DNA of 64,000 bases. It comes from Marinilabiliaceae bacterium (lineage in GTDB: Bacteria > Bacteroidota > Bacteroidia > Bacteroidales > Marinilabiliaceae). Both the position numbers and the translations under genes were made by a program. Location of the stretch: positions 16,103 to 80,102 of the forward strand of contig JBNKGY010000001.1 in NCBI GenBank assembly GCA_050290065.1. The letters are read 5' to 3'. Numbering within the stretch: the first letter of the stretch is position 1; every line of letters begins with the position of its first letter. The notes beneath the pieces were generated by a model. It worked only from the letters and a program-made list of their open reading frames with translations. It was not told where the DNA came from and made no database searches. Shown one piece after another: positions 1 through 64,000 of this stretch.

Positions 1-108
1 TATGATGAATTATTCTCTTGTTCTTTATATTATATAGATGTTATTTGCCATGTAAAGATATAAATGCTTGAAGGTTCATTATTTTTCTTTCTATCTTTGA
101 AAAAAAAA

Positions 109-546
109 ATGAATAAAAGAATTGTAGGTTTAGCTGCTGATCATGCAGGGTTTACTCTTAAAGAATTATTAAAGACATATCTTGAAAAGCAAGGGTTAAG
201 CGTTCAGGATTTTGGAACAAACTCAGAAGAAAGTACTGATTATGCAGATTATGCACATCCGTTAGCAACAGCTGTAGAAGAAGGAAAAGTTGATTTTGGA
301 ATTTCAGTGTGTGGTAGTGGAAATGGGATTAATATGACTGCTAATAAACATCAAGGAATTAGAGCTGCTTTATGTTGGACAAAAGAAATTTCAGAATTAG
401 CAAGATCACATAATAATGCAAATATATGTTCGTTACCTGCCAGGTTCATTACTGCTGAAGTGGCATATGATATAGTATCTGCTTTTATGAATACAACTTT
501 TGAGGGTGGTAGACATCAAAATCGAATTGATAAAATTCCTTGTTAA
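109..546 (+). CDS. rpiB: Ribose-5-phosphate isomerase B
   Basis: Motifs ADHAGF, DYADYA, SVCGSGNGINMTANK, ARSHNNANI and FEGGRH are typical of RpiB/LacAB. ATG at 109 preferred over the ORF-track start at 64. Confidence 0.93.
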   Translation: MNKRIVGLAADHAGFTLKELLKTYLEKQGLSVQDFGTNSEESTDYADYAHPLATAVEEGKVDFGISVCGSGNGINMTANKHQGIRAALCWTKEISELARSHNNANICSLPARFITAEVAYDIVSAFMNTTFEGGRHQNRIDKIPC

Positions 547-549
547 TAT

Positions 550-1938
550 TTGAATATTGTGAGTCAAGCTTCTAAAAAATTTTTACATAAATCTGAAGAT
601 ATTGCGTTTGATTTAGATCATCGTAATAAAATTAAATTTAATATATCAAGATATGATTCAGCTGTTCAAAAGGGTGAAAAAAGATATCAGGATATTGAAT
701 TAGCCAGATTACGTGCTGCTAAAAAGAAACGTAATATTATTGCCAATCTATATGATTATGCTATAGAATTTGAAAATAATGCTAAGGCAAATGGTATTGA
801 GGTTTTATGGGCACAAAACGACAAAGAAGCCATAGACTATATTATTAATATACTGCAGGAGAATAATACAAAAATGGTTGTTAAAAGTAAATCAATGACA
901 ACCGAAGAAATAGAATTTAACCATGCAGTAGAAACTGTTGGGATAAAATCTGTTGAAACTGATTTAGGTGAATATATTGTTCAGGTTGCAGGAGAAAAGC
1001 CATATCATATTGTTACTCCTGCTATGCATAAATCAAAGGAAGATATTGCTAAATTATTTCATGAAAAATTTAACACTCCGGAAAATAGTTCACCTGAGTT
1101 TTTGACAAATTTTGTTCGCGAAAATCTACGTGAAAATTTTCAGGATGCTGAAGTTGGTGTTACAGGAGCTAATTTTTTAATTGCAGACAAAGGTGCCATT
1201 GCTGTTACAGAAAATGAAGGTAATGCCATTATGTCTGCTTCTTTTCCTAGAGTTCATATTGCTATAGCCGGTATTGAAAAATTAATTCCATCTTTTAAAG
1301 ATCTTGGATTATTTTGGCCTTTACTGTCAGCTCATGGTACAGGTCAGCAAATGACAGTTTATAATTCAGTTTATTTAGGACCCAAAAAGAATAACGAAGT
1401 TGACGGACCTGAAAAAATGTTTATTATCCTACTTGATAATGGTAGAACGAATTTATTAGCTCAACCTATTCAATCAGAGTCATTAACATGTATTCGTTGT
1501 GGAGCTTGTTTAAATGCTTGTCCCATATATAAAAATGTAGGAGGATATACCTACGATTCTACTTATAGCGGTCCAATTGGTAGTGTTATTACACCCCATT
1601 TTAAAAAGTTCGGAGAATACAAACATTTAAGTTTTGCATGTTCCTTATGTGGAAGATGTGAAGAGGTGTGTCCTGTAAAAATTCCACTACCTAAATTACT
1701 TTTATACAATCGGCGTGATTCCGTGGATCTAGGTTTCCCAGGGAAAATTGAAAAATTTTCTACTGAAATTTCATCATTTGTATTGTCCTCAAGATATAAT
1801 TTAGATTTTATTCCAGGTGCAGTTAAAAATTTTGGAAAAGGGATCACTGAGCATTTTATTGTAGGTAGTAAGCGAAAATTATCCGATATTCCGAATAATT
1901 CATTTAGTAAACAGTGGAAAAAGAAAAGAAAAATGTAA
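550..1938 (+). CDS. lutB: LutB/LldF-family lactate utilization Fe-S protein (LUD domain plus 2x[4Fe-4S])
   Basis: KSKSMTTEEI, ETDLGEYIVQ, PYHIVTPAMH; ferredoxin motifs CIRCGACLNACP and CSLCGRCEEVCP. Non-ATG start. Confidence 0.88.
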   Translation: MNIVSQASKKFLHKSEDIAFDLDHRNKIKFNISRYDSAVQKGEKRYQDIELARLRAAKKKRNIIANLYDYAIEFENNAKANGIEVLWAQNDKEAIDYIINILQENNTKMVVKSKSMTTEEIEFNHAVETVGIKSVETDLGEYIVQVAGEKPYHIVTPAMHKSKEDIAKLFHEKFNTPENSSPEFLTNFVRENLRENFQDAEVGVTGANFLIADKGAIAVTENEGNAIMSASFPRVHIAIAGIEKLIPSFKDLGLFWPLLSAHGTGQQMTVYNSVYLGPKKNNEVDGPEKMFIILLDNGRTNLLAQPIQSESLTCIRCGACLNACPIYKNVGGYTYDSTYSGPIGSVITPHFKKFGEYKHLSFACSLCGRCEEVCPVKIPLPKLLLYNRRDSVDLGFPGKIEKFSTEISSFVLSSRYNLDFIPGAVKNFGKGITEHFIVGSKRKLSDIPNNSFSKQWKKKRKM

Positions 1939-2024
1939 TCATGTTAGGTATTAATTATTATATTAATGTCTGATTTTTAACTTTATACATTATTGTGTAT
2001 TTTAGCATCCATAAATCTTAAATT

Positions 2025-2468
2025 ATGCTATCTAATACTTGTAAGTACGCTGTAAGGTCAGTTATTTATCTGGCTTTAAATGAAGAAGAAGGAAAAAAAA
2101 TTGGAATAAAAAAGATTTCTGAGAACCTAAATATTCCTACTCCTTTTTTGGGGAAAATTCTTCAAACTTTAGCTAAACAAAAGCTATTATTGTCTACAAA
2201 AGGACCTCATGGTGGTTTTTCTTTAGCCGTTGAACCAAGTAAAATCAATTTGATAGATATTGTCAAAATTATAGATGGAATGGATGCTTTTGAAATGTGC
2301 TTAATAGGTATGAATACCTGTAAATCAGCACATGAAAACGAAAGGCCATGTCCGGTTCATGAAAAATTTTGTGATTTAAGAAAAGAGATGCTCAATATGT
2401 ATCAAACTGAGACTATTGGTGATATCATTGAAAGAATTGAGAAAAAAGAGGATTATTATCTTTTATAG
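2025..2468 (+). CDS. Rrf2-family transcriptional regulator
   Basis: wHTH with IPTPFLGKILQTL and STKGPHGGFSLA; C-terminal C-x5-C-x9-CPVH is a possible Fe-S ligand set. Confidence 0.9.
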   Translation: MLSNTCKYAVRSVIYLALNEEEGKKIGIKKISENLNIPTPFLGKILQTLAKQKLLLSTKGPHGGFSLAVEPSKINLIDIVKIIDGMDAFEMCLIGMNTCKSAHENERPCPVHEKFCDLRKEMLNMYQTETIGDIIERIEKKEDYYLL

Positions 2469-2863
2469 TTATTTTTAAATAACATGATTTTATAAATGAT
2501 AGGATAATCTTTTACAAAAGCAAATAATATACTTCCACTAATTACACCTAGTGTGTTAAATATAGCATCATATACATTTCCGGTTCTGTAATTGGTAATT
2601 AAATACTGTAAATACTCTATAAATATGCCAAAGGTAATGGTATTTGTTATTATCCAAATTTTTCTAATGAAGTTCTTATAGATGTAGTTTTCAATAAAAA
2701 AGACGAAGCTTAATGAAAAATACATGATAAAATGTACAAACTTATCAAAATGACGATATAAATGAATTTCATTGGGTAGCATTTTATTTACATTCATCAA
2801 ACTTAAAAAAAGTATGATAAAAATTAATAAAATGGTTCGCCAGTATGATTTTAAAATATTCAT
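2456..2863 (-). CDS. VanZ-family membrane protein
   Basis: DKFVHFIMYFSL, IEYLQYLI..RTGNVYDAIFNTLG. Confidence 0.8.
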   Translation of the reverse strand: MNILKSYWRTILLIFIILFLSLMNVNKMLPNEIHLYRHFDKFVHFIMYFSLSFVFFIENYIYKNFIRKIWIITNTITFGIFIEYLQYLITNYRTGNVYDAIFNTLGVISGSILFAFVKDYPIIYKIMLFKNNYKR

Positions 2864-2957
2864 ATTAAATTAGTTATAACTTGTATTATTTGTTTGTATG
2901 ATAATTAAATGCGATAAATAACCTTAGCAAAAATACCATTTTTTATTTCAAAACAAA

Positions 2958-2973
2958 TGTTTCACGTGAAACG
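2958..2973. other. parS centromere-like site (ParB binding)
   Basis: TGTTTCACGTGAAACG matches the parS consensus TGTTTCACGTGAAACA at 15/16 positions, has a perfect 14-bp palindromic core, and is intergenic. Confidence 0.8.
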
Positions 2974-3006
2974 TTCAAGTTAAATAATAATTAACAATTA
3001 TAATTG

Positions 3007-4134
3007 ATGGCAGGGATTTATATACATATACCATTTTGTTCACAAAAATGCGGATATTGCGATTTTTATAGTATCACCAGATTATCGAATAAGGATGAAT
3101 TTATTAATGCTTTAATTAGTGAAATTAGTATTAGATCTGGTGAATTGAATAATACGGAAATAAAAACGTTGTATTTTGGCGGAGGTACACCTAGTTTATT
3201 AAGCATTTCAGATTTTAGTAAGATTTTTGAAAAATTACATGAAATAATTGATTTTGAAAAGCTAAAGGAGATTACGGTAGAAGCAAATCCTGATGATATG
3301 AATTTCGAATATTTATCAGGGTTGAAGAAATTAGGCGTTAATAGATTAAGCGTAGGTATACAAAGTTTTGAGAATAGAATTTTGGCCTTTATGAATAGAC
3401 GTCATGATGCAAAACAAGCTCAAAATGCTATTCAAATTGCCCAAAATGTAGGATTTGGTAATATAAGTGTTGATTTAATTTATGGCATTCCTAAAATGGA
3501 TTTAGATACCTGGAGTAAATCAGTACAAACAGCACTTCAAATGAATGTTCAACATATTTCAGCATATCATTTAACTTTTGAGCCTGACACTCCATTTTAC
3601 AAAAGATTAAAAAGAGGTGAAATAGTTGAAATTGATGACAAAGATAGTCTGGATCAATATTTTGTCTTAGTAAATCAATTAACAGCAAACGGATACATTG
3701 ATTATGAGATTTCTAATTTTTGTCTCAGAGGTTATGAATCTATGCATAATTCAAATTATTGGAATGGTAAAAGTTATTTTGGCCTTGGTCCTTCTGCACA
3801 TTCATTTCATAACTCAATCAGAAAATGGAATGTATCAAATTTGAATGATTATTTGAGTAAGATTAGTACTCACGATATTTATTACGAATCTGAAACTTTG
3901 AGTGAAAAAGATAGGTATAATGAATCAATTATGCTAGGATTGAGAACAAAAAAAGGTGTTAGTGTCAATAATCTGATATCAAATTTTACATCGGAATTGA
4001 GTAATTATTTTACACAGGTAATGGAAAAAAATATAAGTATTGGTAATTTGACCTTAAGTAATAATTATCTACAAGTTACTAATAATAAGAAGTTTTTAAC
4101 CGATAAAATAATATCCGATTTTTTTGTTGTATAG
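3007..4134 (+). CDS. hemW: Radical SAM heme chaperone HemW (HemN-like)
   Basis: YIHIPFCSQKCGYCDF (CxxxCxxC), YFGGGTPS, HNSNYW, GLGPSAHS. Confidence 0.9.
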   Translation: MAGIYIHIPFCSQKCGYCDFYSITRLSNKDEFINALISEISIRSGELNNTEIKTLYFGGGTPSLLSISDFSKIFEKLHEIIDFEKLKEITVEANPDDMNFEYLSGLKKLGVNRLSVGIQSFENRILAFMNRRHDAKQAQNAIQIAQNVGFGNISVDLIYGIPKMDLDTWSKSVQTALQMNVQHISAYHLTFEPDTPFYKRLKRGEIVEIDDKDSLDQYFVLVNQLTANGYIDYEISNFCLRGYESMHNSNYWNGKSYFGLGPSAHSFHNSIRKWNVSNLNDYLSKISTHDIYYESETLSEKDRYNESIMLGLRTKKGVSVNNLISNFTSELSNYFTQVMEKNISIGNLTLSNNYLQVTNNKKFLTDKIISDFFVV

Positions 4135-4192
4135 TTATATCTTCATGCTTAAAGCATCATTATTCAAAACAGCACCAATAAATAATTAATAA

Positions 4193-4615
4193 ATGTTTAT
4201 ATATTTTTCAATGCATGTAAGATTATTTTTATTTGTGAGTTTATTATTTCTCCCATGTTTTAAATGTTATTCTCAAAGTAAGAGTCAGTATATTATTGAA
4301 CCAAGTGAATTTAATTCAAAATTAAATAGTGTTGAATTAGCCCACTTATTTGATATTAGAGTTGAAAAACAATTTAAACAAAAGAGAATTAAAAGTTCTG
4401 TTTTAGCCGATACTAAAGAAAAATTTCAAATCTATTTGCAAGGGTTAGATAAAAATGATACGATATTTGTTTATTGCGAAATTGGAAAACGAACTATCCA
4501 ATGTGCTAAATGGTTAAATTCAATTGGATATACGAATGTATATTTATTAAAAGGAGGAATAACTAATTGGGAAAAGCAAGGTTTCCCTATTGATAAGTCT
4601 AAAATTGACAAGTAA
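4193..4615 (+). CDS. Rhodanese-like domain protein with N-terminal signal/TM segment
   Basis: DIR..F...I, VYCEIGKRT active-site loop, NVYLLKGGITNW. Confidence 0.8.
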   Translation: MFIYFSMHVRLFLFVSLLFLPCFKCYSQSKSQYIIEPSEFNSKLNSVELAHLFDIRVEKQFKQKRIKSSVLADTKEKFQIYLQGLDKNDTIFVYCEIGKRTIQCAKWLNSIGYTNVYLLKGGITNWEKQGFPIDKSKIDK

Positions 4616-4628
4616 AATTGATTATAGC

Positions 4629-5489
4629 ATGCAAAATAAATTTAAGATTGGCTTAATTGTATCCTGGATTTCTATTATTTTAAATATTGCTCTGTTTATA
4701 ATTAAGTTTTGGGTAGGAGTTTTATTTCATTCTGTTGCTTTAATCGCTGATGCCTGGCATACCTTAACTGACTCAATCTCTTCATTAGCTGTTTTAATTG
4801 GACTTAAGGTTTCATCAAAACCAGCTGATGAAGAACATCCTTTTGGTCATGGTCGTGCCGAATTAATAGCTACTATTTTTGTTGGCATTTTACTGGCATT
4901 AGTGGGAGCTAATTTTACTTACGAGTCTATATTAAAATTAAAATTACATGAATCAGTTCAATATGGATCTTCAGCCATTGTAGTAACTGTTATTTCTATT
5001 ATTGTTAAGGAAATTATGGCCAGGTATTCTATTTATTATGGCAAAATAACTAAATCAAAATCTTTAGACGCTGATGGTTGGCATCATAGAAGTGATGCCT
5101 TTTCTAGTGTTATAATCCTAATAGGTATTTTTGTTGGAGAATATTTTTGGTGGGTTGATGGGGTTCTTGGTTTAATTGTTTCATTATTAATATTTTATAC
5201 TACATATTCTATTTTAAAAGAATCACTTTCTATCTTTTTAGGTGAAAAAATTAATGATGAATTAAGACAAAGTATTCATGATATTAGCTATGACATATTT
5301 AATAAGGATCTGGATCCACATCATTTCTTGATTCATCACTATGGCCATCATTCTGAATTGACTTTTCATATTACCTTACCAGGGATGATGAGTTTGACTG
5401 AAGCTCATAGTATGGCCACAAAATATGAACGGGCTGTAAGAGACATTCATAATATTAATGTGACAATTCATATAGATTCAAATGATTAA
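4629..5489 (+). CDS. Cation diffusion facilitator (FieF-like) metal transporter
   Basis: ALIADAWHTLTD, PADEEHPFGHGRAE, ADGWHHRSD, C-terminal dimerisation domain. Confidence 0.9.
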   Translation: MQNKFKIGLIVSWISIILNIALFIIKFWVGVLFHSVALIADAWHTLTDSISSLAVLIGLKVSSKPADEEHPFGHGRAELIATIFVGILLALVGANFTYESILKLKLHESVQYGSSAIVVTVISIIVKEIMARYSIYYGKITKSKSLDADGWHHRSDAFSSVIILIGIFVGEYFWWVDGVLGLIVSLLIFYTTYSILKESLSIFLGEKINDELRQSIHDISYDIFNKDLDPHHFLIHHYGHHSELTFHITLPGMMSLTEAHSMATKYERAVRDIHNINVTIHIDSND

Positions 5490-5686
5490 ATATGTATCCT
5501 TAAACTTAAATTTGAATAATTTATCTTTATATTAAATAGATTATTAACATTATTTTAAGCTATAATTGTCAATTAAAATAGTTATCACGTGTAAAATAAA
5601 TGATGTTTATTGCTTTTAGGTCATATATTATACTTAAAAATCTGAATTCTATAATTTATAGAACTTAGGTAAAAATATATATTTTG

Positions 5687-6487
5687 ATGAAGCGTATAAT
5701 AATTTATTTGGTATTATTTATTTTTTTAATGGCTTGTAATAATAACAGTAATAAATTATCTATCGCTGTTTTAGGAGGAATAAGTAATAATAGTAATGAA
5801 ATACTCTCTTCCAACATAGATTCATTTGAATCTGTAATTGAGATTTTTAGTCCACATGTTATAAGTTTTCAATCTACTCAATTATCAAATAATAGCAAAA
5901 ACTATTTTATAAAAAATGGATATAATGTTAGAGAATTAGCGGATAGTATAAATGAATTATCTATAATCACTTTCTCCTCCCTAATATATAAATCAAATTC
6001 GTTTAGTTTATTAACATCTTCTGTATATACTCTTCAAAATGATTCTTTAGAAATTGGAAAAAATTTTATTGATTGGGTCAAATTTAAGGATCTTAATTCT
6101 GGATATATTTTTTATATCTTTAAATTAAAGGTACAATCAGAATTAGATAGTTATCGAGCTCACTTAATTAGCATTGAAACGTTAAATCACATAAATAAGC
6201 TTACAGGAGGTTCCCCGGTTATATTAATTGGTGATTTAAATAATAATTCTGAAGTGAAAGATTATCTTACCAGGGAATGGAAAGGGGTTTATACGCTCAA
6301 TAATGTATGTAATTCAAAGCACTCAAAAATTAATTTTTTCTTGAATGAATATTTTAAGTTAGAACAATATAATATCAGGGAAATATATACCTACGAAGTA
6401 AGTAATATTAGTATTAGTTTTACAAAAAATGCTGGGAAGGTTTCACGCAATAAAATTGGAGATACTTTACCTGATTTTAATAATTAA
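5687..6487 (+). CDS. Putative lipoprotein with a degenerate endonuclease/exonuclease/phosphatase (EEP)-like fold
   Basis: Lipobox-like FLMAC; PVILIGDLN resembles the EEP GDxN motif; other EEP motifs not seen. Confidence 0.5.
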   Translation: MKRIIIYLVLFIFLMACNNNSNKLSIAVLGGISNNSNEILSSNIDSFESVIEIFSPHVISFQSTQLSNNSKNYFIKNGYNVRELADSINELSIITFSSLIYKSNSFSLLTSSVYTLQNDSLEIGKNFIDWVKFKDLNSGYIFYIFKLKVQSELDSYRAHLISIETLNHINKLTGGSPVILIGDLNNNSEVKDYLTREWKGVYTLNNVCNSKHSKINFFLNEYFKLEQYNIREIYTYEVSNISISFTKNAGKVSRNKIGDTLPDFNN

Positions 6488-6501
6488 GTTGTTTCATTAG
6501 T

Positions 6502-7296
6502 CTATATATTCATTTTTATAAGGTATCCGCGATGTTTTCTGATGTTTAATACCTCATTGGAATCAAATATTAAATACTGGCCTTTTATGCCTTTTAAAGT
6601 ACCTTTAATTTCATTTATTTTTTCAAAGGTTAAACTTTTAACTTTTTCAGGATACTGAAGAACCGGAAAATTAATATTTGTGATTTCACTATCAGAGATA
6701 AAGTACTGTTTAAGTTCAGTAGGAATGAGATGTATTATTTTATTTTTTTCTTCTGCTAAATCAGATTTTTGAGTTATTCCTTTTAGCATTGATTGCCAAC
6801 TAGTTTTATCACTATAATATTGCATTAAATATTTTTCAATAATTCCAGCAATATGTCTGTTTGGTGCTTGTGCAATAATAATAGCACTAGAGGCGCCTTG
6901 ATCAATCCATCTGGTAGGAATTTGTGTTTTTCTGGTTATACCAACTTTTATTTTTGATGAATTTGCTAAATATACCACATGAGGTGTCAAGCAATGATTT
7001 TTAGACCATTCCATGTCTCTTGAAATACCCAAATGAGCCTGGCATTTATCGGGTTGCAGGATGCATTCACTGGATTCTGGAGCATTTAAGAAGCATTGGT
7101 AGCAAAAACCCTGATTAAAAGATTTATTTGTTTTTTTTCCACAGCAAACACAATTTATTTGATTCAGGAATTCTAGTTCTATTGTTTTACCAATTAAATC
7201 ATTTAGCATGATTAAATCATCGCCAATTGGTAAATGATAAATAACTTCCTTGTCTAAAGAAGTCTTCATTTTTTCTATATTTCCTGAAATTGTCAT
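6502..7296 (-). CDS. DUF2797-family protein (Zn-finger containing)
   Basis: CVCCG..T.KSFNQGFCYQC, C.L.PDKC.AHLG.SRD.EW, HVVYLANSS..KVGITR..Q.PTRWIDQGA. Confidence 0.8.
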   Translation of the reverse strand: MTISGNIEKMKTSLDKEVIYHLPIGDDLIMLNDLIGKTIELEFLNQINCVCCGKKTNKSFNQGFCYQCFLNAPESSECILQPDKCQAHLGISRDMEWSKNHCLTPHVVYLANSSKIKVGITRKTQIPTRWIDQGASSAIIIAQAPNRHIAGIIEKYLMQYYSDKTSWQSMLKGITQKSDLAEEKNKIIHLIPTELKQYFISDSEITNINFPVLQYPEKVKSLTFEKINEIKGTLKGIKGQYLIFDSNEVLNIRKHRGYLIKMNI

Positions 7297-7317
7297 ATTA
7301 CTGCTCTGTTTGTTCTT

Positions 7318-8574
7318 TTATTGATCCAATGAAGGATGTGAATTCACTAATTTGTATAACTTATCAGATCGTCTGATTTTATCTGATACGGGCATTGAAA
7401 ACCTCTCTCCTTTTACTGTTTCTTCAACAGGTTTTAAATCTACCCGTAATTCTGGAACTGTTAGTTTTATGACCCCGGTTGTTGGACCTGTAATTAATAT
7501 TTCATCGCCAACTTTCAGACTTTTGGTTTCCATGAGAAATTCAGCTACACCTATTTTCGGAAAATAATTGGTTCCTTTTCCAATATATATTTTGCGTTTT
7601 GTAGCTCTATTTCCATAGTTATTACTCCATTCTCCTAATTTCTGTCCCAAATAATATCCATCCCAGAATCCTCTATTAAAAACTGTACTTAATTCCTGAT
7701 CCCATTCTGCAATTTTTTCTTCGTTATAAGTGCTTGTTATAATTGAATCCAAGGCTTCATTATAAGCTTTAACAACTGTATTTACATATTCAGGTCCCCT
7801 TGCTCTACCCTCGATTTTAAATACACGTACACCTGCATCAACCATTTTATTTAAGAAATGAATAGTTTTCAAATCTTTTGGAGACATAATGTATTCGTTG
7901 TCGATTTCTAATTCTTGTCCGGTTTCTTTATCTGTAACAATATAGCTTCTTCTGCAGGCTTGCAGGCAGGCTCCCCTATTTGCGGATGAATGCGTGTTAT
8001 GCAAACTTAAATAACACTTACCGGAAACCGCCATACATAATGCTCCATGACTGAACATTTCAATTTGTATAAGTTTGCCACCTGGTCCTTTTATTTGCTC
8101 AACTTCTATTTGCCTGTATATTTGGGCAACCTGATCTAAATCCAATTCACGTGCTAATACAACTACATCTGCAAATTTGGAGTAAAATTTTAAAGCCTCA
8201 ATATTTGATATGTTTAGTTGTGTACTTAAATGTACTTCAACATCTATTTCGCGTGCAAAAGAAATAGCAGCAACATCAGAAGCAATAATTGCAGAAATAT
8301 TAGCCTCTTTGGCTGATAAAATAATCTTCTTCATCAGGTTTAAATCCTGATTATATAAGACAGTATTAACCGTTAAATAGGTTTTAACGTTATTTTTATT
8401 GGCAATTTTTACAATTTCATGAAGATCATCTGTAGTAAAATTATTAGATGATCTGGAACGCATATTCAAACCTTCAATTCCAAAATATACTGAATTTGCT
8501 CCCCCCTGTATGGCTGCACTTAATGATTCGTATGAACCTACCGGTGCCATTATTTCAAAGTCTTCTCTTTTCAT
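7318..8574 (-). CDS. U32-family Fe-S protein, likely TrhP-like tRNA hydroxylase
   Basis: HLSTQ.N, HGALCMAVSGKCYLS, ANRGACLQACRR, SPKDL, FKIEGRAR and a C-terminal beta domain. Confidence 0.85.
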   Translation of the reverse strand: MKREDFEIMAPVGSYESLSAAIQGGANSVYFGIEGLNMRSRSSNNFTTDDLHEIVKIANKNNVKTYLTVNTVLYNQDLNLMKKIILSAKEANISAIIASDVAAISFAREIDVEVHLSTQLNISNIEALKFYSKFADVVVLARELDLDQVAQIYRQIEVEQIKGPGGKLIQIEMFSHGALCMAVSGKCYLSLHNTHSSANRGACLQACRRSYIVTDKETGQELEIDNEYIMSPKDLKTIHFLNKMVDAGVRVFKIEGRARGPEYVNTVVKAYNEALDSIITSTYNEEKIAEWDQELSTVFNRGFWDGYYLGQKLGEWSNNYGNRATKRKIYIGKGTNYFPKIGVAEFLMETKSLKVGDEILITGPTTGVIKLTVPELRVDLKPVEETVKGERFSMPVSDKIRRSDKLYKLVNSHPSLDQ

Positions 8575-8600
8575 TTTATTTTAAATATACTTTTGGCCTG

Positions 8601-8608
8601 CAAAACTA
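8601..8608 (-). promoter_or_regulatory. Bacteroidota sigma-70 -7 element for the U32 gene
   Basis: Minus strand reads TAGTTTTG, matching TAnnTTTG, about 27 nt upstream of the ATG. Confidence 0.6.
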
Positions 8609-8775
8609 CATATTTTTAGTTTAACAAATTTGTAATAACTGTGTTTGAGTTAATAATTTTAACTTACCTGAAATGTAGGATTTTAAAGAATTAAAATCGT
8701 TTATGATAATGGAATTAACAATTTGTCATTTATTGATTAAGGTGAGAAATGCCTATAATCCAGGAAATGTTTTTA

Positions 8776-9807
8776 TTAAATTTTAGGTTTTTTACCAAAG
8801 GTTTTGATCATTTTTCTTCTACGTAAAAATGGTAATTTTCTTTCTTGTGGTACACCAAAATCATTAATGTATTTTTCTGCTGCTTCAAGCATTCGGGCTG
8901 AAGATTTTCCGTCGATATAAGGATGATAGTTTTGAATAAACCAACTTCTTTCCATTTTATGAGGATCTTCATTCATATTTTTTTGAACACAGGCTTCCAG
9001 ATTATTGGCTGTATTTAAATCATCCCATTTTATGTGTGCTGATGTGGAGTTTAGAGTAATAACAGGTTTATCTAATAATAAAAATTCATATACTACTGAT
9101 GATGTATCACTTATCATTATATCACATTGTTGTAAGAGTGGAATAATATCTGCTTTGTCAGAAACTTCTATATTTTTAAAAGTGTCAGCAACTTGCTTAT
9201 ATTCATCAACAACAGATTGTTCCATCTTATCATGAAATTTAATAATAACATGGTTGTTTTTATTATTTGATAATTTGATTATATCATCTTTATATTTTAT
9301 AGCAGAGGTTAAACTTGGTGAGAATGTTGGAGCATATAGAATTAAATTTTTATCCTTTAATTCTTTCGGTTTTGCATATTCATTAGTAAATAAAGTATCT
9401 AATTTACACCACCCTGTTTCTATGACAGTAAAATTTTTATACTTTTTTGAAAGATCTTTAAAACGTTGGGTAAAGTATGGCCCTTGAGTTAAGTACAAAT
9501 CAAAATAATGACGTATATAAAAATGTCCTGATTTTTCTCCCGCAAGGCCATGGAAAATTTGAATTTTTACTCCAGGTAGGTAGTGAGGAAAATCGTTTCC
9601 CGGCGCAAAATTAACGTCTGCATTAAACTCATAAACTTCTGGTATAGAACAACAATAATTACATTCCGAATTTGATATAGGAAACTTGTTTTTTAAATTT
9701 TCCGGAAAATACCATAATACATTGTGTCCTTGATTGATAGCTTCATTATATAAGGGAAGCATTATTCCAAATGAATAAGGTTTTTTGCAGAATAGAACTA
9801 TTTTCAT
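8776..9807 (-). CDS. CDP-glycerol/ribitol glycerophosphotransferase family (TagF/TagB-like)
   Basis: QIFHG, GWCKLD, LILYAPTF, IKFH, DIMISDTSSVVYEFLLLDKPVI. Confidence 0.85.
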   Translation of the reverse strand: MKIVLFCKKPYSFGIMLPLYNEAINQGHNVLWYFPENLKNKFPISNSECNYCCSIPEVYEFNADVNFAPGNDFPHYLPGVKIQIFHGLAGEKSGHFYIRHYFDLYLTQGPYFTQRFKDLSKKYKNFTVIETGWCKLDTLFTNEYAKPKELKDKNLILYAPTFSPSLTSAIKYKDDIIKLSNNKNNHVIIKFHDKMEQSVVDEYKQVADTFKNIEVSDKADIIPLLQQCDIMISDTSSVVYEFLLLDKPVITLNSTSAHIKWDDLNTANNLEACVQKNMNEDPHKMERSWFIQNYHPYIDGKSSARMLEAAEKYINDFGVPQERKLPFLRRRKMIKTFGKKPKI

Positions 9808-9859
9808 TTAAGTTGACTGTATTTATTAGCTGGCTAAAGTATAAAAAATATTTTTTGGA

Positions 9860-9867
9860 CAAAGGTA
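9860..9867 (-). promoter_or_regulatory. Bacteroidota -7 promoter element
   Basis: Minus strand TACCTTTG, upstream of the 8776-9807 gene. Confidence 0.55.
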
Positions 9868-10051
9868 TATTTAGGCTACCTTATTTTTAGATAATTAATT
9901 GGATAAAACTATGGATTGTATACTTAAAGTATACATTTTTAATATTACGTAGTGAAAAAAAATAATCGGTTACTAGTGATTTATTAATATAAATCTGTTG
10001 TTCTTTAAAAATACGATTTTAAATCGCATGTCTGATTCATATAAAATAATG

Positions 10052-10059
10052 TACCTTTG
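10052..10059 (+). promoter_or_regulatory. Bacteroidota -7 promoter element
   Basis: TACCTTTG about 28 nt upstream of the cytidylyltransferase ATG. Confidence 0.6.
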
Positions 10060-10087
10060 TTGATTATTTATAAAAAGATATCAAAAA

Positions 10088-10582
10088 ATGGGGAAAGGTA
10101 AAAAGCAAATTATTGTTTATACATCAGGAACGTTTGACATGTTTCATAGTAATCACTTAAAAATGATTAATTATGCCAAAGGTTTAGGAAATGTTTTAAT
10201 AGTTGGCGTGAGTACCGATGAATTGGTTAGCTCCTATAAAGCTCCCCCTATTGTTCCTTTTGAGGAAAGATTGGCCATTGTTGAAGGATTAAAAGCGCCG
10301 GATATTGTTATTCCACAAAGGTCTTTAGACCATAAAGAAATTGTAAAAAAACTGCATATAGATATTTTTGTAGTTGGTGATGATTGGACTGGAAAATATG
10401 ATTATCTGGAAGAATTTGGAGTAAAAGTATTTTATTTTCCATACGGTGCAGGAACCAGTTCCACCATTCTAAAAAAGAAAATTTATGAAAGTTATTCCAA
10501 AATTAAAAAGAGAATAGATAACCATGATAATCCTGATATAGTTGCAAAAAATGTTGAAGAAGAAAGTTCTGATAACAATTAA
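10088..10582 (+). CDS. Glycerol-3-phosphate (alditol-phosphate) cytidylyltransferase, TagD-like
   Basis: YTSGTFDMFHSNH (HxGH variant), VGVSTDE, FEER, VVGDDW.GK.D.L, SST. Confidence 0.85.
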   Translation: MGKGKKQIIVYTSGTFDMFHSNHLKMINYAKGLGNVLIVGVSTDELVSSYKAPPIVPFEERLAIVEGLKAPDIVIPQRSLDHKEIVKKLHIDIFVVGDDWTGKYDYLEEFGVKVFYFPYGAGTSSTILKKKIYESYSKIKKRIDNHDNPDIVAKNVEEESSDNN

Positions 10583-10684
10583 TATTATTCAGGATTTTTC
10601 ATCTTACAGTAAAACCGTAAATAAGTCAACTACCATTTTCTGTTTTTATTGCAATCAGAAATCAATTTAAAATATTTTATAAGC

Positions 10685-11410
10685 ATGAAATACGCTTTCG
10701 TTACCGGATCTACAAAAGGAATTGGTAAAGCTATAGGTAAAAAACTACTTCGTGAAGGGTACCATGTGGTATTCAATTATAATAGTTCAGTTAAAGATGC
10801 ACAGTCATTAGAATCTGATTTAAATCAAAATTATTATGGAAAATTTGACATTTTACAGGCTGATATGTCAGATATCAGTAATGTAGACAGCATTTCAAAT
10901 GACATTAAGAATTTAGTTTCACATCTTGACTTAGTTGTATTTAATGCAGGATTAACTGACAGGTCGGCATTTGGAGAAATAAAGCCAGATGATTGGCTGA
11001 AAGTTTTTAATGCGAACCTTAACGTTCCATTCTTTTTAATGCAATCATTAATTTCATGTATTAAGCCAAAAGGTAATATTGTATTTATTGGTTCAATGCT
11101 TGGTAATTTACCACATTCCGTATCTATTTCATATGGAGTTAGTAAAAGTGCCATTCATTCTTTAGTTCAAAATATGGTTAAGTTTTTATCTAAGGATGAG
11201 ATTAGAATAAATGGTATTGCTCCTGGTTTTGTGGATACAGATTGGCAAAAAGAAAAGCCTGAATGGTTACGTGAAAAAATAAAGGGTAAAGTAGCGTTAA
11301 AGCGTTTTGCTCATGAAGATGAAGTAGCTGATTTGTGTTATCAAATAACTCAAAATGAATATTTAACAGGTCAGATTATTCAATTGGATGGTGGCTATAA
11401 CTGCGAATAG
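10685..11410 (+). CDS. Short-chain dehydrogenase/reductase (FabG-like)
   Basis: TGSTKGIG, NAG, YGVSK (YxxxK), PGFVDT. Confidence 0.88.
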   Translation: MKYAFVTGSTKGIGKAIGKKLLREGYHVVFNYNSSVKDAQSLESDLNQNYYGKFDILQADMSDISNVDSISNDIKNLVSHLDLVVFNAGLTDRSAFGEIKPDDWLKVFNANLNVPFFLMQSLISCIKPKGNIVFIGSMLGNLPHSVSISYGVSKSAIHSLVQNMVKFLSKDEIRINGIAPGFVDTDWQKEKPEWLREKIKGKVALKRFAHEDEVADLCYQITQNEYLTGQIIQLDGGYNCE

Positions 11411-11417
11411 AATTTGA

Positions 11418-11433
11418 AGGAGAAATATCTCCT
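11418..11433. terminator. Weak hairpin between convergent genes
   Basis: AGGAGA-AATA-TCTCCT stem-loop followed by T-rich sequence. Confidence 0.3.
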
Positions 11434-11441
11434 CCATTTTA

Positions 11442-12539
11442 TTATTTTTTACCATAATATTTTTGCATAACATCTACCATTCTTACAGAAACCTTTCCGT
11501 CAACAGGTCCTATTATTTCTTTGGTATATTCCATCCGTTTCTGATGGTTTTTTTCAGGATTATTTAATTCTGAAATGACTGTTTTTTTCAGATTTTTGTA
11601 TTTCCAAACGTTTTCTCCAATATCCCTAAATTGATTCATGGCACCTTCCATGCGTTTATTGAATTTGTAGCGACCAAATAAACGATAGGATAAACGTAAG
11701 TGGATAAATCGATTGCAAATAACAGGTTTATCTAAAGCAGCAAATTCAAATACAACTGACGATTCATCCGATATTAGTAAGTCTGAAATGGCATAAAATG
11801 GGGCAATATTATAATCCTCAAAACCTGCAAAATACACATTAGTATACTGTTGCCACTTTTTAAATTTTTTTCGTTGTGTCTTATATTTTTTTCGCAAATA
11901 GCTGTAATAGTGTGGCTTAATAACGAGATTGAAGTCCTTAAATTCATCAGGAAATTTAACAGACATATTTTCAATTGAGCTTGGGTAAAATGTGGGCGCA
12001 TACAGTAATGTGGGCTTATTAATGTCAAGCCCCATTTTTTTAAGGAGTTGTTTTTTCATGTCAGATGTATACCTAAATACATCATCTAGTTTTGAAAAGC
12101 CAACATTTTCCCAAATTGTTTTCGCCTCAGGATATAGTTCTTTTAATCTACGAAGTCTGAATTCACCTTCGATAAACCGGATATCAAAGCGGTTTTTTTC
12201 TTCGGTAAAGGCACTAACTTTGGTACCAATACCATGTACAATGAGTACTTTTTGTTGATGTGGTAAATTTGTTTCCGGGTAGTTATCACCTCCACAAATA
12301 AGGTATTCAGATGTGCTATGCTGCAGTCCCTTCTCTCCTACTTGATACGGAATCTCTTCCCTTTCGCAAACATTGATTATTGATTCGTTTTGATTAAATA
12401 TGTCTCTTTTACTACTTTCAAGAATTACGAATAAATAAGGTAGTTTTCTTTTTTCTAATTCTCTGGCAACAGGTAAAAACTGTGGAATATAGTATAGATG
12501 TTCGGTATAGAAAATTGCAAAATAATGAGTTGAATGCAT
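11442..12539 (-). CDS. Second CDP-glycerol glycerophosphotransferase-family protein
   Basis: LIVHGIG, VGFSKLD, TLLYAPTF, VIKPH, LLISDESSVVFEFAALDKPVI. Confidence 0.85.
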   Translation of the reverse strand: MHSTHYFAIFYTEHLYYIPQFLPVARELEKRKLPYLFVILESSKRDIFNQNESIINVCEREEIPYQVGEKGLQHSTSEYLICGGDNYPETNLPHQQKVLIVHGIGTKVSAFTEEKNRFDIRFIEGEFRLRRLKELYPEAKTIWENVGFSKLDDVFRYTSDMKKQLLKKMGLDINKPTLLYAPTFYPSSIENMSVKFPDEFKDFNLVIKPHYYSYLRKKYKTQRKKFKKWQQYTNVYFAGFEDYNIAPFYAISDLLISDESSVVFEFAALDKPVICNRFIHLRLSYRLFGRYKFNKRMEGAMNQFRDIGENVWKYKNLKKTVISELNNPEKNHQKRMEYTKEIIGPVDGKVSVRMVDVMQKYYGKK

Positions 12540-12590
12540 AGGTATTTGTTTAATTCAGATAAAAAATATTGAATTCAATTCAATTTTGAG

Positions 12591-12598
12591 CAAATATA
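12591..12598 (-). promoter_or_regulatory. Bacteroidota -7 promoter element
   Basis: Minus strand TATATTTG, upstream of the 11442-12539 gene. Confidence 0.5.
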
Positions 12599-12736
12599 AG
12601 TATAGCTCACCATAAAATTTAATGAATTAAAATAAAGCTTACTTGAGGTGTCTAACCAGAAACAAGATTATGCTAGGAATTTGTGAAAATATTGCTTCAG
12701 GGTACTATCTTAATAAAGCCATTGCACAATGTTCAT

Positions 12737-13507
12737 TTAATCTTCTTTCTCGCCTCTTATTTTTCTTTTTAATTCAGCTTTGCGATTTATTTTTGCTTTG
12801 TGTTCTTTATCAAATTGAATGAGCATTTTTACGGCCTCCTCTTCATCTCTATTATTAATATTAGCATATTCACGAGCTACCACTTCAAGTTCTTCTTCAT
12901 TGGCCCACATTTGTGCAAAATTCTTTAATCCTTTTAAATAAGGCATTTTTTCGAATCTCATTCTGTTAATATCTACAACGCTAAAATTGTATTTAGCGTG
13001 ATTAGTTTTAGAAATTAAGATATTTCCTCTGGAGTAGTCTAAATGGTGAATTCCGTTTTTATGAAGTTTCTCAAATGTAAAATCTGTAAATTGTTTTAAG
13101 ATATTTTCCTTGTTATCGAATTCGAAGCCTATTAAATCACGAATCGTAAAATCGTATGGATGATGAATACTAACATAATAACTTCGATTAAAAAGACCAT
13201 TTTTTAAAATTTCAACATAGGCAACCGGATCAGGTGTTTCAGCTCCCATACTTCTCATTTTTATCGCGTATTCAAAAGAATGGCGGGCTTTTGAGCCACG
13301 AAGCCATGCATAGGCTACTTTATTAATTAAATGTGGTATTTTAAAGGCTTTTACATTAAGTTTGATGTCATCGACGTCAATAACCTTTATTTCATTTCTC
13401 CCTTTATATATTGAATCTCCAATATTTTCAAAGTCTTCATGTAGATGATTAATAAAGTTATTTAGATTTTTATATTTTGGATTAATATGTATTCTCATTT
13501 GTTGCAT
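12737..13507 (-). CDS. LPS/Kdo kinase-like protein (InaA/WaaP/KdkA family)
   Basis: SKARHSFEYA, P.PVAY.E, catalytic HLDYSRGNILI and VDINRM. Confidence 0.75.
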   Translation of the reverse strand: MQQMRIHINPKYKNLNNFINHLHEDFENIGDSIYKGRNEIKVIDVDDIKLNVKAFKIPHLINKVAYAWLRGSKARHSFEYAIKMRSMGAETPDPVAYVEILKNGLFNRSYYVSIHHPYDFTIRDLIGFEFDNKENILKQFTDFTFEKLHKNGIHHLDYSRGNILISKTNHAKYNFSVVDINRMRFEKMPYLKGLKNFAQMWANEEELEVVAREYANINNRDEEEAVKMLIQFDKEHKAKINRKAELKRKIRGEKED

Positions 13508-13519
13508 TTTTTAACGGGA

Positions 13520-13527
13520 CAAATATA
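13520..13527 (-). promoter_or_regulatory. Bacteroidota -7 promoter element
   Basis: Minus strand TATATTTG, just upstream of the kinase gene. Confidence 0.55.
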
Positions 13528-13575
13528 AAGTAAAAACCAAACTGAATATAATCCATTCATTCGATTATTTAATGA

Positions 13576-14595
13576 CTATTTTATTGAGAATACGCTTTCA
13601 TTTTTTTTAATTTCCTTAACAATACTTTCCGGAGTTATATCGACCAAACATTTTTTTATTTCTTTCAATTTACATTTGGTATCTCCATGTTTACTGCATG
13701 GTTGACAAGGTAAACCCATTTCAAAAATTTTCATATTTTCTCCCGTAGGATAACCAAAAGCAGTAGGACCTATAATTGCACAACCCGGTATATTAAACAG
13801 ATCAGCTGCATGTAAAAAGCCGGTATCACCACTTACTACATATTTAGATTGAGCAGTCACACAAAAACTTTCGAGTAATGAAGTTTTGCCTGCAAGATTA
13901 ACTACACGTGACGGATCTGCTTTTACAATATCTTCACAGAAATGGTCTGTTGGACCAGCCAATATGGTAAAGTGATAACCTGGTAAAAGTGTCACTAACT
14001 TTTTCCAATAATCTATCGGCCATCTTTTTAATTCCCAAGCAGCTGAAGGAACCAATGTTATTGTTTTCTCAGGTTGACCTTTAAGTAATTTTAAACACTT
14101 ATTTTCTGTTTCGGTTGGAAATTTCCAGTTATCATGAGGCGTGAAGAAATTACTAATATTCCATTTTCGCAGTGGTTTTCTGAATGATTCAAAAGCTCTG
14201 AATGGCTTTGGTAATAGGTTAATTCTGAATTTAAATAATAAAAACCTTTTAAATCTGTCTTTTCTTCGAATAATTAATTGTTTTCCAATACCAAAGGGAC
14301 AAAGTATAATTTTAAGGATATTAGAACGAATATTGCTATGCGCATCATAAATATGTGTATATCCTTCCTTTCTTAATTTAAATGCTAATTTAATAAGGCC
14401 TAACATGCCTTGCTTTCGATCAAATTCAATTAACTGATCTATTCTGGGATCAATCTTTAGTAATGAAGCTAAATCCGAACGAACAATCCAATGTATTTCA
14501 CTTTTGGGATGATGATTTTTAAATCCACCTGTGACAGACATGCATTGGATTATATCCCCAATAGAGCTTAATCGAATAATTAGTATTTTTTTCAA
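13576..14595 (-). CDS. Glycosyltransferase family 9 (heptosyltransferase-like)
   Basis: ILIIRLSSIGD, PSAAWELKRWP, LAGKTSL, VSGDTGFLHAA, CQPCSKHG...C. Confidence 0.88.
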   Translation of the reverse strand: MKKILIIRLSSIGDIIQCMSVTGGFKNHHPKSEIHWIVRSDLASLLKIDPRIDQLIEFDRKQGMLGLIKLAFKLRKEGYTHIYDAHSNIRSNILKIILCPFGIGKQLIIRRKDRFKRFLLFKFRINLLPKPFRAFESFRKPLRKWNISNFFTPHDNWKFPTETENKCLKLLKGQPEKTITLVPSAAWELKRWPIDYWKKLVTLLPGYHFTILAGPTDHFCEDIVKADPSRVVNLAGKTSLLESFCVTAQSKYVVSGDTGFLHAADLFNIPGCAIIGPTAFGYPTGENMKIFEMGLPCQPCSKHGDTKCKLKEIKKCLVDITPESIVKEIKKNESVFSIK

Positions 14596-14667
14596 ATTGA
14601 TGGGTATTAAAACAAAAAACCATTATCAAACAGATAACGGTTTTTCATTTGATTTTATAATTTTAAA

Positions 14668-14922
14668 CTATTTAGATATCGATCCTAAAAGTACAGTTGC
14701 TTTGTTGTTAATGCATTCAAAAGTTCCATTCTCGCATTCAAAAAAGCTTTCCTTACCATTTTTACCGATAACTCGTATTTTTCCTTTAACAAGCTTTGAA
14801 ACTATTGCAGCATGATTTTTCAACACGGTAAAACTTCCATTAATACCTGGTAATTGAATCAAGCCCACATCACCAGAGTACAATATATTTTCAGGTGTAA
14901 TTATTTCTAAATTTAAATCCAT
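14668..14922 (-). CDS. atpC: ATP synthase epsilon subunit (short, N-terminal domain only)
   Basis: LEIITPE..LYSG.V..IQLPG..GSF.VL.NHA.IVS.L..G; immediately after atpD. Confidence 0.9.
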   Translation of the reverse strand: MDLNLEIITPENILYSGDVGLIQLPGINGSFTVLKNHAAIVSKLVKGKIRVIGKNGKESFFECENGTFECINNKATVLLGSISK

Positions 14923-14924
14923 GG

Positions 14925-16451
<1,527 letters not shown>

Positions 16452-16490
16452 TTATGAATTGGGCAAAAGTTACAAATAATTTTAAAAGTA

Positions 16491-17465
16491 CTAATTGTTT
16501 CGTTGCATAAGTTTTGTTGCAAAATTCATTAGTTCTTTTTTAGTTTCCTCATTTCCATTGATTTGGATTAGGTGTTCCATGGCTAAATTAAAATACTCGT
16601 CCATAAGGTTATGTGATTTTTTATCGACAGCATTATTAATATATATGGATTTTACGTTTGCTATTTTTTCCTGATCATTAAAGTTTTCGGCGTTTATCCA
16701 ATATTTTAGTTCATCCGTGTCTTCTTTTGAGGAATTATTTAAAGCAGTAATAAGTAAGTATGTTTTTTTATTACATAAAATATCTCCGCCAATTTTTTTT
16801 CCAAATGTATCCTGTTGTCCAAATGTATCCAGGTAATCATCTTGTAATTGAAATGCTAAACCAATGTTAATTCCGAATTGATAGATTAGCTCTGCTTCCT
16901 CACTTGATGCATTTGCTAATATAGCTCCAAGCTTCAGACTTCCAGCCAGTAATATTGCTGTTTTAAGTCGTATCATTTCCAGATATTCCTCTATTGTTAC
17001 GTCTAATCTGTTCTCAAAATCCATATCATATTGTTGTCCTTCGCAAACACCAATAGCTACATCGTTAAATAACTGTAATACTTCTTTTAAATTTGAGGTG
17101 TTACATTGTGAAATGTATTGATAGGCATTAATTAACATAGCATCTCCAGACAGAATGCCAACATTATTATTCCATTTTTTATGGACAGTTGGTTTATTTC
17201 TTCTTACTTCAGCATTGTCCATAATATCATCATGTAACAAAGTGAAATTATGAAATATCTCGAGTCCGATAGCTGGTTTTACAGCTTCCTGTGTATCTCC
17301 ATTAAATAGTTGAACAGCTAATAAACATAGTAGAGGTCTTATTCTTTTACCCCCCATTGACATAGTATACTCAATGGGTTCGTATAAATTAATAGGATTC
17401 TTTATAAATACCGATTGTTCAATTTCTGTGTTAATTAAACTTTGGAGATTCTGAATATCTGACAT
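16491..17465 (-). CDS. Polyprenyl diphosphate synthase (IspA/GGPPS-like)
   Basis: GGKRIRP, LHDDIMD..R, GQQYD, KTA, FQLQDDYLD. Confidence 0.92.
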   Translation of the reverse strand: MSDIQNLQSLINTEIEQSVFIKNPINLYEPIEYTMSMGGKRIRPLLCLLAVQLFNGDTQEAVKPAIGLEIFHNFTLLHDDIMDNAEVRRNKPTVHKKWNNNVGILSGDAMLINAYQYISQCNTSNLKEVLQLFNDVAIGVCEGQQYDMDFENRLDVTIEEYLEMIRLKTAILLAGSLKLGAILANASSEEAELIYQFGINIGLAFQLQDDYLDTFGQQDTFGKKIGGDILCNKKTYLLITALNNSSKEDTDELKYWINAENFNDQEKIANVKSIYINNAVDKKSHNLMDEYFNLAMEHLIQINGNEETKKELMNFATKLMQRNN

Positions 17466-17469
17466 TTAT

Positions 17470-19863
17470 TTAATCTTTTGCTTTTGTTTCAATTTTTAAA
17501 TCGTCAATCTCAATATCTTCATCTTCATTATAAATGTGTAATAAAGGTTCTTTAAACGATTTATTTGTGATTTGCTTTTCAAGCGTAAGTAAAAGCGAAG
17601 GTAACAAAATTAAATTTGAGAACAGGGCAATCAATAATGTTACTGCTACTAACGTGCCCAAGGCCACTGTTCCTCCGAAATCAGAAAATCCAAAAATACC
17701 AAAACCAAAAAATAAAATAATGGAAGTATAGATCATACTTGTACCCGTTTCCTTTAGAGCTAATACAACAGCAGCTTTAATACTCCAGTTAGTTTCATCT
17801 AGTTCTTGTCTGTATTTTGCCAGATAATGGATAGTATCATCAACAGAAATTCCAAAGGCAATACTAAATACTAAAATAGTGGATGCTTTTATGGGTATTT
17901 CAAAATATCCCATTAATGCAGCAGTCATTATTAATGGTATTAAATTCGGTATCAGGGATACAATTACCATTCGTTTAGATGAAAACATCCAGGCCATGAA
18001 GGAGGCTATAAGTATGATGGCCAAAAATAAACTTACAAATAAGTTTTTTATCAGGTATTTTGTTCCTTTAAAAAATAATATGCTGGCTCCGGTTACTGAG
18101 GTATTATACCTTTCTGTTGGAAAGATTTCATTTAGTTCATTAATTACCATTTTATTAATATCAGACATCTTTGTTGTACCAACGTCTTTAATCCGAAAAC
18201 TCAATCTTGTTTTTTGACGCAGAGAATCAATGAATGTATTGATAATGTTCTTTTGATCACCCTCTTCATTAGATACATAGGATAATAAAAAATTACGTTC
18301 TTGATTACTCGGAATTCCGTAATATTTCTTATTCCCGTTATAAAATCCCTGTCGAGCAAATTTGACTACTTCTGATAATGATAACGCTTTGGAAATATCA
18401 GGATGCGATGAAATCTTTTCATGAAACCTGTCCATCCTTTTTAAATTACTTGATTTTAAAACACCATTAGGTTTTTGAGTATCAACCATAATTTCTAAAG
18501 GCATCAACCCATTAAAATTCTGTTCAAAGTATTTTAAATCAAGATATAAGGGGTTTTCATGTGGAATATCATCCAACATATATCCAGTTGTTTTAATATT
18601 TGAGATGCCGATTATTCCAAGTATAATAAGGATTCCTGTTGAAATGTAAACCGCACTTCTGTGATTCAAAGAGATATGAACAAGCTTGTCTACTATATGA
18701 TTTACAGATTTATTATTCAAGTGATTTAAGTGGCGTTCTTTAGGTACGGATAAAAAACTGAATATTATTGGAATAAGCAATATCGAAAGTATAAAAATAC
18801 CTATAATATTTATGGCGGCTATTATTCCAAATTCAACTAATATTTTACTACTGGTAAAGATAAAAGTTGCAAAACCTGAAGCAGTGGTAAGATTTGTTAA
18901 AAATGTAGCGTTACCAATTTTACAAATAACTCTTTGTAGTGCTTTAATTTTATTACCATGTTTTTTATATTCCTGATGGTATTTGTTGAGCAGAAATACT
19001 GAGTTAGGAATACCGATTACAATAATTAGCGGAGGTATCATGCCTGTTAAAATCGTAATTTTAAATCCAAACAATGCCTGTGTTCCAAGTGCCCAAATAA
19101 CAGCAATACCAACCACCAGCATTGAAAATATGACTACTTTAAAGGATCTGAAAAACAGGAAGATAATTATTGCTGTGATGCCAAGAGCCATGAGTATAAA
19201 CATATTCAATTCCTTCTTTATCATCTCTGCAGTGGTAACCCTTATATAGGGTAATCCTGAATAGTGCAAATTGTTTCCTGAAACAGTAGTATAATTATTA
19301 CCCACATTGATTATTTCCTTCATCAACTGAATCCTTTCCGGACTTTGCAATATATCTGGTTCCAGGGTGATTGCCATTAAGTACGTATGTGATTTTTTAT
19401 TATATAAATTATCTTCATAAAATGGAAGATCATAAAAAATTTGCTTGATTGAGTCAAGTTCAAATTGTGATGATATTTTATGACTAAACAGAGGTTCTAC
19501 TTCAAATCTCTTTTCTTCTTTATTTTTGTACAAATTATAGGATTCTGTAGCTGAAAGAACAGAACTTACACCCTTAATATTGGATAACTCTTTAGAAAAT
19601 TCAGTCCATATATTATAATGATCAAGTTTAAAAAAGTCTTTATCAGTTACTCCAATTACCATTAAATTTCCTTCATTTCCGAAGATTTTTTCAAAGTCAG
19701 TATATTCTATATATGCAGGATCATCCTCAGGTAATAAAGGAGCATATTGATATGACATTTGTACTTCTCGCGCTTTATAAGCCATAAATGACGTAATAAT
19801 TAATAAAAGCAAGAGAAATAAAATTCGGTTCCGCAGTATTGTTCTAGCAATGAAAATCCACAT
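17470..19863 (-). CDS. MMPL/RND-family transporter
   Basis: Two repeats of TM, periplasmic domain and 5 TM; GISVDDTIH and TNLTTASGF motifs. Confidence 0.85.
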   Translation of the reverse strand: MWIFIARTILRNRILFLLLLLIITSFMAYKAREVQMSYQYAPLLPEDDPAYIEYTDFEKIFGNEGNLMVIGVTDKDFFKLDHYNIWTEFSKELSNIKGVSSVLSATESYNLYKNKEEKRFEVEPLFSHKISSQFELDSIKQIFYDLPFYEDNLYNKKSHTYLMAITLEPDILQSPERIQLMKEIINVGNNYTTVSGNNLHYSGLPYIRVTTAEMIKKELNMFILMALGITAIIIFLFFRSFKVVIFSMLVVGIAVIWALGTQALFGFKITILTGMIPPLIIVIGIPNSVFLLNKYHQEYKKHGNKIKALQRVICKIGNATFLTNLTTASGFATFIFTSSKILVEFGIIAAINIIGIFILSILLIPIIFSFLSVPKERHLNHLNNKSVNHIVDKLVHISLNHRSAVYISTGILIILGIIGISNIKTTGYMLDDIPHENPLYLDLKYFEQNFNGLMPLEIMVDTQKPNGVLKSSNLKRMDRFHEKISSHPDISKALSLSEVVKFARQGFYNGNKKYYGIPSNQERNFLLSYVSNEEGDQKNIINTFIDSLRQKTRLSFRIKDVGTTKMSDINKMVINELNEIFPTERYNTSVTGASILFFKGTKYLIKNLFVSLFLAIILIASFMAWMFSSKRMVIVSLIPNLIPLIMTAALMGYFEIPIKASTILVFSIAFGISVDDTIHYLAKYRQELDETNWSIKAAVVLALKETGTSMIYTSIILFFGFGIFGFSDFGGTVALGTLVAVTLLIALFSNLILLPSLLLTLEKQITNKSFKEPLLHIYNEDEDIEIDDLKIETKAKD

Positions 19864-19925
19864 TTGATATTCAGTTATTTTTTGTGAAATCTATAAGTAA
19901 AAATTATTATAGGAAAAAGTTTGAG

Positions 19926-21023
19926 TTATATATCTGAAATAATGGTTGATGTTCCTTCTATTTCAATAAGACTTTCCTTATAAATATTTTCTGCCTTAAT
20001 AAAAATACAAGGTATATTAGGTAAAACGTCATTAATAATGTTTGAAGCTTTGATAAAATCCTTTTCTTTTTTAATGTATACTCTTAGGGTATTAAAATTA
20101 TCTTTAAAATTCTGATTCAATAGATTATCAACTCCATTTTCCTTTAAATTCTTATTGTCAATTATATTGAATAGATTATGAAAACATTTCATGGTTTGTT
20201 TTTCAATATCATTATGTTTTGAATCATCCTTTATGCCTGAAAACCAAATTGTTTTGTCATTATGTGATTCAATTAAAGTAGCATTTGATTCAGATTCCAG
20301 GGGACTCATATTTTGGTGGATTGCATCATCAATTGGATATGTATGTTTATTAGAACTATTAACTGCTATAAAATCTATTGTTGTTCCTCCAAAATTGCAA
20401 CTGATATTACTTGTTGTTGGAAATCCATTTTTAAATAGTGGTTTTTCGTAAAATAGCTCTTTAATCTGGTTAAATATCATAAAGTTCTGAACGGAGTCTC
20501 CATCAAATTTCGATGATGCTAAAATATTTGGTATATAATTCCATTGACGATAAATATGACCAAAATTCATATCCTCTGCCATTAATATTTGTTCAGCAAA
20601 GTCAAAAGCTCGTTGTGAGGCCATTAGTAAGGAGTTTTCATTAAACTGGATACCACCTGAAATAATTTCAGTACTTTCTTCGTCAGTTATAGTAACGTAA
20701 TGATGATTAAGTAGTGTTTTGTAGTTTATTTTTTTATCTGATTTGTTAATAGATTGGCATTCAATAATGATGTCGTCATTACTAAAGTTATCTTGAGAAA
20801 TAAAAGTTAATGCAGGAATTTCTTTATTGAAAATCATTTTTACAATATTTCTTATCTCATCAGAAATATTTGAAAATTCGTCTTGTTTATCAAAACCAAT
20901 AAAAAAATTAAGTTTTACTATTTTCTCCGTTTTACTATTCTTAATAATATTTTGTAAGGTATTCTGTATTCTATCTTCAATCAGATTCCCCTCCAACAAT
21001 TGAAATATCCTTGTGATTTTCAT
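19926..21023 (-). CDS. FkbO/Hyg5 chorismatase-like / RidA-fold repeat protein, apparently degenerate
   Basis: IYRQWNYIPNI, QNF..FN..K.LFY, final L.EIEG. ATG at 21023 chosen because the upstream GTG overlaps a -7 element. Confidence 0.55.
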   Translation of the reverse strand: MKITRIFQLLEGNLIEDRIQNTLQNIIKNSKTEKIVKLNFFIGFDKQDEFSNISDEIRNIVKMIFNKEIPALTFISQDNFSNDDIIIECQSINKSDKKINYKTLLNHHYVTITDEESTEIISGGIQFNENSLLMASQRAFDFAEQILMAEDMNFGHIYRQWNYIPNILASSKFDGDSVQNFMIFNQIKELFYEKPLFKNGFPTTSNISCNFGGTTIDFIAVNSSNKHTYPIDDAIHQNMSPLESESNATLIESHNDKTIWFSGIKDDSKHNDIEKQTMKCFHNLFNIIDNKNLKENGVDNLLNQNFKDNFNTLRVYIKKEKDFIKASNIINDVLPNIPCIFIKAENIYKESLIEIEGTSTIISDI

Positions 21024-21049
21024 GCCATTTTCATTAAATAAATTGGGCA

Positions 21050-21057
21050 CAAATTTA
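21050..21057 (-). promoter_or_regulatory. Bacteroidota -7 promoter element
   Basis: Minus strand TAAATTTG, 27 nt upstream of the ATG at 21023. Confidence 0.55.
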
Positions 21058-21206
21058 TGTCTTTTATCTTTTCCGTTCTACCAATCGTTAAGTTATTTTT
21101 TTTTGAGAATTGATTTTTCAACAATTTATAAACAAAAAAAGAAACCTATTATTAATAAACCCGTAACAAGTGGGAAGGAGAACAATTAATTTTATTGGAT
21201 AGTCTT

Positions 21207-21719
21207 ATGAAGAAAATATTAATATTTTTGTTTTTTTTGCTGGTTGTACCCAAAATTGGTTTTGGACAGGTTGAAAAGTATAAATCAGTGTTTACTTTAA
21301 ACTTTATTCGTTATATTGGCTGGCCGGAAGAGGCAAAACAAGGTGATTTTGTTATTGGAGTACTTAAAGAACCAGCCATTGCAGATTGGTTAGTTAAGCA
21401 ATCTGGAGGAAAAAAATTCGGGTATCAGAATGTTGTGATCAAAGAATTTAAGTCGGTAGAAGATGTTACAGATTGTCAGGTTTTATATATTTCATCGTAT
21501 ATTAACTTTTCCAGACATTCAGAAACAATATTAAGTAAATTGGGGAAAAGCTCATTAGTAATTACAGAAACAGAGGGTGCAACTAAACGTGGTGCTGTAA
21601 TTAATTTTGTAGTCAGAGAAAATAACCTGATGTTTGAAGTCCATGAAGCAAATGCTCAAAAACTTGGTTTAAGCATTAGTTCAAAATTATCAAATATGGC
21701 TGCGGCTATTAAGAAATAA
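21207..21719 (+). CDS. YfiR/HmsC-family (DUF4154-like) periplasmic protein
   Basis: Signal peptide; K..F.LNF.RYI.WP, F.IGV, CQVLYI, INFV......FEV....A...GLSISSKL. Confidence 0.8.
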   Translation: MKKILIFLFFLLVVPKIGFGQVEKYKSVFTLNFIRYIGWPEEAKQGDFVIGVLKEPAIADWLVKQSGGKKFGYQNVVIKEFKSVEDVTDCQVLYISSYINFSRHSETILSKLGKSSLVITETEGATKRGAVINFVVRENNLMFEVHEANAQKLGLSISSKLSNMAAAIKK

Positions 21720-21735
21720 TACTAAGTAAAGATCT

Positions 21736-23430
21736 ATGAAAATTAAATTAAACATTGCACAAAAGTTATTAGCTGGATTTGGATTAATATTATTTACAAT
21801 ACTAGTAAATGGAATTTCGACCTATTTTACTTTACATAACAGTAGATCACTAAGTAATAAGATTACTGGTGTTTATAGCCCTTCAGAGCAAAATATTACA
21901 CATTATAAGGATCTGATTAATAGTTCAAAAACACTGATGAAAAGTTGGGTTTTTGTTGATCGTCAACCAGGTACTGCTGATAAGGTTAGATTAGAAAATT
22001 TAATTTCAGAGGAATATCCTAAATTAGTTGAAGGATTAAATAAAATAAAAGTGAATTGGTCACAGAAAGATCAGGATACTTTTGATTTGGTAGTGCATAA
22101 AACAGATTCTCTTTTTGTTAAAGAACGATATGTAATGTCAAGTCTTAATTCCTTCGAGGCATATGATGATGTGATGGTAATTTTTGAGGTTGAGCCGATG
22201 GTTCAGGAAGATGGAGAAATCATAAACCTCGGTAATGAAATTATTAATGATTTAACCGTTCTTGGTGATAAATTTAATAAGCAAAATTCAGATTCACTTC
22301 AAGAAATGGATGATTCCTTTGGTTGGTTCAACGGATTTGTAGTTATCATGGTTATTGTTCTGGTTTGTATTTCAGTGTTAATAGCATATGTATTATATAA
22401 TAGTATTGTAAAGCCTTTAAATAAGGGTGTTACATTTGCACAAACCATTGGTAATGGTGATTTAACGGTAGAATTGGATATCAATCAGGAAGATGAGATT
22501 GGGTTGTTGGCTAAGGCATTAAATACAATGGCATCTAATTTAAAGGGAATTGTAATTTCTATTAAAGAAAATGCAAACGACTTAGTTAGCAGTGGACAAA
22601 ATGTTAAAAGTAGCTCATTGCAACTATCAAAAGGTTCAGCAGACCAGGCAGCATCAGCCGAAGAAGTTTCAACATCAATTGAAGAAATGGTTGCTAATAT
22701 TGATCAGAATACTGATAATGCTGTCCAAACAGAAACCATTACTGTGGAAACCGCAAAAGATGTGAATGTGGCTGATAAATTATCTTCAGAGGCTGCCTCT
22801 TCAATGAAGAGTGTGGCTGAAAAAATCACTATTATCGGAGATATTGCTTTTCAAACTAATATTCTAGCTTTAAATGCTGCTGTTGAGGCAGCTAGAGCAG
22901 GAGAACATGGTAGAGGTTTTTCTGTAGTTGCAGCTGAAGTGCGTAAATTGGCAGAAAGAAGTAAAGTAGCTGCAGATGAAATACATAGCTTAGTAAATGG
23001 TGGTTTAAAAGTTTCTCAAGAGGCAGGAGAGAAATCAAGGTTATTAGTACCTGATATAGAAAAAACAACCCAATTAATAAAAGAAATATCAGCAGCAAGT
23101 CTTGAACAAAAGACTGGAGCAGAGCAAATTAATATGGCAATGCAGCAGTTAAATTTAATTACTCAAGAAAATGCCTCTTCTTCTGATGAACTTACACAAA
23201 GTGCAGAACAATTATCTGAATTAGCAGATCGATTAAAAGAAGCAGTAAGCTTCTTTAATATTGGAGCTGAAGAAGAATTTATTAGTACAAAAGAAAGCGA
23301 AGAAGAAGATAAGGTAATCGATAAAAAAAACGAAGAGAAATCAAAAGAATCCAAAAAGGCTAGTTTTTCTTCAAAACGAAGTGATATTATAAATCTTGAT
23401 AAGGATTTTGATAACTATGAAAAATTTTAA
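21736..23430 (+). CDS. mcp: Methyl-accepting chemotaxis protein (2 TM, periplasmic helical sensor, HAMP, 34H-like signalling domain, C-terminal pentapeptide)
   Basis: [40 protein letters not shown]; HAMP GDLT..DEIG.L..A.N.M; ends NYEKF. Confidence 0.96.
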
Positions 23431-23448
23431 TCAAAGTAATTTAAAGTT

Positions 23449-23760
23449 ATGGATGTACCATTTTCGGTTGATATAAAAAATAATAAAGACCTGATTACAA
23501 TTCTTGTATCTGGTGAGTTAATTATCAATCATATTCAAAAAATCAAATCTGTATTTTTAGAATCTTTGGACTTTTCCAAAAACCTGAGTATAAAAGTTAC
23601 AAACCCTACATCTATTGATATTACCTTTATTCAATTGTTATGCTCCATTAAAAAGGCATTTACAGATAAGGGGTTTGAATTTAATTTAGAAGGTACCTTT
23701 AGTGAAGATGTGTACAGTTTAGTATCAAATGCAGGATTTAACGATCTATTTAAACTATAG
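23449..23760 (+). CDS. STAS (anti-sigma-antagonist-like) protein
   Basis: VSGELII, SIDITFIQLL; sits at the STAS position typical of F8-like che operons. Confidence 0.75.
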   Translation: MDVPFSVDIKNNKDLITILVSGELIINHIQKIKSVFLESLDFSKNLSIKVTNPTSIDITFIQLLCSIKKAFTDKGFEFNLEGTFSEDVYSLVSNAGFNDLFKL

Positions 23761-23779
23761 AAATTAATTTTAACAAATT

Positions 23780-24145
23780 ATGGCTAAAACAGTTCTTATT
23801 GTTGACGATTCAGAAAGCATCAGGGAAGTAGTAAACTTTACCCTACAAAACGAAGGATATAACGTTTTGGTTGGCGTTGATGGTGAAGACGCTTTACAAT
23901 TCCTTGATGGTAGAAGTATCGATATTATTATTACTGACCTTCATATGCCGAACTTAGACGGATTAGGACTAATTCGTAAAGTTAGAGAAATTGAGGAGTA
24001 TAAGCATATCCCAATATTGTTTTTAACAACTGAATCTCAGGCAGGAAAAAAAATGGAGGCTAAACAAGCAGGGGCAACAGGTTGGATTATTAAACCTTTT
24101 GTTCCGGCAAAATTGCTTAGTGCTATTTCAAGAGTATTGAGATGA
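23780..24145 (+). CDS. cheY: CheY response regulator
   Basis: LIVDDSESIR, IITDLHMPNLDG, FLTTES, WIIKPF. Confidence 0.92.
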   Translation: MAKTVLIVDDSESIREVVNFTLQNEGYNVLVGVDGEDALQFLDGRSIDIIITDLHMPNLDGLGLIRKVREIEEYKHIPILFLTTESQAGKKMEAKQAGATGWIIKPFVPAKLLSAISRVLR

Positions 24146-24537
24146 TGGAGGAAATAAAGAAGTCTTTTATTAAAGAATCAATAAAAGATTTGGAACAAAT
24201 AGAATGCTCTCTGGACTTTAGTGAAGGAGTAAATGTTGATCAAAGTCTTATTGAGAAGGTTTTCACAACTACACATAACATTAAAGGAACAGCTCCAATG
24301 TTGGGTATTGATAATTTAGATCATATTGTCAAACCTATGGAATTGGTTTATGGAGAACTTCGTAATGGAAAACTTCTTTATTCCGAGGATATTGTTATAA
24401 ATACAAAAACACTAATTCCCGTTATAAAGTCGGAATTATGTACTAATCAACAACATACAATTGACTCAAAAGACGTTAACCAATCGTTACGTTTTTTTGA
24501 TTCTCTAATAGCAAAAAAAATGCATAAGCATGATTGA
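24142..24537 (+). CDS. Stand-alone Hpt protein resembling the CheA P1 domain
   Basis: F..ES..DL..IE, VF...HNIKGTAPMLG aligns with IFRAMHSLKGGGAMFG of the adjacent CheA. Confidence 0.75.
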   Translation: MMEEIKKSFIKESIKDLEQIECSLDFSEGVNVDQSLIEKVFTTTHNIKGTAPMLGIDNLDHIVKPMELVYGELRNGKLLYSEDIVINTKTLIPVIKSELCTNQQHTIDSKDVNQSLRFFDSLIAKKMHKHD

Positions 24538-26560
24538 TAAATTTCGAGCAAAATTTGTTGAAGAATCATTAGATAATATCCATGACTTAGAAGAAGCACT
24601 ACTTCTCTTGGAGAAGGATAAATCTGACAAAGAAATAATTGAACGAATATTTAGGGCTATGCACTCTTTAAAGGGTGGAGGTGCGATGTTCGGATTTAAT
24701 GATTTAAGTGAGTTTACGCATCATTTAGAAACTGTATTTGATTGGGTAAGAAATGATAAACTTTCAGTTACAGATGATCTAATATCATTAACCTTTAATG
24801 CAATAGATCAAATTAAAAAATTTTTGGAGGTAGGTGATATTACTGATGAAAGTGAAAAAAGAGAGCTTGAAAAATTTACACAACAAATTCAACAATTTGT
24901 TACTAAACCTTCAGGTCAGGTTACACAAACCGAAGATTCTACTAAAGATGAGTTAAGTTTAGATGATGAAACAAAAACTTATTTCATTCGGATTATGCCA
25001 TTTAATAATATCTTATTAAACGGTACTAATCCATTATTTTTATTAGATGACCTTCATGCGCTTGGTCAGGCATGTGTTATGCCGTGTACAGATAAGGTTC
25101 CATCTCTGGATACGCTTAATCCTGAGGATTGTTATGTTGCATGGGATGTTTTATTAAATACATCTGAACCAATTAACGAAATTCAGGATGTATTTATTTT
25201 TGTTGAAGACGAATGTGAACTTCAGGTTGTGGAAGTATCACCTGGTAATATATTGGAACATCCATTAATGGTTGAGTTAATCAATAAAGCAAAGAGTGGA
25301 GAACAAAGATTAACAGCCGATATTTTAAAAGGAATATCTTGGACAGGAGAAAAAAAGAAAGAAGAATCAGCTGATAAGAAAAAAATTCAACTTAAAGAAC
25401 ATAAAATATCTAGTATTCGTGTTTCATCAACAAAGATAGATGAGTTGGTAAATCTTGTTAGTGAACTTGTAACCATTCAAGCTCAGCTAAACCTATATGC
25501 AGAAAACAGTGGTGATGCTCAGTTGATTGGTCTTTCTGAAAATATTCAAAAACTTACTCGTCAGTTACGGGATAATGCCTTTGAAATAAGCTTAATTCCA
25601 ATACAAAACGACTTGATGAGATTTCAACGTCTTGTAAGAGATCTATCAAAGGAATTGTCAAAGGAAATAGACTTCATTATTGAGGGTGGTGATATCGAAT
25701 TAGATAAAAATATTATTGAACACCTTACTGATCCATTGTTACATATGATCCGAAATTGTGTAGATCATGGTATCGAACTTCCGGAAGAAAGGATTAAAAA
25801 GGGAAAATCACCGAAAGGGACTATCATTTTTAAAGCATATTACGAAGGAGCAAGTGTCATTATTAAGGTGATAGATGATGGAAAAGGAATTGATTCAAAC
25901 GTTATCCTAAAAAAAGCTATTTCAAAAGGATTGGTTGATGATGGAATTGAATTGAATAAGAAGGAAATATTCGATCTTGTTTTTATGAGTGGCTTTTCCA
26001 CAAAAGAAAATGTGTCTGATATTTCAGGGCGTGGTGTTGGAATGGATGTGGTTAAAAGAAAGATTGGTGAAATTCGAGGTGAAGTATCAATTGATTCTGA
26101 ACCTGATAAGGGAACAACAGTTACTCTTGAATTGCCATTAACACTTTCTATAATTGATGGATTGTTGGTAACAATTGCTGACATCCAGTATGTAATTCCA
26201 ATTTCCGCTATTGAAAAGATTTTTCCACTGGAAGTTGAAGATAAGACAAAGATATTTAATAATATAATTACAATAAATAACGAACAATTTCCTGTAATTA
26301 GTCTTAGAGAAATATTTAAAGAAGATAGGAAGGAAGATAAAGAACATGTAATCCAGGTTAAATTTGAGGATAAAAAAGTGGGATTAATTGTTGATGAAGT
26401 AATTGGTGAATTTCAAACCGTTGTAAAACCCCTTGGAAGATTACTAAATGATCAGGAAGTGATTTCAGGGGCATCAATTATGGGTGATGGAACGATATCT
26501 ATGGTTATTGATTCCAATCGATTAATTCATCATCACTGGGTACAAAAATTACATAAATAG
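24530..26560 (+). CDS. cheA: Chemotaxis histidine kinase CheA
   Basis: P1 MHSLKG, P3 SIRV...KIDELVNLVSELV, P4 HMIRNCVDHGIE/DDGKG/GFST/SGRGVGMDVVK, P5 CheW-like domain. Confidence 0.96.
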   Translation: MIDKFRAKFVEESLDNIHDLEEALLLLEKDKSDKEIIERIFRAMHSLKGGGAMFGFNDLSEFTHHLETVFDWVRNDKLSVTDDLISLTFNAIDQIKKFLEVGDITDESEKRELEKFTQQIQQFVTKPSGQVTQTEDSTKDELSLDDETKTYFIRIMPFNNILLNGTNPLFLLDDLHALGQACVMPCTDKVPSLDTLNPEDCYVAWDVLLNTSEPINEIQDVFIFVEDECELQVVEVSPGNILEHPLMVELINKAKSGEQRLTADILKGISWTGEKKKEESADKKKIQLKEHKISSIRVSSTKIDELVNLVSELVTIQAQLNLYAENSGDAQLIGLSENIQKLTRQLRDNAFEISLIPIQNDLMRFQRLVRDLSKELSKEIDFIIEGGDIELDKNIIEHLTDPLLHMIRNCVDHGIELPEERIKKGKSPKGTIIFKAYYEGASVIIKVIDDGKGIDSNVILKKAISKGLVDDGIELNKKEIFDLVFMSGFSTKENVSDISGRGVGMDVVKRKIGEIRGEVSIDSEPDKGTTVTLELPLTLSIIDGLLVTIADIQYVIPISAIEKIFPLEVEDKTKIFNNIITINNEQFPVISLREIFKEDRKEDKEHVIQVKFEDKKVGLIVDEVIGEFQTVVKPLGRLLNDQEVISGASIMGDGTISMVIDSNRLIHHHWVQKLHK

Positions 26561-26569
26561 GTGTAAATT

Positions 26570-27028
26570 ATGGAAGGCGATTTTAAAACATTAATATCCT
26601 TTAGCTTGGGTGATCAAACATTTGCGTTTGATAGTCTTAAAGTGCGAAATATATTACCATATGAAGGGACGGCTACAAAAGTTCCAAATTCAAAGGATTT
26701 TATTTTGGGTGTATTCAATTTACACGGTAATATTGTTCCTATTACTGATTTGCGAGCAATAATGAAGTTAGAGCAAGTTGATTACACAAAAGATACCTCA
26801 ATTATTGTTGTATCTCCGGAAGATAAATTAGAATCACAATTTGGAATTGTTGTTGATCTGGTAAAAGAAGTTTTTGAAGTTCAGTTAGATAAAATTGAGT
26901 CATCATCATTTCAGAAAGGAATGGGGCTTATTGAAACATTTGAGGGAACAATAAGGGAAAAAGATGAATTTATACATCTCATTGATTTAATGCACGTTAT
27001 TTCGCAAATTGAAAGTAAAAAAATTTAG
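26570..27028 (+). CDS. cheW: CheW coupling protein
   Basis: F.LG...FA, T.VPN...FILGVFNLHGNIVPITDLR, GIVVD.V.EV. Confidence 0.9.
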   Translation: MEGDFKTLISFSLGDQTFAFDSLKVRNILPYEGTATKVPNSKDFILGVFNLHGNIVPITDLRAIMKLEQVDYTKDTSIIVVSPEDKLESQFGIVVDLVKEVFEVQLDKIESSSFQKGMGLIETFEGTIREKDEFIHLIDLMHVISQIESKKI

Positions 27029-27030
27029 TA

Positions 27031-27510
27031 ATGGAAGAAGCAAACAATTCATATCTTTCTTTTAAAGTTGGAACTGAAACATTTGCTGTGCATGTAAGCA
27101 AAGTAAATGAGATACGTGAATATGAAAAACCACGTAAGGTGCCTGAGGCGATGTCGTTCATGAAAGGTGTTATTGATCATCGAGAGGAAGTCGTACCAGT
27201 TATAGATACAGGAATTAAGTTTGGACTAAATCCGGTAGAAATAACTCCACAAACCTGCATTATCGTTATAGATGTATTAAAAAAAGATACAAATTCTGTA
27301 TTTAAAGTAGGCATATTGACTGATGCCGTAACGGATGTATTTGAATCAGAGGATAGCAATTTTAAAAAAATTGAACGTGATTATACACCAAATTACATTC
27401 AAGCTACCTATAAATTGAATGATAATTTCTATTTGATACTAAATTCTGATGAAGTATTTAGTTTAAATGAAATTGTTGGAATGAGTGAAGCAATACAAGA
27501 AATAAAGTAA
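27031..27510 (+). CDS. cheW: Second CheW coupling protein
   Basis: YLSFKVG.E.FAV.V.KV.EI, VP....FMKGVI..R.EVVPVID, VGILTDAV.DV. Confidence 0.9.
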   Translation: MEEANNSYLSFKVGTETFAVHVSKVNEIREYEKPRKVPEAMSFMKGVIDHREEVVPVIDTGIKFGLNPVEITPQTCIIVIDVLKKDTNSVFKVGILTDAVTDVFESEDSNFKKIERDYTPNYIQATYKLNDNFYLILNSDEVFSLNEIVGMSEAIQEIK

Positions 27511-27513
27511 CGA

Positions 27514-28383
27514 GTGGAAAAGGCCAACACATACTCAAAGGATTTAGATTGCTTTAAGGCTGAATTATCTACCAAAGATTTTGAAGCTTTTAGTCAATTT
27601 ATTTATTCTGAGTTTGGTATTAAAATGCCACCTGTAAAAAGAATAATGTTGCAAGGGCGTTTACTGAAAAGGATAAGAAATTTAAATATGAATTCCTATT
27701 CAGAGTATAAAGACTATTTGTTCAGTAAAGAGGGACAGAAGGAAGAGATATTTAATTTTTTGAATGTTGTAACCACTAATAAAACTGATTTTTTTAGAGA
27801 ACCAATACATTTTGACTATTTAAAGAGCTCTGTTTTGCCGGAATTTCTTTCAAAAGATAATAGAGAACCTTTTAAAATTTGGAGTGCAGGTTGTTCAAGT
27901 GGTGAAGAACTGTATACCCTAGCTATTACTCTGAATGAATTTAAAAGTATAAATGTAGGCTTTAATTATTCCATGTTAGGGACTGATATTTCTCAAAATG
28001 TATTATCAAAAGCAGCAAAAGGTATCTATCCACTAAATAAGGTGGATATTATTCCAATAGATTTAAAAAAGAAGTATTTATTGAAAAGCAAGGATGCCAA
28101 CAACCAAACTGTAAAGGTACGGCCAGAGCTTCAGCGAAATTTGAATTTAAAATATCTGAATCTTATGGATTCCAGTTATTCAGCTATAAATGAAAAATTT
28201 GACGCAATTTTTTGTAGAAATGTATTAATATATTTCGACCGGGCGACACAGGAAAGTGTGATTAATAAATTAAGTTCTTATTTAAAGCCAGGAGGATATT
28301 TTTTTATAGGACATTCTGAATCGTTAACAGGAATGAATGTTCCACTAGAACACATTAAACCAACTATTTTCAGAAAAAAATAA
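27514..28383 (+). CDS. cheR: CheR methyltransferase (chemotaxis type)
   Basis: TTNKTDFFRE..HF, IWSAGCSSGEE.Y, GTDIS, CRNVLIYFD, GHSESL. GTG start. Confidence 0.95.
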   Translation: MEKANTYSKDLDCFKAELSTKDFEAFSQFIYSEFGIKMPPVKRIMLQGRLLKRIRNLNMNSYSEYKDYLFSKEGQKEEIFNFLNVVTTNKTDFFREPIHFDYLKSSVLPEFLSKDNREPFKIWSAGCSSGEELYTLAITLNEFKSINVGFNYSMLGTDISQNVLSKAAKGIYPLNKVDIIPIDLKKKYLLKSKDANNQTVKVRPELQRNLNLKYLNLMDSSYSAINEKFDAIFCRNVLIYFDRATQESVINKLSSYLKPGGYFFIGHSESLTGMNVPLEHIKPTIFRKK

Positions 28384-28400
28384 AGCACAAAAAGAGAACC

Positions 28401-29303
28401 ATGAATAATTTATCAGACAGACAATTACTTAAGGAGCTTAGACAAAGGCTTGAACATGGTAAGAATAGTGAGAAGGAAATTAAGGAATTGACTCACGAAT
28501 TACAAAGTGTGTCAAAAAAGCTTAAGGATTCAGAAGCACTTAAGAGTCATTTTATATCAAATATCTCAAATGAAATAGTAAATCCGTTTACTTCGATATT
28601 AGGACTGTCAAAGGCAATTCTATCTGTTGAAAAGCATGATTGGAAAAAGGTTGTGTCAATGGTAGCATTGATTCATTCAGAAGCATTCAACCTTGATTTT
28701 CAATTGAAGAATATTTTTGTGGCCGCTAAAATTGAAGCAGGTGAAATAGCCCCTAATATTGCTAAGGTTAATATTAGAAGCTTATTACAAACGGTTGTTG
28801 ACTCTTTTAATATAATTTCCCGTAAAATGGGAATTTCAATTGATATTCAATTTAATATTGAACATGGTTTTGGAAAGAATTTTTACTTTAAAACTGATTC
28901 AGAAAAACTTAAGCTTATCCTTAGTAACCTTATTAATAATGCATTAAAATATAGTTATAAAGATAGTAAGGTAATTATTTCAATATGGCTGGATGATGAA
29001 GATGTTTTGAAAATCTCTGTTCAAGATTATGGAACCGGAATTTCTGAAAAAAATCAGAAAACAATATTTGAACGATTTAAAAGATTAGATACCGGTATCA
29101 ATTCAATAAATCGTGGTCATGGTCTTGGTCTTTCAATTACAAAAGCATTATTGGATACATTGAGTGGAGATATTGAAATAGCGAGTCAAAAAGGTGAAGG
29201 ATCAACCTTTACTATAAGTGTGCCGGAGGCCAAAAATATTGTGGACGGATTTAGTGGAGAAGGAAATGATATATTCTTTGATGAAGAGGACGAGATTTTT
29301 TAA
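28401..29303 (+). CDS. Sensorless HisKA-HATPase kinase-like protein lacking the phospho-acceptor His
   Basis: H-box reads FISNISNEIVNP (N57 in place of H); N box NLINNALKYS, G1 DYGTGI, F box IFERF and G2 GHGLGL are intact. Confidence 0.8.
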   Translation: MNNLSDRQLLKELRQRLEHGKNSEKEIKELTHELQSVSKKLKDSEALKSHFISNISNEIVNPFTSILGLSKAILSVEKHDWKKVVSMVALIHSEAFNLDFQLKNIFVAAKIEAGEIAPNIAKVNIRSLLQTVVDSFNIISRKMGISIDIQFNIEHGFGKNFYFKTDSEKLKLILSNLINNALKYSYKDSKVIISIWLDDEDVLKISVQDYGTGISEKNQKTIFERFKRLDTGINSINRGHGLGLSITKALLDTLSGDIEIASQKGEGSTFTISVPEAKNIVDGFSGEGNDIFFDEEDEIF

Positions 29304-29313
29304 TGGTGAATAG

Positions 29314-29784
29314 ATGAATCAATATTTACAACATTTTTTATATCCATCCTCTCTTTTCGTCAGCAAAGAACCTTTTTTGGTTAAAACCATATTAGGCTCG
29401 TGTGTTGCAATATGTTTATGGGATTCACGATTGAAAATAGGAGGTATTAATCATTACATGCTACCACATTGGAATGGTAATGATTTAGCTTCGCCAAAAT
29501 ATGGAAATATTGCAATAGACAAGCTAATTGATAAATTGCTTTTTCATGGATCAAGAACCGAAGATTTGCAAGCGAAAATATTTGGAGGTGGAGAATTAAT
29601 GCAAACAGGAAATTCAAGAACATTAATTGGAGAACGAAATATTCGTGTGGCCAGAATAATGCTTGAAGAAAAAAATATTCCAATTGTTGCTTCCAGTACA
29701 GGTGGAAAAAGAGGTCGAAAAATCATATTTTTTACCGATACTGGAGAAGTGAGACATAAATTATTGGATAAAAAGAACCCATAA
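29314..29784 (+). CDS. cheD: CheD chemoreceptor glutamine deamidase
   Basis: TILGSCVA, GGINHYMLP, KIFGGG, IGERN, GG..GRKI.F. Confidence 0.93.
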   Translation: MNQYLQHFLYPSSLFVSKEPFLVKTILGSCVAICLWDSRLKIGGINHYMLPHWNGNDLASPKYGNIAIDKLIDKLLFHGSRTEDLQAKIFGGGELMQTGNSRTLIGERNIRVARIMLEEKNIPIVASSTGGKRGRKIIFFTDTGEVRHKLLDKKNP

Positions 29785-29875
29785 ATGATAATTTGATTCT
29801 TAAATAAACTAAGCATCATTTTTTTTTATATATTTCTTATTAATAACATTCATTTTAATAAGATAACCTTGTACT

Positions 29876-30955
29876 ATGCGGATGAAAAAAATTCGGGTAT
29901 TAGTAGTTGATGATTCAGCTGTAGTTAGACAAAGCCTTTCAAGTATTTTAGGTTCGGACCCAGAAATAGAAGTGATGGGTACAGCGGCTGACCCTATTAT
30001 TGCTGTAAAAAAGATTATGAAGGAGATACCTGACGTTATTACGTTAGATATCGAAATGCCAAGAATGGATGGGTTAACATTCTTGCGTAAAATTATGTCA
30101 CAACACCCAATTCCTGTTGTGATTATCTCATCACTTACAAGCGAAGGTACAGAGGTAGCGATGAAAGCACTTGAGTATGGTGCTGCCGAAATTATTGGTA
30201 AACCGGCGATGAATGCCGCTAAATTTATTAATGAATCAAAGATTGTGATCTGCGATGCTGTTAAAGCAGCAGCGCATGTGAAATTATCGAGAAAGAAAAT
30301 TAAAGTACCGCCTACCAATATAGAAGTAAAACCTAAATATAGTGCTGACGTTATTCTTGAAAAAGCTTCCGTGTCAAATAGAATATCGGTAACAGATAAA
30401 GTTATTGTATTAGGAGCTTCAACAGGAGGAACTGAAGCCATCAGATCCTTTCTTAAAAATCTACCCGCAAAAATGCCTGGAATTGCAATTGTTCAGCATA
30501 TGCCTGAAGGATTCACAAGATCATTTGCTAACAGTTTAAATAACATCTGTAATTTAGAAGTTAAGGAGGCAGAAAATGGCGATAAACTTTATCAAGGTAG
30601 AGTTCTTATTGCGCCGGGAAATTACCATATGCTGTTAAAAAGAGTAGGTAAAGAGTATTTTGTGGAGGTAAAAGAAGGACCTTTGGTAAACAGGCATCGT
30701 CCGTCTGTGGATGTGCTATTTAGAAGTGCTTCAAGATATGCAGGTAATAATGCAATGGGTATTTTGTTGACCGGAATGGGAAATGATGGTGCAAAGGGGT
30801 TGTTGGAACTTAAGGAATCAGGTGCAGAAACAATAGCCCAGGATGAACAAAGTTCTGTTGTTTATGGTATGCCAAAGGAAGCAGCAAAACTTGGAGCTGC
30901 CAATCATATTTTAGGATTAGAGCAGATTGCTCCTTTCCTAATAAAGTCTCTTTAA
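29876..30955 (+). CDS. cheB: CheB methylesterase (REC plus esterase)
   Basis: [18 protein letters not shown]; triad motifs [19 protein letters not shown]. Confidence 0.96.
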
Positions 30956-31061
30956 ACATATAGATATAAAATAAGTTCGTTAAATATTTATTTTATAAAA
31001 AGTTTTTAATTTCGTCTGGCTGTTATCAACTACCAATTATTAAATTACAAAACTCATTATT

Positions 31062-32939
31062 GTGAAAAAGCTTGATTTAAATAACATATTAAGAAAATAT
31101 ACTTTTAGAGGAATTCTTCTTGGATTTTTTATTGTTCTAATTGTGTTTCTGTTGAATTTAAGTTCAACTGTTTTTATGCAAACAAACAGGACGTTTGCTG
31201 ATATGTTATATCTGTTCCCAGGAATGTGGATTTTATTGGTCTTACCTTTTATTACCGGACTTTTTGGATATCTGTTTGCATTAAATTTTGTAAAAATAAT
31301 TAGGAAGCAACGAAAATACATTAAAAGTGAAACCAAAAGAGCAGATAAGGTTCTAAAATTTATTAATAATTTACGTCAGGGTAATTTTAGCAGTACAGAG
31401 TTAGTTACGGATAAAAAAGATCAATTAAGCAGATCACTACTAAAATTAAGAGATTATCTTGTTAAAAGTAAAAACGAACAAGAACAAAGAAGAATAGAGG
31501 AAGAACAACGAAATTGGGTAACTCATGGGGTAGCTCAATTTGCTGAAATACTGCGTAAGAATAATGATAATCTGGAAGAACTTTCATTTAATATTATTAG
31601 TTACCTGGTTAATTACTTAAATATTAATCAGGGTGGTTTTTATTTGTTAAATGAGAATGCAAAAGGAGACAGGTTCTTTGAATTATCAGCATGTTTGGCT
31701 TTTGATAGAAAAAAATATGCAGATAAAATAATTCAATGGGAAGAAGGTTTAATAGGAAGATGTGGGATTGAAAAAGGTACTATTTATATGACTGATGTAC
31801 CCAATGATTATATTACAATAACATCTGGTTTAGGTCAAACCAATCCGTCTGCCATTCTATTAGTTCCTTTAAAGGTGAATGATGAAATTTATGGAGTTAT
31901 CGAGTTGGCTTCATTTTCTGAGTTTCAACCTTTTGAAATAGAATTTGTTGAGCGTACGGCAGAAAGTATTGCATCTACCATATCTACGGTTCAAATCAAT
32001 ATTCAGACAACAAAATTACTTCGTGAAACTCAAATTCAAGCTGAAAGAATGGCTCAGCAGGAAGAAGAGTTACGTCAAAACCTTGAAGAAATGCAGGCTA
32101 CTCAAGAAGAGTCTGATCGTAGAGAAGTTGAAATGAAAGGTATTCTTGAAGCTATTGATAACTCAGCTATTAGTTGTGAGTTTGCTGTGGATGGATCATT
32201 GATTTCGGTTAATCAACTATTTTTACAAACATTCAAATATCTTCCTGAAGAAATAGAAGGTCAGAATTTAAAAATATTGATTTTTCAGGATGATGTAGAA
32301 GACCTGAGTAAAACGCTTTCTGAACTTAAAGGAGGGCATAATTTTAAGGGAAGAGTAAGAAGAAGAACAAAACTTGGAGAAGAAATATTTCTGCTTACAA
32401 CATATACACCTGTAATAGATAATCAAGGAGACATTATCAAGATTTTGAGTCTCGAAAATGATGTTACAGATCAAGTTTACATGGAAGAGCAAATGAAAAG
32501 CTCCAAAGAGGAGCTTGGAAAAATGCTGGAACAAGCCAGAGACGAGATGAAAGAGCAGTTTAAAGAAATTGAAGATGTTAAAATTCGAAACGAAAAAACT
32601 CTTGAAGGTGCTCTTGATGCAATCATCACAACAAATGAAGAGGGGATCCTTGAATTTTTTAATGCAGCGGCAGAAAAACTCTGGGGATATGAAAGAAATG
32701 AAGTGTTGGGAGAACATATCTCCCTGTTATTTTCTGATGATACCGCTAAGAATGATCAATTTGTGAAGGCCTATGTTACAACTGAAGAATCTAAAATTAT
32801 AGGGGAAAGAAAAGAAGTACCAATAAAGAATAAATTTGGAGATGAAATACCTGTTTTATTTCTTCTTTCTGAGGCTCAGGTTGGAGGGAATAAGTCTTTT
32901 ACAGCGTTTATTCAAAATGTAGAAGTAGAGTTATTTTAA
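31062..32939 (+). CDS. Membrane GAF-coiled coil-PAS-PAS protein with no enzymatic output domain
   Basis: Two TM segments; GAF (EGLIGRC..EK, TSGLG..P, LLVPL, GVIELAS); QQEEELRQNLEEMQATQEE helix; two PAS-like repeats (N.AAEKLWGY); ends VEVELF. Confidence 0.8.
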   Translation: MKKLDLNNILRKYTFRGILLGFFIVLIVFLLNLSSTVFMQTNRTFADMLYLFPGMWILLVLPFITGLFGYLFALNFVKIIRKQRKYIKSETKRADKVLKFINNLRQGNFSSTELVTDKKDQLSRSLLKLRDYLVKSKNEQEQRRIEEEQRNWVTHGVAQFAEILRKNNDNLEELSFNIISYLVNYLNINQGGFYLLNENAKGDRFFELSACLAFDRKKYADKIIQWEEGLIGRCGIEKGTIYMTDVPNDYITITSGLGQTNPSAILLVPLKVNDEIYGVIELASFSEFQPFEIEFVERTAESIASTISTVQINIQTTKLLRETQIQAERMAQQEEELRQNLEEMQATQEESDRREVEMKGILEAIDNSAISCEFAVDGSLISVNQLFLQTFKYLPEEIEGQNLKILIFQDDVEDLSKTLSELKGGHNFKGRVRRRTKLGEEIFLLTTYTPVIDNQGDIIKILSLENDVTDQVYMEEQMKSSKEELGKMLEQARDEMKEQFKEIEDVKIRNEKTLEGALDAIITTNEEGILEFFNAAAEKLWGYERNEVLGEHISLLFSDDTAKNDQFVKAYVTTEESKIIGERKEVPIKNKFGDEIPVLFLLSEAQVGGNKSFTAFIQNVEVELF

Positions 32940-32954
32940 ATTAAAAAATAATAA

Positions 32955-33797
32955 GTGGGGGACATAACATTTAAAACGTATTTAGAAGAGCTAAAGAAGC
33001 ATACACCATATAATTTTTGTGATTACTCAGACAATTCAATTCAAAGAAGAATAGATAAAGTATTGAAGGATCACAATATGGATATGGATCAGCTTTTGTA
33101 TAAAACAAAAACTGATGCGTATTTTGTTGAAAGCCTGGTTGATGAAATTACGGTAAACACAACTGAGCTTTTTAGGAATCCTGAAACTTGGGAATATTTA
33201 TATAAGAACGTATTACCACTTCTTAACAAAAAGAAAACTATTAATATTTGGCATGCTGGATGTTCAACAGGTCAGGAAGTTTATTCTAATTTGATATTGT
33301 TGAATGAATTAGGATTAATGGACAGGGTAAAAGTGGTTGCAACTGACATTAATCAAAAGGTGATAAGAGTTGCGAAAAATGCAGAATATAATTATAGTTA
33401 CAATAGTAGTTATATTGAAGCTTATAAAACTTTGATGGATAAAGTTAATCCAAAGGCTAATAAATTTGAATATTATTGTGATATAGATGAGCATTCAGAT
33501 GTTTTTAAATTCAAAAAATTTATTGCTGAGAAGCCTATTTTTAAAAGACATGATTTGGTAGCAGAACCAATTCCCTTTTATCAGAAATTTGATATCATAT
33601 ATTGTCGTAACGTATTAATATATTTTAATCCAGAGTTACAAATGAATATTGTCCGCAAATTCTTTGATAAGTTGTATGATGGAGGAGTATTAGTTTTAGG
33701 TTCGCATGAGGCATTACATGGTTTTTTTAAAACCAGATTTATTAAGCACGGAATGGTCTATACAAAAAGTAATACATTTCATTTTAAATATAAATAG
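32955..33797 (+). CDS. cheR: CheR-family methyltransferase (intact motifs)
   Basis: ITVNTTELFRNP, IWHAGCSTGQEVYS, ATDIN, FDIIYCRNVLIYF, GSHE. Confidence 0.9.
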   Translation: MGDITFKTYLEELKKHTPYNFCDYSDNSIQRRIDKVLKDHNMDMDQLLYKTKTDAYFVESLVDEITVNTTELFRNPETWEYLYKNVLPLLNKKKTINIWHAGCSTGQEVYSNLILLNELGLMDRVKVVATDINQKVIRVAKNAEYNYSYNSSYIEAYKTLMDKVNPKANKFEYYCDIDEHSDVFKFKKFIAEKPIFKRHDLVAEPIPFYQKFDIIYCRNVLIYFNPELQMNIVRKFFDKLYDGGVLVLGSHEALHGFFKTRFIKHGMVYTKSNTFHFKYK

Positions 33798-33800
33798 AAA

Positions 33801-34607
33801 ATGGCAGTTGTTCCTACTATTTACGATATCAGGGAAATAACACCTTTGTTAAAGGAGGTACTAAATATTGATTTGTATAATTTTACGTTGTCTTTTTTGC
33901 GTAGGAGATTTGCGTTTGTTTTTAGTCAGTTAAATATTAAAAGTGTAGAAGGATTTAAAGAAGATATTAAGAAAGGTAAATTAATTGATGAATTTAGCTA
34001 TGCTTTTTCTGTTCCTGATACTGAAATGTTTAGGGATCCATCATTCTGGAGAACCCTTAAGAATAAAATTTTACCTCAATTTGGAGAAAAGCCATTTAAT
34101 ATTTGGATGCCTGATTTGGTTTCAAATGAAGAACTTTTTTCATTATTAGTTATATTGGAGCAGGATAGGCTAATCGATCAAGTAAAGATTTATTGCAACG
34201 TGGATTGTTCATTAAGGTCATTAGAACTGAAGAAAGGTTCTATTAATGGCAAAAGTATAGAAATTTCCATGCAGAATTTTAAAAGATTAGAACTAGATAG
34301 TCAATTTGAAGATTACTTTACATATGATAATAAATTTATTTATATAAAAGAAGAATTACTTAAGAATATTGAATACATAAATGGTAATTTCTTTGTAAAC
34401 GGTCCGACAGAAAATATATCTTTTTGTTTATATCGAAATAGAATGATTTACTTTAATTTAAAATTACAACAATCAGCTGAAGAGGAACTAGTGAAATATA
34501 TAGAAAAAGGCGGGTTTTTAGCTTTGGGGATTAAAGAGAAAATCAGCCAATCTAATAGAGATTTATTTGATGAAGTTGACTCTAATGAACAAATCTATAA
34601 AGCTTGA
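33801..34607 (+). CDS. Degenerate CheR-like protein (probable pseudo-methyltransferase)
   Basis: Keeps TEMFRDPSFW and RN.MIYF...LQ, but the SAM loop reads IWMPDLVSNEE instead of IWxAGCSTGEE. Confidence 0.75.
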   Translation: MAVVPTIYDIREITPLLKEVLNIDLYNFTLSFLRRRFAFVFSQLNIKSVEGFKEDIKKGKLIDEFSYAFSVPDTEMFRDPSFWRTLKNKILPQFGEKPFNIWMPDLVSNEELFSLLVILEQDRLIDQVKIYCNVDCSLRSLELKKGSINGKSIEISMQNFKRLELDSQFEDYFTYDNKFIYIKEELLKNIEYINGNFFVNGPTENISFCLYRNRMIYFNLKLQQSAEEELVKYIEKGGFLALGIKEKISQSNRDLFDEVDSNEQIYKA

Positions 34608-34618
34608 TTAAACAATAA

Positions 34619-35194
34619 ATGAATAATAAAAGAGCGTCATATTATAAAGCAGTAGTAATTGGTGGTTCTGCAGGTAGTTTTTCAGTTGTATCAAAAATTT
34701 TGGCCAATATAAAACCTGATTTTGAATATCCAATTGTGGTATGTTTACATCGTTTAAAGCATATCCGTACAGGATTATTAGAAGGGCTTAAAATTAAATC
34801 AAAACTTCCGGTAATAGAGCCTTACGATAAAGATAGTCTCAAAGGTGGAAATGTTTATTTGGCACCTTCAAATTATCATATGTTTGTTGAGTTTGATTCA
34901 ACCATTTCATTGACGGGTGAGGATGTGTTAAATCATAGCAGACCATCGATTGATTATACTTTTATATCATCGGCAACTTCATTTCGTGAGAAAATGATAG
35001 GAATTTTATTAACAGGAGCTAATAAAGATGGTGCTTTGGGAATGAAGGAAGTATTTCATAAAAGAGGATATACAATAGTGCAGGATCCGAATACTTGTGA
35101 TGTAGATACAATGCCAAAATCAGCTCTTCAATTATTTAATCCAGATGAAGTATTATCGCCAGATGCAATTATTGATTTTTTGAATAATCTTTAA
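34619..35194 (+). CDS. cheB: Stand-alone CheB methylesterase (no REC domain)
   Basis: IGGSAGS (Ser), CLHR (His), TGANKDGA (Asp), SRPSID, QDP. Confidence 0.88.
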   Translation: MNNKRASYYKAVVIGGSAGSFSVVSKILANIKPDFEYPIVVCLHRLKHIRTGLLEGLKIKSKLPVIEPYDKDSLKGGNVYLAPSNYHMFVEFDSTISLTGEDVLNHSRPSIDYTFISSATSFREKMIGILLTGANKDGALGMKEVFHKRGYTIVQDPNTCDVDTMPKSALQLFNPDEVLSPDAIIDFLNNL

Positions 35195-35198
35195 AGAG

Positions 35199-35957
35199 AT
35201 GTTAATGAATAAAAAAGAATTATTTCGATTATATATATTAGCAAGTCTTACGTTTACGATGGCCTTGATTAAGTATTTATTTGAGGATAAATATTTTATT
35301 TTTGAAATTTTGTCGTTCATACTTTTCTTAGGTATTATATATTTTGGAGATAAACTTATTAGGGTCAGAACAATTGAGAAAATTCAATTTAATAGAGAAA
35401 AAGAGAAGATAAATAGTAGTTATGAAGAAAAGATAAATCAATTAAATAATACGATTGAGCAATTAACAAAGGAGCAATCAGAACGACTTATCTTAGCTAA
35501 TGAAGTTGAATTAATTGGAGATAAAATCAATGATAGTATTAATAATATACAGCATAAGGATGAGTTGGCAAATCAGTTGTTAATTCAATTTTCTAAATAT
35601 TATGAAATTGGAATAGGAATATGTTATTTATTGTCAGAACATTCTGGAAAATTGAGCGTAAAAGGTGTCTATGGAATTCTGGATGAAGAAAAACCGACAG
35701 ATGTTGAAGTAACTGATGGATTACATGGACAATCAATTTCTGATAGAAAACCAATCATAATCCAGGATATTGATGAGAACTATTTTAATATTGAGTCTTG
35801 TTTGGGTTCTTCAAAGCCTAAGCATTTGTATTTATTACCAATTACAAAAAATGAAACCGTTATTGGTTTAATTGAATTAGCTACATTTAAAATCATTAAT
35901 ATTGAAAAGCATTGGCAAATAATCAATGATAAAATTGCAAATGTACTTATCTCATAA
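35199..35957 (+). CDS. Membrane coiled-coil-GAF protein
   Basis: Two TM segments, then a coiled coil and a GAF (DGLHGQ..., ESCLG..KP, LYLLPI, GLIELAT). Confidence 0.75.
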   Translation: MLMNKKELFRLYILASLTFTMALIKYLFEDKYFIFEILSFILFLGIIYFGDKLIRVRTIEKIQFNREKEKINSSYEEKINQLNNTIEQLTKEQSERLILANEVELIGDKINDSINNIQHKDELANQLLIQFSKYYEIGIGICYLLSEHSGKLSVKGVYGILDEEKPTDVEVTDGLHGQSISDRKPIIIQDIDENYFNIESCLGSSKPKHLYLLPITKNETVIGLIELATFKIINIEKHWQIINDKIANVLIS

Positions 35958-35966
35958 TGTGTTAAC

Positions 35967-38576
35967 ATGTTGATGAAAAGAATGATTAAGAACATTAAAA
36001 AATATATGGATTTCTCTATCCTTCAGGAACGAGATCGCTTTTTTATTATTATTAGTGTTATACTAGTTTTGTTATTGGTATGGGCAGGATTTATAAATTT
36101 TACTGGTTATCTGTTTACAATAGATTCAATTCTTAGTATTCATACTTCATGGTTAACTTGGTTTATTGATGCAATCATAGCTTTAATTCCTGTTACTTTT
36201 GTTGTTTTAATTAATTATGATCGTGAGACAAAGAAAAAATATAAAAAGGAAATAACTCGTTTAAAAGAAGGATTAAATTCTAACATTCAAATTGCGAACT
36301 TAATACGTAAAGGTGACTTCAATTCCATTTTAAATTATAAAAGTGATAATTCTGAAACTCTAGTTAGTCTTGCTAAAGATCTGCTTGAAACCAATCAGAA
36401 AGAGGAAGAGTTAAGATGGATTACAAAAGGAAAAGAACTCATCAATGATATTTTGCGAACATACAGATCTATTGATGAACTATCCATTGAACTTCTTAAA
36501 GGTATCATTACCTATAGCGGCGGTGCGCAGGGGGCATTTTATATATTAGAGGGAGATAAATTAGTTAGTCGGGCAACCTATGCTTTTAATAAACAAAGGT
36601 TTGTAAAACAAGAATATCATATTGGGAAAGGATTAGTCGGTCAGGTTGCATTCGAAAAGCAAATGATATACAGAACTGAAATTCCTGACGATTATTTTAC
36701 AATTACCTCTGGAATATTAGGCGATCAAAAACCAAGAAGTCTTGTCATATTGCCTTTATTGCAAGAGGAGGAATTGCAAGGAATAATAGAACTTGGATTT
36801 TTAAATGATCATTTTCCAACTTATAAATTAAATTTTGCAGAGGAATTGAGTAGTATGATTGGGCGAACCATTTATGCTCAAAAAATAAATGCTAAAACGG
36901 AGTATCTATTAAAAGAGTCTCAGGAAATGACTGTTACTCTTAGGCATAATGAAGAAAAATTAAAGGAAAGTGCCCAGGAAATGATGATTGCCCAGGAGGA
37001 TTTGGAAAAATCAAATGAACTACTGGAAACGAAAATTCAAGAGGTTGAAAATGGAAGAAAGAGGTTAGTGGCCTTACTAACAAATGCCTCTGAATTTATT
37101 TCAATTTATGATGAAAACCAAAGATTATTATTCGAAAGTCCTTCAGTGAAAAGAATATTAGGGTATAATGATTCTGATAAAGTTTCCGGAATGGACCCCG
37201 ATATGTTAACACCTAGAGGCTATAGAACCATTAATAATTTATTTACATATTTAAAACAAACGCCTGGAGGAGAGAGTGTTGCACAATATTCATACTTAAA
37301 AAAGAGTGGGGAAAAATTGTTTCTTGAAACTAAAGGAAAAAATTTACTTCATGATCAAGCTATTAAAGGAATAATCTTTAATACTCAGGATATTACCGAA
37401 AGAATTAGAGCAGAGAAAGAAGAACGGATGAAAAGTCGGATGCAATCACTTTCCGAAAATTCTCCGGATATGATTATGCGTATCAACACTTCTGGTAAGT
37501 TAGTATATGCAAATCCTGCAGTTAGTAATTTTACAGGTATTCCTATAGGAGAAATAACAAAGAAAAGAGTTAATGAACTTCAGATTGATGAAAGATTTAT
37601 TGATTTTGTTAATCATGTTCTGGTAAAAGTTAAAAAGGTACATGAACAAATAAATGAAGAAATAGAAGTTATTTCTCAGTATGGTAACCAGATAATGGAA
37701 ATAAAAGCTATTCCTGAATTGAATTCTGATAAAATATTGGAGTCAGTTCTTTTTGTGGCTCATAATATTACAGAGGTTAAAAAGATTGAACAAGAGATCA
37801 AAGAAAAAAATAAAAAAATATCTGATAGTATCAATTATGCACAAAGAATTCAAACTTCGATATTGCCAGATACCAATTTTATACAACGGCATTTTCCAAG
37901 ATCTTTTATCTTTTATCGTCCCAAAGATGTTGTTAGTGGTGATTTTCCATGGTTCGTCAAAAAAGATGAAACTTTTTATGTTGCAGCCGTAGACTGTACT
38001 GGTCATGGTGTACCTGGTGCATTATTATCTTTTATAGGGTATTTCTTACTCAATAATATAGTTAATATTGATGATGGATTTAATGCTGCCCATATATTAG
38101 AACATTTACATCAAGGTGTTCGAACTACATTAAAGCAAAATGAAGAAGGTAATAATGGTCGCGACGGGATGGATTTGGCTTTATGTAAAATAGACAAAAA
38201 AAATAAAGTTATTCAATTTGCCGGGGCTCATAATCCATTATATTTGCTGAGAAAAGGAGAATTGATAGAATATAAAGGAACACGTAAGGGGATTGGAGGA
38301 AAACCTTTATTAAAAAAACGTGAAAAGGATTTTGAAAATCATGAAATCCAATATCAGGATGGGGATAAGATTTTTATTTTTTCTGATGGTTTACCTGATC
38401 AGTTAGGTGGAGAAAAAAGAAAAAAGTATCAATCTAAACGAATTAGGGAAGCGCTAACTGAAAAAGAAGATCTGACAATGGCTCATTTTTCTCGACATTT
38501 TTCATCTGATTTTTATGAATGGATGGGTGATGAGAAACAAGTTGATGATGTTTTACTTATTGGAATTGAATTGTAA
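35967..38576 (+). CDS. SiaA-like PP2C/SpoIIE Ser/Thr phosphatase with TM-GAF-coil-PAS-PAS input
   Basis: SINYAQRIQ.SILP, PKDVVSGDFPW, AVDCTGHGVPGA, DGMD, FSDG..DQ.GG, DDVLLIG. Confidence 0.9.
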   Translation: MLMKRMIKNIKKYMDFSILQERDRFFIIISVILVLLLVWAGFINFTGYLFTIDSILSIHTSWLTWFIDAIIALIPVTFVVLINYDRETKKKYKKEITRLKEGLNSNIQIANLIRKGDFNSILNYKSDNSETLVSLAKDLLETNQKEEELRWITKGKELINDILRTYRSIDELSIELLKGIITYSGGAQGAFYILEGDKLVSRATYAFNKQRFVKQEYHIGKGLVGQVAFEKQMIYRTEIPDDYFTITSGILGDQKPRSLVILPLLQEEELQGIIELGFLNDHFPTYKLNFAEELSSMIGRTIYAQKINAKTEYLLKESQEMTVTLRHNEEKLKESAQEMMIAQEDLEKSNELLETKIQEVENGRKRLVALLTNASEFISIYDENQRLLFESPSVKRILGYNDSDKVSGMDPDMLTPRGYRTINNLFTYLKQTPGGESVAQYSYLKKSGEKLFLETKGKNLLHDQAIKGIIFNTQDITERIRAEKEERMKSRMQSLSENSPDMIMRINTSGKLVYANPAVSNFTGIPIGEITKKRVNELQIDERFIDFVNHVLVKVKKVHEQINEEIEVISQYGNQIMEIKAIPELNSDKILESVLFVAHNITEVKKIEQEIKEKNKKISDSINYAQRIQTSILPDTNFIQRHFPRSFIFYRPKDVVSGDFPWFVKKDETFYVAAVDCTGHGVPGALLSFIGYFLLNNIVNIDDGFNAAHILEHLHQGVRTTLKQNEEGNNGRDGMDLALCKIDKKNKVIQFAGAHNPLYLLRKGELIEYKGTRKGIGGKPLLKKREKDFENHEIQYQDGDKIFIFSDGLPDQLGGEKRKKYQSKRIREALTEKEDLTMAHFSRHFSSDFYEWMGDEKQVDDVLLIGIEL

Positions 38577-38602
38577 CGTATACGAACTAAATATTATTAG
38601 TA

Positions 38603-39178
38603 ATGGGAAATGCTCAAGATAATCATAGTTTTCTGGATTTTGCTTACCAGCTGTACCGGACTATGAAAACGAATGAAATCAGTCTTGTTTATGAAGGAGA
38701 AGTAACTCAGGAGATTACAAAAACTTTTACTTCATTAACAGAAAAAAGTCTGGCAAAAAGTGAAGAGTCAAATGCTGTTCAGCGAAAAGTATTTAACGTA
38801 ATGGTTGAATGTTTACAAAATATTAGTAAACATGCCGATTCATTATCTGAAGATGATGAAAATGAACGCAGGGGAATTGTAATGGTTAGTAAAGGTGAAG
38901 ATAGCTATAAAATTATTACAGGTAATGTAATTAGAAATGAAAAAGTACCTGGTTTAAGAGAAAACCTGGAGCAGGTCAATTCTCTTGATAAGGAGGGGCT
39001 TTCAAAGTTATTTAAAACCCAAATGCGTGAAGGTAAAATTTCCGATAAAGGAGGTGCAGGTCTTGGTTTAATTGACATTGCAAAGAAAACAGGAAGTGTA
39101 CTAACATACCAGTTTAAAGAATTAAATGAGGAAGTATCATTTTTTATTCTTACATCTACAATTAAACGAAATAATTAA
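38603..39178 (+). CDS. SiaB-family (DUF6272-like) GHKL Ser/Thr kinase
   Basis: YEGE..Q, RKVFNVMVECLQNISKH, IITGN.I, GGAGLGLIDIAKK. Confidence 0.85.
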   Translation: MGNAQDNHSFLDFAYQLYRTMKTNEISLVYEGEVTQEITKTFTSLTEKSLAKSEESNAVQRKVFNVMVECLQNISKHADSLSEDDENERRGIVMVSKGEDSYKIITGNVIRNEKVPGLRENLEQVNSLDKEGLSKLFKTQMREGKISDKGGAGLGLIDIAKKTGSVLTYQFKELNEEVSFFILTSTIKRNN

Positions 39179-39203
39179 AAAACTAATATAAAATATCAAA
39201 ACC

Positions 39204-39584
39204 ATGGAAGTTATCAATATTCAAGGAACAGATGATACTCCTAATGTAATTTTAGATAAGGACAGCGGGAAATTTGAAATTTCTGGACGTTCATTACCAG
39301 AGGACGTAAATATGTTTTATGAGCCTATTATGAAATGGATAGATGGATACTCCGAAAGTCCTAATGAGAATACTGAATTTAATTTTAAGCTAGAGTACTT
39401 TAATACTGCATCTTCAAAAATAATACTGGATATTTTACTAAAGTTCGAAGAAATAGTTGAAAATGGTAATGATGTTAAAATCAGATGGCATTATCACGAA
39501 GAAGAGGAAGATATGCTTGAAGCTGGTGAAGAGTATGCAGATATAGTTGAAATACCATTTGAATACGAAGCTTACACTGATTAA
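39204..39584 (+). CDS. SiaC-family (DUF1987) phospho-switch protein
   Basis: T..TP.V, ISGRSLPED...FY.P, LEYFNTASSK (Thr68), W.Y...EEDM.E.GEEY. Confidence 0.88.
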   Translation: MEVINIQGTDDTPNVILDKDSGKFEISGRSLPEDVNMFYEPIMKWIDGYSESPNENTEFNFKLEYFNTASSKIILDILLKFEEIVENGNDVKIRWHYHEEEEDMLEAGEEYADIVEIPFEYEAYTD

Positions 39585-39614
39585 TACAAGATTACTTGTT
39601 GCAAACTTTAATTT

Positions 39615-42600
39615 ATGAGTGAAGAAATACTAAAAGCCCTTATGCAACTGTTTGGATTAATAGCCAAACAGGATGATGGAGTACAGGAAAGTGAAATAGA
39701 ATTTGTTAAAAACTTTTTGAAGCAGCAACTCACAGCAGAAGCTGTAGATGAATATTTCACGCTATTTCAGAAACACTCAAAAAATAAAAAAAGCAGTAAT
39801 TCAAATAACGATGGTAAGGTTCAACTTACCTCAATGAAAGATTCTGTTCGGATAATTGGAATCTGCAAAAAAATAAACAAGCAGCTTAATAAAGAGCAAA
39901 AGGTTGTTGTATTAGTGCGTATGTACGAATTAGTAAATGCTGATCGTAAATTTACTGATCAACGTATGGCTATTATCAATACTGCTGCCGATGTTTTCAG
40001 ATTCTCTGAGATTGAAAAGAAAAATATAGAGGCGTTTGTTATTAATGAAGATCTCAAAAATCTCGACTTCGAGAATTTATTAGCCATTACTGCAAATGAC
40101 AAACAAGGAGAATATAGAGAGCACATTCAGGCTAAAAAATTAGATGGAAGCATTCTAATATTAAGGGTGAAAAGTGCAGATTTATATTTTCTAAGATATA
40201 CCGGTACTCAGGAAATATTTTTAAATGGTTTATTATTAAGCCAAAGACGTATTTATCTCTTCCCCAAAGGAAGTTTTTTAAAGTTACCTGCAAGAGCACC
40301 TATTTATTATACTGATGTAGTTGGGCATTTTATGACTGACGCATCAACACCTAAAATCTCTTATATAGTTGAAAATTTGGGTTTTCAATTTAAAAATGGA
40401 GGAATTGGTTTAAGAGATGTTAATCTGGCAGAAGAACATGGTAGATTAATTGGTATAATGGGTGCGAGTGGTGCTGGAAAAACAACTCTGCTAAATGTTT
40501 TATCAGGAATTGAAAGCCCTAGTTCTGGTGAGGTTAGAATAAATGGTATAAACCTGCACAAAGAAAGGGAAAAAATTGAAGGCGTTATTGGACTGATTCC
40601 TCAAGATGATCTTTTAATCGAAGAACTTACTGTTTTTGAGAACTTATATTATAATGCAAAGTTATGTTTTAAGGATAAAGCTGAAGAAGAGCTTATTCAA
40701 ATGGTTAATGATACTTTGCAACATCTAGGTTTATATGCGCGTAAAGATTTAAAGGTTGGATCACCATTGAATAAAATGATTAGTGGAGGCCAACGTAAAA
40801 GGTTAAATATTGCGTTGGAATTAATACGAGAACCCTCCATTTTATTTGTTGATGAACCTACATCAGGATTATCCTCCAGGGATTCAGAAAATGTAATGAA
40901 CCTTTTAAGGGAATTAACTCTAAAAGGGAAATTGATTTTCGTTGTTATTCATCAACCCTCTTCAGACATTTATAAAATGTTTGATAAGATGTTTATCCTT
41001 GATACTGGAGGATACCCAGTATATTATGGTAATCCTAGTGAATCTCTAATCTATTTTAAAAGATTAGATGCTCAGATCAATAGTGAACAAGGTGAATGTC
41101 CCCAATGTGGTAATTTAAATCCTGAAATGGTATTTAATATCATTGATGCTAATGTAATAGATGAATACGGAAACTACACAAATAAAAGAAAAACCAGTCC
41201 TCCTGAATGGAATGAACATTATCTGAAAAATATTAAAATTCCAAAGGTAAAAGATGTGGAATCTTCGCCTCCTCGTTCTTTAAATATACCTTCGTGGTTA
41301 AAACAATTTAATATATATACGCTTAGGGATTTCTTTTCAAAGATATCGAATAAGCAATATATACTTCTTAATATTCTAGAAGCACCCATATTAGGGTTTA
41401 TATTGGCCTTTTTAATCAGATATATAGTAGACCCGGATTCAAATATTTACATTTTTCGCGATAACGAAAATATCCCGCCATATATTTTTATGGGTATTGT
41501 TGTTGCTTTGTTTTTTGGATTAATTGTAAGTGCAGAAGAAATATTTAAAGATGCTAAAATACTTAAAAGGGAAGCATTTTTGAATCTTTCCAGATCTAGT
41601 TATTTAGTTTCAAAGGTGTTGATTCTTTTTACTATTTCTGCAATTCAAATGGGTTTGTTTGTGGGAGTCGCAAATACTGTTCTGGGTATAAAGGAAATGT
41701 ATTTTGAGTTTTGGTTGGCTTTGTTTTCTGTTTCTGCTTTTGCCAATATTCTTGGATTAATATTATCAGCTTCCTTTAATTCTATTGTTACCATTTATAT
41801 TTTAATTCCTCTGGTAATGATTCCTCAGATGGTTTTGGGAGGTGCAATGTTTACTTTCGATAAATTAAATAGAGACATCTCAAGTGCCGATAAAGTACCT
41901 TTAATAGCAGAGTTTATGCCCTCAAGATGGATTTATGAAGGATTAATGGTAGATCAGTACAAAAATAATAAGTTTCAACAATTATTTTTTGATGTAGAAC
42001 AAGAAGAAAGTACTACCGATTTTAAGGTGGTGTATTATATACAAGAGCTTGAAGATATTTTAGATGAATGTGAGAATTACCTAACCAATGGCAAACCAGA
42101 AGAAGAGAGAGAAGATTTTATCTCAAATCTAAAATTGTTGAAAAATGAAATTGAAAATGAAAACCGCAGAATTAATGATATTCAATTTGTAAAGGTTGAT
42201 CAACTTTCAGAAGATCATTTTAATAATGATATAAAATCAGCTTTAGCTATTCATTTAGAAGCATTAAAAAATTATTATTCAGATCGTTTTTTTGCGGCTA
42301 GTACAAAAAAGGAGAAAATGATTAATCTGGCCATGAGAAAATATGGTAAAGAGAAATATAATGCCATAAAAGACATATACTTAAATGAAAGCATTGCAGA
42401 TATTGTAAGAAAAGTTTTTGAAAAAAATAAAATCCTTCGAGATGGAGATAGACTGATCCAAAATGTTGATCCAATATATCAGTTACCAGAATCAGAAGGT
42501 GTTTTTTCTTTTAGAACTCATTTTTTTGCGCCTAAAAAGTATTTCATGGGTCATTACTACGAAACGATATGGTTTAATATTGCAATGGTATGGTTATTTA

Positions 42601-42686
42601 CTATAGTTCTTTATATCATTTTGTATTTTGATTTATTACGCAAATCCTTTATTTTCATTGGAGAATTAAAATATCTTAAAAAGTAA
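39615..42686 (+). CDS. ABCG/White-like fused ABC transporter with TerB-like and FHA-like N-terminal region
   Basis: GASGAGKT, PQDD, ISGGQRKR, FVDEPTSGL, IHQP; ABC-2-type TM block (PLVMIPQMVLGG, PSRW.YEGL); N-terminal LF.LIAK.DD helical domain. Confidence 0.85.
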   Translation: MSEEILKALMQLFGLIAKQDDGVQESEIEFVKNFLKQQLTAEAVDEYFTLFQKHSKNKKSSNSNNDGKVQLTSMKDSVRIIGICKKINKQLNKEQKVVVLVRMYELVNADRKFTDQRMAIINTAADVFRFSEIEKKNIEAFVINEDLKNLDFENLLAITANDKQGEYREHIQAKKLDGSILILRVKSADLYFLRYTGTQEIFLNGLLLSQRRIYLFPKGSFLKLPARAPIYYTDVVGHFMTDASTPKISYIVENLGFQFKNGGIGLRDVNLAEEHGRLIGIMGASGAGKTTLLNVLSGIESPSSGEVRINGINLHKEREKIEGVIGLIPQDDLLIEELTVFENLYYNAKLCFKDKAEEELIQMVNDTLQHLGLYARKDLKVGSPLNKMISGGQRKRLNIALELIREPSILFVDEPTSGLSSRDSENVMNLLRELTLKGKLIFVVIHQPSSDIYKMFDKMFILDTGGYPVYYGNPSESLIYFKRLDAQINSEQGECPQCGNLNPEMVFNIIDANVIDEYGNYTNKRKTSPPEWNEHYLKNIKIPKVKDVESSPPRSLNIPSWLKQFNIYTLRDFFSKISNKQYILLNILEAPILGFILAFLIRYIVDPDSNIYIFRDNENIPPYIFMGIVVALFFGLIVSAEEIFKDAKILKREAFLNLSRSSYLVSKVLILFTISAIQMGLFVGVANTVLGIKEMYFEFWLALFSVSAFANILGLILSASFNSIVTIYILIPLVMIPQMVLGGAMFTFDKLNRDISSADKVPLIAEFMPSRWIYEGLMVDQYKNNKFQQLFFDVEQEESTTDFKVVYYIQELEDILDECENYLTNGKPEEEREDFISNLKLLKNEIENENRRINDIQFVKVDQLSEDHFNNDIKSALAIHLEALKNYYSDRFFAASTKKEKMINLAMRKYGKEKYNAIKDIYLNESIADIVRKVFEKNKILRDGDRLIQNVDPIYQLPESEGVFSFRTHFFAPKKYFMGHYYETIWFNIAMVWLFTIVLYIILYFDLLRKSFIFIGELKYLKK

Positions 42687-42742
42687 CCTTTTTAGAGGTT
42701 TGGAGTATAACTTAATTGTTTTGAATATTAAAAAGACCTATC

Positions 42743-43666
42743 ATGTTAAAGAAATTATTGTACACAACGGCTATATTATGTGAGATTTTACTTTTCTCTG
42801 CATGTACTGGAAATTCCGGAAAGGGAAGCAGTGCAGGTGCAGATGATTTCTCTATTTCAGATTCTGCATTAAATCAGGATGCTCCATTACAACTTTCAGA
42901 AGAAATTATTGGTGATGTAATTCAAAATATATCCTCACCGGTTGAAATGGCTGCATTAATTAAAAAGTCTGGAGTAGATTTTTCTCAGAAAATCCTGAAT
43001 AAGCCTGAACGTATTCAAGATTATAATACAAGCTTTAAAAGAGCTTTAAATTTAGGTGTGTTTAGTGCCGATTTAGGATACATAAATACCTTTGATAAAA
43101 ATACTATTGTTATTTCTTATTTATTATCTATTAAGGAACTCTCCGAAGGTATTAAAGTAGGGCAGTTTTTTGATTTCAATTCCCTTAAGCAATTAGCCAC
43201 CAATAGTAATAATTTGGACTCGTTAATGGAGATTTCTGTTAACAGTTTTAATAAAATGGATTCATACTTAAGAGAACAAAATAGAAGCAACGTTAGTACT
43301 TTAATTGTTACAGGAGCATGGATTGAAGGATTATATATTGCAGGAAATGTGATTAAAGAAACAAAAAATCAGGAGTTGATTAATCGTATTGGTGAGCAAA
43401 AAGATATCATTGATATTTTACTTATTGTTTTGAATAACTTTAGTAGCGATCCTAACTTTGCTGAAATGGTTACCAGAATGGAACAAATTAAGCAAGCTTA
43501 TTCAGGAGTAAAAATTACAACAGAAGTCGGTGAACCAAAGAGTATTGAAAGAAATGGTACTTTAATAATTGTTCAGGATGAAATTAGTCATGTTGAAATT
43601 ACTCAGGAACAAATTGATTTAATTATAAAGGAAATTTCCAATTTAAGAGATTATATTGTGTTGTAG
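42743..43666 (+). CDS. Uncharacterised helical lipoprotein
   Basis: Lipobox FSAC followed by a Ser/Gly linker; repeated helical motifs (ALNLGVFSADLGY, GAWIEGLYI). Confidence 0.7.
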   Translation: MLKKLLYTTAILCEILLFSACTGNSGKGSSAGADDFSISDSALNQDAPLQLSEEIIGDVIQNISSPVEMAALIKKSGVDFSQKILNKPERIQDYNTSFKRALNLGVFSADLGYINTFDKNTIVISYLLSIKELSEGIKVGQFFDFNSLKQLATNSNNLDSLMEISVNSFNKMDSYLREQNRSNVSTLIVTGAWIEGLYIAGNVIKETKNQELINRIGEQKDIIDILLIVLNNFSSDPNFAEMVTRMEQIKQAYSGVKITTEVGEPKSIERNGTLIIVQDEISHVEITQEQIDLIIKEISNLRDYIVL

Positions 43667-43685
43667 GCAATTTAAATTTATAAAT

Positions 43686-43693
43686 TATCTTTG
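43686..43693 (+). promoter_or_regulatory. Bacteroidota -7 promoter element
   Basis: TATCTTTG, about 165 nt upstream of the 43857 ATG. Confidence 0.45.
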
Positions 43694-43856
43694 CTGGCAA
43701 ATAATATCATTATTAACAGGAGTTTGGTTAAGGTGGATGAACTGAGAGTAAACTTCCTGTAATTATCAAATTTTAAATAATGGAGTTGTACCAATTCAAT
43801 AATGGTATTATTATTGAGATAAGTCCATTTGAATTTAAGCATTAAAATTTAAACAA

Positions 43857-44312
43857 ATGAAAAAGGTATTTATTTTATCCATATTACTTATTTCTATATT
43901 TTCCATTTCAGGTTCTGCACAATGTGGAGAAGATTTACTGAAAACAGCACTCAAAGAAATGGGTGATACGCAGTATATCAAGGATTTTACCATTAACTTA
44001 ATGCAGGACAAAAAAGATGTTAAAACTGGTTATGTGAAGTTTAGCGTTATATTGAATAGTAGGAGCCATTATAAATTTAATACCGTAAATGGGGTAGGTA
44101 ATCCTGAAAAGGTTATTATGCAATTATATGATGGAGATAAGCTTCTTCATTCAAATTTTGCAAATGGGAAAATGTATGATGCTATTGAATATGTTTGTAG
44201 AAAAACAAAAGTCTATAGTTTAGTTTTTTCATTTAAAGGAGGTGCAGAAGGTTGTGCTAAATCAGTAATGTCTTTAGTTAAACAATATTCTGCCGGAGAA
44301 ATGAATTTTTAA
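43857..44312 (+). CDS. Small exported hypothetical protein with three Cys in the mature part
   Basis: Sec signal ending near SAQ; Cys in AQCG, YVCR and EGCA. Confidence 0.65.
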   Translation: MKKVFILSILLISIFSISGSAQCGEDLLKTALKEMGDTQYIKDFTINLMQDKKDVKTGYVKFSVILNSRSHYKFNTVNGVGNPEKVIMQLYDGDKLLHSNFANGKMYDAIEYVCRKTKVYSLVFSFKGGAEGCAKSVMSLVKQYSAGEMNF

Positions 44313-44335
44313 TCTGTAATCAGATATAAAACAAG

Positions 44336-44364
44336 AGCGTTGCCCGAAAAAGCAACGCTTTTTT
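44336..44364 (+). terminator. Intrinsic terminator closing the signalling block (probably bidirectional)
   Basis: AGCGTTGC-8 nt loop-GCAACGCT followed by a T run, between convergent genes. Confidence 0.8.
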
Positions 44365-44367
44365 GTT

Positions 44368-45354
44368 TTAAACGATCTCCCATTGTTTTGATTTAGCAGA
44401 TTTAAATATGGCATCAATAGCTCTCATATTACCAATGGATTGATCTTCAGAAATAGGAGATTTTCTTTTATGAATTATCGCCTCAGAAAAGAAATCAAAC
44501 ATCAAACCGTATTGATCACAAACATCAAACACAATATCTCTGGTTCCTTGAGGTGTTGAAATGGTAATTTTTGATTTTGTATCTACATATGTATTAAATG
44601 GTATTTGCACTTTAATGACGCCTGCTGTTCCATGAATTTCTACGCATTGATTAGCCTCACTCAAAGTAGAAACAGTAAAATTTACTATTGCATCTTCAAA
44701 ATCTAAAATGGCAGATGTTAATACATCAGTTTTAAATGTTTTATGCTGTCTGAATAATGAAACCACTTTTACTGGTTCTTTTTCCAACAAGAATCTAGGT
44801 ACGGAAATCGCATAACAACCAATATCCATTAAAGCACCACCTCCAAATTCTTTTATATTTCTAATGTTATCCGGATCTGGATTATTATAAGAAAAGGAGG
44901 TATTAATATGTTGTATTTTACCAATCTGATTTGTTTTTATAATGTTTTTAACATGCAACCATTGAGGGTGAAATTGATACATGAATGCCTCCATTAGTAA
45001 TACATTCTTCTCATTTGCTTGTTTAAAGCACATTTGAGCTTCTGAAGCTGTTAAAGCAATAGGTTTTTCGCACAAAATATTTTTGCCTGAATTTGCCGCT
45101 TTTACAATCCATTGGGAATGTAAATGATTTGGAAGGGGAATGTAAACTGCATCAATGTCAGGATCATTAATAAGATCCTCATAGCATTTATAATATTTTT
45201 CTATGCCAAAATCTTTGGCAAATTTTTCTCCTTTCTCAGAATCTCTTGATGCAATACCATGAATAGTACAATTTTTTGTACTCTTTAAGGGGATAATAAT
45301 TCGTTTTAACAGATGATTTGAAACACCTAATACTCCAAATTTAATAATGCTCAT
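44368..45354 (-). CDS. Gfo/Idh/MocA oxidoreductase
   Basis: IASR, DAVYIPLPNHLH, LCEKP, EAFMY.FHPQW, GGALMDIGCY. Confidence 0.9.
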   Translation of the reverse strand: MSIIKFGVLGVSNHLLKRIIIPLKSTKNCTIHGIASRDSEKGEKFAKDFGIEKYYKCYEDLINDPDIDAVYIPLPNHLHSQWIVKAANSGKNILCEKPIALTASEAQMCFKQANEKNVLLMEAFMYQFHPQWLHVKNIIKTNQIGKIQHINTSFSYNNPDPDNIRNIKEFGGGALMDIGCYAISVPRFLLEKEPVKVVSLFRQHKTFKTDVLTSAILDFEDAIVNFTVSTLSEANQCVEIHGTAGVIKVQIPFNTYVDTKSKITISTPQGTRDIVFDVCDQYGLMFDFFSEAIIHKRKSPISEDQSIGNMRAIDAIFKSAKSKQWEIV

Positions 45355-45420
45355 AATCGTTTTATTTCAATTTATATAGTACATCCTTTTTTGAATAATA
45401 AAATTACTTCATCTATGAAT

Positions 45421-48165
45421 TTACTCAATACTATAATTGTATAAGTAATTATTATCACCACCAACAATTAAATTGAAATGATTACTAGTTGAACTTAAAA
45501 ATCCTATGCTAAATCGTGATTTACCTTTTAGCGGGAAGTTTTTATAAAGGCTACCATCATTATTTATAAGATAAATCTTGTTGTTCAAAGAATCAAAAAT
45601 ACCAATTTTTTTGTTGCTACTTGTAAATTGATATAGATCTGCCGCAGGAACAATTTCTCCTGAAAAACCGGTTTTAAAAATCTTTTTGCCGCTATTACTG
45701 TATAAGGTCAAATTATCCTTTGTAAGGATGATATATTCGTCGTTTTTATTCTGAGTTATATTACTGACTGTAAAATAATGGTCCCCTATATCATTTTTAA
45801 GTAATTTGGTTGTCTTACCATTATTCAGGTTAATTTCAATTATATTTCCCTTCAAATCAGTATTTACTATGAAAGGATGGTCAGTTACTTGAGAATAAAA
45901 TATACTATTTGGATTACTTATAAAATCACCTTTAATGTTGATGCGATTTTTACCCTTGCGATTTAAAATATAGTTACGCTTGTTATCCGATAAAACAATG
46001 TAGTCTTTATTTGCAATCCTGAAATGTTGGATAGGTTTTGAAACTGTTCCTTCTGTTTTATTAAATTTCCAACCAGTTATTATTTTCCCGGATTTATCAA
46101 ATGCGTAAGTCTGTTGATTATTGCAAGCAACAAATATTCGATAGTTCCGGTTGTTATCATAATCAAATAGAGCAATGCCGTTAGTAGCTTCGTTGGCTAG
46201 GTTAATTGGATAATTATCTACAGTGTTTCCGTTTCTATCTATTAAAAATATCTTATTCTTAGTATTAAAAAGGTATTGTAGTTTGTTATTTCGATAATAG
46301 TCTATTTGGAAAATTTCACTTAAAATAGGAGAGTCAAGTTTTTTTTCCCATAAAACCTTTCCATTATTGGCAATTAAATATATAATATTTGATTTATCCT
46401 GAACTATTATTTCCTTTTCTTTTGTGTAGTGATTTTCAACCAATGAAGGTTTAGATATAATAGTACTATCTAATCTGCTTTGCCAAACTGTTTGAGGTTC
46501 TTTTTCCCTGACAGGTAAATATTGGATACTAGTGTTGATATACATTAGATCGTTTGCTTTTGAACATTGAAAGCCAACACCATAAAACTTTGAAAGGTTT
46601 TGTTTTTGTTCTTTGCTTGGATTAAACAGATTGAAATTACTTACTCCAGGTAAAATATTCTGGAATTTGGAGAAATCACAAAAAACAAACACGTTTTCTT
46701 TATAAGAAAAATTTTCTGAGAATCGCTGATAGTATTTATTGTTGTAAATAGTCTTCTTTAAAACATTTGCATAAATAAATGATTTCAAAGAACTAACAGA
46801 ATTTGAGAATATTAAATAGTTATCGTAAAATGTAAAGTATTTTGTTGGTGATATTGAAAAAAAGTTATAAAATACATATTCAAACATTTTTAATGAATGT
46901 CCATTATAAATGGGAAAATTAGTCTTATTATCAAGCTTATAGTTGTAAATGGGTTCAAATTCAACATTGTTATTAAATCTTGCTAATGATTTTAGTGTTT
47001 TGGATTTACTGTTTGTTTTTAGGATTAAATATTTGCCATCTTTAATGTCATTGGGATTTGATGGATTAAATACAAGCGCAAATTCATCATCTAACAAATC
47101 AAATATAATATTTTCACTTTCGTTTAAGGGTATGTTATGATATGTCTTTGAGTATTGAGACAAATACTTATCGTATGTATTTGTTTTATTTAGGAACTTG
47201 GTGAAATTTTGTTTTAAATCCTCTTCATCTTCAAAATTATAGGAGATAAACAAGTTAGAATTATCTGGAATAACCTTAGCAATTTTTGTTGATGTGGCAT
47301 CTAAACCATCAAATAATAGATTATAATCATTATTTTCTTTAGAGGGATGAATAAAGCCGTTAATATTAATAACATTACTATTCAAGTTTATATCAAACTC
47401 TCCCCACTCGCCAAATTTACTTAATACAGATAATTTTTCTTTGAAATTATTGATGAACAAAGGCTTAATTACTTCCGGAAGGTTTTTAAAATTTACAAAT
47501 ACGTTAATGTCACTATTATTCCCTGCTGTTTTATATAGTTTATTAAAGGTTGTATTCTTTAAAATAGAATATTCTGTTTCTAATTGGCGAAGTGAATTTT
47601 CAACAAGAATTGATGATTTACTAATTATTATAATTCCATTATAGATGGCCAGATAGTATTCATTTTTATTAGTGTTATCAATTAGGGTATATATGGTATT
47701 AGAATTGTACTTTCTTTTAGATATTTTTCCAATTGGATTTGAATCTTGAGTCAAAAAGTTTTCAATACTATTTTGTTCAGCTTTATTTTTAAGTTTTAAT
47801 AAAAAAAGCGACACTACATTCTCTTTACCTTCTTTATGAAGTGAAATTGTTAATTGTCTATATTTAAATTTTGAAATTTCATTTAAAGAAAATGTTTTAC
47901 TACTATCAATTTCACAAATGGAATGATAGAACCGGGAATACCAGTTAAATTCTTTTAAATCCTCACTGTAGTTTATTTTATTTATTATTGTCTTTGATAA
48001 TTCAGCTGGATTATCTATTTGAAGTATTATTGACGCATCCGTGGGAATTGCCTTGATTGTATAATTATCTTTATAATCTTTGAAGTTGTATAAATAAAAA
48101 TAGGAAAATATTGATAATGCAACTAAAACACCGCATATTGATATTGTTAATATATTTTTTCGCAT
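45421..48165 (-). CDS. Large membrane-anchored hypothetical protein (DUF3352-like N-terminus, beta-propeller-like C-terminus)
   Basis: N-terminal TM segment; C-terminal repeats such as QIDYYRNNKLQYLF, LFDYDNNRNYRIF and FPLKG. Confidence 0.55.
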   Translation of the reverse strand: MRKNILTISICGVLVALSIFSYFYLYNFKDYKDNYTIKAIPTDASIILQIDNPAELSKTIINKINYSEDLKEFNWYSRFYHSICEIDSSKTFSLNEISKFKYRQLTISLHKEGKENVVSLFLLKLKNKAEQNSIENFLTQDSNPIGKISKRKYNSNTIYTLIDNTNKNEYYLAIYNGIIIISKSSILVENSLRQLETEYSILKNTTFNKLYKTAGNNSDINVFVNFKNLPEVIKPLFINNFKEKLSVLSKFGEWGEFDINLNSNVININGFIHPSKENNDYNLLFDGLDATSTKIAKVIPDNSNLFISYNFEDEEDLKQNFTKFLNKTNTYDKYLSQYSKTYHNIPLNESENIIFDLLDDEFALVFNPSNPNDIKDGKYLILKTNSKSKTLKSLARFNNNVEFEPIYNYKLDNKTNFPIYNGHSLKMFEYVFYNFFSISPTKYFTFYDNYLIFSNSVSSLKSFIYANVLKKTIYNNKYYQRFSENFSYKENVFVFCDFSKFQNILPGVSNFNLFNPSKEQKQNLSKFYGVGFQCSKANDLMYINTSIQYLPVREKEPQTVWQSRLDSTIISKPSLVENHYTKEKEIIVQDKSNIIYLIANNGKVLWEKKLDSPILSEIFQIDYYRNNKLQYLFNTKNKIFLIDRNGNTVDNYPINLANEATNGIALFDYDNNRNYRIFVACNNQQTYAFDKSGKIITGWKFNKTEGTVSKPIQHFRIANKDYIVLSDNKRNYILNRKGKNRINIKGDFISNPNSIFYSQVTDHPFIVNTDLKGNIIEINLNNGKTTKLLKNDIGDHYFTVSNITQNKNDEYIILTKDNLTLYSNSGKKIFKTGFSGEIVPAADLYQFTSSNKKIGIFDSLNNKIYLINNDGSLYKNFPLKGKSRFSIGFLSSTSNHFNLIVGGDNNYLYNYSIE

Positions 48166-48341
48166 AGTAATAATGAAGCTTTGATAGAATAACTCTTAGG
48201 TACGTTACATCTTTAAAGCCTGATTGCTAAAATTTTAATATCAATAAAGTTTGATTTATTAAAGCTTTAACTACCAAGTTTAATTTGTTGCAAAAATAAT
48301 TGCATATTATTAATGTAAAAATGAATAATTTAATCCTAAAT

Positions 48342-50702
48342 TCATCGAACAATCATGATTTTTGTGACCATTGATTGTGATCCATCTTCATTTGTTGCAA
48401 ATACTAAGTAAATTCCACTGCTAACTTTCTCGTTAAATACGTTCTTACTATTCCAAACTATTTGTCCGCCTGTAGAAACTGCTTCATATACGATCTTTCC
48501 ACTTATATCGGTAATCTTCACGGCAGAATTTTCAATTAGTCCTCTAATCGTTATTACGCCCTCATAATTTGGAGGAACAGGGTTAGGAAATGCAAATACA
48601 CTTGAATAGTTAGTTTTACCTTCAATGGCTGTGCCTTGATAGGATACAATTCCTAAATCAGTTCCAAAATATACTTCACCGGATTCTGGATTAATTGTAA
48701 TGGTATTAATTTTGTTTGATATGAGTGGACTATTAGAAGTATTAAAGCTATGAAGAGTATTTGATCCATCTTCGGATACCAAATAAACTCCACTTAATTC
48801 CGTCCCTATCCATTTTCTATTTGCTCCATCTACTGCGATACAAGTAATTGATTCGTTTTCAAGCAAGTAGTCTGCTAATCCGCTTCCATCATTTCGAGAT
48901 ACCAATACTCTGGTTGCAACAGGTTTACTTTCATTAAATACATTTTGTGGACGATAATATACAACAAGCCCCTTATTGGTACCAATCCAAATATATCGAT
49001 TTGAATCCTCAACAATACATTGAGGATTCAAATTTATTTCAACCCCTTTTTCATCCCATAATTTAATTTGCGAATGCCTGGAATCACTAATATCTGATTT
49101 AGGCGACCTATATTCATCATCTTCATCAGTATCAATCGTACCATTGGGATTAAATATAAATATGCCTTGAGGGTCAAAATATGAGATCGCCCAAATATGT
49201 CCCCATGAAGTATATATCATTTGTCTTAACCAGGCTTGATTATCCGGGTTTTCGTAAGGCATATAATCGTATTGAACCCATCCTTTTATGGAGTCAGTTA
49301 TTAAATCTGGTTTTACAACTATTGGGAAAGGAACTTCTTGATTATTTACAAAAAGGTTGCCGTTTTTATCAATTGTTATTCCACCTATTAATTCAATCCA
49401 TCCTGCCACCTTTTGTAATCCACTATTAGAATTGTCATAGTGATATGTAATTTCTCCATCATTTAATTCTAATACACCGTTCCTGATACTTGCTAAATAT
49501 CCATGCTCATTGTTACGAGGATCAATAGCAATGTCATGGATATTGTATATTTTATCAAACTTGGGTTCGTTTTCTTTAGTGTAGTGTCTCCAACTGTTAT
49601 TTTTTAATATAGATAATTCAGCAGGAATCGTTTTTAAATGGTTATTATCACCAGCTGCGGACCATAAACTATTGGATGTCGACACTAATTTAAAACATTT
49701 GTTTGAATAGGGGCCATCCGGAATAATTTGAGAATCTTCATCATTGACTTTGTTTATTAATCCATATTTCTGATCTCCAAAGTACTTAATATCATCATTT
49801 TCAATGATCAGTGAAGAGAATGAGGGAGTTTTAATATTTTCGTTGATTAAATAATTTTTGAATTGTTCAATATTCAGATGCTCATCATTGTAAATATTAA
49901 TAGCATTTGATGTAATTATTGCATACTTATTACTGAAGGCTTGTAATTTTCTTATTTTGTTTGAAGTTCGAATTTTAGTCCACTTTCCACTTTTGTATTC
50001 ATATAATTCACTTGAATTATTAACAATTTTGGCCGATATGATTTGATTTTCGATTGCAATTACTCCTGTGTATGCGTCCTGATCTGGAGAAATATACTTC
50101 CAGGTTTCAAAAAATGGTAGTTGGTTACTGCTGATAGGAGCTCCTCTTAGTCCACTTTCGGTTGCAACAAATATTGAATCTCCAGTATGAGAAATCTGGT
50201 AAGAAATAACATTACTGGCATCTTCCCCTATGTAAAAGAAATCAGAAATTTCTAATTTATTGTAATCTACTACTAATACACCAAAATCTGTGGAACAGTA
50301 TGCTTTGTTATTAATAAAATCTATATGATTTATCTTTTTAGAATTATTGATTTGTTTTATTTTTAAATCGGGAATATTTTCTATATTTCTTCCTTGCAGT
50401 ATATCAATGTTACCATCTGAGTATCCGATAAAAAGTTTATTTGTATTAGGTATAGCAGCAATGGCTGAAATATGTATATCAGATAGTTTATTTAATTTTG
50501 TTAACTTTTGAATGATATGCTCTTCAGTATCATATGTGAATATACCAACATCAGAAGCGGCATATATTATATTATTAACTTTTTCAATACTGTGAACATT
50601 GGAAAAACAGAGATAATCTTGCCATTGTCCAATTGGCATATTTTGTGCAATAATCTGAATTCCAATTGTATATATTATTGATAAGGCAAAAAGTTTTTTC
50701 AT
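48342..50702 (-). CDS. porZ: T9SS PorZ-like beta-propeller protein with CTD
   Basis: W.DYL.F start, two-component-regulator propeller repeats (DGANRKWIGT, NSPL.SN.I), CTD FPNPV..Y.G.ITI.GL..N..VKITD.SG..V, SGIYLV. Confidence 0.8.
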   Translation of the reverse strand: MKKLFALSIIYTIGIQIIAQNMPIGQWQDYLCFSNVHSIEKVNNIIYAASDVGIFTYDTEEHIIQKLTKLNKLSDIHISAIAAIPNTNKLFIGYSDGNIDILQGRNIENIPDLKIKQINNSKKINHIDFINNKAYCSTDFGVLVVDYNKLEISDFFYIGEDASNVISYQISHTGDSIFVATESGLRGAPISSNQLPFFETWKYISPDQDAYTGVIAIENQIISAKIVNNSSELYEYKSGKWTKIRTSNKIRKLQAFSNKYAIITSNAINIYNDEHLNIEQFKNYLINENIKTPSFSSLIIENDDIKYFGDQKYGLINKVNDEDSQIIPDGPYSNKCFKLVSTSNSLWSAAGDNNHLKTIPAELSILKNNSWRHYTKENEPKFDKIYNIHDIAIDPRNNEHGYLASIRNGVLELNDGEITYHYDNSNSGLQKVAGWIELIGGITIDKNGNLFVNNQEVPFPIVVKPDLITDSIKGWVQYDYMPYENPDNQAWLRQMIYTSWGHIWAISYFDPQGIFIFNPNGTIDTDEDDEYRSPKSDISDSRHSQIKLWDEKGVEINLNPQCIVEDSNRYIWIGTNKGLVVYYRPQNVFNESKPVATRVLVSRNDGSGLADYLLENESITCIAVDGANRKWIGTELSGVYLVSEDGSNTLHSFNTSNSPLISNKINTITINPESGEVYFGTDLGIVSYQGTAIEGKTNYSSVFAFPNPVPPNYEGVITIRGLIENSAVKITDISGKIVYEAVSTGGQIVWNSKNVFNEKVSSGIYLVFATNEDGSQSMVTKIMIVR

Positions 50703-50735
50703 TATAGTAAATTTAAATTCCTTTTGTAGTTCTTT

Positions 50736-50743
50736 CAAAGTTA
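50736..50743 (-). promoter_or_regulatory. Bacteroidota -7 promoter element
   Basis: Minus strand TAACTTTG. It overlaps the ORF-track TTG, which supports the true start at 50702. Confidence 0.55.
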
Positions 50744-50787
50744 TCTGTACAAAATTGTTGGTAAAGATATTTAAAAAATGAAGTGTA

Positions 50788-51369
50788 TTAATAATCTCCT
50801 TTATTTAAAAATTCTATCAATTTGGATACTGCTAACGCTCTATGACTGATTTTATTTTTTAATGAAATGTCCATTTCAGCAAATGTTTGCTTATAACCAT
50901 CTGGTGTAAATATCGGATCGTAACCAAATCCCTCTTTACCTCTGGCTCTATTTTCAATTTTGCCTTTAACTATACCCTCAAATTGATATTCCTTATTTGA
51001 AATCACTAAGGATATCACCGTTCTGAATTGAGCATTTCTGTTTGTGTTTCCTTCCATTTCTGTTAACACCTTCCGCATGTTTTGCACTGCATCTTTTGCC
51101 TCACCCGCATATCTTGCGCTATATACACCAGGTTCTCCATCTAAGCAATCAATTTCTAATCCAGTATCATCTGAAAAACAATCTATGCCAAATTTATCAA
51201 AGATATACATTGACTTTTGTCTGGCATTTTCTTCTATAGTTAACCCTGTTTCAGGTATCTCTTCGGAACAATTAATGTCTGATAAGCTTTTCAGACTTAT
51301 AGATTTGTTTAATAATTTTTGTATTTCAGTTAATTTGTTAGGATTGTTTGTAGCAAAAACTAATTCCAT
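50788..51369 (-). CDS. rdgB: dITP/XTP pyrophosphatase
   Basis: [47 protein letters not shown]. Confidence 0.95.
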
Positions 51370-51424
51370 ATTTTAATTTAGTATAACGTAAGTATAATTG
51401 AGAAAAGTATTTTTTGTTAAAAAA

Positions 51425-51449
51425 AAACAACGACTATTTGTCGTTGTTT
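51425..51449 (-). terminator. Intrinsic terminator after the USP gene
   Basis: AAACAACGAC-TATTT-GTCGTTGTTT perfect 10-bp stem, preceded by an A run (U tract on the minus strand). Confidence 0.7.
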
Positions 51450-51472
51450 ATATCATTTAAAATAAGATTTAA

Positions 51473-52306
51473 TCAGCCAAATCCACCATAACCATATTTC
51501 ATTAAATCGGTACGTGGATTAATAACCATTACCGGAACTTTTGAACTATTGGCTATTATCTGTTGTTCATTGGCACCAAGAACATAATCATGAAAAGCAA
51601 TGTCTCTTGTTGTCATTATTATTATCGCATCTGCATCTATATTGTTGGCAAAGTTCAATGTTTCCTGTGAAAATGATCCACCACCATCAGATAATGATAA
51701 TTCATAATCAATTCCCTTCTCTGTTAAAAAGTTTTTACAGAAAACAAGATTTGCTTTGGTTCGAGGTTCAACAACTCCATCTTTTGACGAAGTACTAAAA
51801 AGATAAATTTTAATTTTCAGGAATTTCGAAATAAAATCAGCCCATATTAGTTTCTCTTTGTTTTCAGTTTTAAAATCAACAGGGAATACAATCTTTTTTT
51901 CATCTGTATCACTAGGTGGTTGTTGTACAACAAAGTAAGGTATTTTTGATCCAACGATAACCTTTAAAGCCCAGCTACCAGTTAGTTTCTGCAAACCTTT
52001 TATCCCATGGGTTCCCATAACAACCATTGTTGCGTTTAATTCTTCAGCAACCTGATTAATTGTTTTAAAAATATTGCCTTCTCTAACATAAGTTAATGGC
52101 TTTACTCCTAATTTTTCACTTATTATCTCAGCTTCCCTTGAAAGTCTTAAGGTAATACTTTCTATCTCAGCTTCTTTTTTAACGATATTTAAAAGTGAGA
52201 TGCTTAGGCTATTATTTTTACTTAACGACAAAGCATGTTCAACTGCATGCATTGCAATATCAGTGAAGTCGTATGGTACCAGGATTGTACTTTCTGTTTT
52301 CTCCAT
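51473..52306 (-). CDS. Tandem universal stress protein
   Basis: ILVPYDFT, VVMGTHGIKG...TGS.A.KV, second domain IVFPVDF ... IIIMT, VPVMVINP. Confidence 0.88.
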   Translation of the reverse strand: MEKTESTILVPYDFTDIAMHAVEHALSLSKNNSLSISLLNIVKKEAEIESITLRLSREAEIISEKLGVKPLTYVREGNIFKTINQVAEELNATMVVMGTHGIKGLQKLTGSWALKVIVGSKIPYFVVQQPPSDTDEKKIVFPVDFKTENKEKLIWADFISKFLKIKIYLFSTSSKDGVVEPRTKANLVFCKNFLTEKGIDYELSLSDGGGSFSQETLNFANNIDADAIIIMTTRDIAFHDYVLGANEQQIIANSSKVPVMVINPRTDLMKYGYGGFG

Positions 52307-52352
52307 AAAATTTAATTAAAAGACATGGGTTCATTTTACGAAATAAATATAC

Positions 52353-52360
52353 TACTTTTG
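52353..52360 (+). promoter_or_regulatory. Bacteroidota -7 promoter element
   Basis: TACTTTTG upstream of the cyclase gene. Confidence 0.5.
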
Positions 52361-52397
52361 AAATTAAATCAATAATGAAAGCTTAAAAACAAAACAA

Positions 52398-54221
52398 GTG
52401 AATGTGACTCATTTCGTATTTAAGGCTAGAAAAGGACTGCTTGTGTTGTTGTATGTTGTTGTAATACAGGCTGCTGTAGCTATGCCAGAGGCTGAGAATG
52501 CAATGGGTGTAAATAGTAGTGGAATTATTAAACAAGTTATTGTTTCTGGTGACACAATTGTAAATCTTAATCCTTTGACTGATACACTTTTTATTTCAAT
52601 CGGGACTAATGATATTATTGAGATTGATTTTTCATCAGAAGATTTATCTATTGAGGATAGAAAGTACAGGTATTTTTTAAAAGGAGAAAAAGATAAATAT
52701 TATAATTGGTCAACAAGGAATAGTGCTTATTTTCATGATTTGACGCCTGGTGAATATACCTTTGTTGTACAGTCTACACATCAAGAACAGTCGGTTTATT
52801 TTGTGGTTAAGTCAATTTACGGTAGATATTTGTTATCTAGTCTTATTTTAATAATTGTAATTGTTACTGGAATATTTACGCTTAAATTTAACCTGCTGAA
52901 AAGAGCAAAAAATCATAAAGAAGAGACTCCTCAGGATACAATTACTCCTCTGCTAAAAAAATATTTAAAAACTTACGATAAGGAAAGTACTGAAAGTTTA
53001 AAGTTGGCACATAAAGCAACTGTTAAATATGATAAGGCTACAGTTCTTTTTGCAGATATTCAGGGTTTTACAAAGATTGTAGAACATATGAATCCAGAAA
53101 CTCTAATTGATGAGTTGGATAAGTTTTTCATTCATTTTGATGAAGTTGCAGAAAAATATAAAATTGAGAAAATAAAAACTATTGGAGATGCCTATATGTG
53201 TGCAGGTGGATTGCCTGAAAAGAATGCAACAAATCCTATTGAAGTTGTATTGGCTGCAATAGAAATGCAACGATTTATGAAAACCTCAAATGAAACGGAT
53301 CAGAAAAGGGGAGATGATTTCTGGGAATTGCGGATTGGAATACATACTGGACCTGTTATATCAGGGGTCATCGGGCGTAAAAAATTATCTTTTGATATAT
53401 GGGGTGATACTGTCAATATTGCAAGTAGAATGGAATCATCAGGTGTGGCAGGGAAAATAAATGTTTCAGGAATCACTTTTCAATTAATCAATGATTTTTT
53501 CGAATGTGAATACAGAGGCAAAATGCCTATCAAATATAAAGGAGAAACTGATATGTACTTCGTAAAGGGTATAATGCCAGGATTATCGGTTAATAATGAA
53601 GGAGAAATTCCTAATGAGCATTTTTTCACTAAACTACAATGGATCAGGTACAATGATTTGGAAGAACTAGTTTTGAGTCAATTAAAAAATGAGTTGCCAA
53701 CAAGCTTTAAATACCATAATATAAAACATACAATTGATGTTTGTACGCAAGTTGAAGTTCTAGGAAGAGCAGAGGGTTTAAATAGTAAAGAATTACTGTT
53801 AGTAAAAACTGCTGCTTTATTACATGATACCGGCTATATGATCAGCTCTGTTAAACATGAAATTCAAAGTGTAAGAATTGCTAAAGAAATATTACCAAAA
53901 TATGGCTATACTAAAAGTGAAATTGAAGCCATTAATCAATTGATTATGGTAACAGAGAAGAATTCCCAGCCAAAATTATTAATGGAGAAAATTATTAAAG
54001 ATGCTGATCTGGATTATTTGGGGAGAGCTGATTTTATTCCCCTTTCTGAAAAACTGTGGGAAGAAGTTTGTGCTTTTAATGGTAAGCTATCACAAAAAGA
54101 TTGGAACAGGAAACAGTATGAATTTATTTCAAAACATGTTTATTATACCACTACAGCTAAAAATCTTCGACAGGTAAATAAAGAAATTCAGTTGAAAAAA
54201 ATTAAGGACTTTTTGACTTGA
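52398..54221 (+). CDS. Membrane class III adenylate cyclase with Y_Y_Y extracytoplasmic domain and C-terminal HD domain
   Basis: Y_Y_Y (YRYFLKG..W..Y..L.PGEY.F.V); cyclase VLFADIQGFT, KIKTIGDAYM, RIGIHTG, FDIWGDTVN.ASRMES; HD domain YHN..HT, LLHDTG, DADL. Confidence 0.88.
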   Translation: MNVTHFVFKARKGLLVLLYVVVIQAAVAMPEAENAMGVNSSGIIKQVIVSGDTIVNLNPLTDTLFISIGTNDIIEIDFSSEDLSIEDRKYRYFLKGEKDKYYNWSTRNSAYFHDLTPGEYTFVVQSTHQEQSVYFVVKSIYGRYLLSSLILIIVIVTGIFTLKFNLLKRAKNHKEETPQDTITPLLKKYLKTYDKESTESLKLAHKATVKYDKATVLFADIQGFTKIVEHMNPETLIDELDKFFIHFDEVAEKYKIEKIKTIGDAYMCAGGLPEKNATNPIEVVLAAIEMQRFMKTSNETDQKRGDDFWELRIGIHTGPVISGVIGRKKLSFDIWGDTVNIASRMESSGVAGKINVSGITFQLINDFFECEYRGKMPIKYKGETDMYFVKGIMPGLSVNNEGEIPNEHFFTKLQWIRYNDLEELVLSQLKNELPTSFKYHNIKHTIDVCTQVEVLGRAEGLNSKELLLVKTAALLHDTGYMISSVKHEIQSVRIAKEILPKYGYTKSEIEAINQLIMVTEKNSQPKLLMEKIIKDADLDYLGRADFIPLSEKLWEEVCAFNGKLSQKDWNRKQYEFISKHVYYTTTAKNLRQVNKEIQLKKIKDFLT

Positions 54222-54422
54222 GTACAGCATTATTTTATTAACTTTTGAATCTTAATCTAAATTTTATTTATCAGTTCCTAAAAAAATTAAACCTATTGTA
54301 AATAAATAAATTAGAAGCGTTTTAGGTTTCCTTCTGAAAAAGTATGTGATCGTAAACTGGGTTTGATTAATTTATTTTTATTTTCTTTGAAAAATTAAAC
54401 ACTTCATAAAATATTTAAGAAA

Positions 54423-54803
54423 ATGGCTAAAGCATACGAACAAGAAAGTAAGTTACCCAATATGATTGGATCTGGAACAAAGATTTCTGGTAACATTGAA
54501 ACTAACGGTGATTTTAGGATCGATGGAGAAATTGAAGGGAATATTCTTTCGAAGGGTAAGGTTGTTGTTGGCCCAAACGGGAAGGTTAAAGGAGAAGTGA
54601 TTTGTGTTAATTCAGAAGTATCCGGAGGAATTGAAGGGAAGATAAAGGTTAGTGAATTACTATCTTTAAAATCTTCTTCAAAACTTATTGGAGATATTCA
54701 TACTGCAAAACTGACTATTGAACCAGGAGCAATTTTTACCGGTAAATGCGAGATGGGAGGAGAAGCCAAAACTAAAAGTGTTCCCGGTAATATAAAGCAA
54801 TAG
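54423..54803 (+). CDS. Bactofilin (polymer-forming cytoskeletal protein)
   Basis: IG.GT.I.G.I...GD.RIDG...G.I, repeating beta-helix, IE.GA.F.G.C.M. Confidence 0.9.
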   Translation: MAKAYEQESKLPNMIGSGTKISGNIETNGDFRIDGEIEGNILSKGKVVVGPNGKVKGEVICVNSEVSGGIEGKIKVSELLSLKSSSKLIGDIHTAKLTIEPGAIFTGKCEMGGEAKTKSVPGNIKQ

Positions 54804-54806
54804 AGA

Positions 54807-55178
54807 ATGTTAAGAAGTACTTTTTCAAAGGAAGTATTTGTATTTACTATTTTTACCCTTATTGTCTCAATACTAAACGTCTCAATATGCAAAATATTAC
54901 AGAATCATTTGATGTTTAATGTATTTGAATTATTGGTATTTATTATAGTTTTATATGCAACTTTATTGTCAGTTTCATGTTTTTTAAATCGATTGTTCTC
55001 AAAATATAGAGTTTTAGTTATATTTGGTGCCTTTGTAATTAAATTAGTGTCTGTAATACTTTTTATTTTCCTTGTGGTAATGAAAGGAAATAATCGGGAG
55101 CAAGTTGCACTTTTTTTTATGGGAAACTATTTATTATATCTTTGCTATTCGGTGATAAGGATTATTAAATTTTTATGA
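54807..55178 (+). CDS. AtpI-like four-TM protein
   Basis: Four hydrophobic segments; directly upstream of atpB. Confidence 0.55.
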   Translation: MLRSTFSKEVFVFTIFTLIVSILNVSICKILQNHLMFNVFELLVFIIVLYATLLSVSCFLNRLFSKYRVLVIFGAFVIKLVSVILFIFLVVMKGNNREQVALFFMGNYLLYLCYSVIRIIKFL

Positions 55179-55217
55179 TTTCATAAGGTATACCTTATAT
55201 CCGTTTTATTACTTTTT

Positions 55218-56291
55218 ATGAAAAAATTATTTGGATATCTTTTATTGTGTTTTGTGATTACTTCTCAATTATTTGCTTCTGAGAGTAGACAGGAAGGTAA
55301 TGAAGAGGAAGAGTTTGATCCCACAGAACTAATTATGCATCATATTGCTGATTCTTATGTTTGGCATGTGATTTCATGGGGAGAGGCTGAACATCATTTT
55401 GAGTTAGAAATACCTCTTCCAATTATTCTTATCAACAACGGCAAGTTTCATTTTTTCCTGTATTCCAGATTTGATCATGAATCTCATATTGCGGAAAGTG
55501 ATGGTGAATATTTTATTCTTAGTCATGGGAAAATCTACAATACAGATTCAAGTGGTACAATAAAATATGATGATGAAGGTCATATATTAAACTCACGCCC
55601 CCTGGACTTTTCTTTAACAAAAAATGTATGGTCCATGTGGCTTTCAGTAGCTTTATTGGTCTGGATATTTTTATCAGTTGCAAATAAATATAAAGGTAAT
55701 CCTTCTAGTCCTAAGGGAATTCAGTCCTTATTGGAACCAATTATTCTCTTTGTAAAAAATGATATTGTTTTAGAACAAATAGGGGTATCAAAAGGAGGAA
55801 AATATGTACCTTATCTTTTAACATTATTTTTCTTTATATGGATCAATAATATCATTGGGTTAGTTCCATTTTTTCCAGGAGGCAGCAATTTTACCGGTAA
55901 TATTTCAGTGACCCTCGTTTTGGCAATTATTACTTTTATAATTACAAATATAAATGGATCCAAGAGTTATTGGAAACATACATTAACAGCTCCCGGAGTT
56001 CCAGTTTTAGTTAAATTTATACTAATTCCTGTTGAATTTTTTGGTCTATTTACAAAACCATTTGCATTAATGATCCGTTTGTTAGCAAACATAACTGCAG
56101 GTCATATTGTAATGTTAAGCCTTGTTTCGCTTATTTTTATATTAAAAACAGTTTATATATCGCCTGTTCCAATTATATTAGGATTTGTTATGACATTACT
56201 GGAGCTATTTGTTGGAGCATTACAGGCGTATATTTTTACTTTATTATCTGCCTTATTTATAGGTATGGCAGTTGTTGACGACGAACATTAA
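55218..56291 (+). CDS. atpB: ATP synthase a subunit
   Basis: HHIADS, T.NISVT, KPFALMIRLLANITAGH, LQAYIFTLL. Confidence 0.95.
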   Translation: MKKLFGYLLLCFVITSQLFASESRQEGNEEEEFDPTELIMHHIADSYVWHVISWGEAEHHFELEIPLPIILINNGKFHFFLYSRFDHESHIAESDGEYFILSHGKIYNTDSSGTIKYDDEGHILNSRPLDFSLTKNVWSMWLSVALLVWIFLSVANKYKGNPSSPKGIQSLLEPIILFVKNDIVLEQIGVSKGGKYVPYLLTLFFFIWINNIIGLVPFFPGGSNFTGNISVTLVLAIITFIITNINGSKSYWKHTLTAPGVPVLVKFILIPVEFFGLFTKPFALMIRLLANITAGHIVMLSLVSLIFILKTVYISPVPIILGFVMTLLELFVGALQAYIFTLLSALFIGMAVVDDEH

Positions 56292-56325
56292 ATTAATTTA
56301 TAACATTCATTAAAAATATTTAATT

Positions 56326-56535
56326 ATGGAACCAATTTCTCTTACTGCAGTAGGTTTAGGAATAATTGTTACAGGAGCCGGTTTAGGAATCGGGATTTTG
56401 GCTAAAGGTGCTATGGATGCCATGGCCCGCCAACCTGAAATTCTCTCGAAAATACAAACTGCTATGTTAATTGCAGCCGCTCTTATTGAGGGACTAGCTT
56501 TATTTGCAATTGTAATTGCTATGTTAAAAGGATAA
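56326..56535 (+). CDS. atpE: ATP synthase c subunit
   Basis: GxGxG repeat, ARQPE loop, ALIEGLALF. Confidence 0.95.
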   Translation: MEPISLTAVGLGIIVTGAGLGIGILAKGAMDAMARQPEILSKIQTAMLIAAALIEGLALFAIVIAMLKG

Positions 56536-56574
56536 TCTTTTAACTATTATTTCATTGAAATAAAATAATTTAAG

Positions 56575-57072
56575 ATGGATTTTTTATTGACACCAGAACT
56601 GGGATTAGTTTTTTGGACAACTTTAACATTCACATTTGTAGTTTTTTTCCTCAAAAAATTTGCTTGGAAACCGATACTAAATGCTTTAAAAGTTAGAGAA
56701 GAAACTATTGAACGTTCTTTACAAGCAGCTGAATTAGCAAAAGCAGAAGTTGAATCAATGTCCAAGATGCGTGATGAAATGATGGATCAAGCCAGAAATG
56801 AGCGGGATGAAATCATGAAGGACGCACGGGATTTAAAGAATAAAATTATTGGTGAAGCTAAGGATGCGGCTCAGGATGAAGCCAATAAAATTATCGTTTC
56901 AGCACGCGAGCAAATTAGTGCAGAAAAGAAAGCTGCAATTAAAGAATTAAAGGTTCAGGTTGCGGAAATCTCAATTGAAATAGCTGGTCTTATTCTTGAA
57001 TCTGAATTAAAATCAGATAAAAAACAAAAAGAGATCATTGAAAGATATCTTGATAAAGTAAATTTTAATTAA
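56575..57072 (+). CDS. atpF: ATP synthase b subunit
   Basis: PELGLVFW, KKFAWKPIL..L..RE..I, long coiled coil. Confidence 0.93.
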   Translation: MDFLLTPELGLVFWTTLTFTFVVFFLKKFAWKPILNALKVREETIERSLQAAELAKAEVESMSKMRDEMMDQARNERDEIMKDARDLKNKIIGEAKDAAQDEANKIIVSAREQISAEKKAAIKELKVQVAEISIEIAGLILESELKSDKKQKEIIERYLDKVNFN

Positions 57073-57084
57073 TTACTATAAAAG

Positions 57085-57621
57085 ATGGATGAAAGTTTAA
57101 TATCCGTAAGATATGCTAAGGCCTTGTTTATATTGAGCAAAGAGAAAAACATTATGGACATATTGTACAACGATATGTTTATTCTCCAGGAACAGTGTGT
57201 GAAAGATTCTGAATTCATGAAGCTTCTTGAGAGTCCTGTTCTCACCGCTGGTCAAAAGAAGAAAACGTTCAAATCCATCTTTGATAAATATGTTAACGAA
57301 GTTACACTGAATTTTTTTGGAATTTTAGTGGATAATAGACGAGAAGGAATGCTATCAAGTGTTTCAAGGAATTTTATTGATTTTTATAAAGAGGAAAGAG
57401 GAATAAAATCAGTAACTCTTTATACTGCCTACAAACTGCCAGAAGATTATGTATTAGAAATTCGAGATGTATTACATAAGGAATTAAATGCTGAAATAGA
57501 ATTATCGGTTCGCGTTAGAGACAACCTAATTGGTGGATTTGTTTTGATGGTTGATGGTAAAATGATGGATGCAAGCATATTGAATAGGCTTAAAAAATTA
57601 AAAAATAAACTATTAAGTTAG
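57085..57621 (+). CDS. atpH: ATP synthase delta subunit
   Basis: RYAKAL, L.SP, L..N.R, LIGGF.L..DG...DAS. Confidence 0.92.
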
Positions 57622-57644
57622 TTACACTGGTTAAAATTGTACTA

Positions 57645-59237
57645 ATGGAAAATATAAGACCTGCCGAGGTTTCGGAATTAATAAAAAAGCAAATTGAAGG
57701 ATTTATATCTAATACCGATCTTGAGGAAGTAGGGATTGTTCTTCAGGTTGGTGATGGAATTGCCCGTGTTCACGGTCTAAATAGTGTTAGGGCAAATGAA
57801 TTAGTTGAATTTGAATCTTGTAAAGGTGTTGTATTAAACCTTGAGCAGGATAATGTTGGAGTTGTTTTAATGGGTGCTTCACATAATATAAAAGAGGGGG
57901 ATATTGTTAAAAGAACCGGACGTATTGCTTCTGTCAAGGTAGGTGAAGGTATGTTAGGAAGAGTTATCGATACAAATGGGAATCCAATTGATGGTAAAGG
58001 TAGCATTGAGGGTGAATTATATGAATTTCCACTTGAAAGAAAAGCTCCTGGAGTAATTTTTCGCCAACCTGTACAAGAACCTCTTCAAACTGGTTTAAAA
58101 TCCATTGATTCGATGATTCCTATTGGTCGGGGACAGCGGGAATTAATTATTGGTGACAGACAAACCGGTAAAACTGCAATTGCCATTGATACCATTCTTA
58201 ATCAAAAGGATAACTTTGAAAATGGAAATCCTGTATATTGTATTTATGTAGCAATTGGTCAGAAAGGTTCTACAGTTGCTCAAATTGTTAATACCTTGGA
58301 GAAACATGGAGCTATGAAGTATACAACTGTAGTAGCTTCAAGTGCCTCTGATCCTGCAGCCATGCAGTTTTATGCTCCATTTACAGGTACAGCTATTGGC
58401 GAGTTTTTCAGAGATACAGGAAGATCTGCATTAATAATATATGATGATTTGTCAAAGCAAGCAGTTTCTTACCGAGAGGTTTCTTTATTGTTAAGAAGAC
58501 CACCAGGTAGAGAAGCTTATCCTGGTGATGTTTTTTATCTTCATTCCAGATTACTAGAACGAGCGGCAAAGATTATTGATTCTGATGAAATAGCATCTAA
58601 AATGAATGATTTGCCAGATTCAATCATAGGAAAAGTTAAAGGTGGTGGTTCATTGACTGCATTACCTATTATTGAAACACAGGCAGGTGATGTTTCAGCA
58701 TATATACCAACTAATGTAATTTCAATTACAGATGGTCAGATTTTTCTTGAAAGTAATTTATTTAATGCAGGTGTTCGTCCTGCCATTAATGTTGGTATTT
58801 CTGTTTCTAGAGTTGGAGGTAATGCACAAATTAAATCGATGAAGAAAGTTTCTGGTACATTGAAACTTGATCAGGCTCAATATCGTGAATTAGAAGCATT
58901 TTCTAAATTTGGTTCAGACCTTGATCCGGCAACAAAATCGGTTTTGGATAAGGGACGAAAAAATGTTGAATTACTAAAACAGCCTCAATACGCCCCTGTT
59001 AATGTTGCCCATCAGGTGGCATTAATATATTGTGGAACGCAAGGTTTACTTGCTAATGTACCCGTAGATAAGGTTCGAGAATTTGAACAAAGTTTTATTA
59101 ATGACTTAGATCTTAAACATAAAGATGTCATTATTGAACTTGGGAAAGGTAAAATCTCAGATACGGAAACAAAAGTACTTAAAGAAGTTGCATCTGATGT
59201 AGCTCGCAGATATAGTATTGATGATGATAATAATTAG
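57645..59237 (+). CDS. atpA: ATP synthase alpha subunit
   Basis: [39 protein letters not shown]. Confidence 0.98.
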
Positions 59238-59245
59238 CTAAATTA

Positions 59246-60121
59246 ATGCCAAGTTTAAAAGATATAAAAACCCGTATTGATTCGGTTAAAACAACCCGAC
59301 AGGTTACAAGTGCCATGAAAATGGTATCTGCTGCTAAACTGAAAAAGGCTCAGGATGATATTGTGCAGTTAAGACCGTATGCTGATAAGCTGAATGATAT
59401 TATTATTGATCTTGTTGGTGCTATTGATTCTGAGATAGAGCTTAAGCTTGCAGAGAATCGTGCACCTGATCAAGTTTTGGTTGTAATGATCACATCCAAT
59501 AGAGGTTTATGTGGTGCATTCAATTCAAGTATAGTAAAAGCGGTTAATAATTTAATTCGTAATGAGTATTCTTCTCATCTAAAAAATGGCTTTATTGATG
59601 TAATGGCAATTGGTAAACAAGGCGAAAAGTTATTAAAATCATCCGGTATTGATTGTATTTCTGAGCATAACAATATCTATAGCAATATAAGTTTTAATAC
59701 TATAGATTCTATTTCTACTGCCATTATAAATGATTTTCTTAAAAATAAGTATGATAAGGTAATTTTGGTATACAATGAATTTGTGAATGCTGCGGTTCAA
59801 AATGTAAGCGTAAATCAATTTTTACCATTAGAGTTACCAGAATTAGATAATAGTTATTCATCTCCATATTTATATGAACCAAATGAACAGGAGATACTTA
59901 ACGATTTAATTCCGCAGAGTTTAAAAACATTGTTTTTCAAGGCTATTCTTGAGTCTATTGCTTCGGAACATGGGGCAAGAATGACTTCTATGCATAAGGC
60001 GACTGATAATGCTACTGATTTGATAAAAGAATTAGAATTAAGCTATAATAAAGCAAGGCAAGCTGCAATTACTAACGAAATTCTTGAAATTGTTGGAGGA
60101 GCTGAAGCATTAGCTAAATAG
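59246..60121 (+). CDS. atpG: ATP synthase gamma subunit
   Basis: T.QVTSAMKMVSAAKL, SNRGLCGAFN, EHGARM..M..ATDNA, YNKARQAAIT.EI.EI. Confidence 0.97.
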   Translation: MPSLKDIKTRIDSVKTTRQVTSAMKMVSAAKLKKAQDDIVQLRPYADKLNDIIIDLVGAIDSEIELKLAENRAPDQVLVVMITSNRGLCGAFNSSIVKAVNNLIRNEYSSHLKNGFIDVMAIGKQGEKLLKSSGIDCISEHNNIYSNISFNTIDSISTAIINDFLKNKYDKVILVYNEFVNAAVQNVSVNQFLPLELPELDNSYSSPYLYEPNEQEILNDLIPQSLKTLFFKAILESIASEHGARMTSMHKATDNATDLIKELELSYNKARQAAITNEILEIVGGAEALAK

Positions 60122-60145
60122 ATTTTTATAAAATCATATAATAAC

Positions 60146-60185
60146 AAAGGTTGGATACAAAATTGTTACCAACCTTTTTTGTTTT
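60146..60185 (+). terminator. Intrinsic terminator after atpG (probably bidirectional)
   Basis: AAAGGTTGG...CCAACCTTT stem followed by T runs. Confidence 0.7.
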
Positions 60186-60214
60186 TATGATTATGTCGGT
60201 TTGATGCAATTATT

Positions 60215-61621
60215 CTACCTCCGATGTTTTCGTTGAACTGCATTGTATGGATCACCAACACAAGGCATGGCTTTATTCCGATTCTTTTCTTTACAGCCTG
60301 TTAATATGCTTATGCCAAATCTGAGATTTATATTTCTTGTACCTGTTAAATTGAAAAATGCAGGTATATTATCGCTAATGGCATGAAGGTGAATAATACC
60401 TAATTTTGCACCGATTCCCGCTCCAATATTATTGAATGCCCTGTTTGCTATAGTATAAGATATACTTGTTGATAATATCTTTCCAAAATCAGTATTTCCA
60501 GAAAAAGTTAATGATGGATGCATTCTGTTTTTATAGAATTCTGCATGAAATACCGCACCAATATATGCATTGTCGGTTACATCTCTACTTATCCCTAGAT
60601 ATAATGCAGGTGAAAGTGGAGCGGAATATATTGATTGATCTATAGATGGATTAAAAACTGCAGATAGTGTATCTGCAAATTCGCTTGATGAATTGAGGCC
60701 ATTAGCATAGGTCGATCCAGATACATTCAAAACGCCAGAACTATGAAGGTGATAAGGATTTGTTTTCCAATTTATATATCCAATATCCAGTAGGCTTCCG
60801 GAAATTGTGGTTCTGTAATTCATATTATACGTAAAGCCAATATCAAATCCTAGTCCTTTATTCTCGTTGTTCAGTGCATATTCTTTCCAATCAATATTAT
60901 CTTGCAGGTCAATGTTTGTAATTTCTCCATTATTATTGGTTTCTATATCAATAGGCAAAGAAGAATACATATCGCCTGATCCATTAAGTAATAAATCGAA
61001 GGTGCTTGCATGCGTAAATAGTCTAAGATCTGTTGGTTTGGTGAATATATTTCCTTTTCCAAATAGTAATTTTACTCTAAAACCGATATTTAAATCTGAA
61101 TTTACTTCACGAGCCCAACCAAAGGCATACTCTCGATAATGGGTAGCGTTAATTCTTAGGCCATCTAATTTGCTATACTTACCTTCGAATTGTTGATTAC
61201 CTTTATATGCTAATAATAAGGCATTTTTTGAATATACATGATGTGAATTAAGTTTTTCATTAATGGTAAAGGTGAAGTAGTTATTTTTGTATTTGTATCC
61301 AACAGATAGTAAAGAAAAGTGTAGTTCTGTAGCTATAATTTCCAGCTTCTTCATTTTATTGATCGATCTGGAGGGATCAAACCTTAAAGAATCCCCGGAA
61401 TGAGATTCAAATACTTCATTAACTGCAAATCCAGTTGAAAAAGCATTAATATGTGTTGATCCAATAACAGGTAAACCTACGTATAGCTTGCAATTAATTG
61501 GGATTGATGGATTAACAATATTAGACTGGGGAAGGTCATGCATTAAAAATAGGGTATTATTTTGTTGAGCCTGTGCCATATACGCAATGCCAAGTAATAT
61601 CAACAGAATTAATACGCGCAT
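60215..61621 (-). CDS. DUF5723-like outer-membrane beta-barrel protein
   Basis: Signal peptide, PQSN.VNPS, alternating beta strands, GFDIG..Y, S.LDIG.I.W. Confidence 0.65.
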   Translation of the reverse strand: MRVLILLILLGIAYMAQAQQNNTLFLMHDLPQSNIVNPSIPINCKLYVGLPVIGSTHINAFSTGFAVNEVFESHSGDSLRFDPSRSINKMKKLEIIATELHFSLLSVGYKYKNNYFTFTINEKLNSHHVYSKNALLLAYKGNQQFEGKYSKLDGLRINATHYREYAFGWAREVNSDLNIGFRVKLLFGKGNIFTKPTDLRLFTHASTFDLLLNGSGDMYSSLPIDIETNNNGEITNIDLQDNIDWKEYALNNENKGLGFDIGFTYNMNYRTTISGSLLDIGYINWKTNPYHLHSSGVLNVSGSTYANGLNSSSEFADTLSAVFNPSIDQSIYSAPLSPALYLGISRDVTDNAYIGAVFHAEFYKNRMHPSLTFSGNTDFGKILSTSISYTIANRAFNNIGAGIGAKLGIIHLHAISDNIPAFFNLTGTRNINLRFGISILTGCKEKNRNKAMPCVGDPYNAVQRKHRR

Positions 61622-61631
61622 GAATATTATC

Positions 61632-62255
61632 TTATTGGATTAATGGAACTTCAAGAGCGGCTCGTACACCTACTGAAACATCAACGTTGTAATTATCAAT
61701 TTGTTGAATTACATTTGGGCTTTCGTCCAATTCTTTAAAATATATAATTAAAAGAATCTGTCTTACAGAATTTATTAGTTCATCATCTTCTGCATGAAGT
61801 GATATATCGTGAATAATAGAGTTGCTTTTAATGACATTCCCGTCGTCGTTTGTTTCCGCAGCATTAATATCCAAAGGAGGGTCTTGTAAAATGGATTTTA
61901 TAATATTGCCAAATTGATCAATGTAATATCCATAAACCTCCAAATTTGCGGGAAAATTATTTTCAATATTAAACCTGAACATTAATTCCTTTACTTCTTC
62001 AGCGTTATTTGTTATATCGTTGAAGCTAAATTTCGTGTATTCAGAAATTAATACTTCTTGATTGGTGTTATAATAGCCTAAAAAACCCTGACTTCCATTG
62101 TAGTCATCTGTACCAAGATCTAGTTCAGAAATGGGAAATGAAAATGTCGGTTCCCAAATGAAATCATCAGAAATCTTGCTTAAATCCTCTTTTACACATC
62201 CCCAAATTAAGATTGTAATGAAGTACGAGATAAAATATTTTTTAATAATTGGCAT
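61632..62255 (-). CDS. Hypothetical lipoprotein
   Basis: Lipobox-like IWGC followed by acidic residues; co-oriented with the barrel gene. Confidence 0.6.
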   Translation of the reverse strand: MPIIKKYFISYFITILIWGCVKEDLSKISDDFIWEPTFSFPISELDLGTDDYNGSQGFLGYYNTNQEVLISEYTKFSFNDITNNAEEVKELMFRFNIENNFPANLEVYGYYIDQFGNIIKSILQDPPLDINAAETNDDGNVIKSNSIIHDISLHAEDDELINSVRQILLIIYFKELDESPNVIQQIDNYNVDVSVGVRAALEVPLIQ

Positions 62256-62379
62256 TAGAACATTTGTTGTTATTACTAATAACTAACAAAACATTAATCT
62301 ATTGTGTTTATCGTTTATAGCGTTTTCATCAAAGACTAATTATAATATACCACTAAATATTGAAATTATTCAATAGTTT

Positions 62380-62958
62380 TTATTTAAAATATTCGAGTTC
62401 GATATAATGTATAAGTGAATGAATGATTTTAATATGTAATTCTTGAATCCTATCTGAATATCCAGTGTGCGGGATTCGTAATTCAACATCACATAGGTCT
62501 TTTAAAATACCTCCATTTTTGCCGGTGAGTGCAATAATTGGCATTCCTTTTTGTTGAGCGATCTTTGCTGCTTCAACTACATTAGCTGAATTTCCACTGG
62601 TACTTATTGCAAGTAAAACATCGTTTTCTTGACCCACAGAGTCTACGAACCTTGAAAATATATGATCAAAACCATAATCGTTACCTACACACGAAATATG
62701 AGTTGGATCTGAAATAGATATTGCAGCTAAACCACTTCTGTTGTCTCTAAATCTCCCTGTAAGTTCTTCTGCAAAATGCATTGCATCACTCATGGAACCT
62801 CCATTGCCGCACGAAATGATTTTAGCTCCTTTTTTTAGACTGGTTACCATTAAATTACCAGCTTTTTGTATGTTCTTCCAATTGTTCTCATCTTTAATGA
62901 ATTGGTTTAATAGATGAGAAGCTTCTATGAAATTATCTTTTATATTATTTATACTCAT
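62380..62958 (-). CDS. gmhA: Sedoheptulose-7-phosphate isomerase
   Basis: [41 protein letters not shown]...H. Confidence 0.93.
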
Positions 62959-63030
62959 ATTTGTTTATAATTTTGAGTAAAGATACAATGGGTTTTATTA
63001 AACTGAAATTTTATTTTTTAGTAATTATCT

Positions 63031-63840
63031 ATGAAAAAATTATTATATGAAATAATATTTGAGGCCGATACCAAATCAGGGAAAGCTTTTGATATAGGAT
63101 TAATTGTGTTGATTTTATTTAGTATATGCATTGTCATGCTTGAGAGTTTACCCAATAGAACGGATAACTTTTACCATATACTAGGTATAATGGAATGGGG
63201 TGTAACAATTGCTTTTTCTTTAGAATACTTAATTAGATTGTGGGTAGTTCGTAATTCCTTTCGATATGCATTAAGTTTTTTCGGAATAATTGATCTATTA
63301 GCAATAATCCCTACATTTTTAGGATTGATGTTTTCAGGTACGCATATGTTGGTTGTACTTCGTTCATTAAGGTTATTAAGAGTTTTTAGAGTATTAAAGC
63401 TTACTCGTTATATCAATGAAGCTTCACATTTGTGGAAAGCCTTAACTGCAAGTAGAAACAAAATTGGAGTTTTTTTATTCACGGTTGTTATCATGGTTGT
63501 TATTTTAGGAACCATGATGTACATTATTGAATCGGGTGAAAAGAGCGGTTTTACTAGTATTCCCATAAGTATTTACTGGGCCGTAGTTACATTAACTACC
63601 GTTGGATATGGAGATATTGCTCCAGTTACAGCTTTGGGACAGTTTTTGGCAGGAATCGTAATGATTTTAGGATATGCAATTATTGCAGTTCCTACGGGAA
63701 TCGTAACAGCTGAATTAACTCGTAAAAATCAAGAGAATACGACCACTCAGGTATGTCCTTCTTGCTTACAGGAAGGACATGATACTGATGCCGAATTTTG
63801 TAAATTCTGTGGAACAGAGCTCAATGTTGCTCAAAAATAA
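63031..63840 (+). CDS. Voltage-gated-type K+ channel (ion transporter) with C-terminal Zn ribbon
   Basis: S4 LRSLRLLRVFRVLKL, selectivity filter TLTTVGYGD, CPSC...FCKFCG. Confidence 0.9.
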   Translation: MKKLLYEIIFEADTKSGKAFDIGLIVLILFSICIVMLESLPNRTDNFYHILGIMEWGVTIAFSLEYLIRLWVVRNSFRYALSFFGIIDLLAIIPTFLGLMFSGTHMLVVLRSLRLLRVFRVLKLTRYINEASHLWKALTASRNKIGVFLFTVVIMVVILGTMMYIIESGEKSGFTSIPISIYWAVVTLTTVGYGDIAPVTALGQFLAGIVMILGYAIIAVPTGIVTAELTRKNQENTTTQVCPSCLQEGHDTDAEFCKFCGTELNVAQK

Positions 63841-63910
63841 TGTTGATGGGTAATGGCTATAATTATTAAGGTTGCTATAGAAAGATAACAAAAGTACTAA
63901 TAAATTAATA

Positions 63911-64000
63911 TCAATATTTTATGATTCTCTCTAAGTTTACAAAAGCATAGTTAAAGTCATTCTGGTCATCATCAGTAATTTCATTTCTAAATGTTTCTTT
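63911..64000 (-). CDS. 3' fragment of a gene entering from outside the window, probably dihydrofolate reductase
   Basis: My translation KETFRNEITDDDQNDFNYAFVNLERIIKY* resembles the DHFR C-terminus (D..N...Y.FV..ER). Only 29 aa visible. Confidence 0.5.
   Translation of the reverse strand, partial: KETFRNEITDDDQNDFNYAFVNLERIIKY

What the first reader, a model, noticed from the sequence alone, without database searches (positions are those of the whole stretch)
35967..42686. SiaABC without SiaD: an ABC transporter occupies the effector position
Seen: PP2C phosphatase, SiaB-like kinase and SiaC-like protein in the canonical order, with YFNT(68)ASS conserved. The next gene, 30 nt downstream, is a 1023-aa ABC transporter rather than a GGDEF protein. 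Known: P. aeruginosa SiaC is phosphorylated on Thr68 by SiaB, dephosphorylated by SiaA, and activates SiaD. Inference: SiaC here may regulate the transporter directly, giving a c-di-GMP-independent Sia output.
Basis: partly seen in the sequence, partly recalled or inferred. Interest (0 to 1): 0.75.

Follow-up and report, generated by a model that had tools for sequence, protein, structure and literature searches.

The report
SiaB/SiaC phospho-switch wired to ABC exporter
A threonine-phosphorylation switch known from Pseudomonas, where it turns on a c-di-GMP-making enzyme, is here and in more than 140 related Bacteroidota loci welded to an ABC exporter instead, which points to a conserved, untested way of gating a transporter from a chemotaxis-like sensing pathway.

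Summary
Window 35967-42686 encodes a sensor PP2C phosphatase, a SiaB-family kinase, a SiaC-family protein with Thr68 in YFNT(68)ASS, and 30 nt later a 1023-aa ABCG-type transporter. No GGDEF domain was found in the window.

The order SiaB-SiaC-ABC-lipoprotein-small secreted protein holds in every sufficiently long locus of 80 genome loci. SiaC lies directly upstream of the transporter in 68 of 78 informative metagenome loci. It is also present in Cytophagales (Persicobacter, Microscillaceae). In Carboxylicivirga the five-gene block lies apart from the phosphatase.

- These genes are the 3' end of a roughly 23-kb chemotaxis-like cluster.
- The operon continues through two envelope proteins to a strong terminator.
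- The transporter has a conserved N-terminal TerB-like plus FHA-like module.

SiaB/SiaC pairs without a cyclase are not rare in Bacteroidota. A paralogous transporter subfamily lacks SiaBC.

Direct SiaC-transporter binding is well motivated but inferred only. The closest precedents are MlaB-MlaF and Rv1747. I rate this a new variant of a known kind, of moderately high interest.

The parts
21195..30955 (+). Chemosensory core on the same strand, upstream: YfiR-like DUF4154, MCP (HAMP+MCPsignal), STAS protein, CheY, Hpt protein, CheA, two CheW, CheR, a 300-aa histidine-kinase-like HATPase, CheD, and CheB (REC+methylesterase).
   Evidence: Pfam and NCBIfam hits. The same genes lie upstream in relatives L001 and L002.
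31062..32939 (+). TM-GAF-PAS-PAS protein (625 aa). It is a paralogue of the sensory part of the phosphatase but has no output domain.
   Evidence: Pfam. BLASTP against the PP2C protein gives E=2e-34 over about 560 aa.
32955..35957 (+). CheR2, a CheR-like CheR3, CheB2 (methylesterase without a receiver domain), and a 252-aa GAF protein.
   Evidence: Pfam. CheR-CheB-GAF precedes PP2C-SiaB-SiaC-ABC in most metagenome loci and in Persicobacter and Microscillaceae.
35967..38576 (+). SiaA-like sensor phosphatase: 2 TM, GAF, PAS, and a SpoIIE/PP2C domain (aa 667-868).
   Evidence: Pfam SpoIIE at 67 bits. NCBIfam SiaA model positions 392-654 match at E=2e-51, well below the equivalog cut-off.
38603..39178 (+). 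SiaB-family Ser/Thr kinase (GHKL-like, DUF6272).
   Evidence: NCBIfam NF038262 at 176 bits (cut-off 85). PDB 6KKO_A at E=5e-15.
39204..39584 (+). SiaC-family (DUF1987, STAS-like) phosphoprotein. The T68 codon is at 39405-39407.
   Evidence: Pfam PF09345 at 142 bits. PDB 6KKO_C at E=1e-17 with T68 aligned. YFNT(A)SSK is invariant in 142 distinct linked homologues.
39615..40043 (+). Transporter aa 1-143: TerB-like helical bundle.
   Evidence: Pfam TerB at 34-39 bits. AF2 N-terminal model has pLDDT 88. Foldseek finds PG1108 (2H5N) at TM about 0.6. Several residues are conserved only in the SiaC-linked subfamily.
40077..40304 (+). Transporter aa 155-230: small beta domain with an FHA-like fold.
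   Evidence: The 26 best Foldseek PDB matches are all FHA domains (MEK1, Rad53 FHA1, CEP170, RNF8), and EssC and DgcB FHA domains appear lower in the list. They are weak: E from 9e-3, TM 0.45-0.5 over about 80 columns. There is no Pfam FHA hit at E<=10.
40410..41969 (+). Transporter ABC ATPase domain and ABC-2 membrane domain (ABCG-type, NBD before TMD).
   Evidence: Pfam ABC_tran and ABC2_membrane. TIGR00955 at 245 bits over aa 267-801. ABCG1/G5 match over aa 266-751. Walker A GASGAGKT, signature ISGGQ, Walker B FVDE and the H-loop His are intact in the translation.
41970..42686 (+). Transporter C-terminal extension: long helices (aa 792-935) plus a last predicted TM helix (aa 984-1017). It is poorly conserved.
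   Evidence: Full-length AF2 model; conservation summary.
42743..43666 (+). 307-aa predicted lipoprotein (signal peptide ending ...LFSAC). It belongs to no described family.
   Evidence: Translation. No Pfam, NCBIfam or PDB hit. It follows the transporter in nearly all loci.
43857..44312 (+). 151-aa secreted protein with no described family. It is the last gene of the operon.
   Evidence: Translation. No hits. Its position is conserved.
44333..44362 (.). Strong bidirectional intrinsic terminator (11-bp stem, T tracts on both strands) that closes the operon.
   Evidence: No comparable terminator lies between 35967 and 44312.

Best explanation
The finding is the output end of a conserved Bacteroidota signalling-to-transport pathway.

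Proposed mechanism: a sensor PP2C phosphatase and a SiaB-family kinase set the phosphorylation state of Thr68 on a SiaC-family, STAS-like protein. One phospho-form of that protein binds the cytoplasmic part of the co-encoded ABCG-type exporter and gates its ATPase and transport activity. The most likely docking site is the exporter's conserved TerB-like/FHA-like N-terminal module. Alternatively it is the ATPase domain, as MlaB binds MlaF. The phosphatase itself is probably tuned by the neighbouring CheR/CheB/GAF proteins and the upstream Che core. The exporter works with the downstream lipoprotein and small secreted protein in the envelope.

Shown here: the domain identities, Thr68 invariance, the operon layout, the wide conservation and mobility of the SiaB-SiaC-ABC-lipoprotein-P151 block, and the absence of a nearby GGDEF gene.

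Inferred: the physical SiaC-transporter contact, which phospho-form is active, the sign of regulation, the exported substrate, and the link to the Che core.
For: 1. Family assignments and T68 alignment.
2. Tight same-strand packing: gaps of 9, 26, 25, 30, 56 and 190 nt, with a single strong terminator after the last gene.
3. In the 80 genome loci, every one long enough has SiaB-SiaC-ABC-Lipo-P151.
4. The metagenome scan used a consensus-first alignment, so its 80 loci fall into 29 clusters at 70% identity. Of these, 66 have SiaC directly upstream on the same strand (median gap about 40 nt). Two more loci are truncated but show the same arrangement, and 3 have SiaB/SiaC divergently adjacent.
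5. Distant members keep the linkage: Microscillaceae L085, Persicobacter L174, L090, L091 and L086, down to 27% identity in the N-terminal domain.
6. In Carboxylicivirga and in L043 the block lies apart from the PP2C/CheR/CheB genes. The kinase and SiaC therefore travel with the transporter, not with the phosphatase.
7. In L090 the PP2C and SiaB are fused into one protein while SiaC stays free. This fits SiaC as the diffusible output.
8. SiaC and SiaB are the best-conserved proteins of the cluster.
9. The residues with which P. aeruginosa SiaC grips the SiaD stalk (R103, L107, D114, D29, Y31; PMC8457831) are replaced here by D103, A107, I114, R29 and L31. Each is nearly invariant within the family, as expected for a different fixed partner.
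10. The transporter's N-terminal module is highly conserved and carries residues specific to the SiaC-linked subfamily.
11. No GGDEF gene occurs in the window or in 2.1 Mb of related loci, with a positive control.
12. Precedent: the STAS protein MlaB binds the ABC ATPase MlaF with Thr52 at the interface (PMC7367683).
Against: - No interaction, phosphorylation or transcript data exist. No RNA runs contain this organism.
- Synteny cannot distinguish SiaC from SiaB as the transporter-binding partner. It also cannot distinguish direct regulation from co-expression.
- A paralogous transporter subfamily has the same TerB/FHA-like N-terminus but no SiaBC nearby: L087, L088, L109, L147, L149, L156, L159, and L173 in Geofilum, which also has the linked copy. 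The N-terminal module is therefore not solely a SiaC dock.
- The subfamily-specific residues may reflect phylogeny alone.
- The FHA-like assignment is weak, and canonical phosphothreonine-binding motifs are not evident.
- The rest of the genome was not searched for GGDEF proteins.
Confidence: 0.5

Rival explanations
1. Classical partner switch with the kinase as effector. The SiaB-like kinase binds and holds the transporter (or another target), as RsbW/SpoIIAB hold sigma factors. Unphosphorylated SiaC only titrates the kinase away.
For: SiaB is as tightly linked to the transporter as SiaC, and nearly as conserved. SiaB-family proteins are GHKL anti-sigma-kinase-like. Some loci carry two tandem SiaB copies (L091, L120).
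Against: In the one studied system the output goes through SiaC, not SiaB (PMC8457831). In L090 SiaB is fused to the phosphatase while SiaC stays free. The SiaC alpha2/alpha3 surface is invariant beyond what binding the kinase and phosphatase alone would seem to require.
Confidence: 0.15
2. Co-expression only. The Sia-like module controls some other target elsewhere in the genome (a cyclase, sigma factor or Che component). The transporter, lipoprotein and P151 are simply part of the same regulon and operon.
For: Other Bacteroidota SiaB/SiaC pairs have no effector beside them (Bernardetia, Persicobacter plasmid). The targets of such modules therefore need not be adjacent. A paralogous transporter works without SiaBC. 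The whole genome was not searched.
Against: SiaB-SiaC adjacency to this transporter survives inversion or relocation of the block, divergent orientation, and separation from the phosphatase, across two classes. That pattern is typical of interacting proteins. No alternative effector gene is conserved in the block. No GGDEF gene occurs in 2.1 Mb of loci.
Confidence: 0.18
3. Reverse polarity. The transporter is the sensor: its transport cycle or TerB-like domain reports substrate or metal load. Through SiaC/SiaB it feeds information back to the phosphatase and Che apparatus, by flux sensing as in BceAB-type systems.
For: The N-terminal TerB-like domain belongs to a family linked to metal and stress sensing (Pfam TerB). 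The module lies at the end of a sensory cluster that has no other obvious output.
Against: The cluster already has many dedicated sensor domains: MCP, GAF and PAS. In known partner switches the phosphoprotein is downstream of the kinase/phosphatase pair. No evidence specifically favours this reading.
Confidence: 0.05

Closest known systems
SiaABCD of Pseudomonas aeruginosa (PA0172-PA0169)
   Same: The gene order is the same: phosphatase, kinase, phosphoprotein. The PP2C domain, the SiaB-family kinase and the DUF1987/SiaC protein are homologous. The Y65-x-N67-T68 phospho-loop is conserved.
   Different: There is no GGDEF cyclase; an ABCG-type exporter occupies the fourth position. The sensory part of the phosphatase differs (GAF-PAS here). 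SiaC and SiaB score below NCBI's equivalog cut-offs (88 vs 150 and 88 vs 225 bits). The residues that contact the SiaD stalk are replaced. The module is embedded in a Che-type cluster.
MlaB-MlaF of the E. coli MlaFEDB lipid transporter
   Same: A small STAS-fold protein binds and regulates an ABC transporter. A Thr equivalent to the phospho-site lies at the interface, and a phosphomimetic substitution weakens binding (PMC7367683). SiaC is reported to be STAS-like (PMC8457831, PMC7647112).
   Different: MlaB has no known kinase or phosphatase, and its phosphorylation is unproven. Here a dedicated kinase and phosphatase are encoded alongside. The transporter class also differs (MlaE/MlaF versus a fused ABCG-type half-transporter). 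No sequence homology between SiaC and MlaB was tested.
Rv1747 of Mycobacterium tuberculosis (FHA-FHA-ABC exporter regulated by PknF)
   Same: It is an ABCG-like exporter with N-terminal regulatory domains of FHA fold. It is encoded beside a Ser/Thr kinase and positively regulated by Thr phosphorylation (PMC3138270).
   Different: Rv1747 has two canonical FHA domains and a Hanks-type kinase that phosphorylates the transporter itself. Here the FHA-like fold is weak and non-canonical. The kinase is GHKL-type, and the phospho-acceptor is a separate STAS-like protein.
Wsp and other alternative-function chemosensory pathways
   Same: A complete Che-type core (MCP, CheA, CheW, CheR, CheB, CheD, CheY) is clustered with a non-flagellar output. 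This comparison rests on general knowledge of Wsp and was not tested here.
   Different: The Wsp output is a REC-GGDEF cyclase. Here the only candidate output is a PP2C/SiaB/SiaC switch plus an exporter. How the Che core connects to the phosphatase is unknown.

Membership tests
SiaABCD system | PP2C-type phosphatase SiaA encoded first | tested here: inconclusive
   The SpoIIE/PP2C domain is present and matches positions 392-654 of the SiaA model (E=2e-51). The whole protein scores 175 bits against a 700-bit equivalog cut-off. The N-terminal sensor part is different.
SiaABCD system | SiaB-family protein kinase | tested here: met
   NF038262 at 176 bits (cut-off 85). 6KKO_A at E=5e-15. The score is below the strict SiaB equivalog cut-off (88 vs 225).
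SiaABCD system | DUF1987/SiaC protein with the phospho-acceptor Thr68 | tested here: met
   PF09345 at 142 bits. 6KKO_C at E=1e-17 with T68 aligned. T68 is invariant in 142 homologues. The score is below the SiaC equivalog cut-off (88 vs 150).
SiaABCD system | Co-transcribed GGDEF diguanylate cyclase SiaD as the SiaC target | tested here: not met
   The next gene is an ABC transporter. No GGDEF gene occurs in the window or in 2.1 Mb of related loci. The positive control was detected.
SiaABCD system | SiaB phosphorylates and SiaA dephosphorylates SiaC Thr68 | not testable with these tools
   This needs biochemistry or phosphoproteomics.
ABCG / ABC-2 type exporter | ATPase domain N-terminal to an ABC-2 membrane domain, with intact Walker A, signature, Walker B and H-loop motifs | tested here: met
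   Pfam ABC_tran + ABC2_membrane. TIGR00955 at 245 bits over aa 267-801, below that subfamily's cut-off of 736. ABCG1/G5 match over aa 266-751. The motifs can be read in the translation.
TerB domain | Match to Pfam PF05099 above the gathering score | tested here: met
   33.6-39.1 bits against a cut-off of 24.4. Foldseek finds the TerB-like PG1108 at TM about 0.6.
FHA domain | FHA beta-sandwich fold | tested here: inconclusive
   The 26 top Foldseek PDB matches are all FHA domains, but E is 9e-3 or more and TM is 0.45-0.5 over about 80 columns. The domain is about 75 aa, shorter than typical FHA domains.
FHA domain | Sequence signature (GR, SxxH, NG) that binds phosphothreonine | tested here: not met
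   No Pfam FHA hit at E<=10, and no PDB FHA hit with the family profile. Only N204-G205, G219, S187 and Y195 are conserved. No conserved Arg or His sits at the expected positions.
Chemosensory (Che) pathway | MCP, CheA, CheW, CheR and CheB encoded together | tested here: met
   Pfam hits for all of them, plus CheD, CheY and Hpt, at 21736-30955.
STAS-protein regulation of an ABC transporter (MlaB-MlaF type) | Physical binding of the STAS-like protein to the transporter's cytoplasmic domain | not testable with these tools
   The structure tool returns neither a complex nor coordinates. Only conserved adjacency is available.

The most novel reading that the evidence does not exclude
A chemotaxis-type receptor array in gliding Bacteroidota does not steer a motor or make a second messenger. 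It gates an envelope exporter, through a PP2C/SiaB/SiaC threonine switch. The phospho-Thr68 form of SiaC is read by the transporter's degenerate FHA-like domain. That would reverse the Pseudomonas logic, in which phosphorylation abolishes partner binding. It would be the first chemosensory pathway with a transporter as its output. It would also be the first natural case of a phospho-regulated STAS-like subunit of an ABC transporter.
Probability: 0.15. Interest if true: 0.85.

Novelty: new variant of a known kind. Interest (0 to 1): 0.62.

Why it matters
Partner-switching modules of the SiaB/SiaC type are widespread, but only one output is known: activation of the SiaD cyclase. This work identifies a second output that is conserved across at least two classes of Bacteroidota, namely an ABCG-type exporter with its own envelope partners.

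If SiaC binds the transporter, three things follow:
- It gives a concrete, testable answer to the question left open for MlaB-MlaF, whether STAS-type subunits of ABC transporters are controlled by phosphorylation.
- It assigns a function to a 9-to-23-gene cluster found in many marine, gut and sediment Bacteroidota.
- It reveals what a Che-type pathway does in a phylum that lacks flagella.

Persicobacter psychrovividus and several Marinilabiliaceae are cultured, so the experiments are feasible.

Tried and rejected
- The genome-contig scan with a SiaC alignment that included the Pseudomonas sequence returned only close relatives, because the best 80 are ranked against the window protein. It therefore could not show what lies beside distant SiaC proteins. 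The plasmid collection gave only a small sample of these.
- The top 120 hits of both protein searches were close orthologues only.
- The sigma-70 promoter scan was uninformative: 62 sites found against 59.5 expected. Bacteroidota promoters also differ from that consensus.
- Pfam at E<=10 and a family-profile search of PDB sequences gave no FHA or other hit for the beta domain or the C-terminal extension. The weak staphostatin and TCR hits were judged to be chance.
- The lipoprotein and P151 have no Pfam, NCBIfam or PDB sequence match.
- No RNA-seq run holds this organism, so co-transcription could not be shown.
- A SiaC-linker-transporter fusion model was considered and dropped. The tool returns no coordinates or inter-domain error, so an interface could not be judged.
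- The full-length transporter model is poor in the membrane part (pLDDT 63). I used it only for domain layout.
- The 'Chlorobi' label of one homologue (P0041/L067) was rejected as evidence of spread beyond Bacteroidota. The protein is 71-72% identical to the window's, and the surrounding locus keeps the same gene order.


Full report
**1. Observation**

The window has about 31% G+C. Its SiaC gene is 100% identical to a contig of a Marinilabiliaceae metagenome-assembled genome (L003, JBNKRV010000220.1).

- 35967-38576 (869 aa): two predicted TM helices, GAF, PAS, and a C-terminal SpoIIE/PP2C domain. The PP2C part matches the C-terminal 260 positions of NCBI's SiaA model (E=2e-51). The whole protein is far below that model's cut-off.
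- 38603-39178 (191 aa): a SiaB-family kinase (NF038262, 176 bits against a cut-off of 85). It matches P. aeruginosa SiaB, PDB 6KKO chain A, at E=5e-15.
- 39204-39584 (126 aa): a SiaC/DUF1987 protein (Pfam 142 bits). It matches P. aeruginosa SiaC, 6KKO chain C, at E=1e-17, and Y65, N67 and T68 align with the same residues there.
- 39615-42686 (1023 aa): starts 30 nt after the SiaC stop codon. It contains TerB, ABC_tran and ABC2_membrane domains.

There is no GG[DE]EF motif in any frame of the window. A GGDEF-domain tblastn also finds nothing. That query detects a real cyclase at E=8e-33 in a control locus.

**2. The surroundings**

The four genes are the tail of one same-strand run from 21195 to 44312. 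Its genes, in order, are:
- a YfiR-like DUF4154 protein, an MCP, a STAS protein, CheY, an Hpt protein, CheA, two CheW, CheR, a 300-aa histidine-kinase-like protein, CheD, and CheB;
- a TM-GAF-PAS-PAS protein that is a paralogue of the phosphatase's sensory half (E=2e-34);
- CheR2, a CheR-like protein, a receiver-less CheB, and a GAF protein;
- the phosphatase, kinase, SiaC and transporter;
- a 307-aa predicted lipoprotein and a 151-aa secreted protein, neither of which matches any family.

Gaps from the phosphatase onward are 26, 25, 30, 56 and 190 nt. The only strong terminator is a bidirectional hairpin at 44333-44362, just after the last gene.

**3. Is the SiaC-transporter linkage conserved?**

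Among close relatives:
- Eighty genome loci from Marinilabiliaceae and a few other Bacteroidales were fetched with SiaC as the query. Every locus that reaches far enough has SiaB-SiaC-ABC-lipoprotein-P151 in that order. In L079 the transporter is split by frameshifts in a long-read MAG.
- In Carboxylicivirga species and in L043, the PP2C/CheR/CheB genes are not upstream. In Carboxylicivirga the upstream genes are the beta-propeller and oxidoreductase genes that lie downstream, on the other strand, in the window. The five-gene block has therefore been inverted or relocated as a unit. SiaB and SiaC stay with the transporter, not with the phosphatase.

Beyond that family:
- I searched 1.84 billion cluster representatives with transporter residues 1-262. 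There are 653 representatives at E<=1e-3, and the full-length ones are about 1000-1050 aa.
- Contexts of distant members that keep the linkage:
  - Microscillaceae L085: CheR-CheB-GAF-PP2C-SiaB-SiaC-ABC-302 aa.
  - Persicobacter psychrovividus L174: the same nine genes.
  - L090: CheW-CheY-CheB-CheA-x-CheR, then a PP2C-SiaB fusion protein, SiaC, ABC and two small genes.
  - L091: SiaB-SiaB-SiaC-ABC.
  - L086: SiaB/SiaC divergent from the transporter, at 27% N-domain identity.
- A metagenome scan was ranked against a family consensus rather than the window protein. It gave 80 loci in 29 clusters at 70% identity:
  - 66 have SiaC directly upstream on the same strand (median gap about 40 nt), and 2 truncated loci show the same arrangement.
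  - 3 have SiaB/SiaC divergently adjacent.
  - 2 have SiaBC about 5 kb away, behind housekeeping genes.
  - 5 have none within 6 kb.
  - 2 are too short to tell.

The loci without SiaBC, together with P0314 and P0353, form divergent groups. In these the lipoprotein gene often precedes the transporter. Geofilum rhodophaeum has both a linked copy (L057) and an unlinked, stand-alone paralogue (L173). The transporter family therefore has a large SiaBC-linked subfamily and at least one SiaBC-free subfamily.

**4. Other SiaB/SiaC pairs**

- On plasmids, a Bernardetia SiaB-SiaC pair has no phosphatase beside it. A Persicobacter plasmid has SpoIIE-SiaB-SiaC followed by an IS element. Neither has a cyclase or a transporter beside it.
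- Azospirillum has SpoIIE-SiaB-SiaC, then a HAMP histidine kinase, then a diguanylate cyclase.

'Sia without SiaD' is thus not unusual. What is special here is the fixed partner.

**5. Properties of the parts**

SiaC:
- T68 and the motif YFNT(A)SSK are invariant in 142 distinct linked SiaC sequences.
- In P. aeruginosa, N67/T68/S69 and R103, L107, E110, D114, D29, Y31, I71 and M75 contact the SiaD stalk, and phospho-T68 clashes with it (PMC8457831).
- Here the phospho-loop and E110 are kept. However, R103, L107, D114, D29, Y31 and I71 are D, A, I, R, L and S. Each is nearly invariant within the family. This is what a different but equally fixed partner surface would look like.
- SiaC and SiaB are the most conserved proteins of the cluster. 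For example, against Marinilabilia salmonicolor they are 85% and 81% identical, compared with 70% for the transporter and 60% for the phosphatase.

Transporter:
- Its core is ABCG-like (TIGR00955 over aa 267-801; ABCG1/G5 in the PDB). The ATPase motifs are intact.
- A model of residues 1-268, built on 36 diverse sequences, is confident (pLDDT 88). It shows a seven-helix bundle (aa 3-143) and a small beta domain (aa 155-230).
- In the Foldseek search, the beta domain's best PDB matches are all FHA domains, but they are weak. The helical part resembles the TerB-like PG1108.
- No sequence method sees an FHA domain, and the canonical phosphothreonine-binding residues are not apparent. I call it FHA-like in fold only.
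- The N-terminal module is strongly conserved. It carries residues conserved only in the SiaC-linked subfamily: K18-Q19-D20-G22, K85-K86, and Q116-R117-M118. This is suggestive, but it is confounded with phylogeny.
- The C-terminal extension is long helices plus a final TM helix, and it is poorly conserved.

**6. Mechanism**

The best-supported reading has four steps:
1. Sensory input acts on the PP2C. This input comes from its GAF/PAS domains, probably from methylation by the adjacent CheR/CheB pair, and from the Che core.
2. The PP2C and SiaB set the phospho-state of SiaC T68.
3. One form of SiaC binds the exporter's cytoplasmic face and gates it.
4. The exporter acts with the lipoprotein and P151.

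The domain identities, the conserved and mobile gene block, T68 invariance and the lack of a nearby cyclase are shown. Every protein-protein step, the sign of regulation and the substrate are inferred.

The rivals are:
- the kinase rather than SiaC is the transporter-binding partner;
- co-expression without contact;
- reverse signalling from the transporter.

**7. Comparison with known systems**

This is not a SiaABCD system, because the defining cyclase is absent, and NCBI's equivalog thresholds are not met. It does use SiaB- and SiaC-family proteins in the same order.

Functionally, the nearest precedents are:
- MlaB-MlaF: a STAS protein bound to an ABC ATPase with Thr52 at the interface. 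Its phosphorylation is unproven (PMC7367683).
- Rv1747: an FHA-bearing ABC exporter regulated by Thr phosphorylation (PMC3138270).

eLife 2021 already suggested that DUF1987 proteins modulate adjacent proteins. I found no paper describing this transporter-linked module or this Bacteroidota Che cluster.

**8. Verdict**

The module is a real, conserved, uncharacterised variant of a known signalling type with a new output.

Noticed in passing
window 21195-30955: A complete Che-type core lies in a non-flagellated Bacteroidota lineage. It opens with a YfiR-like periplasmic protein (DUF4154, TOL_0243 family) next to the MCP. It also contains a STAS protein, a separate Hpt protein and a 300-aa histidine-kinase-like protein. 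YfiR normally represses a diguanylate cyclase, but no cyclase is present here.
   Followed up: partly
window 32955-35957; also L085, L174 and most of L092-L171: CheR, a receiver-less CheB and a small GAF protein are conserved directly upstream of the sensor PP2C, even where no MCP or CheA is nearby (Persicobacter, Microscillaceae). This suggests methylation of a non-MCP substrate, perhaps the phosphatase or the GAF protein.
   Followed up: partly
window 31062-32939: A 625-aa TM-GAF-PAS-PAS protein is a paralogue of the phosphatase's sensory half (E=2e-34) but has no output domain.
   Followed up: partly
L015-L025, L030-L032, L034, L078 (Carboxylicivirga): The five-gene block SiaB..P151 is inverted or relocated relative to the window, with its breakpoint between the PP2C and SiaB. 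I did not determine whether these genomes keep the PP2C/Che genes elsewhere.
   Followed up: partly
L043 (Bacteroidales MAG SZUA-609) 4342-15220: Here the SiaB..P151 block sits among glycosyltransferase and capsule-synthesis genes. This is a possible hint that the exported substrate is a glycoconjugate.
   Followed up: no
L090 6019-7590; L091 693-1816; L120; L135: Several module variants occur: a single protein fusing SpoIIE/PP2C to the SiaB-like domain (L090); two tandem SiaB genes (L091, L120); and one ORF that hits both the SiaB and SiaC models (L135, a human-gut metagenome contig), which may be a fusion or a sequencing artefact.
   Followed up: partly
L173 (Geofilum rhodophaeum) 8001-11117: A second, stand-alone paralogue of the TerB/FHA-like ABC transporter has no SiaBC, lipoprotein or P151 nearby. 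It occurs in a genome that also carries the linked copy (L057).
   Followed up: partly
L172 (Azospirillum oryzae plasmid) 2748-7107: This proteobacterial sia locus has a HAMP histidine kinase inserted between siaC and the diguanylate cyclase.
   Followed up: no
L079 8382-11554: The transporter is broken into four ORFs. The contig name (tig...) suggests a long-read assembly, so frameshift errors are more likely than a pseudogene.
   Followed up: no
window 29809-30441 (-) and 32268-32717 (-): Long antisense ORFs overlap cheB and the GAF-PAS gene. Their low-complexity translations suggest they are not genes.
   Followed up: no
window 13576-21050 (-): The genes upstream on the opposite strand are a V/A-type ATPase subunit, a polyprenyl synthetase, an MMPL/RND-like membrane protein and an FkbO-like chorismatase. 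They are not part of the cluster and I did not study them.
   Followed up: no
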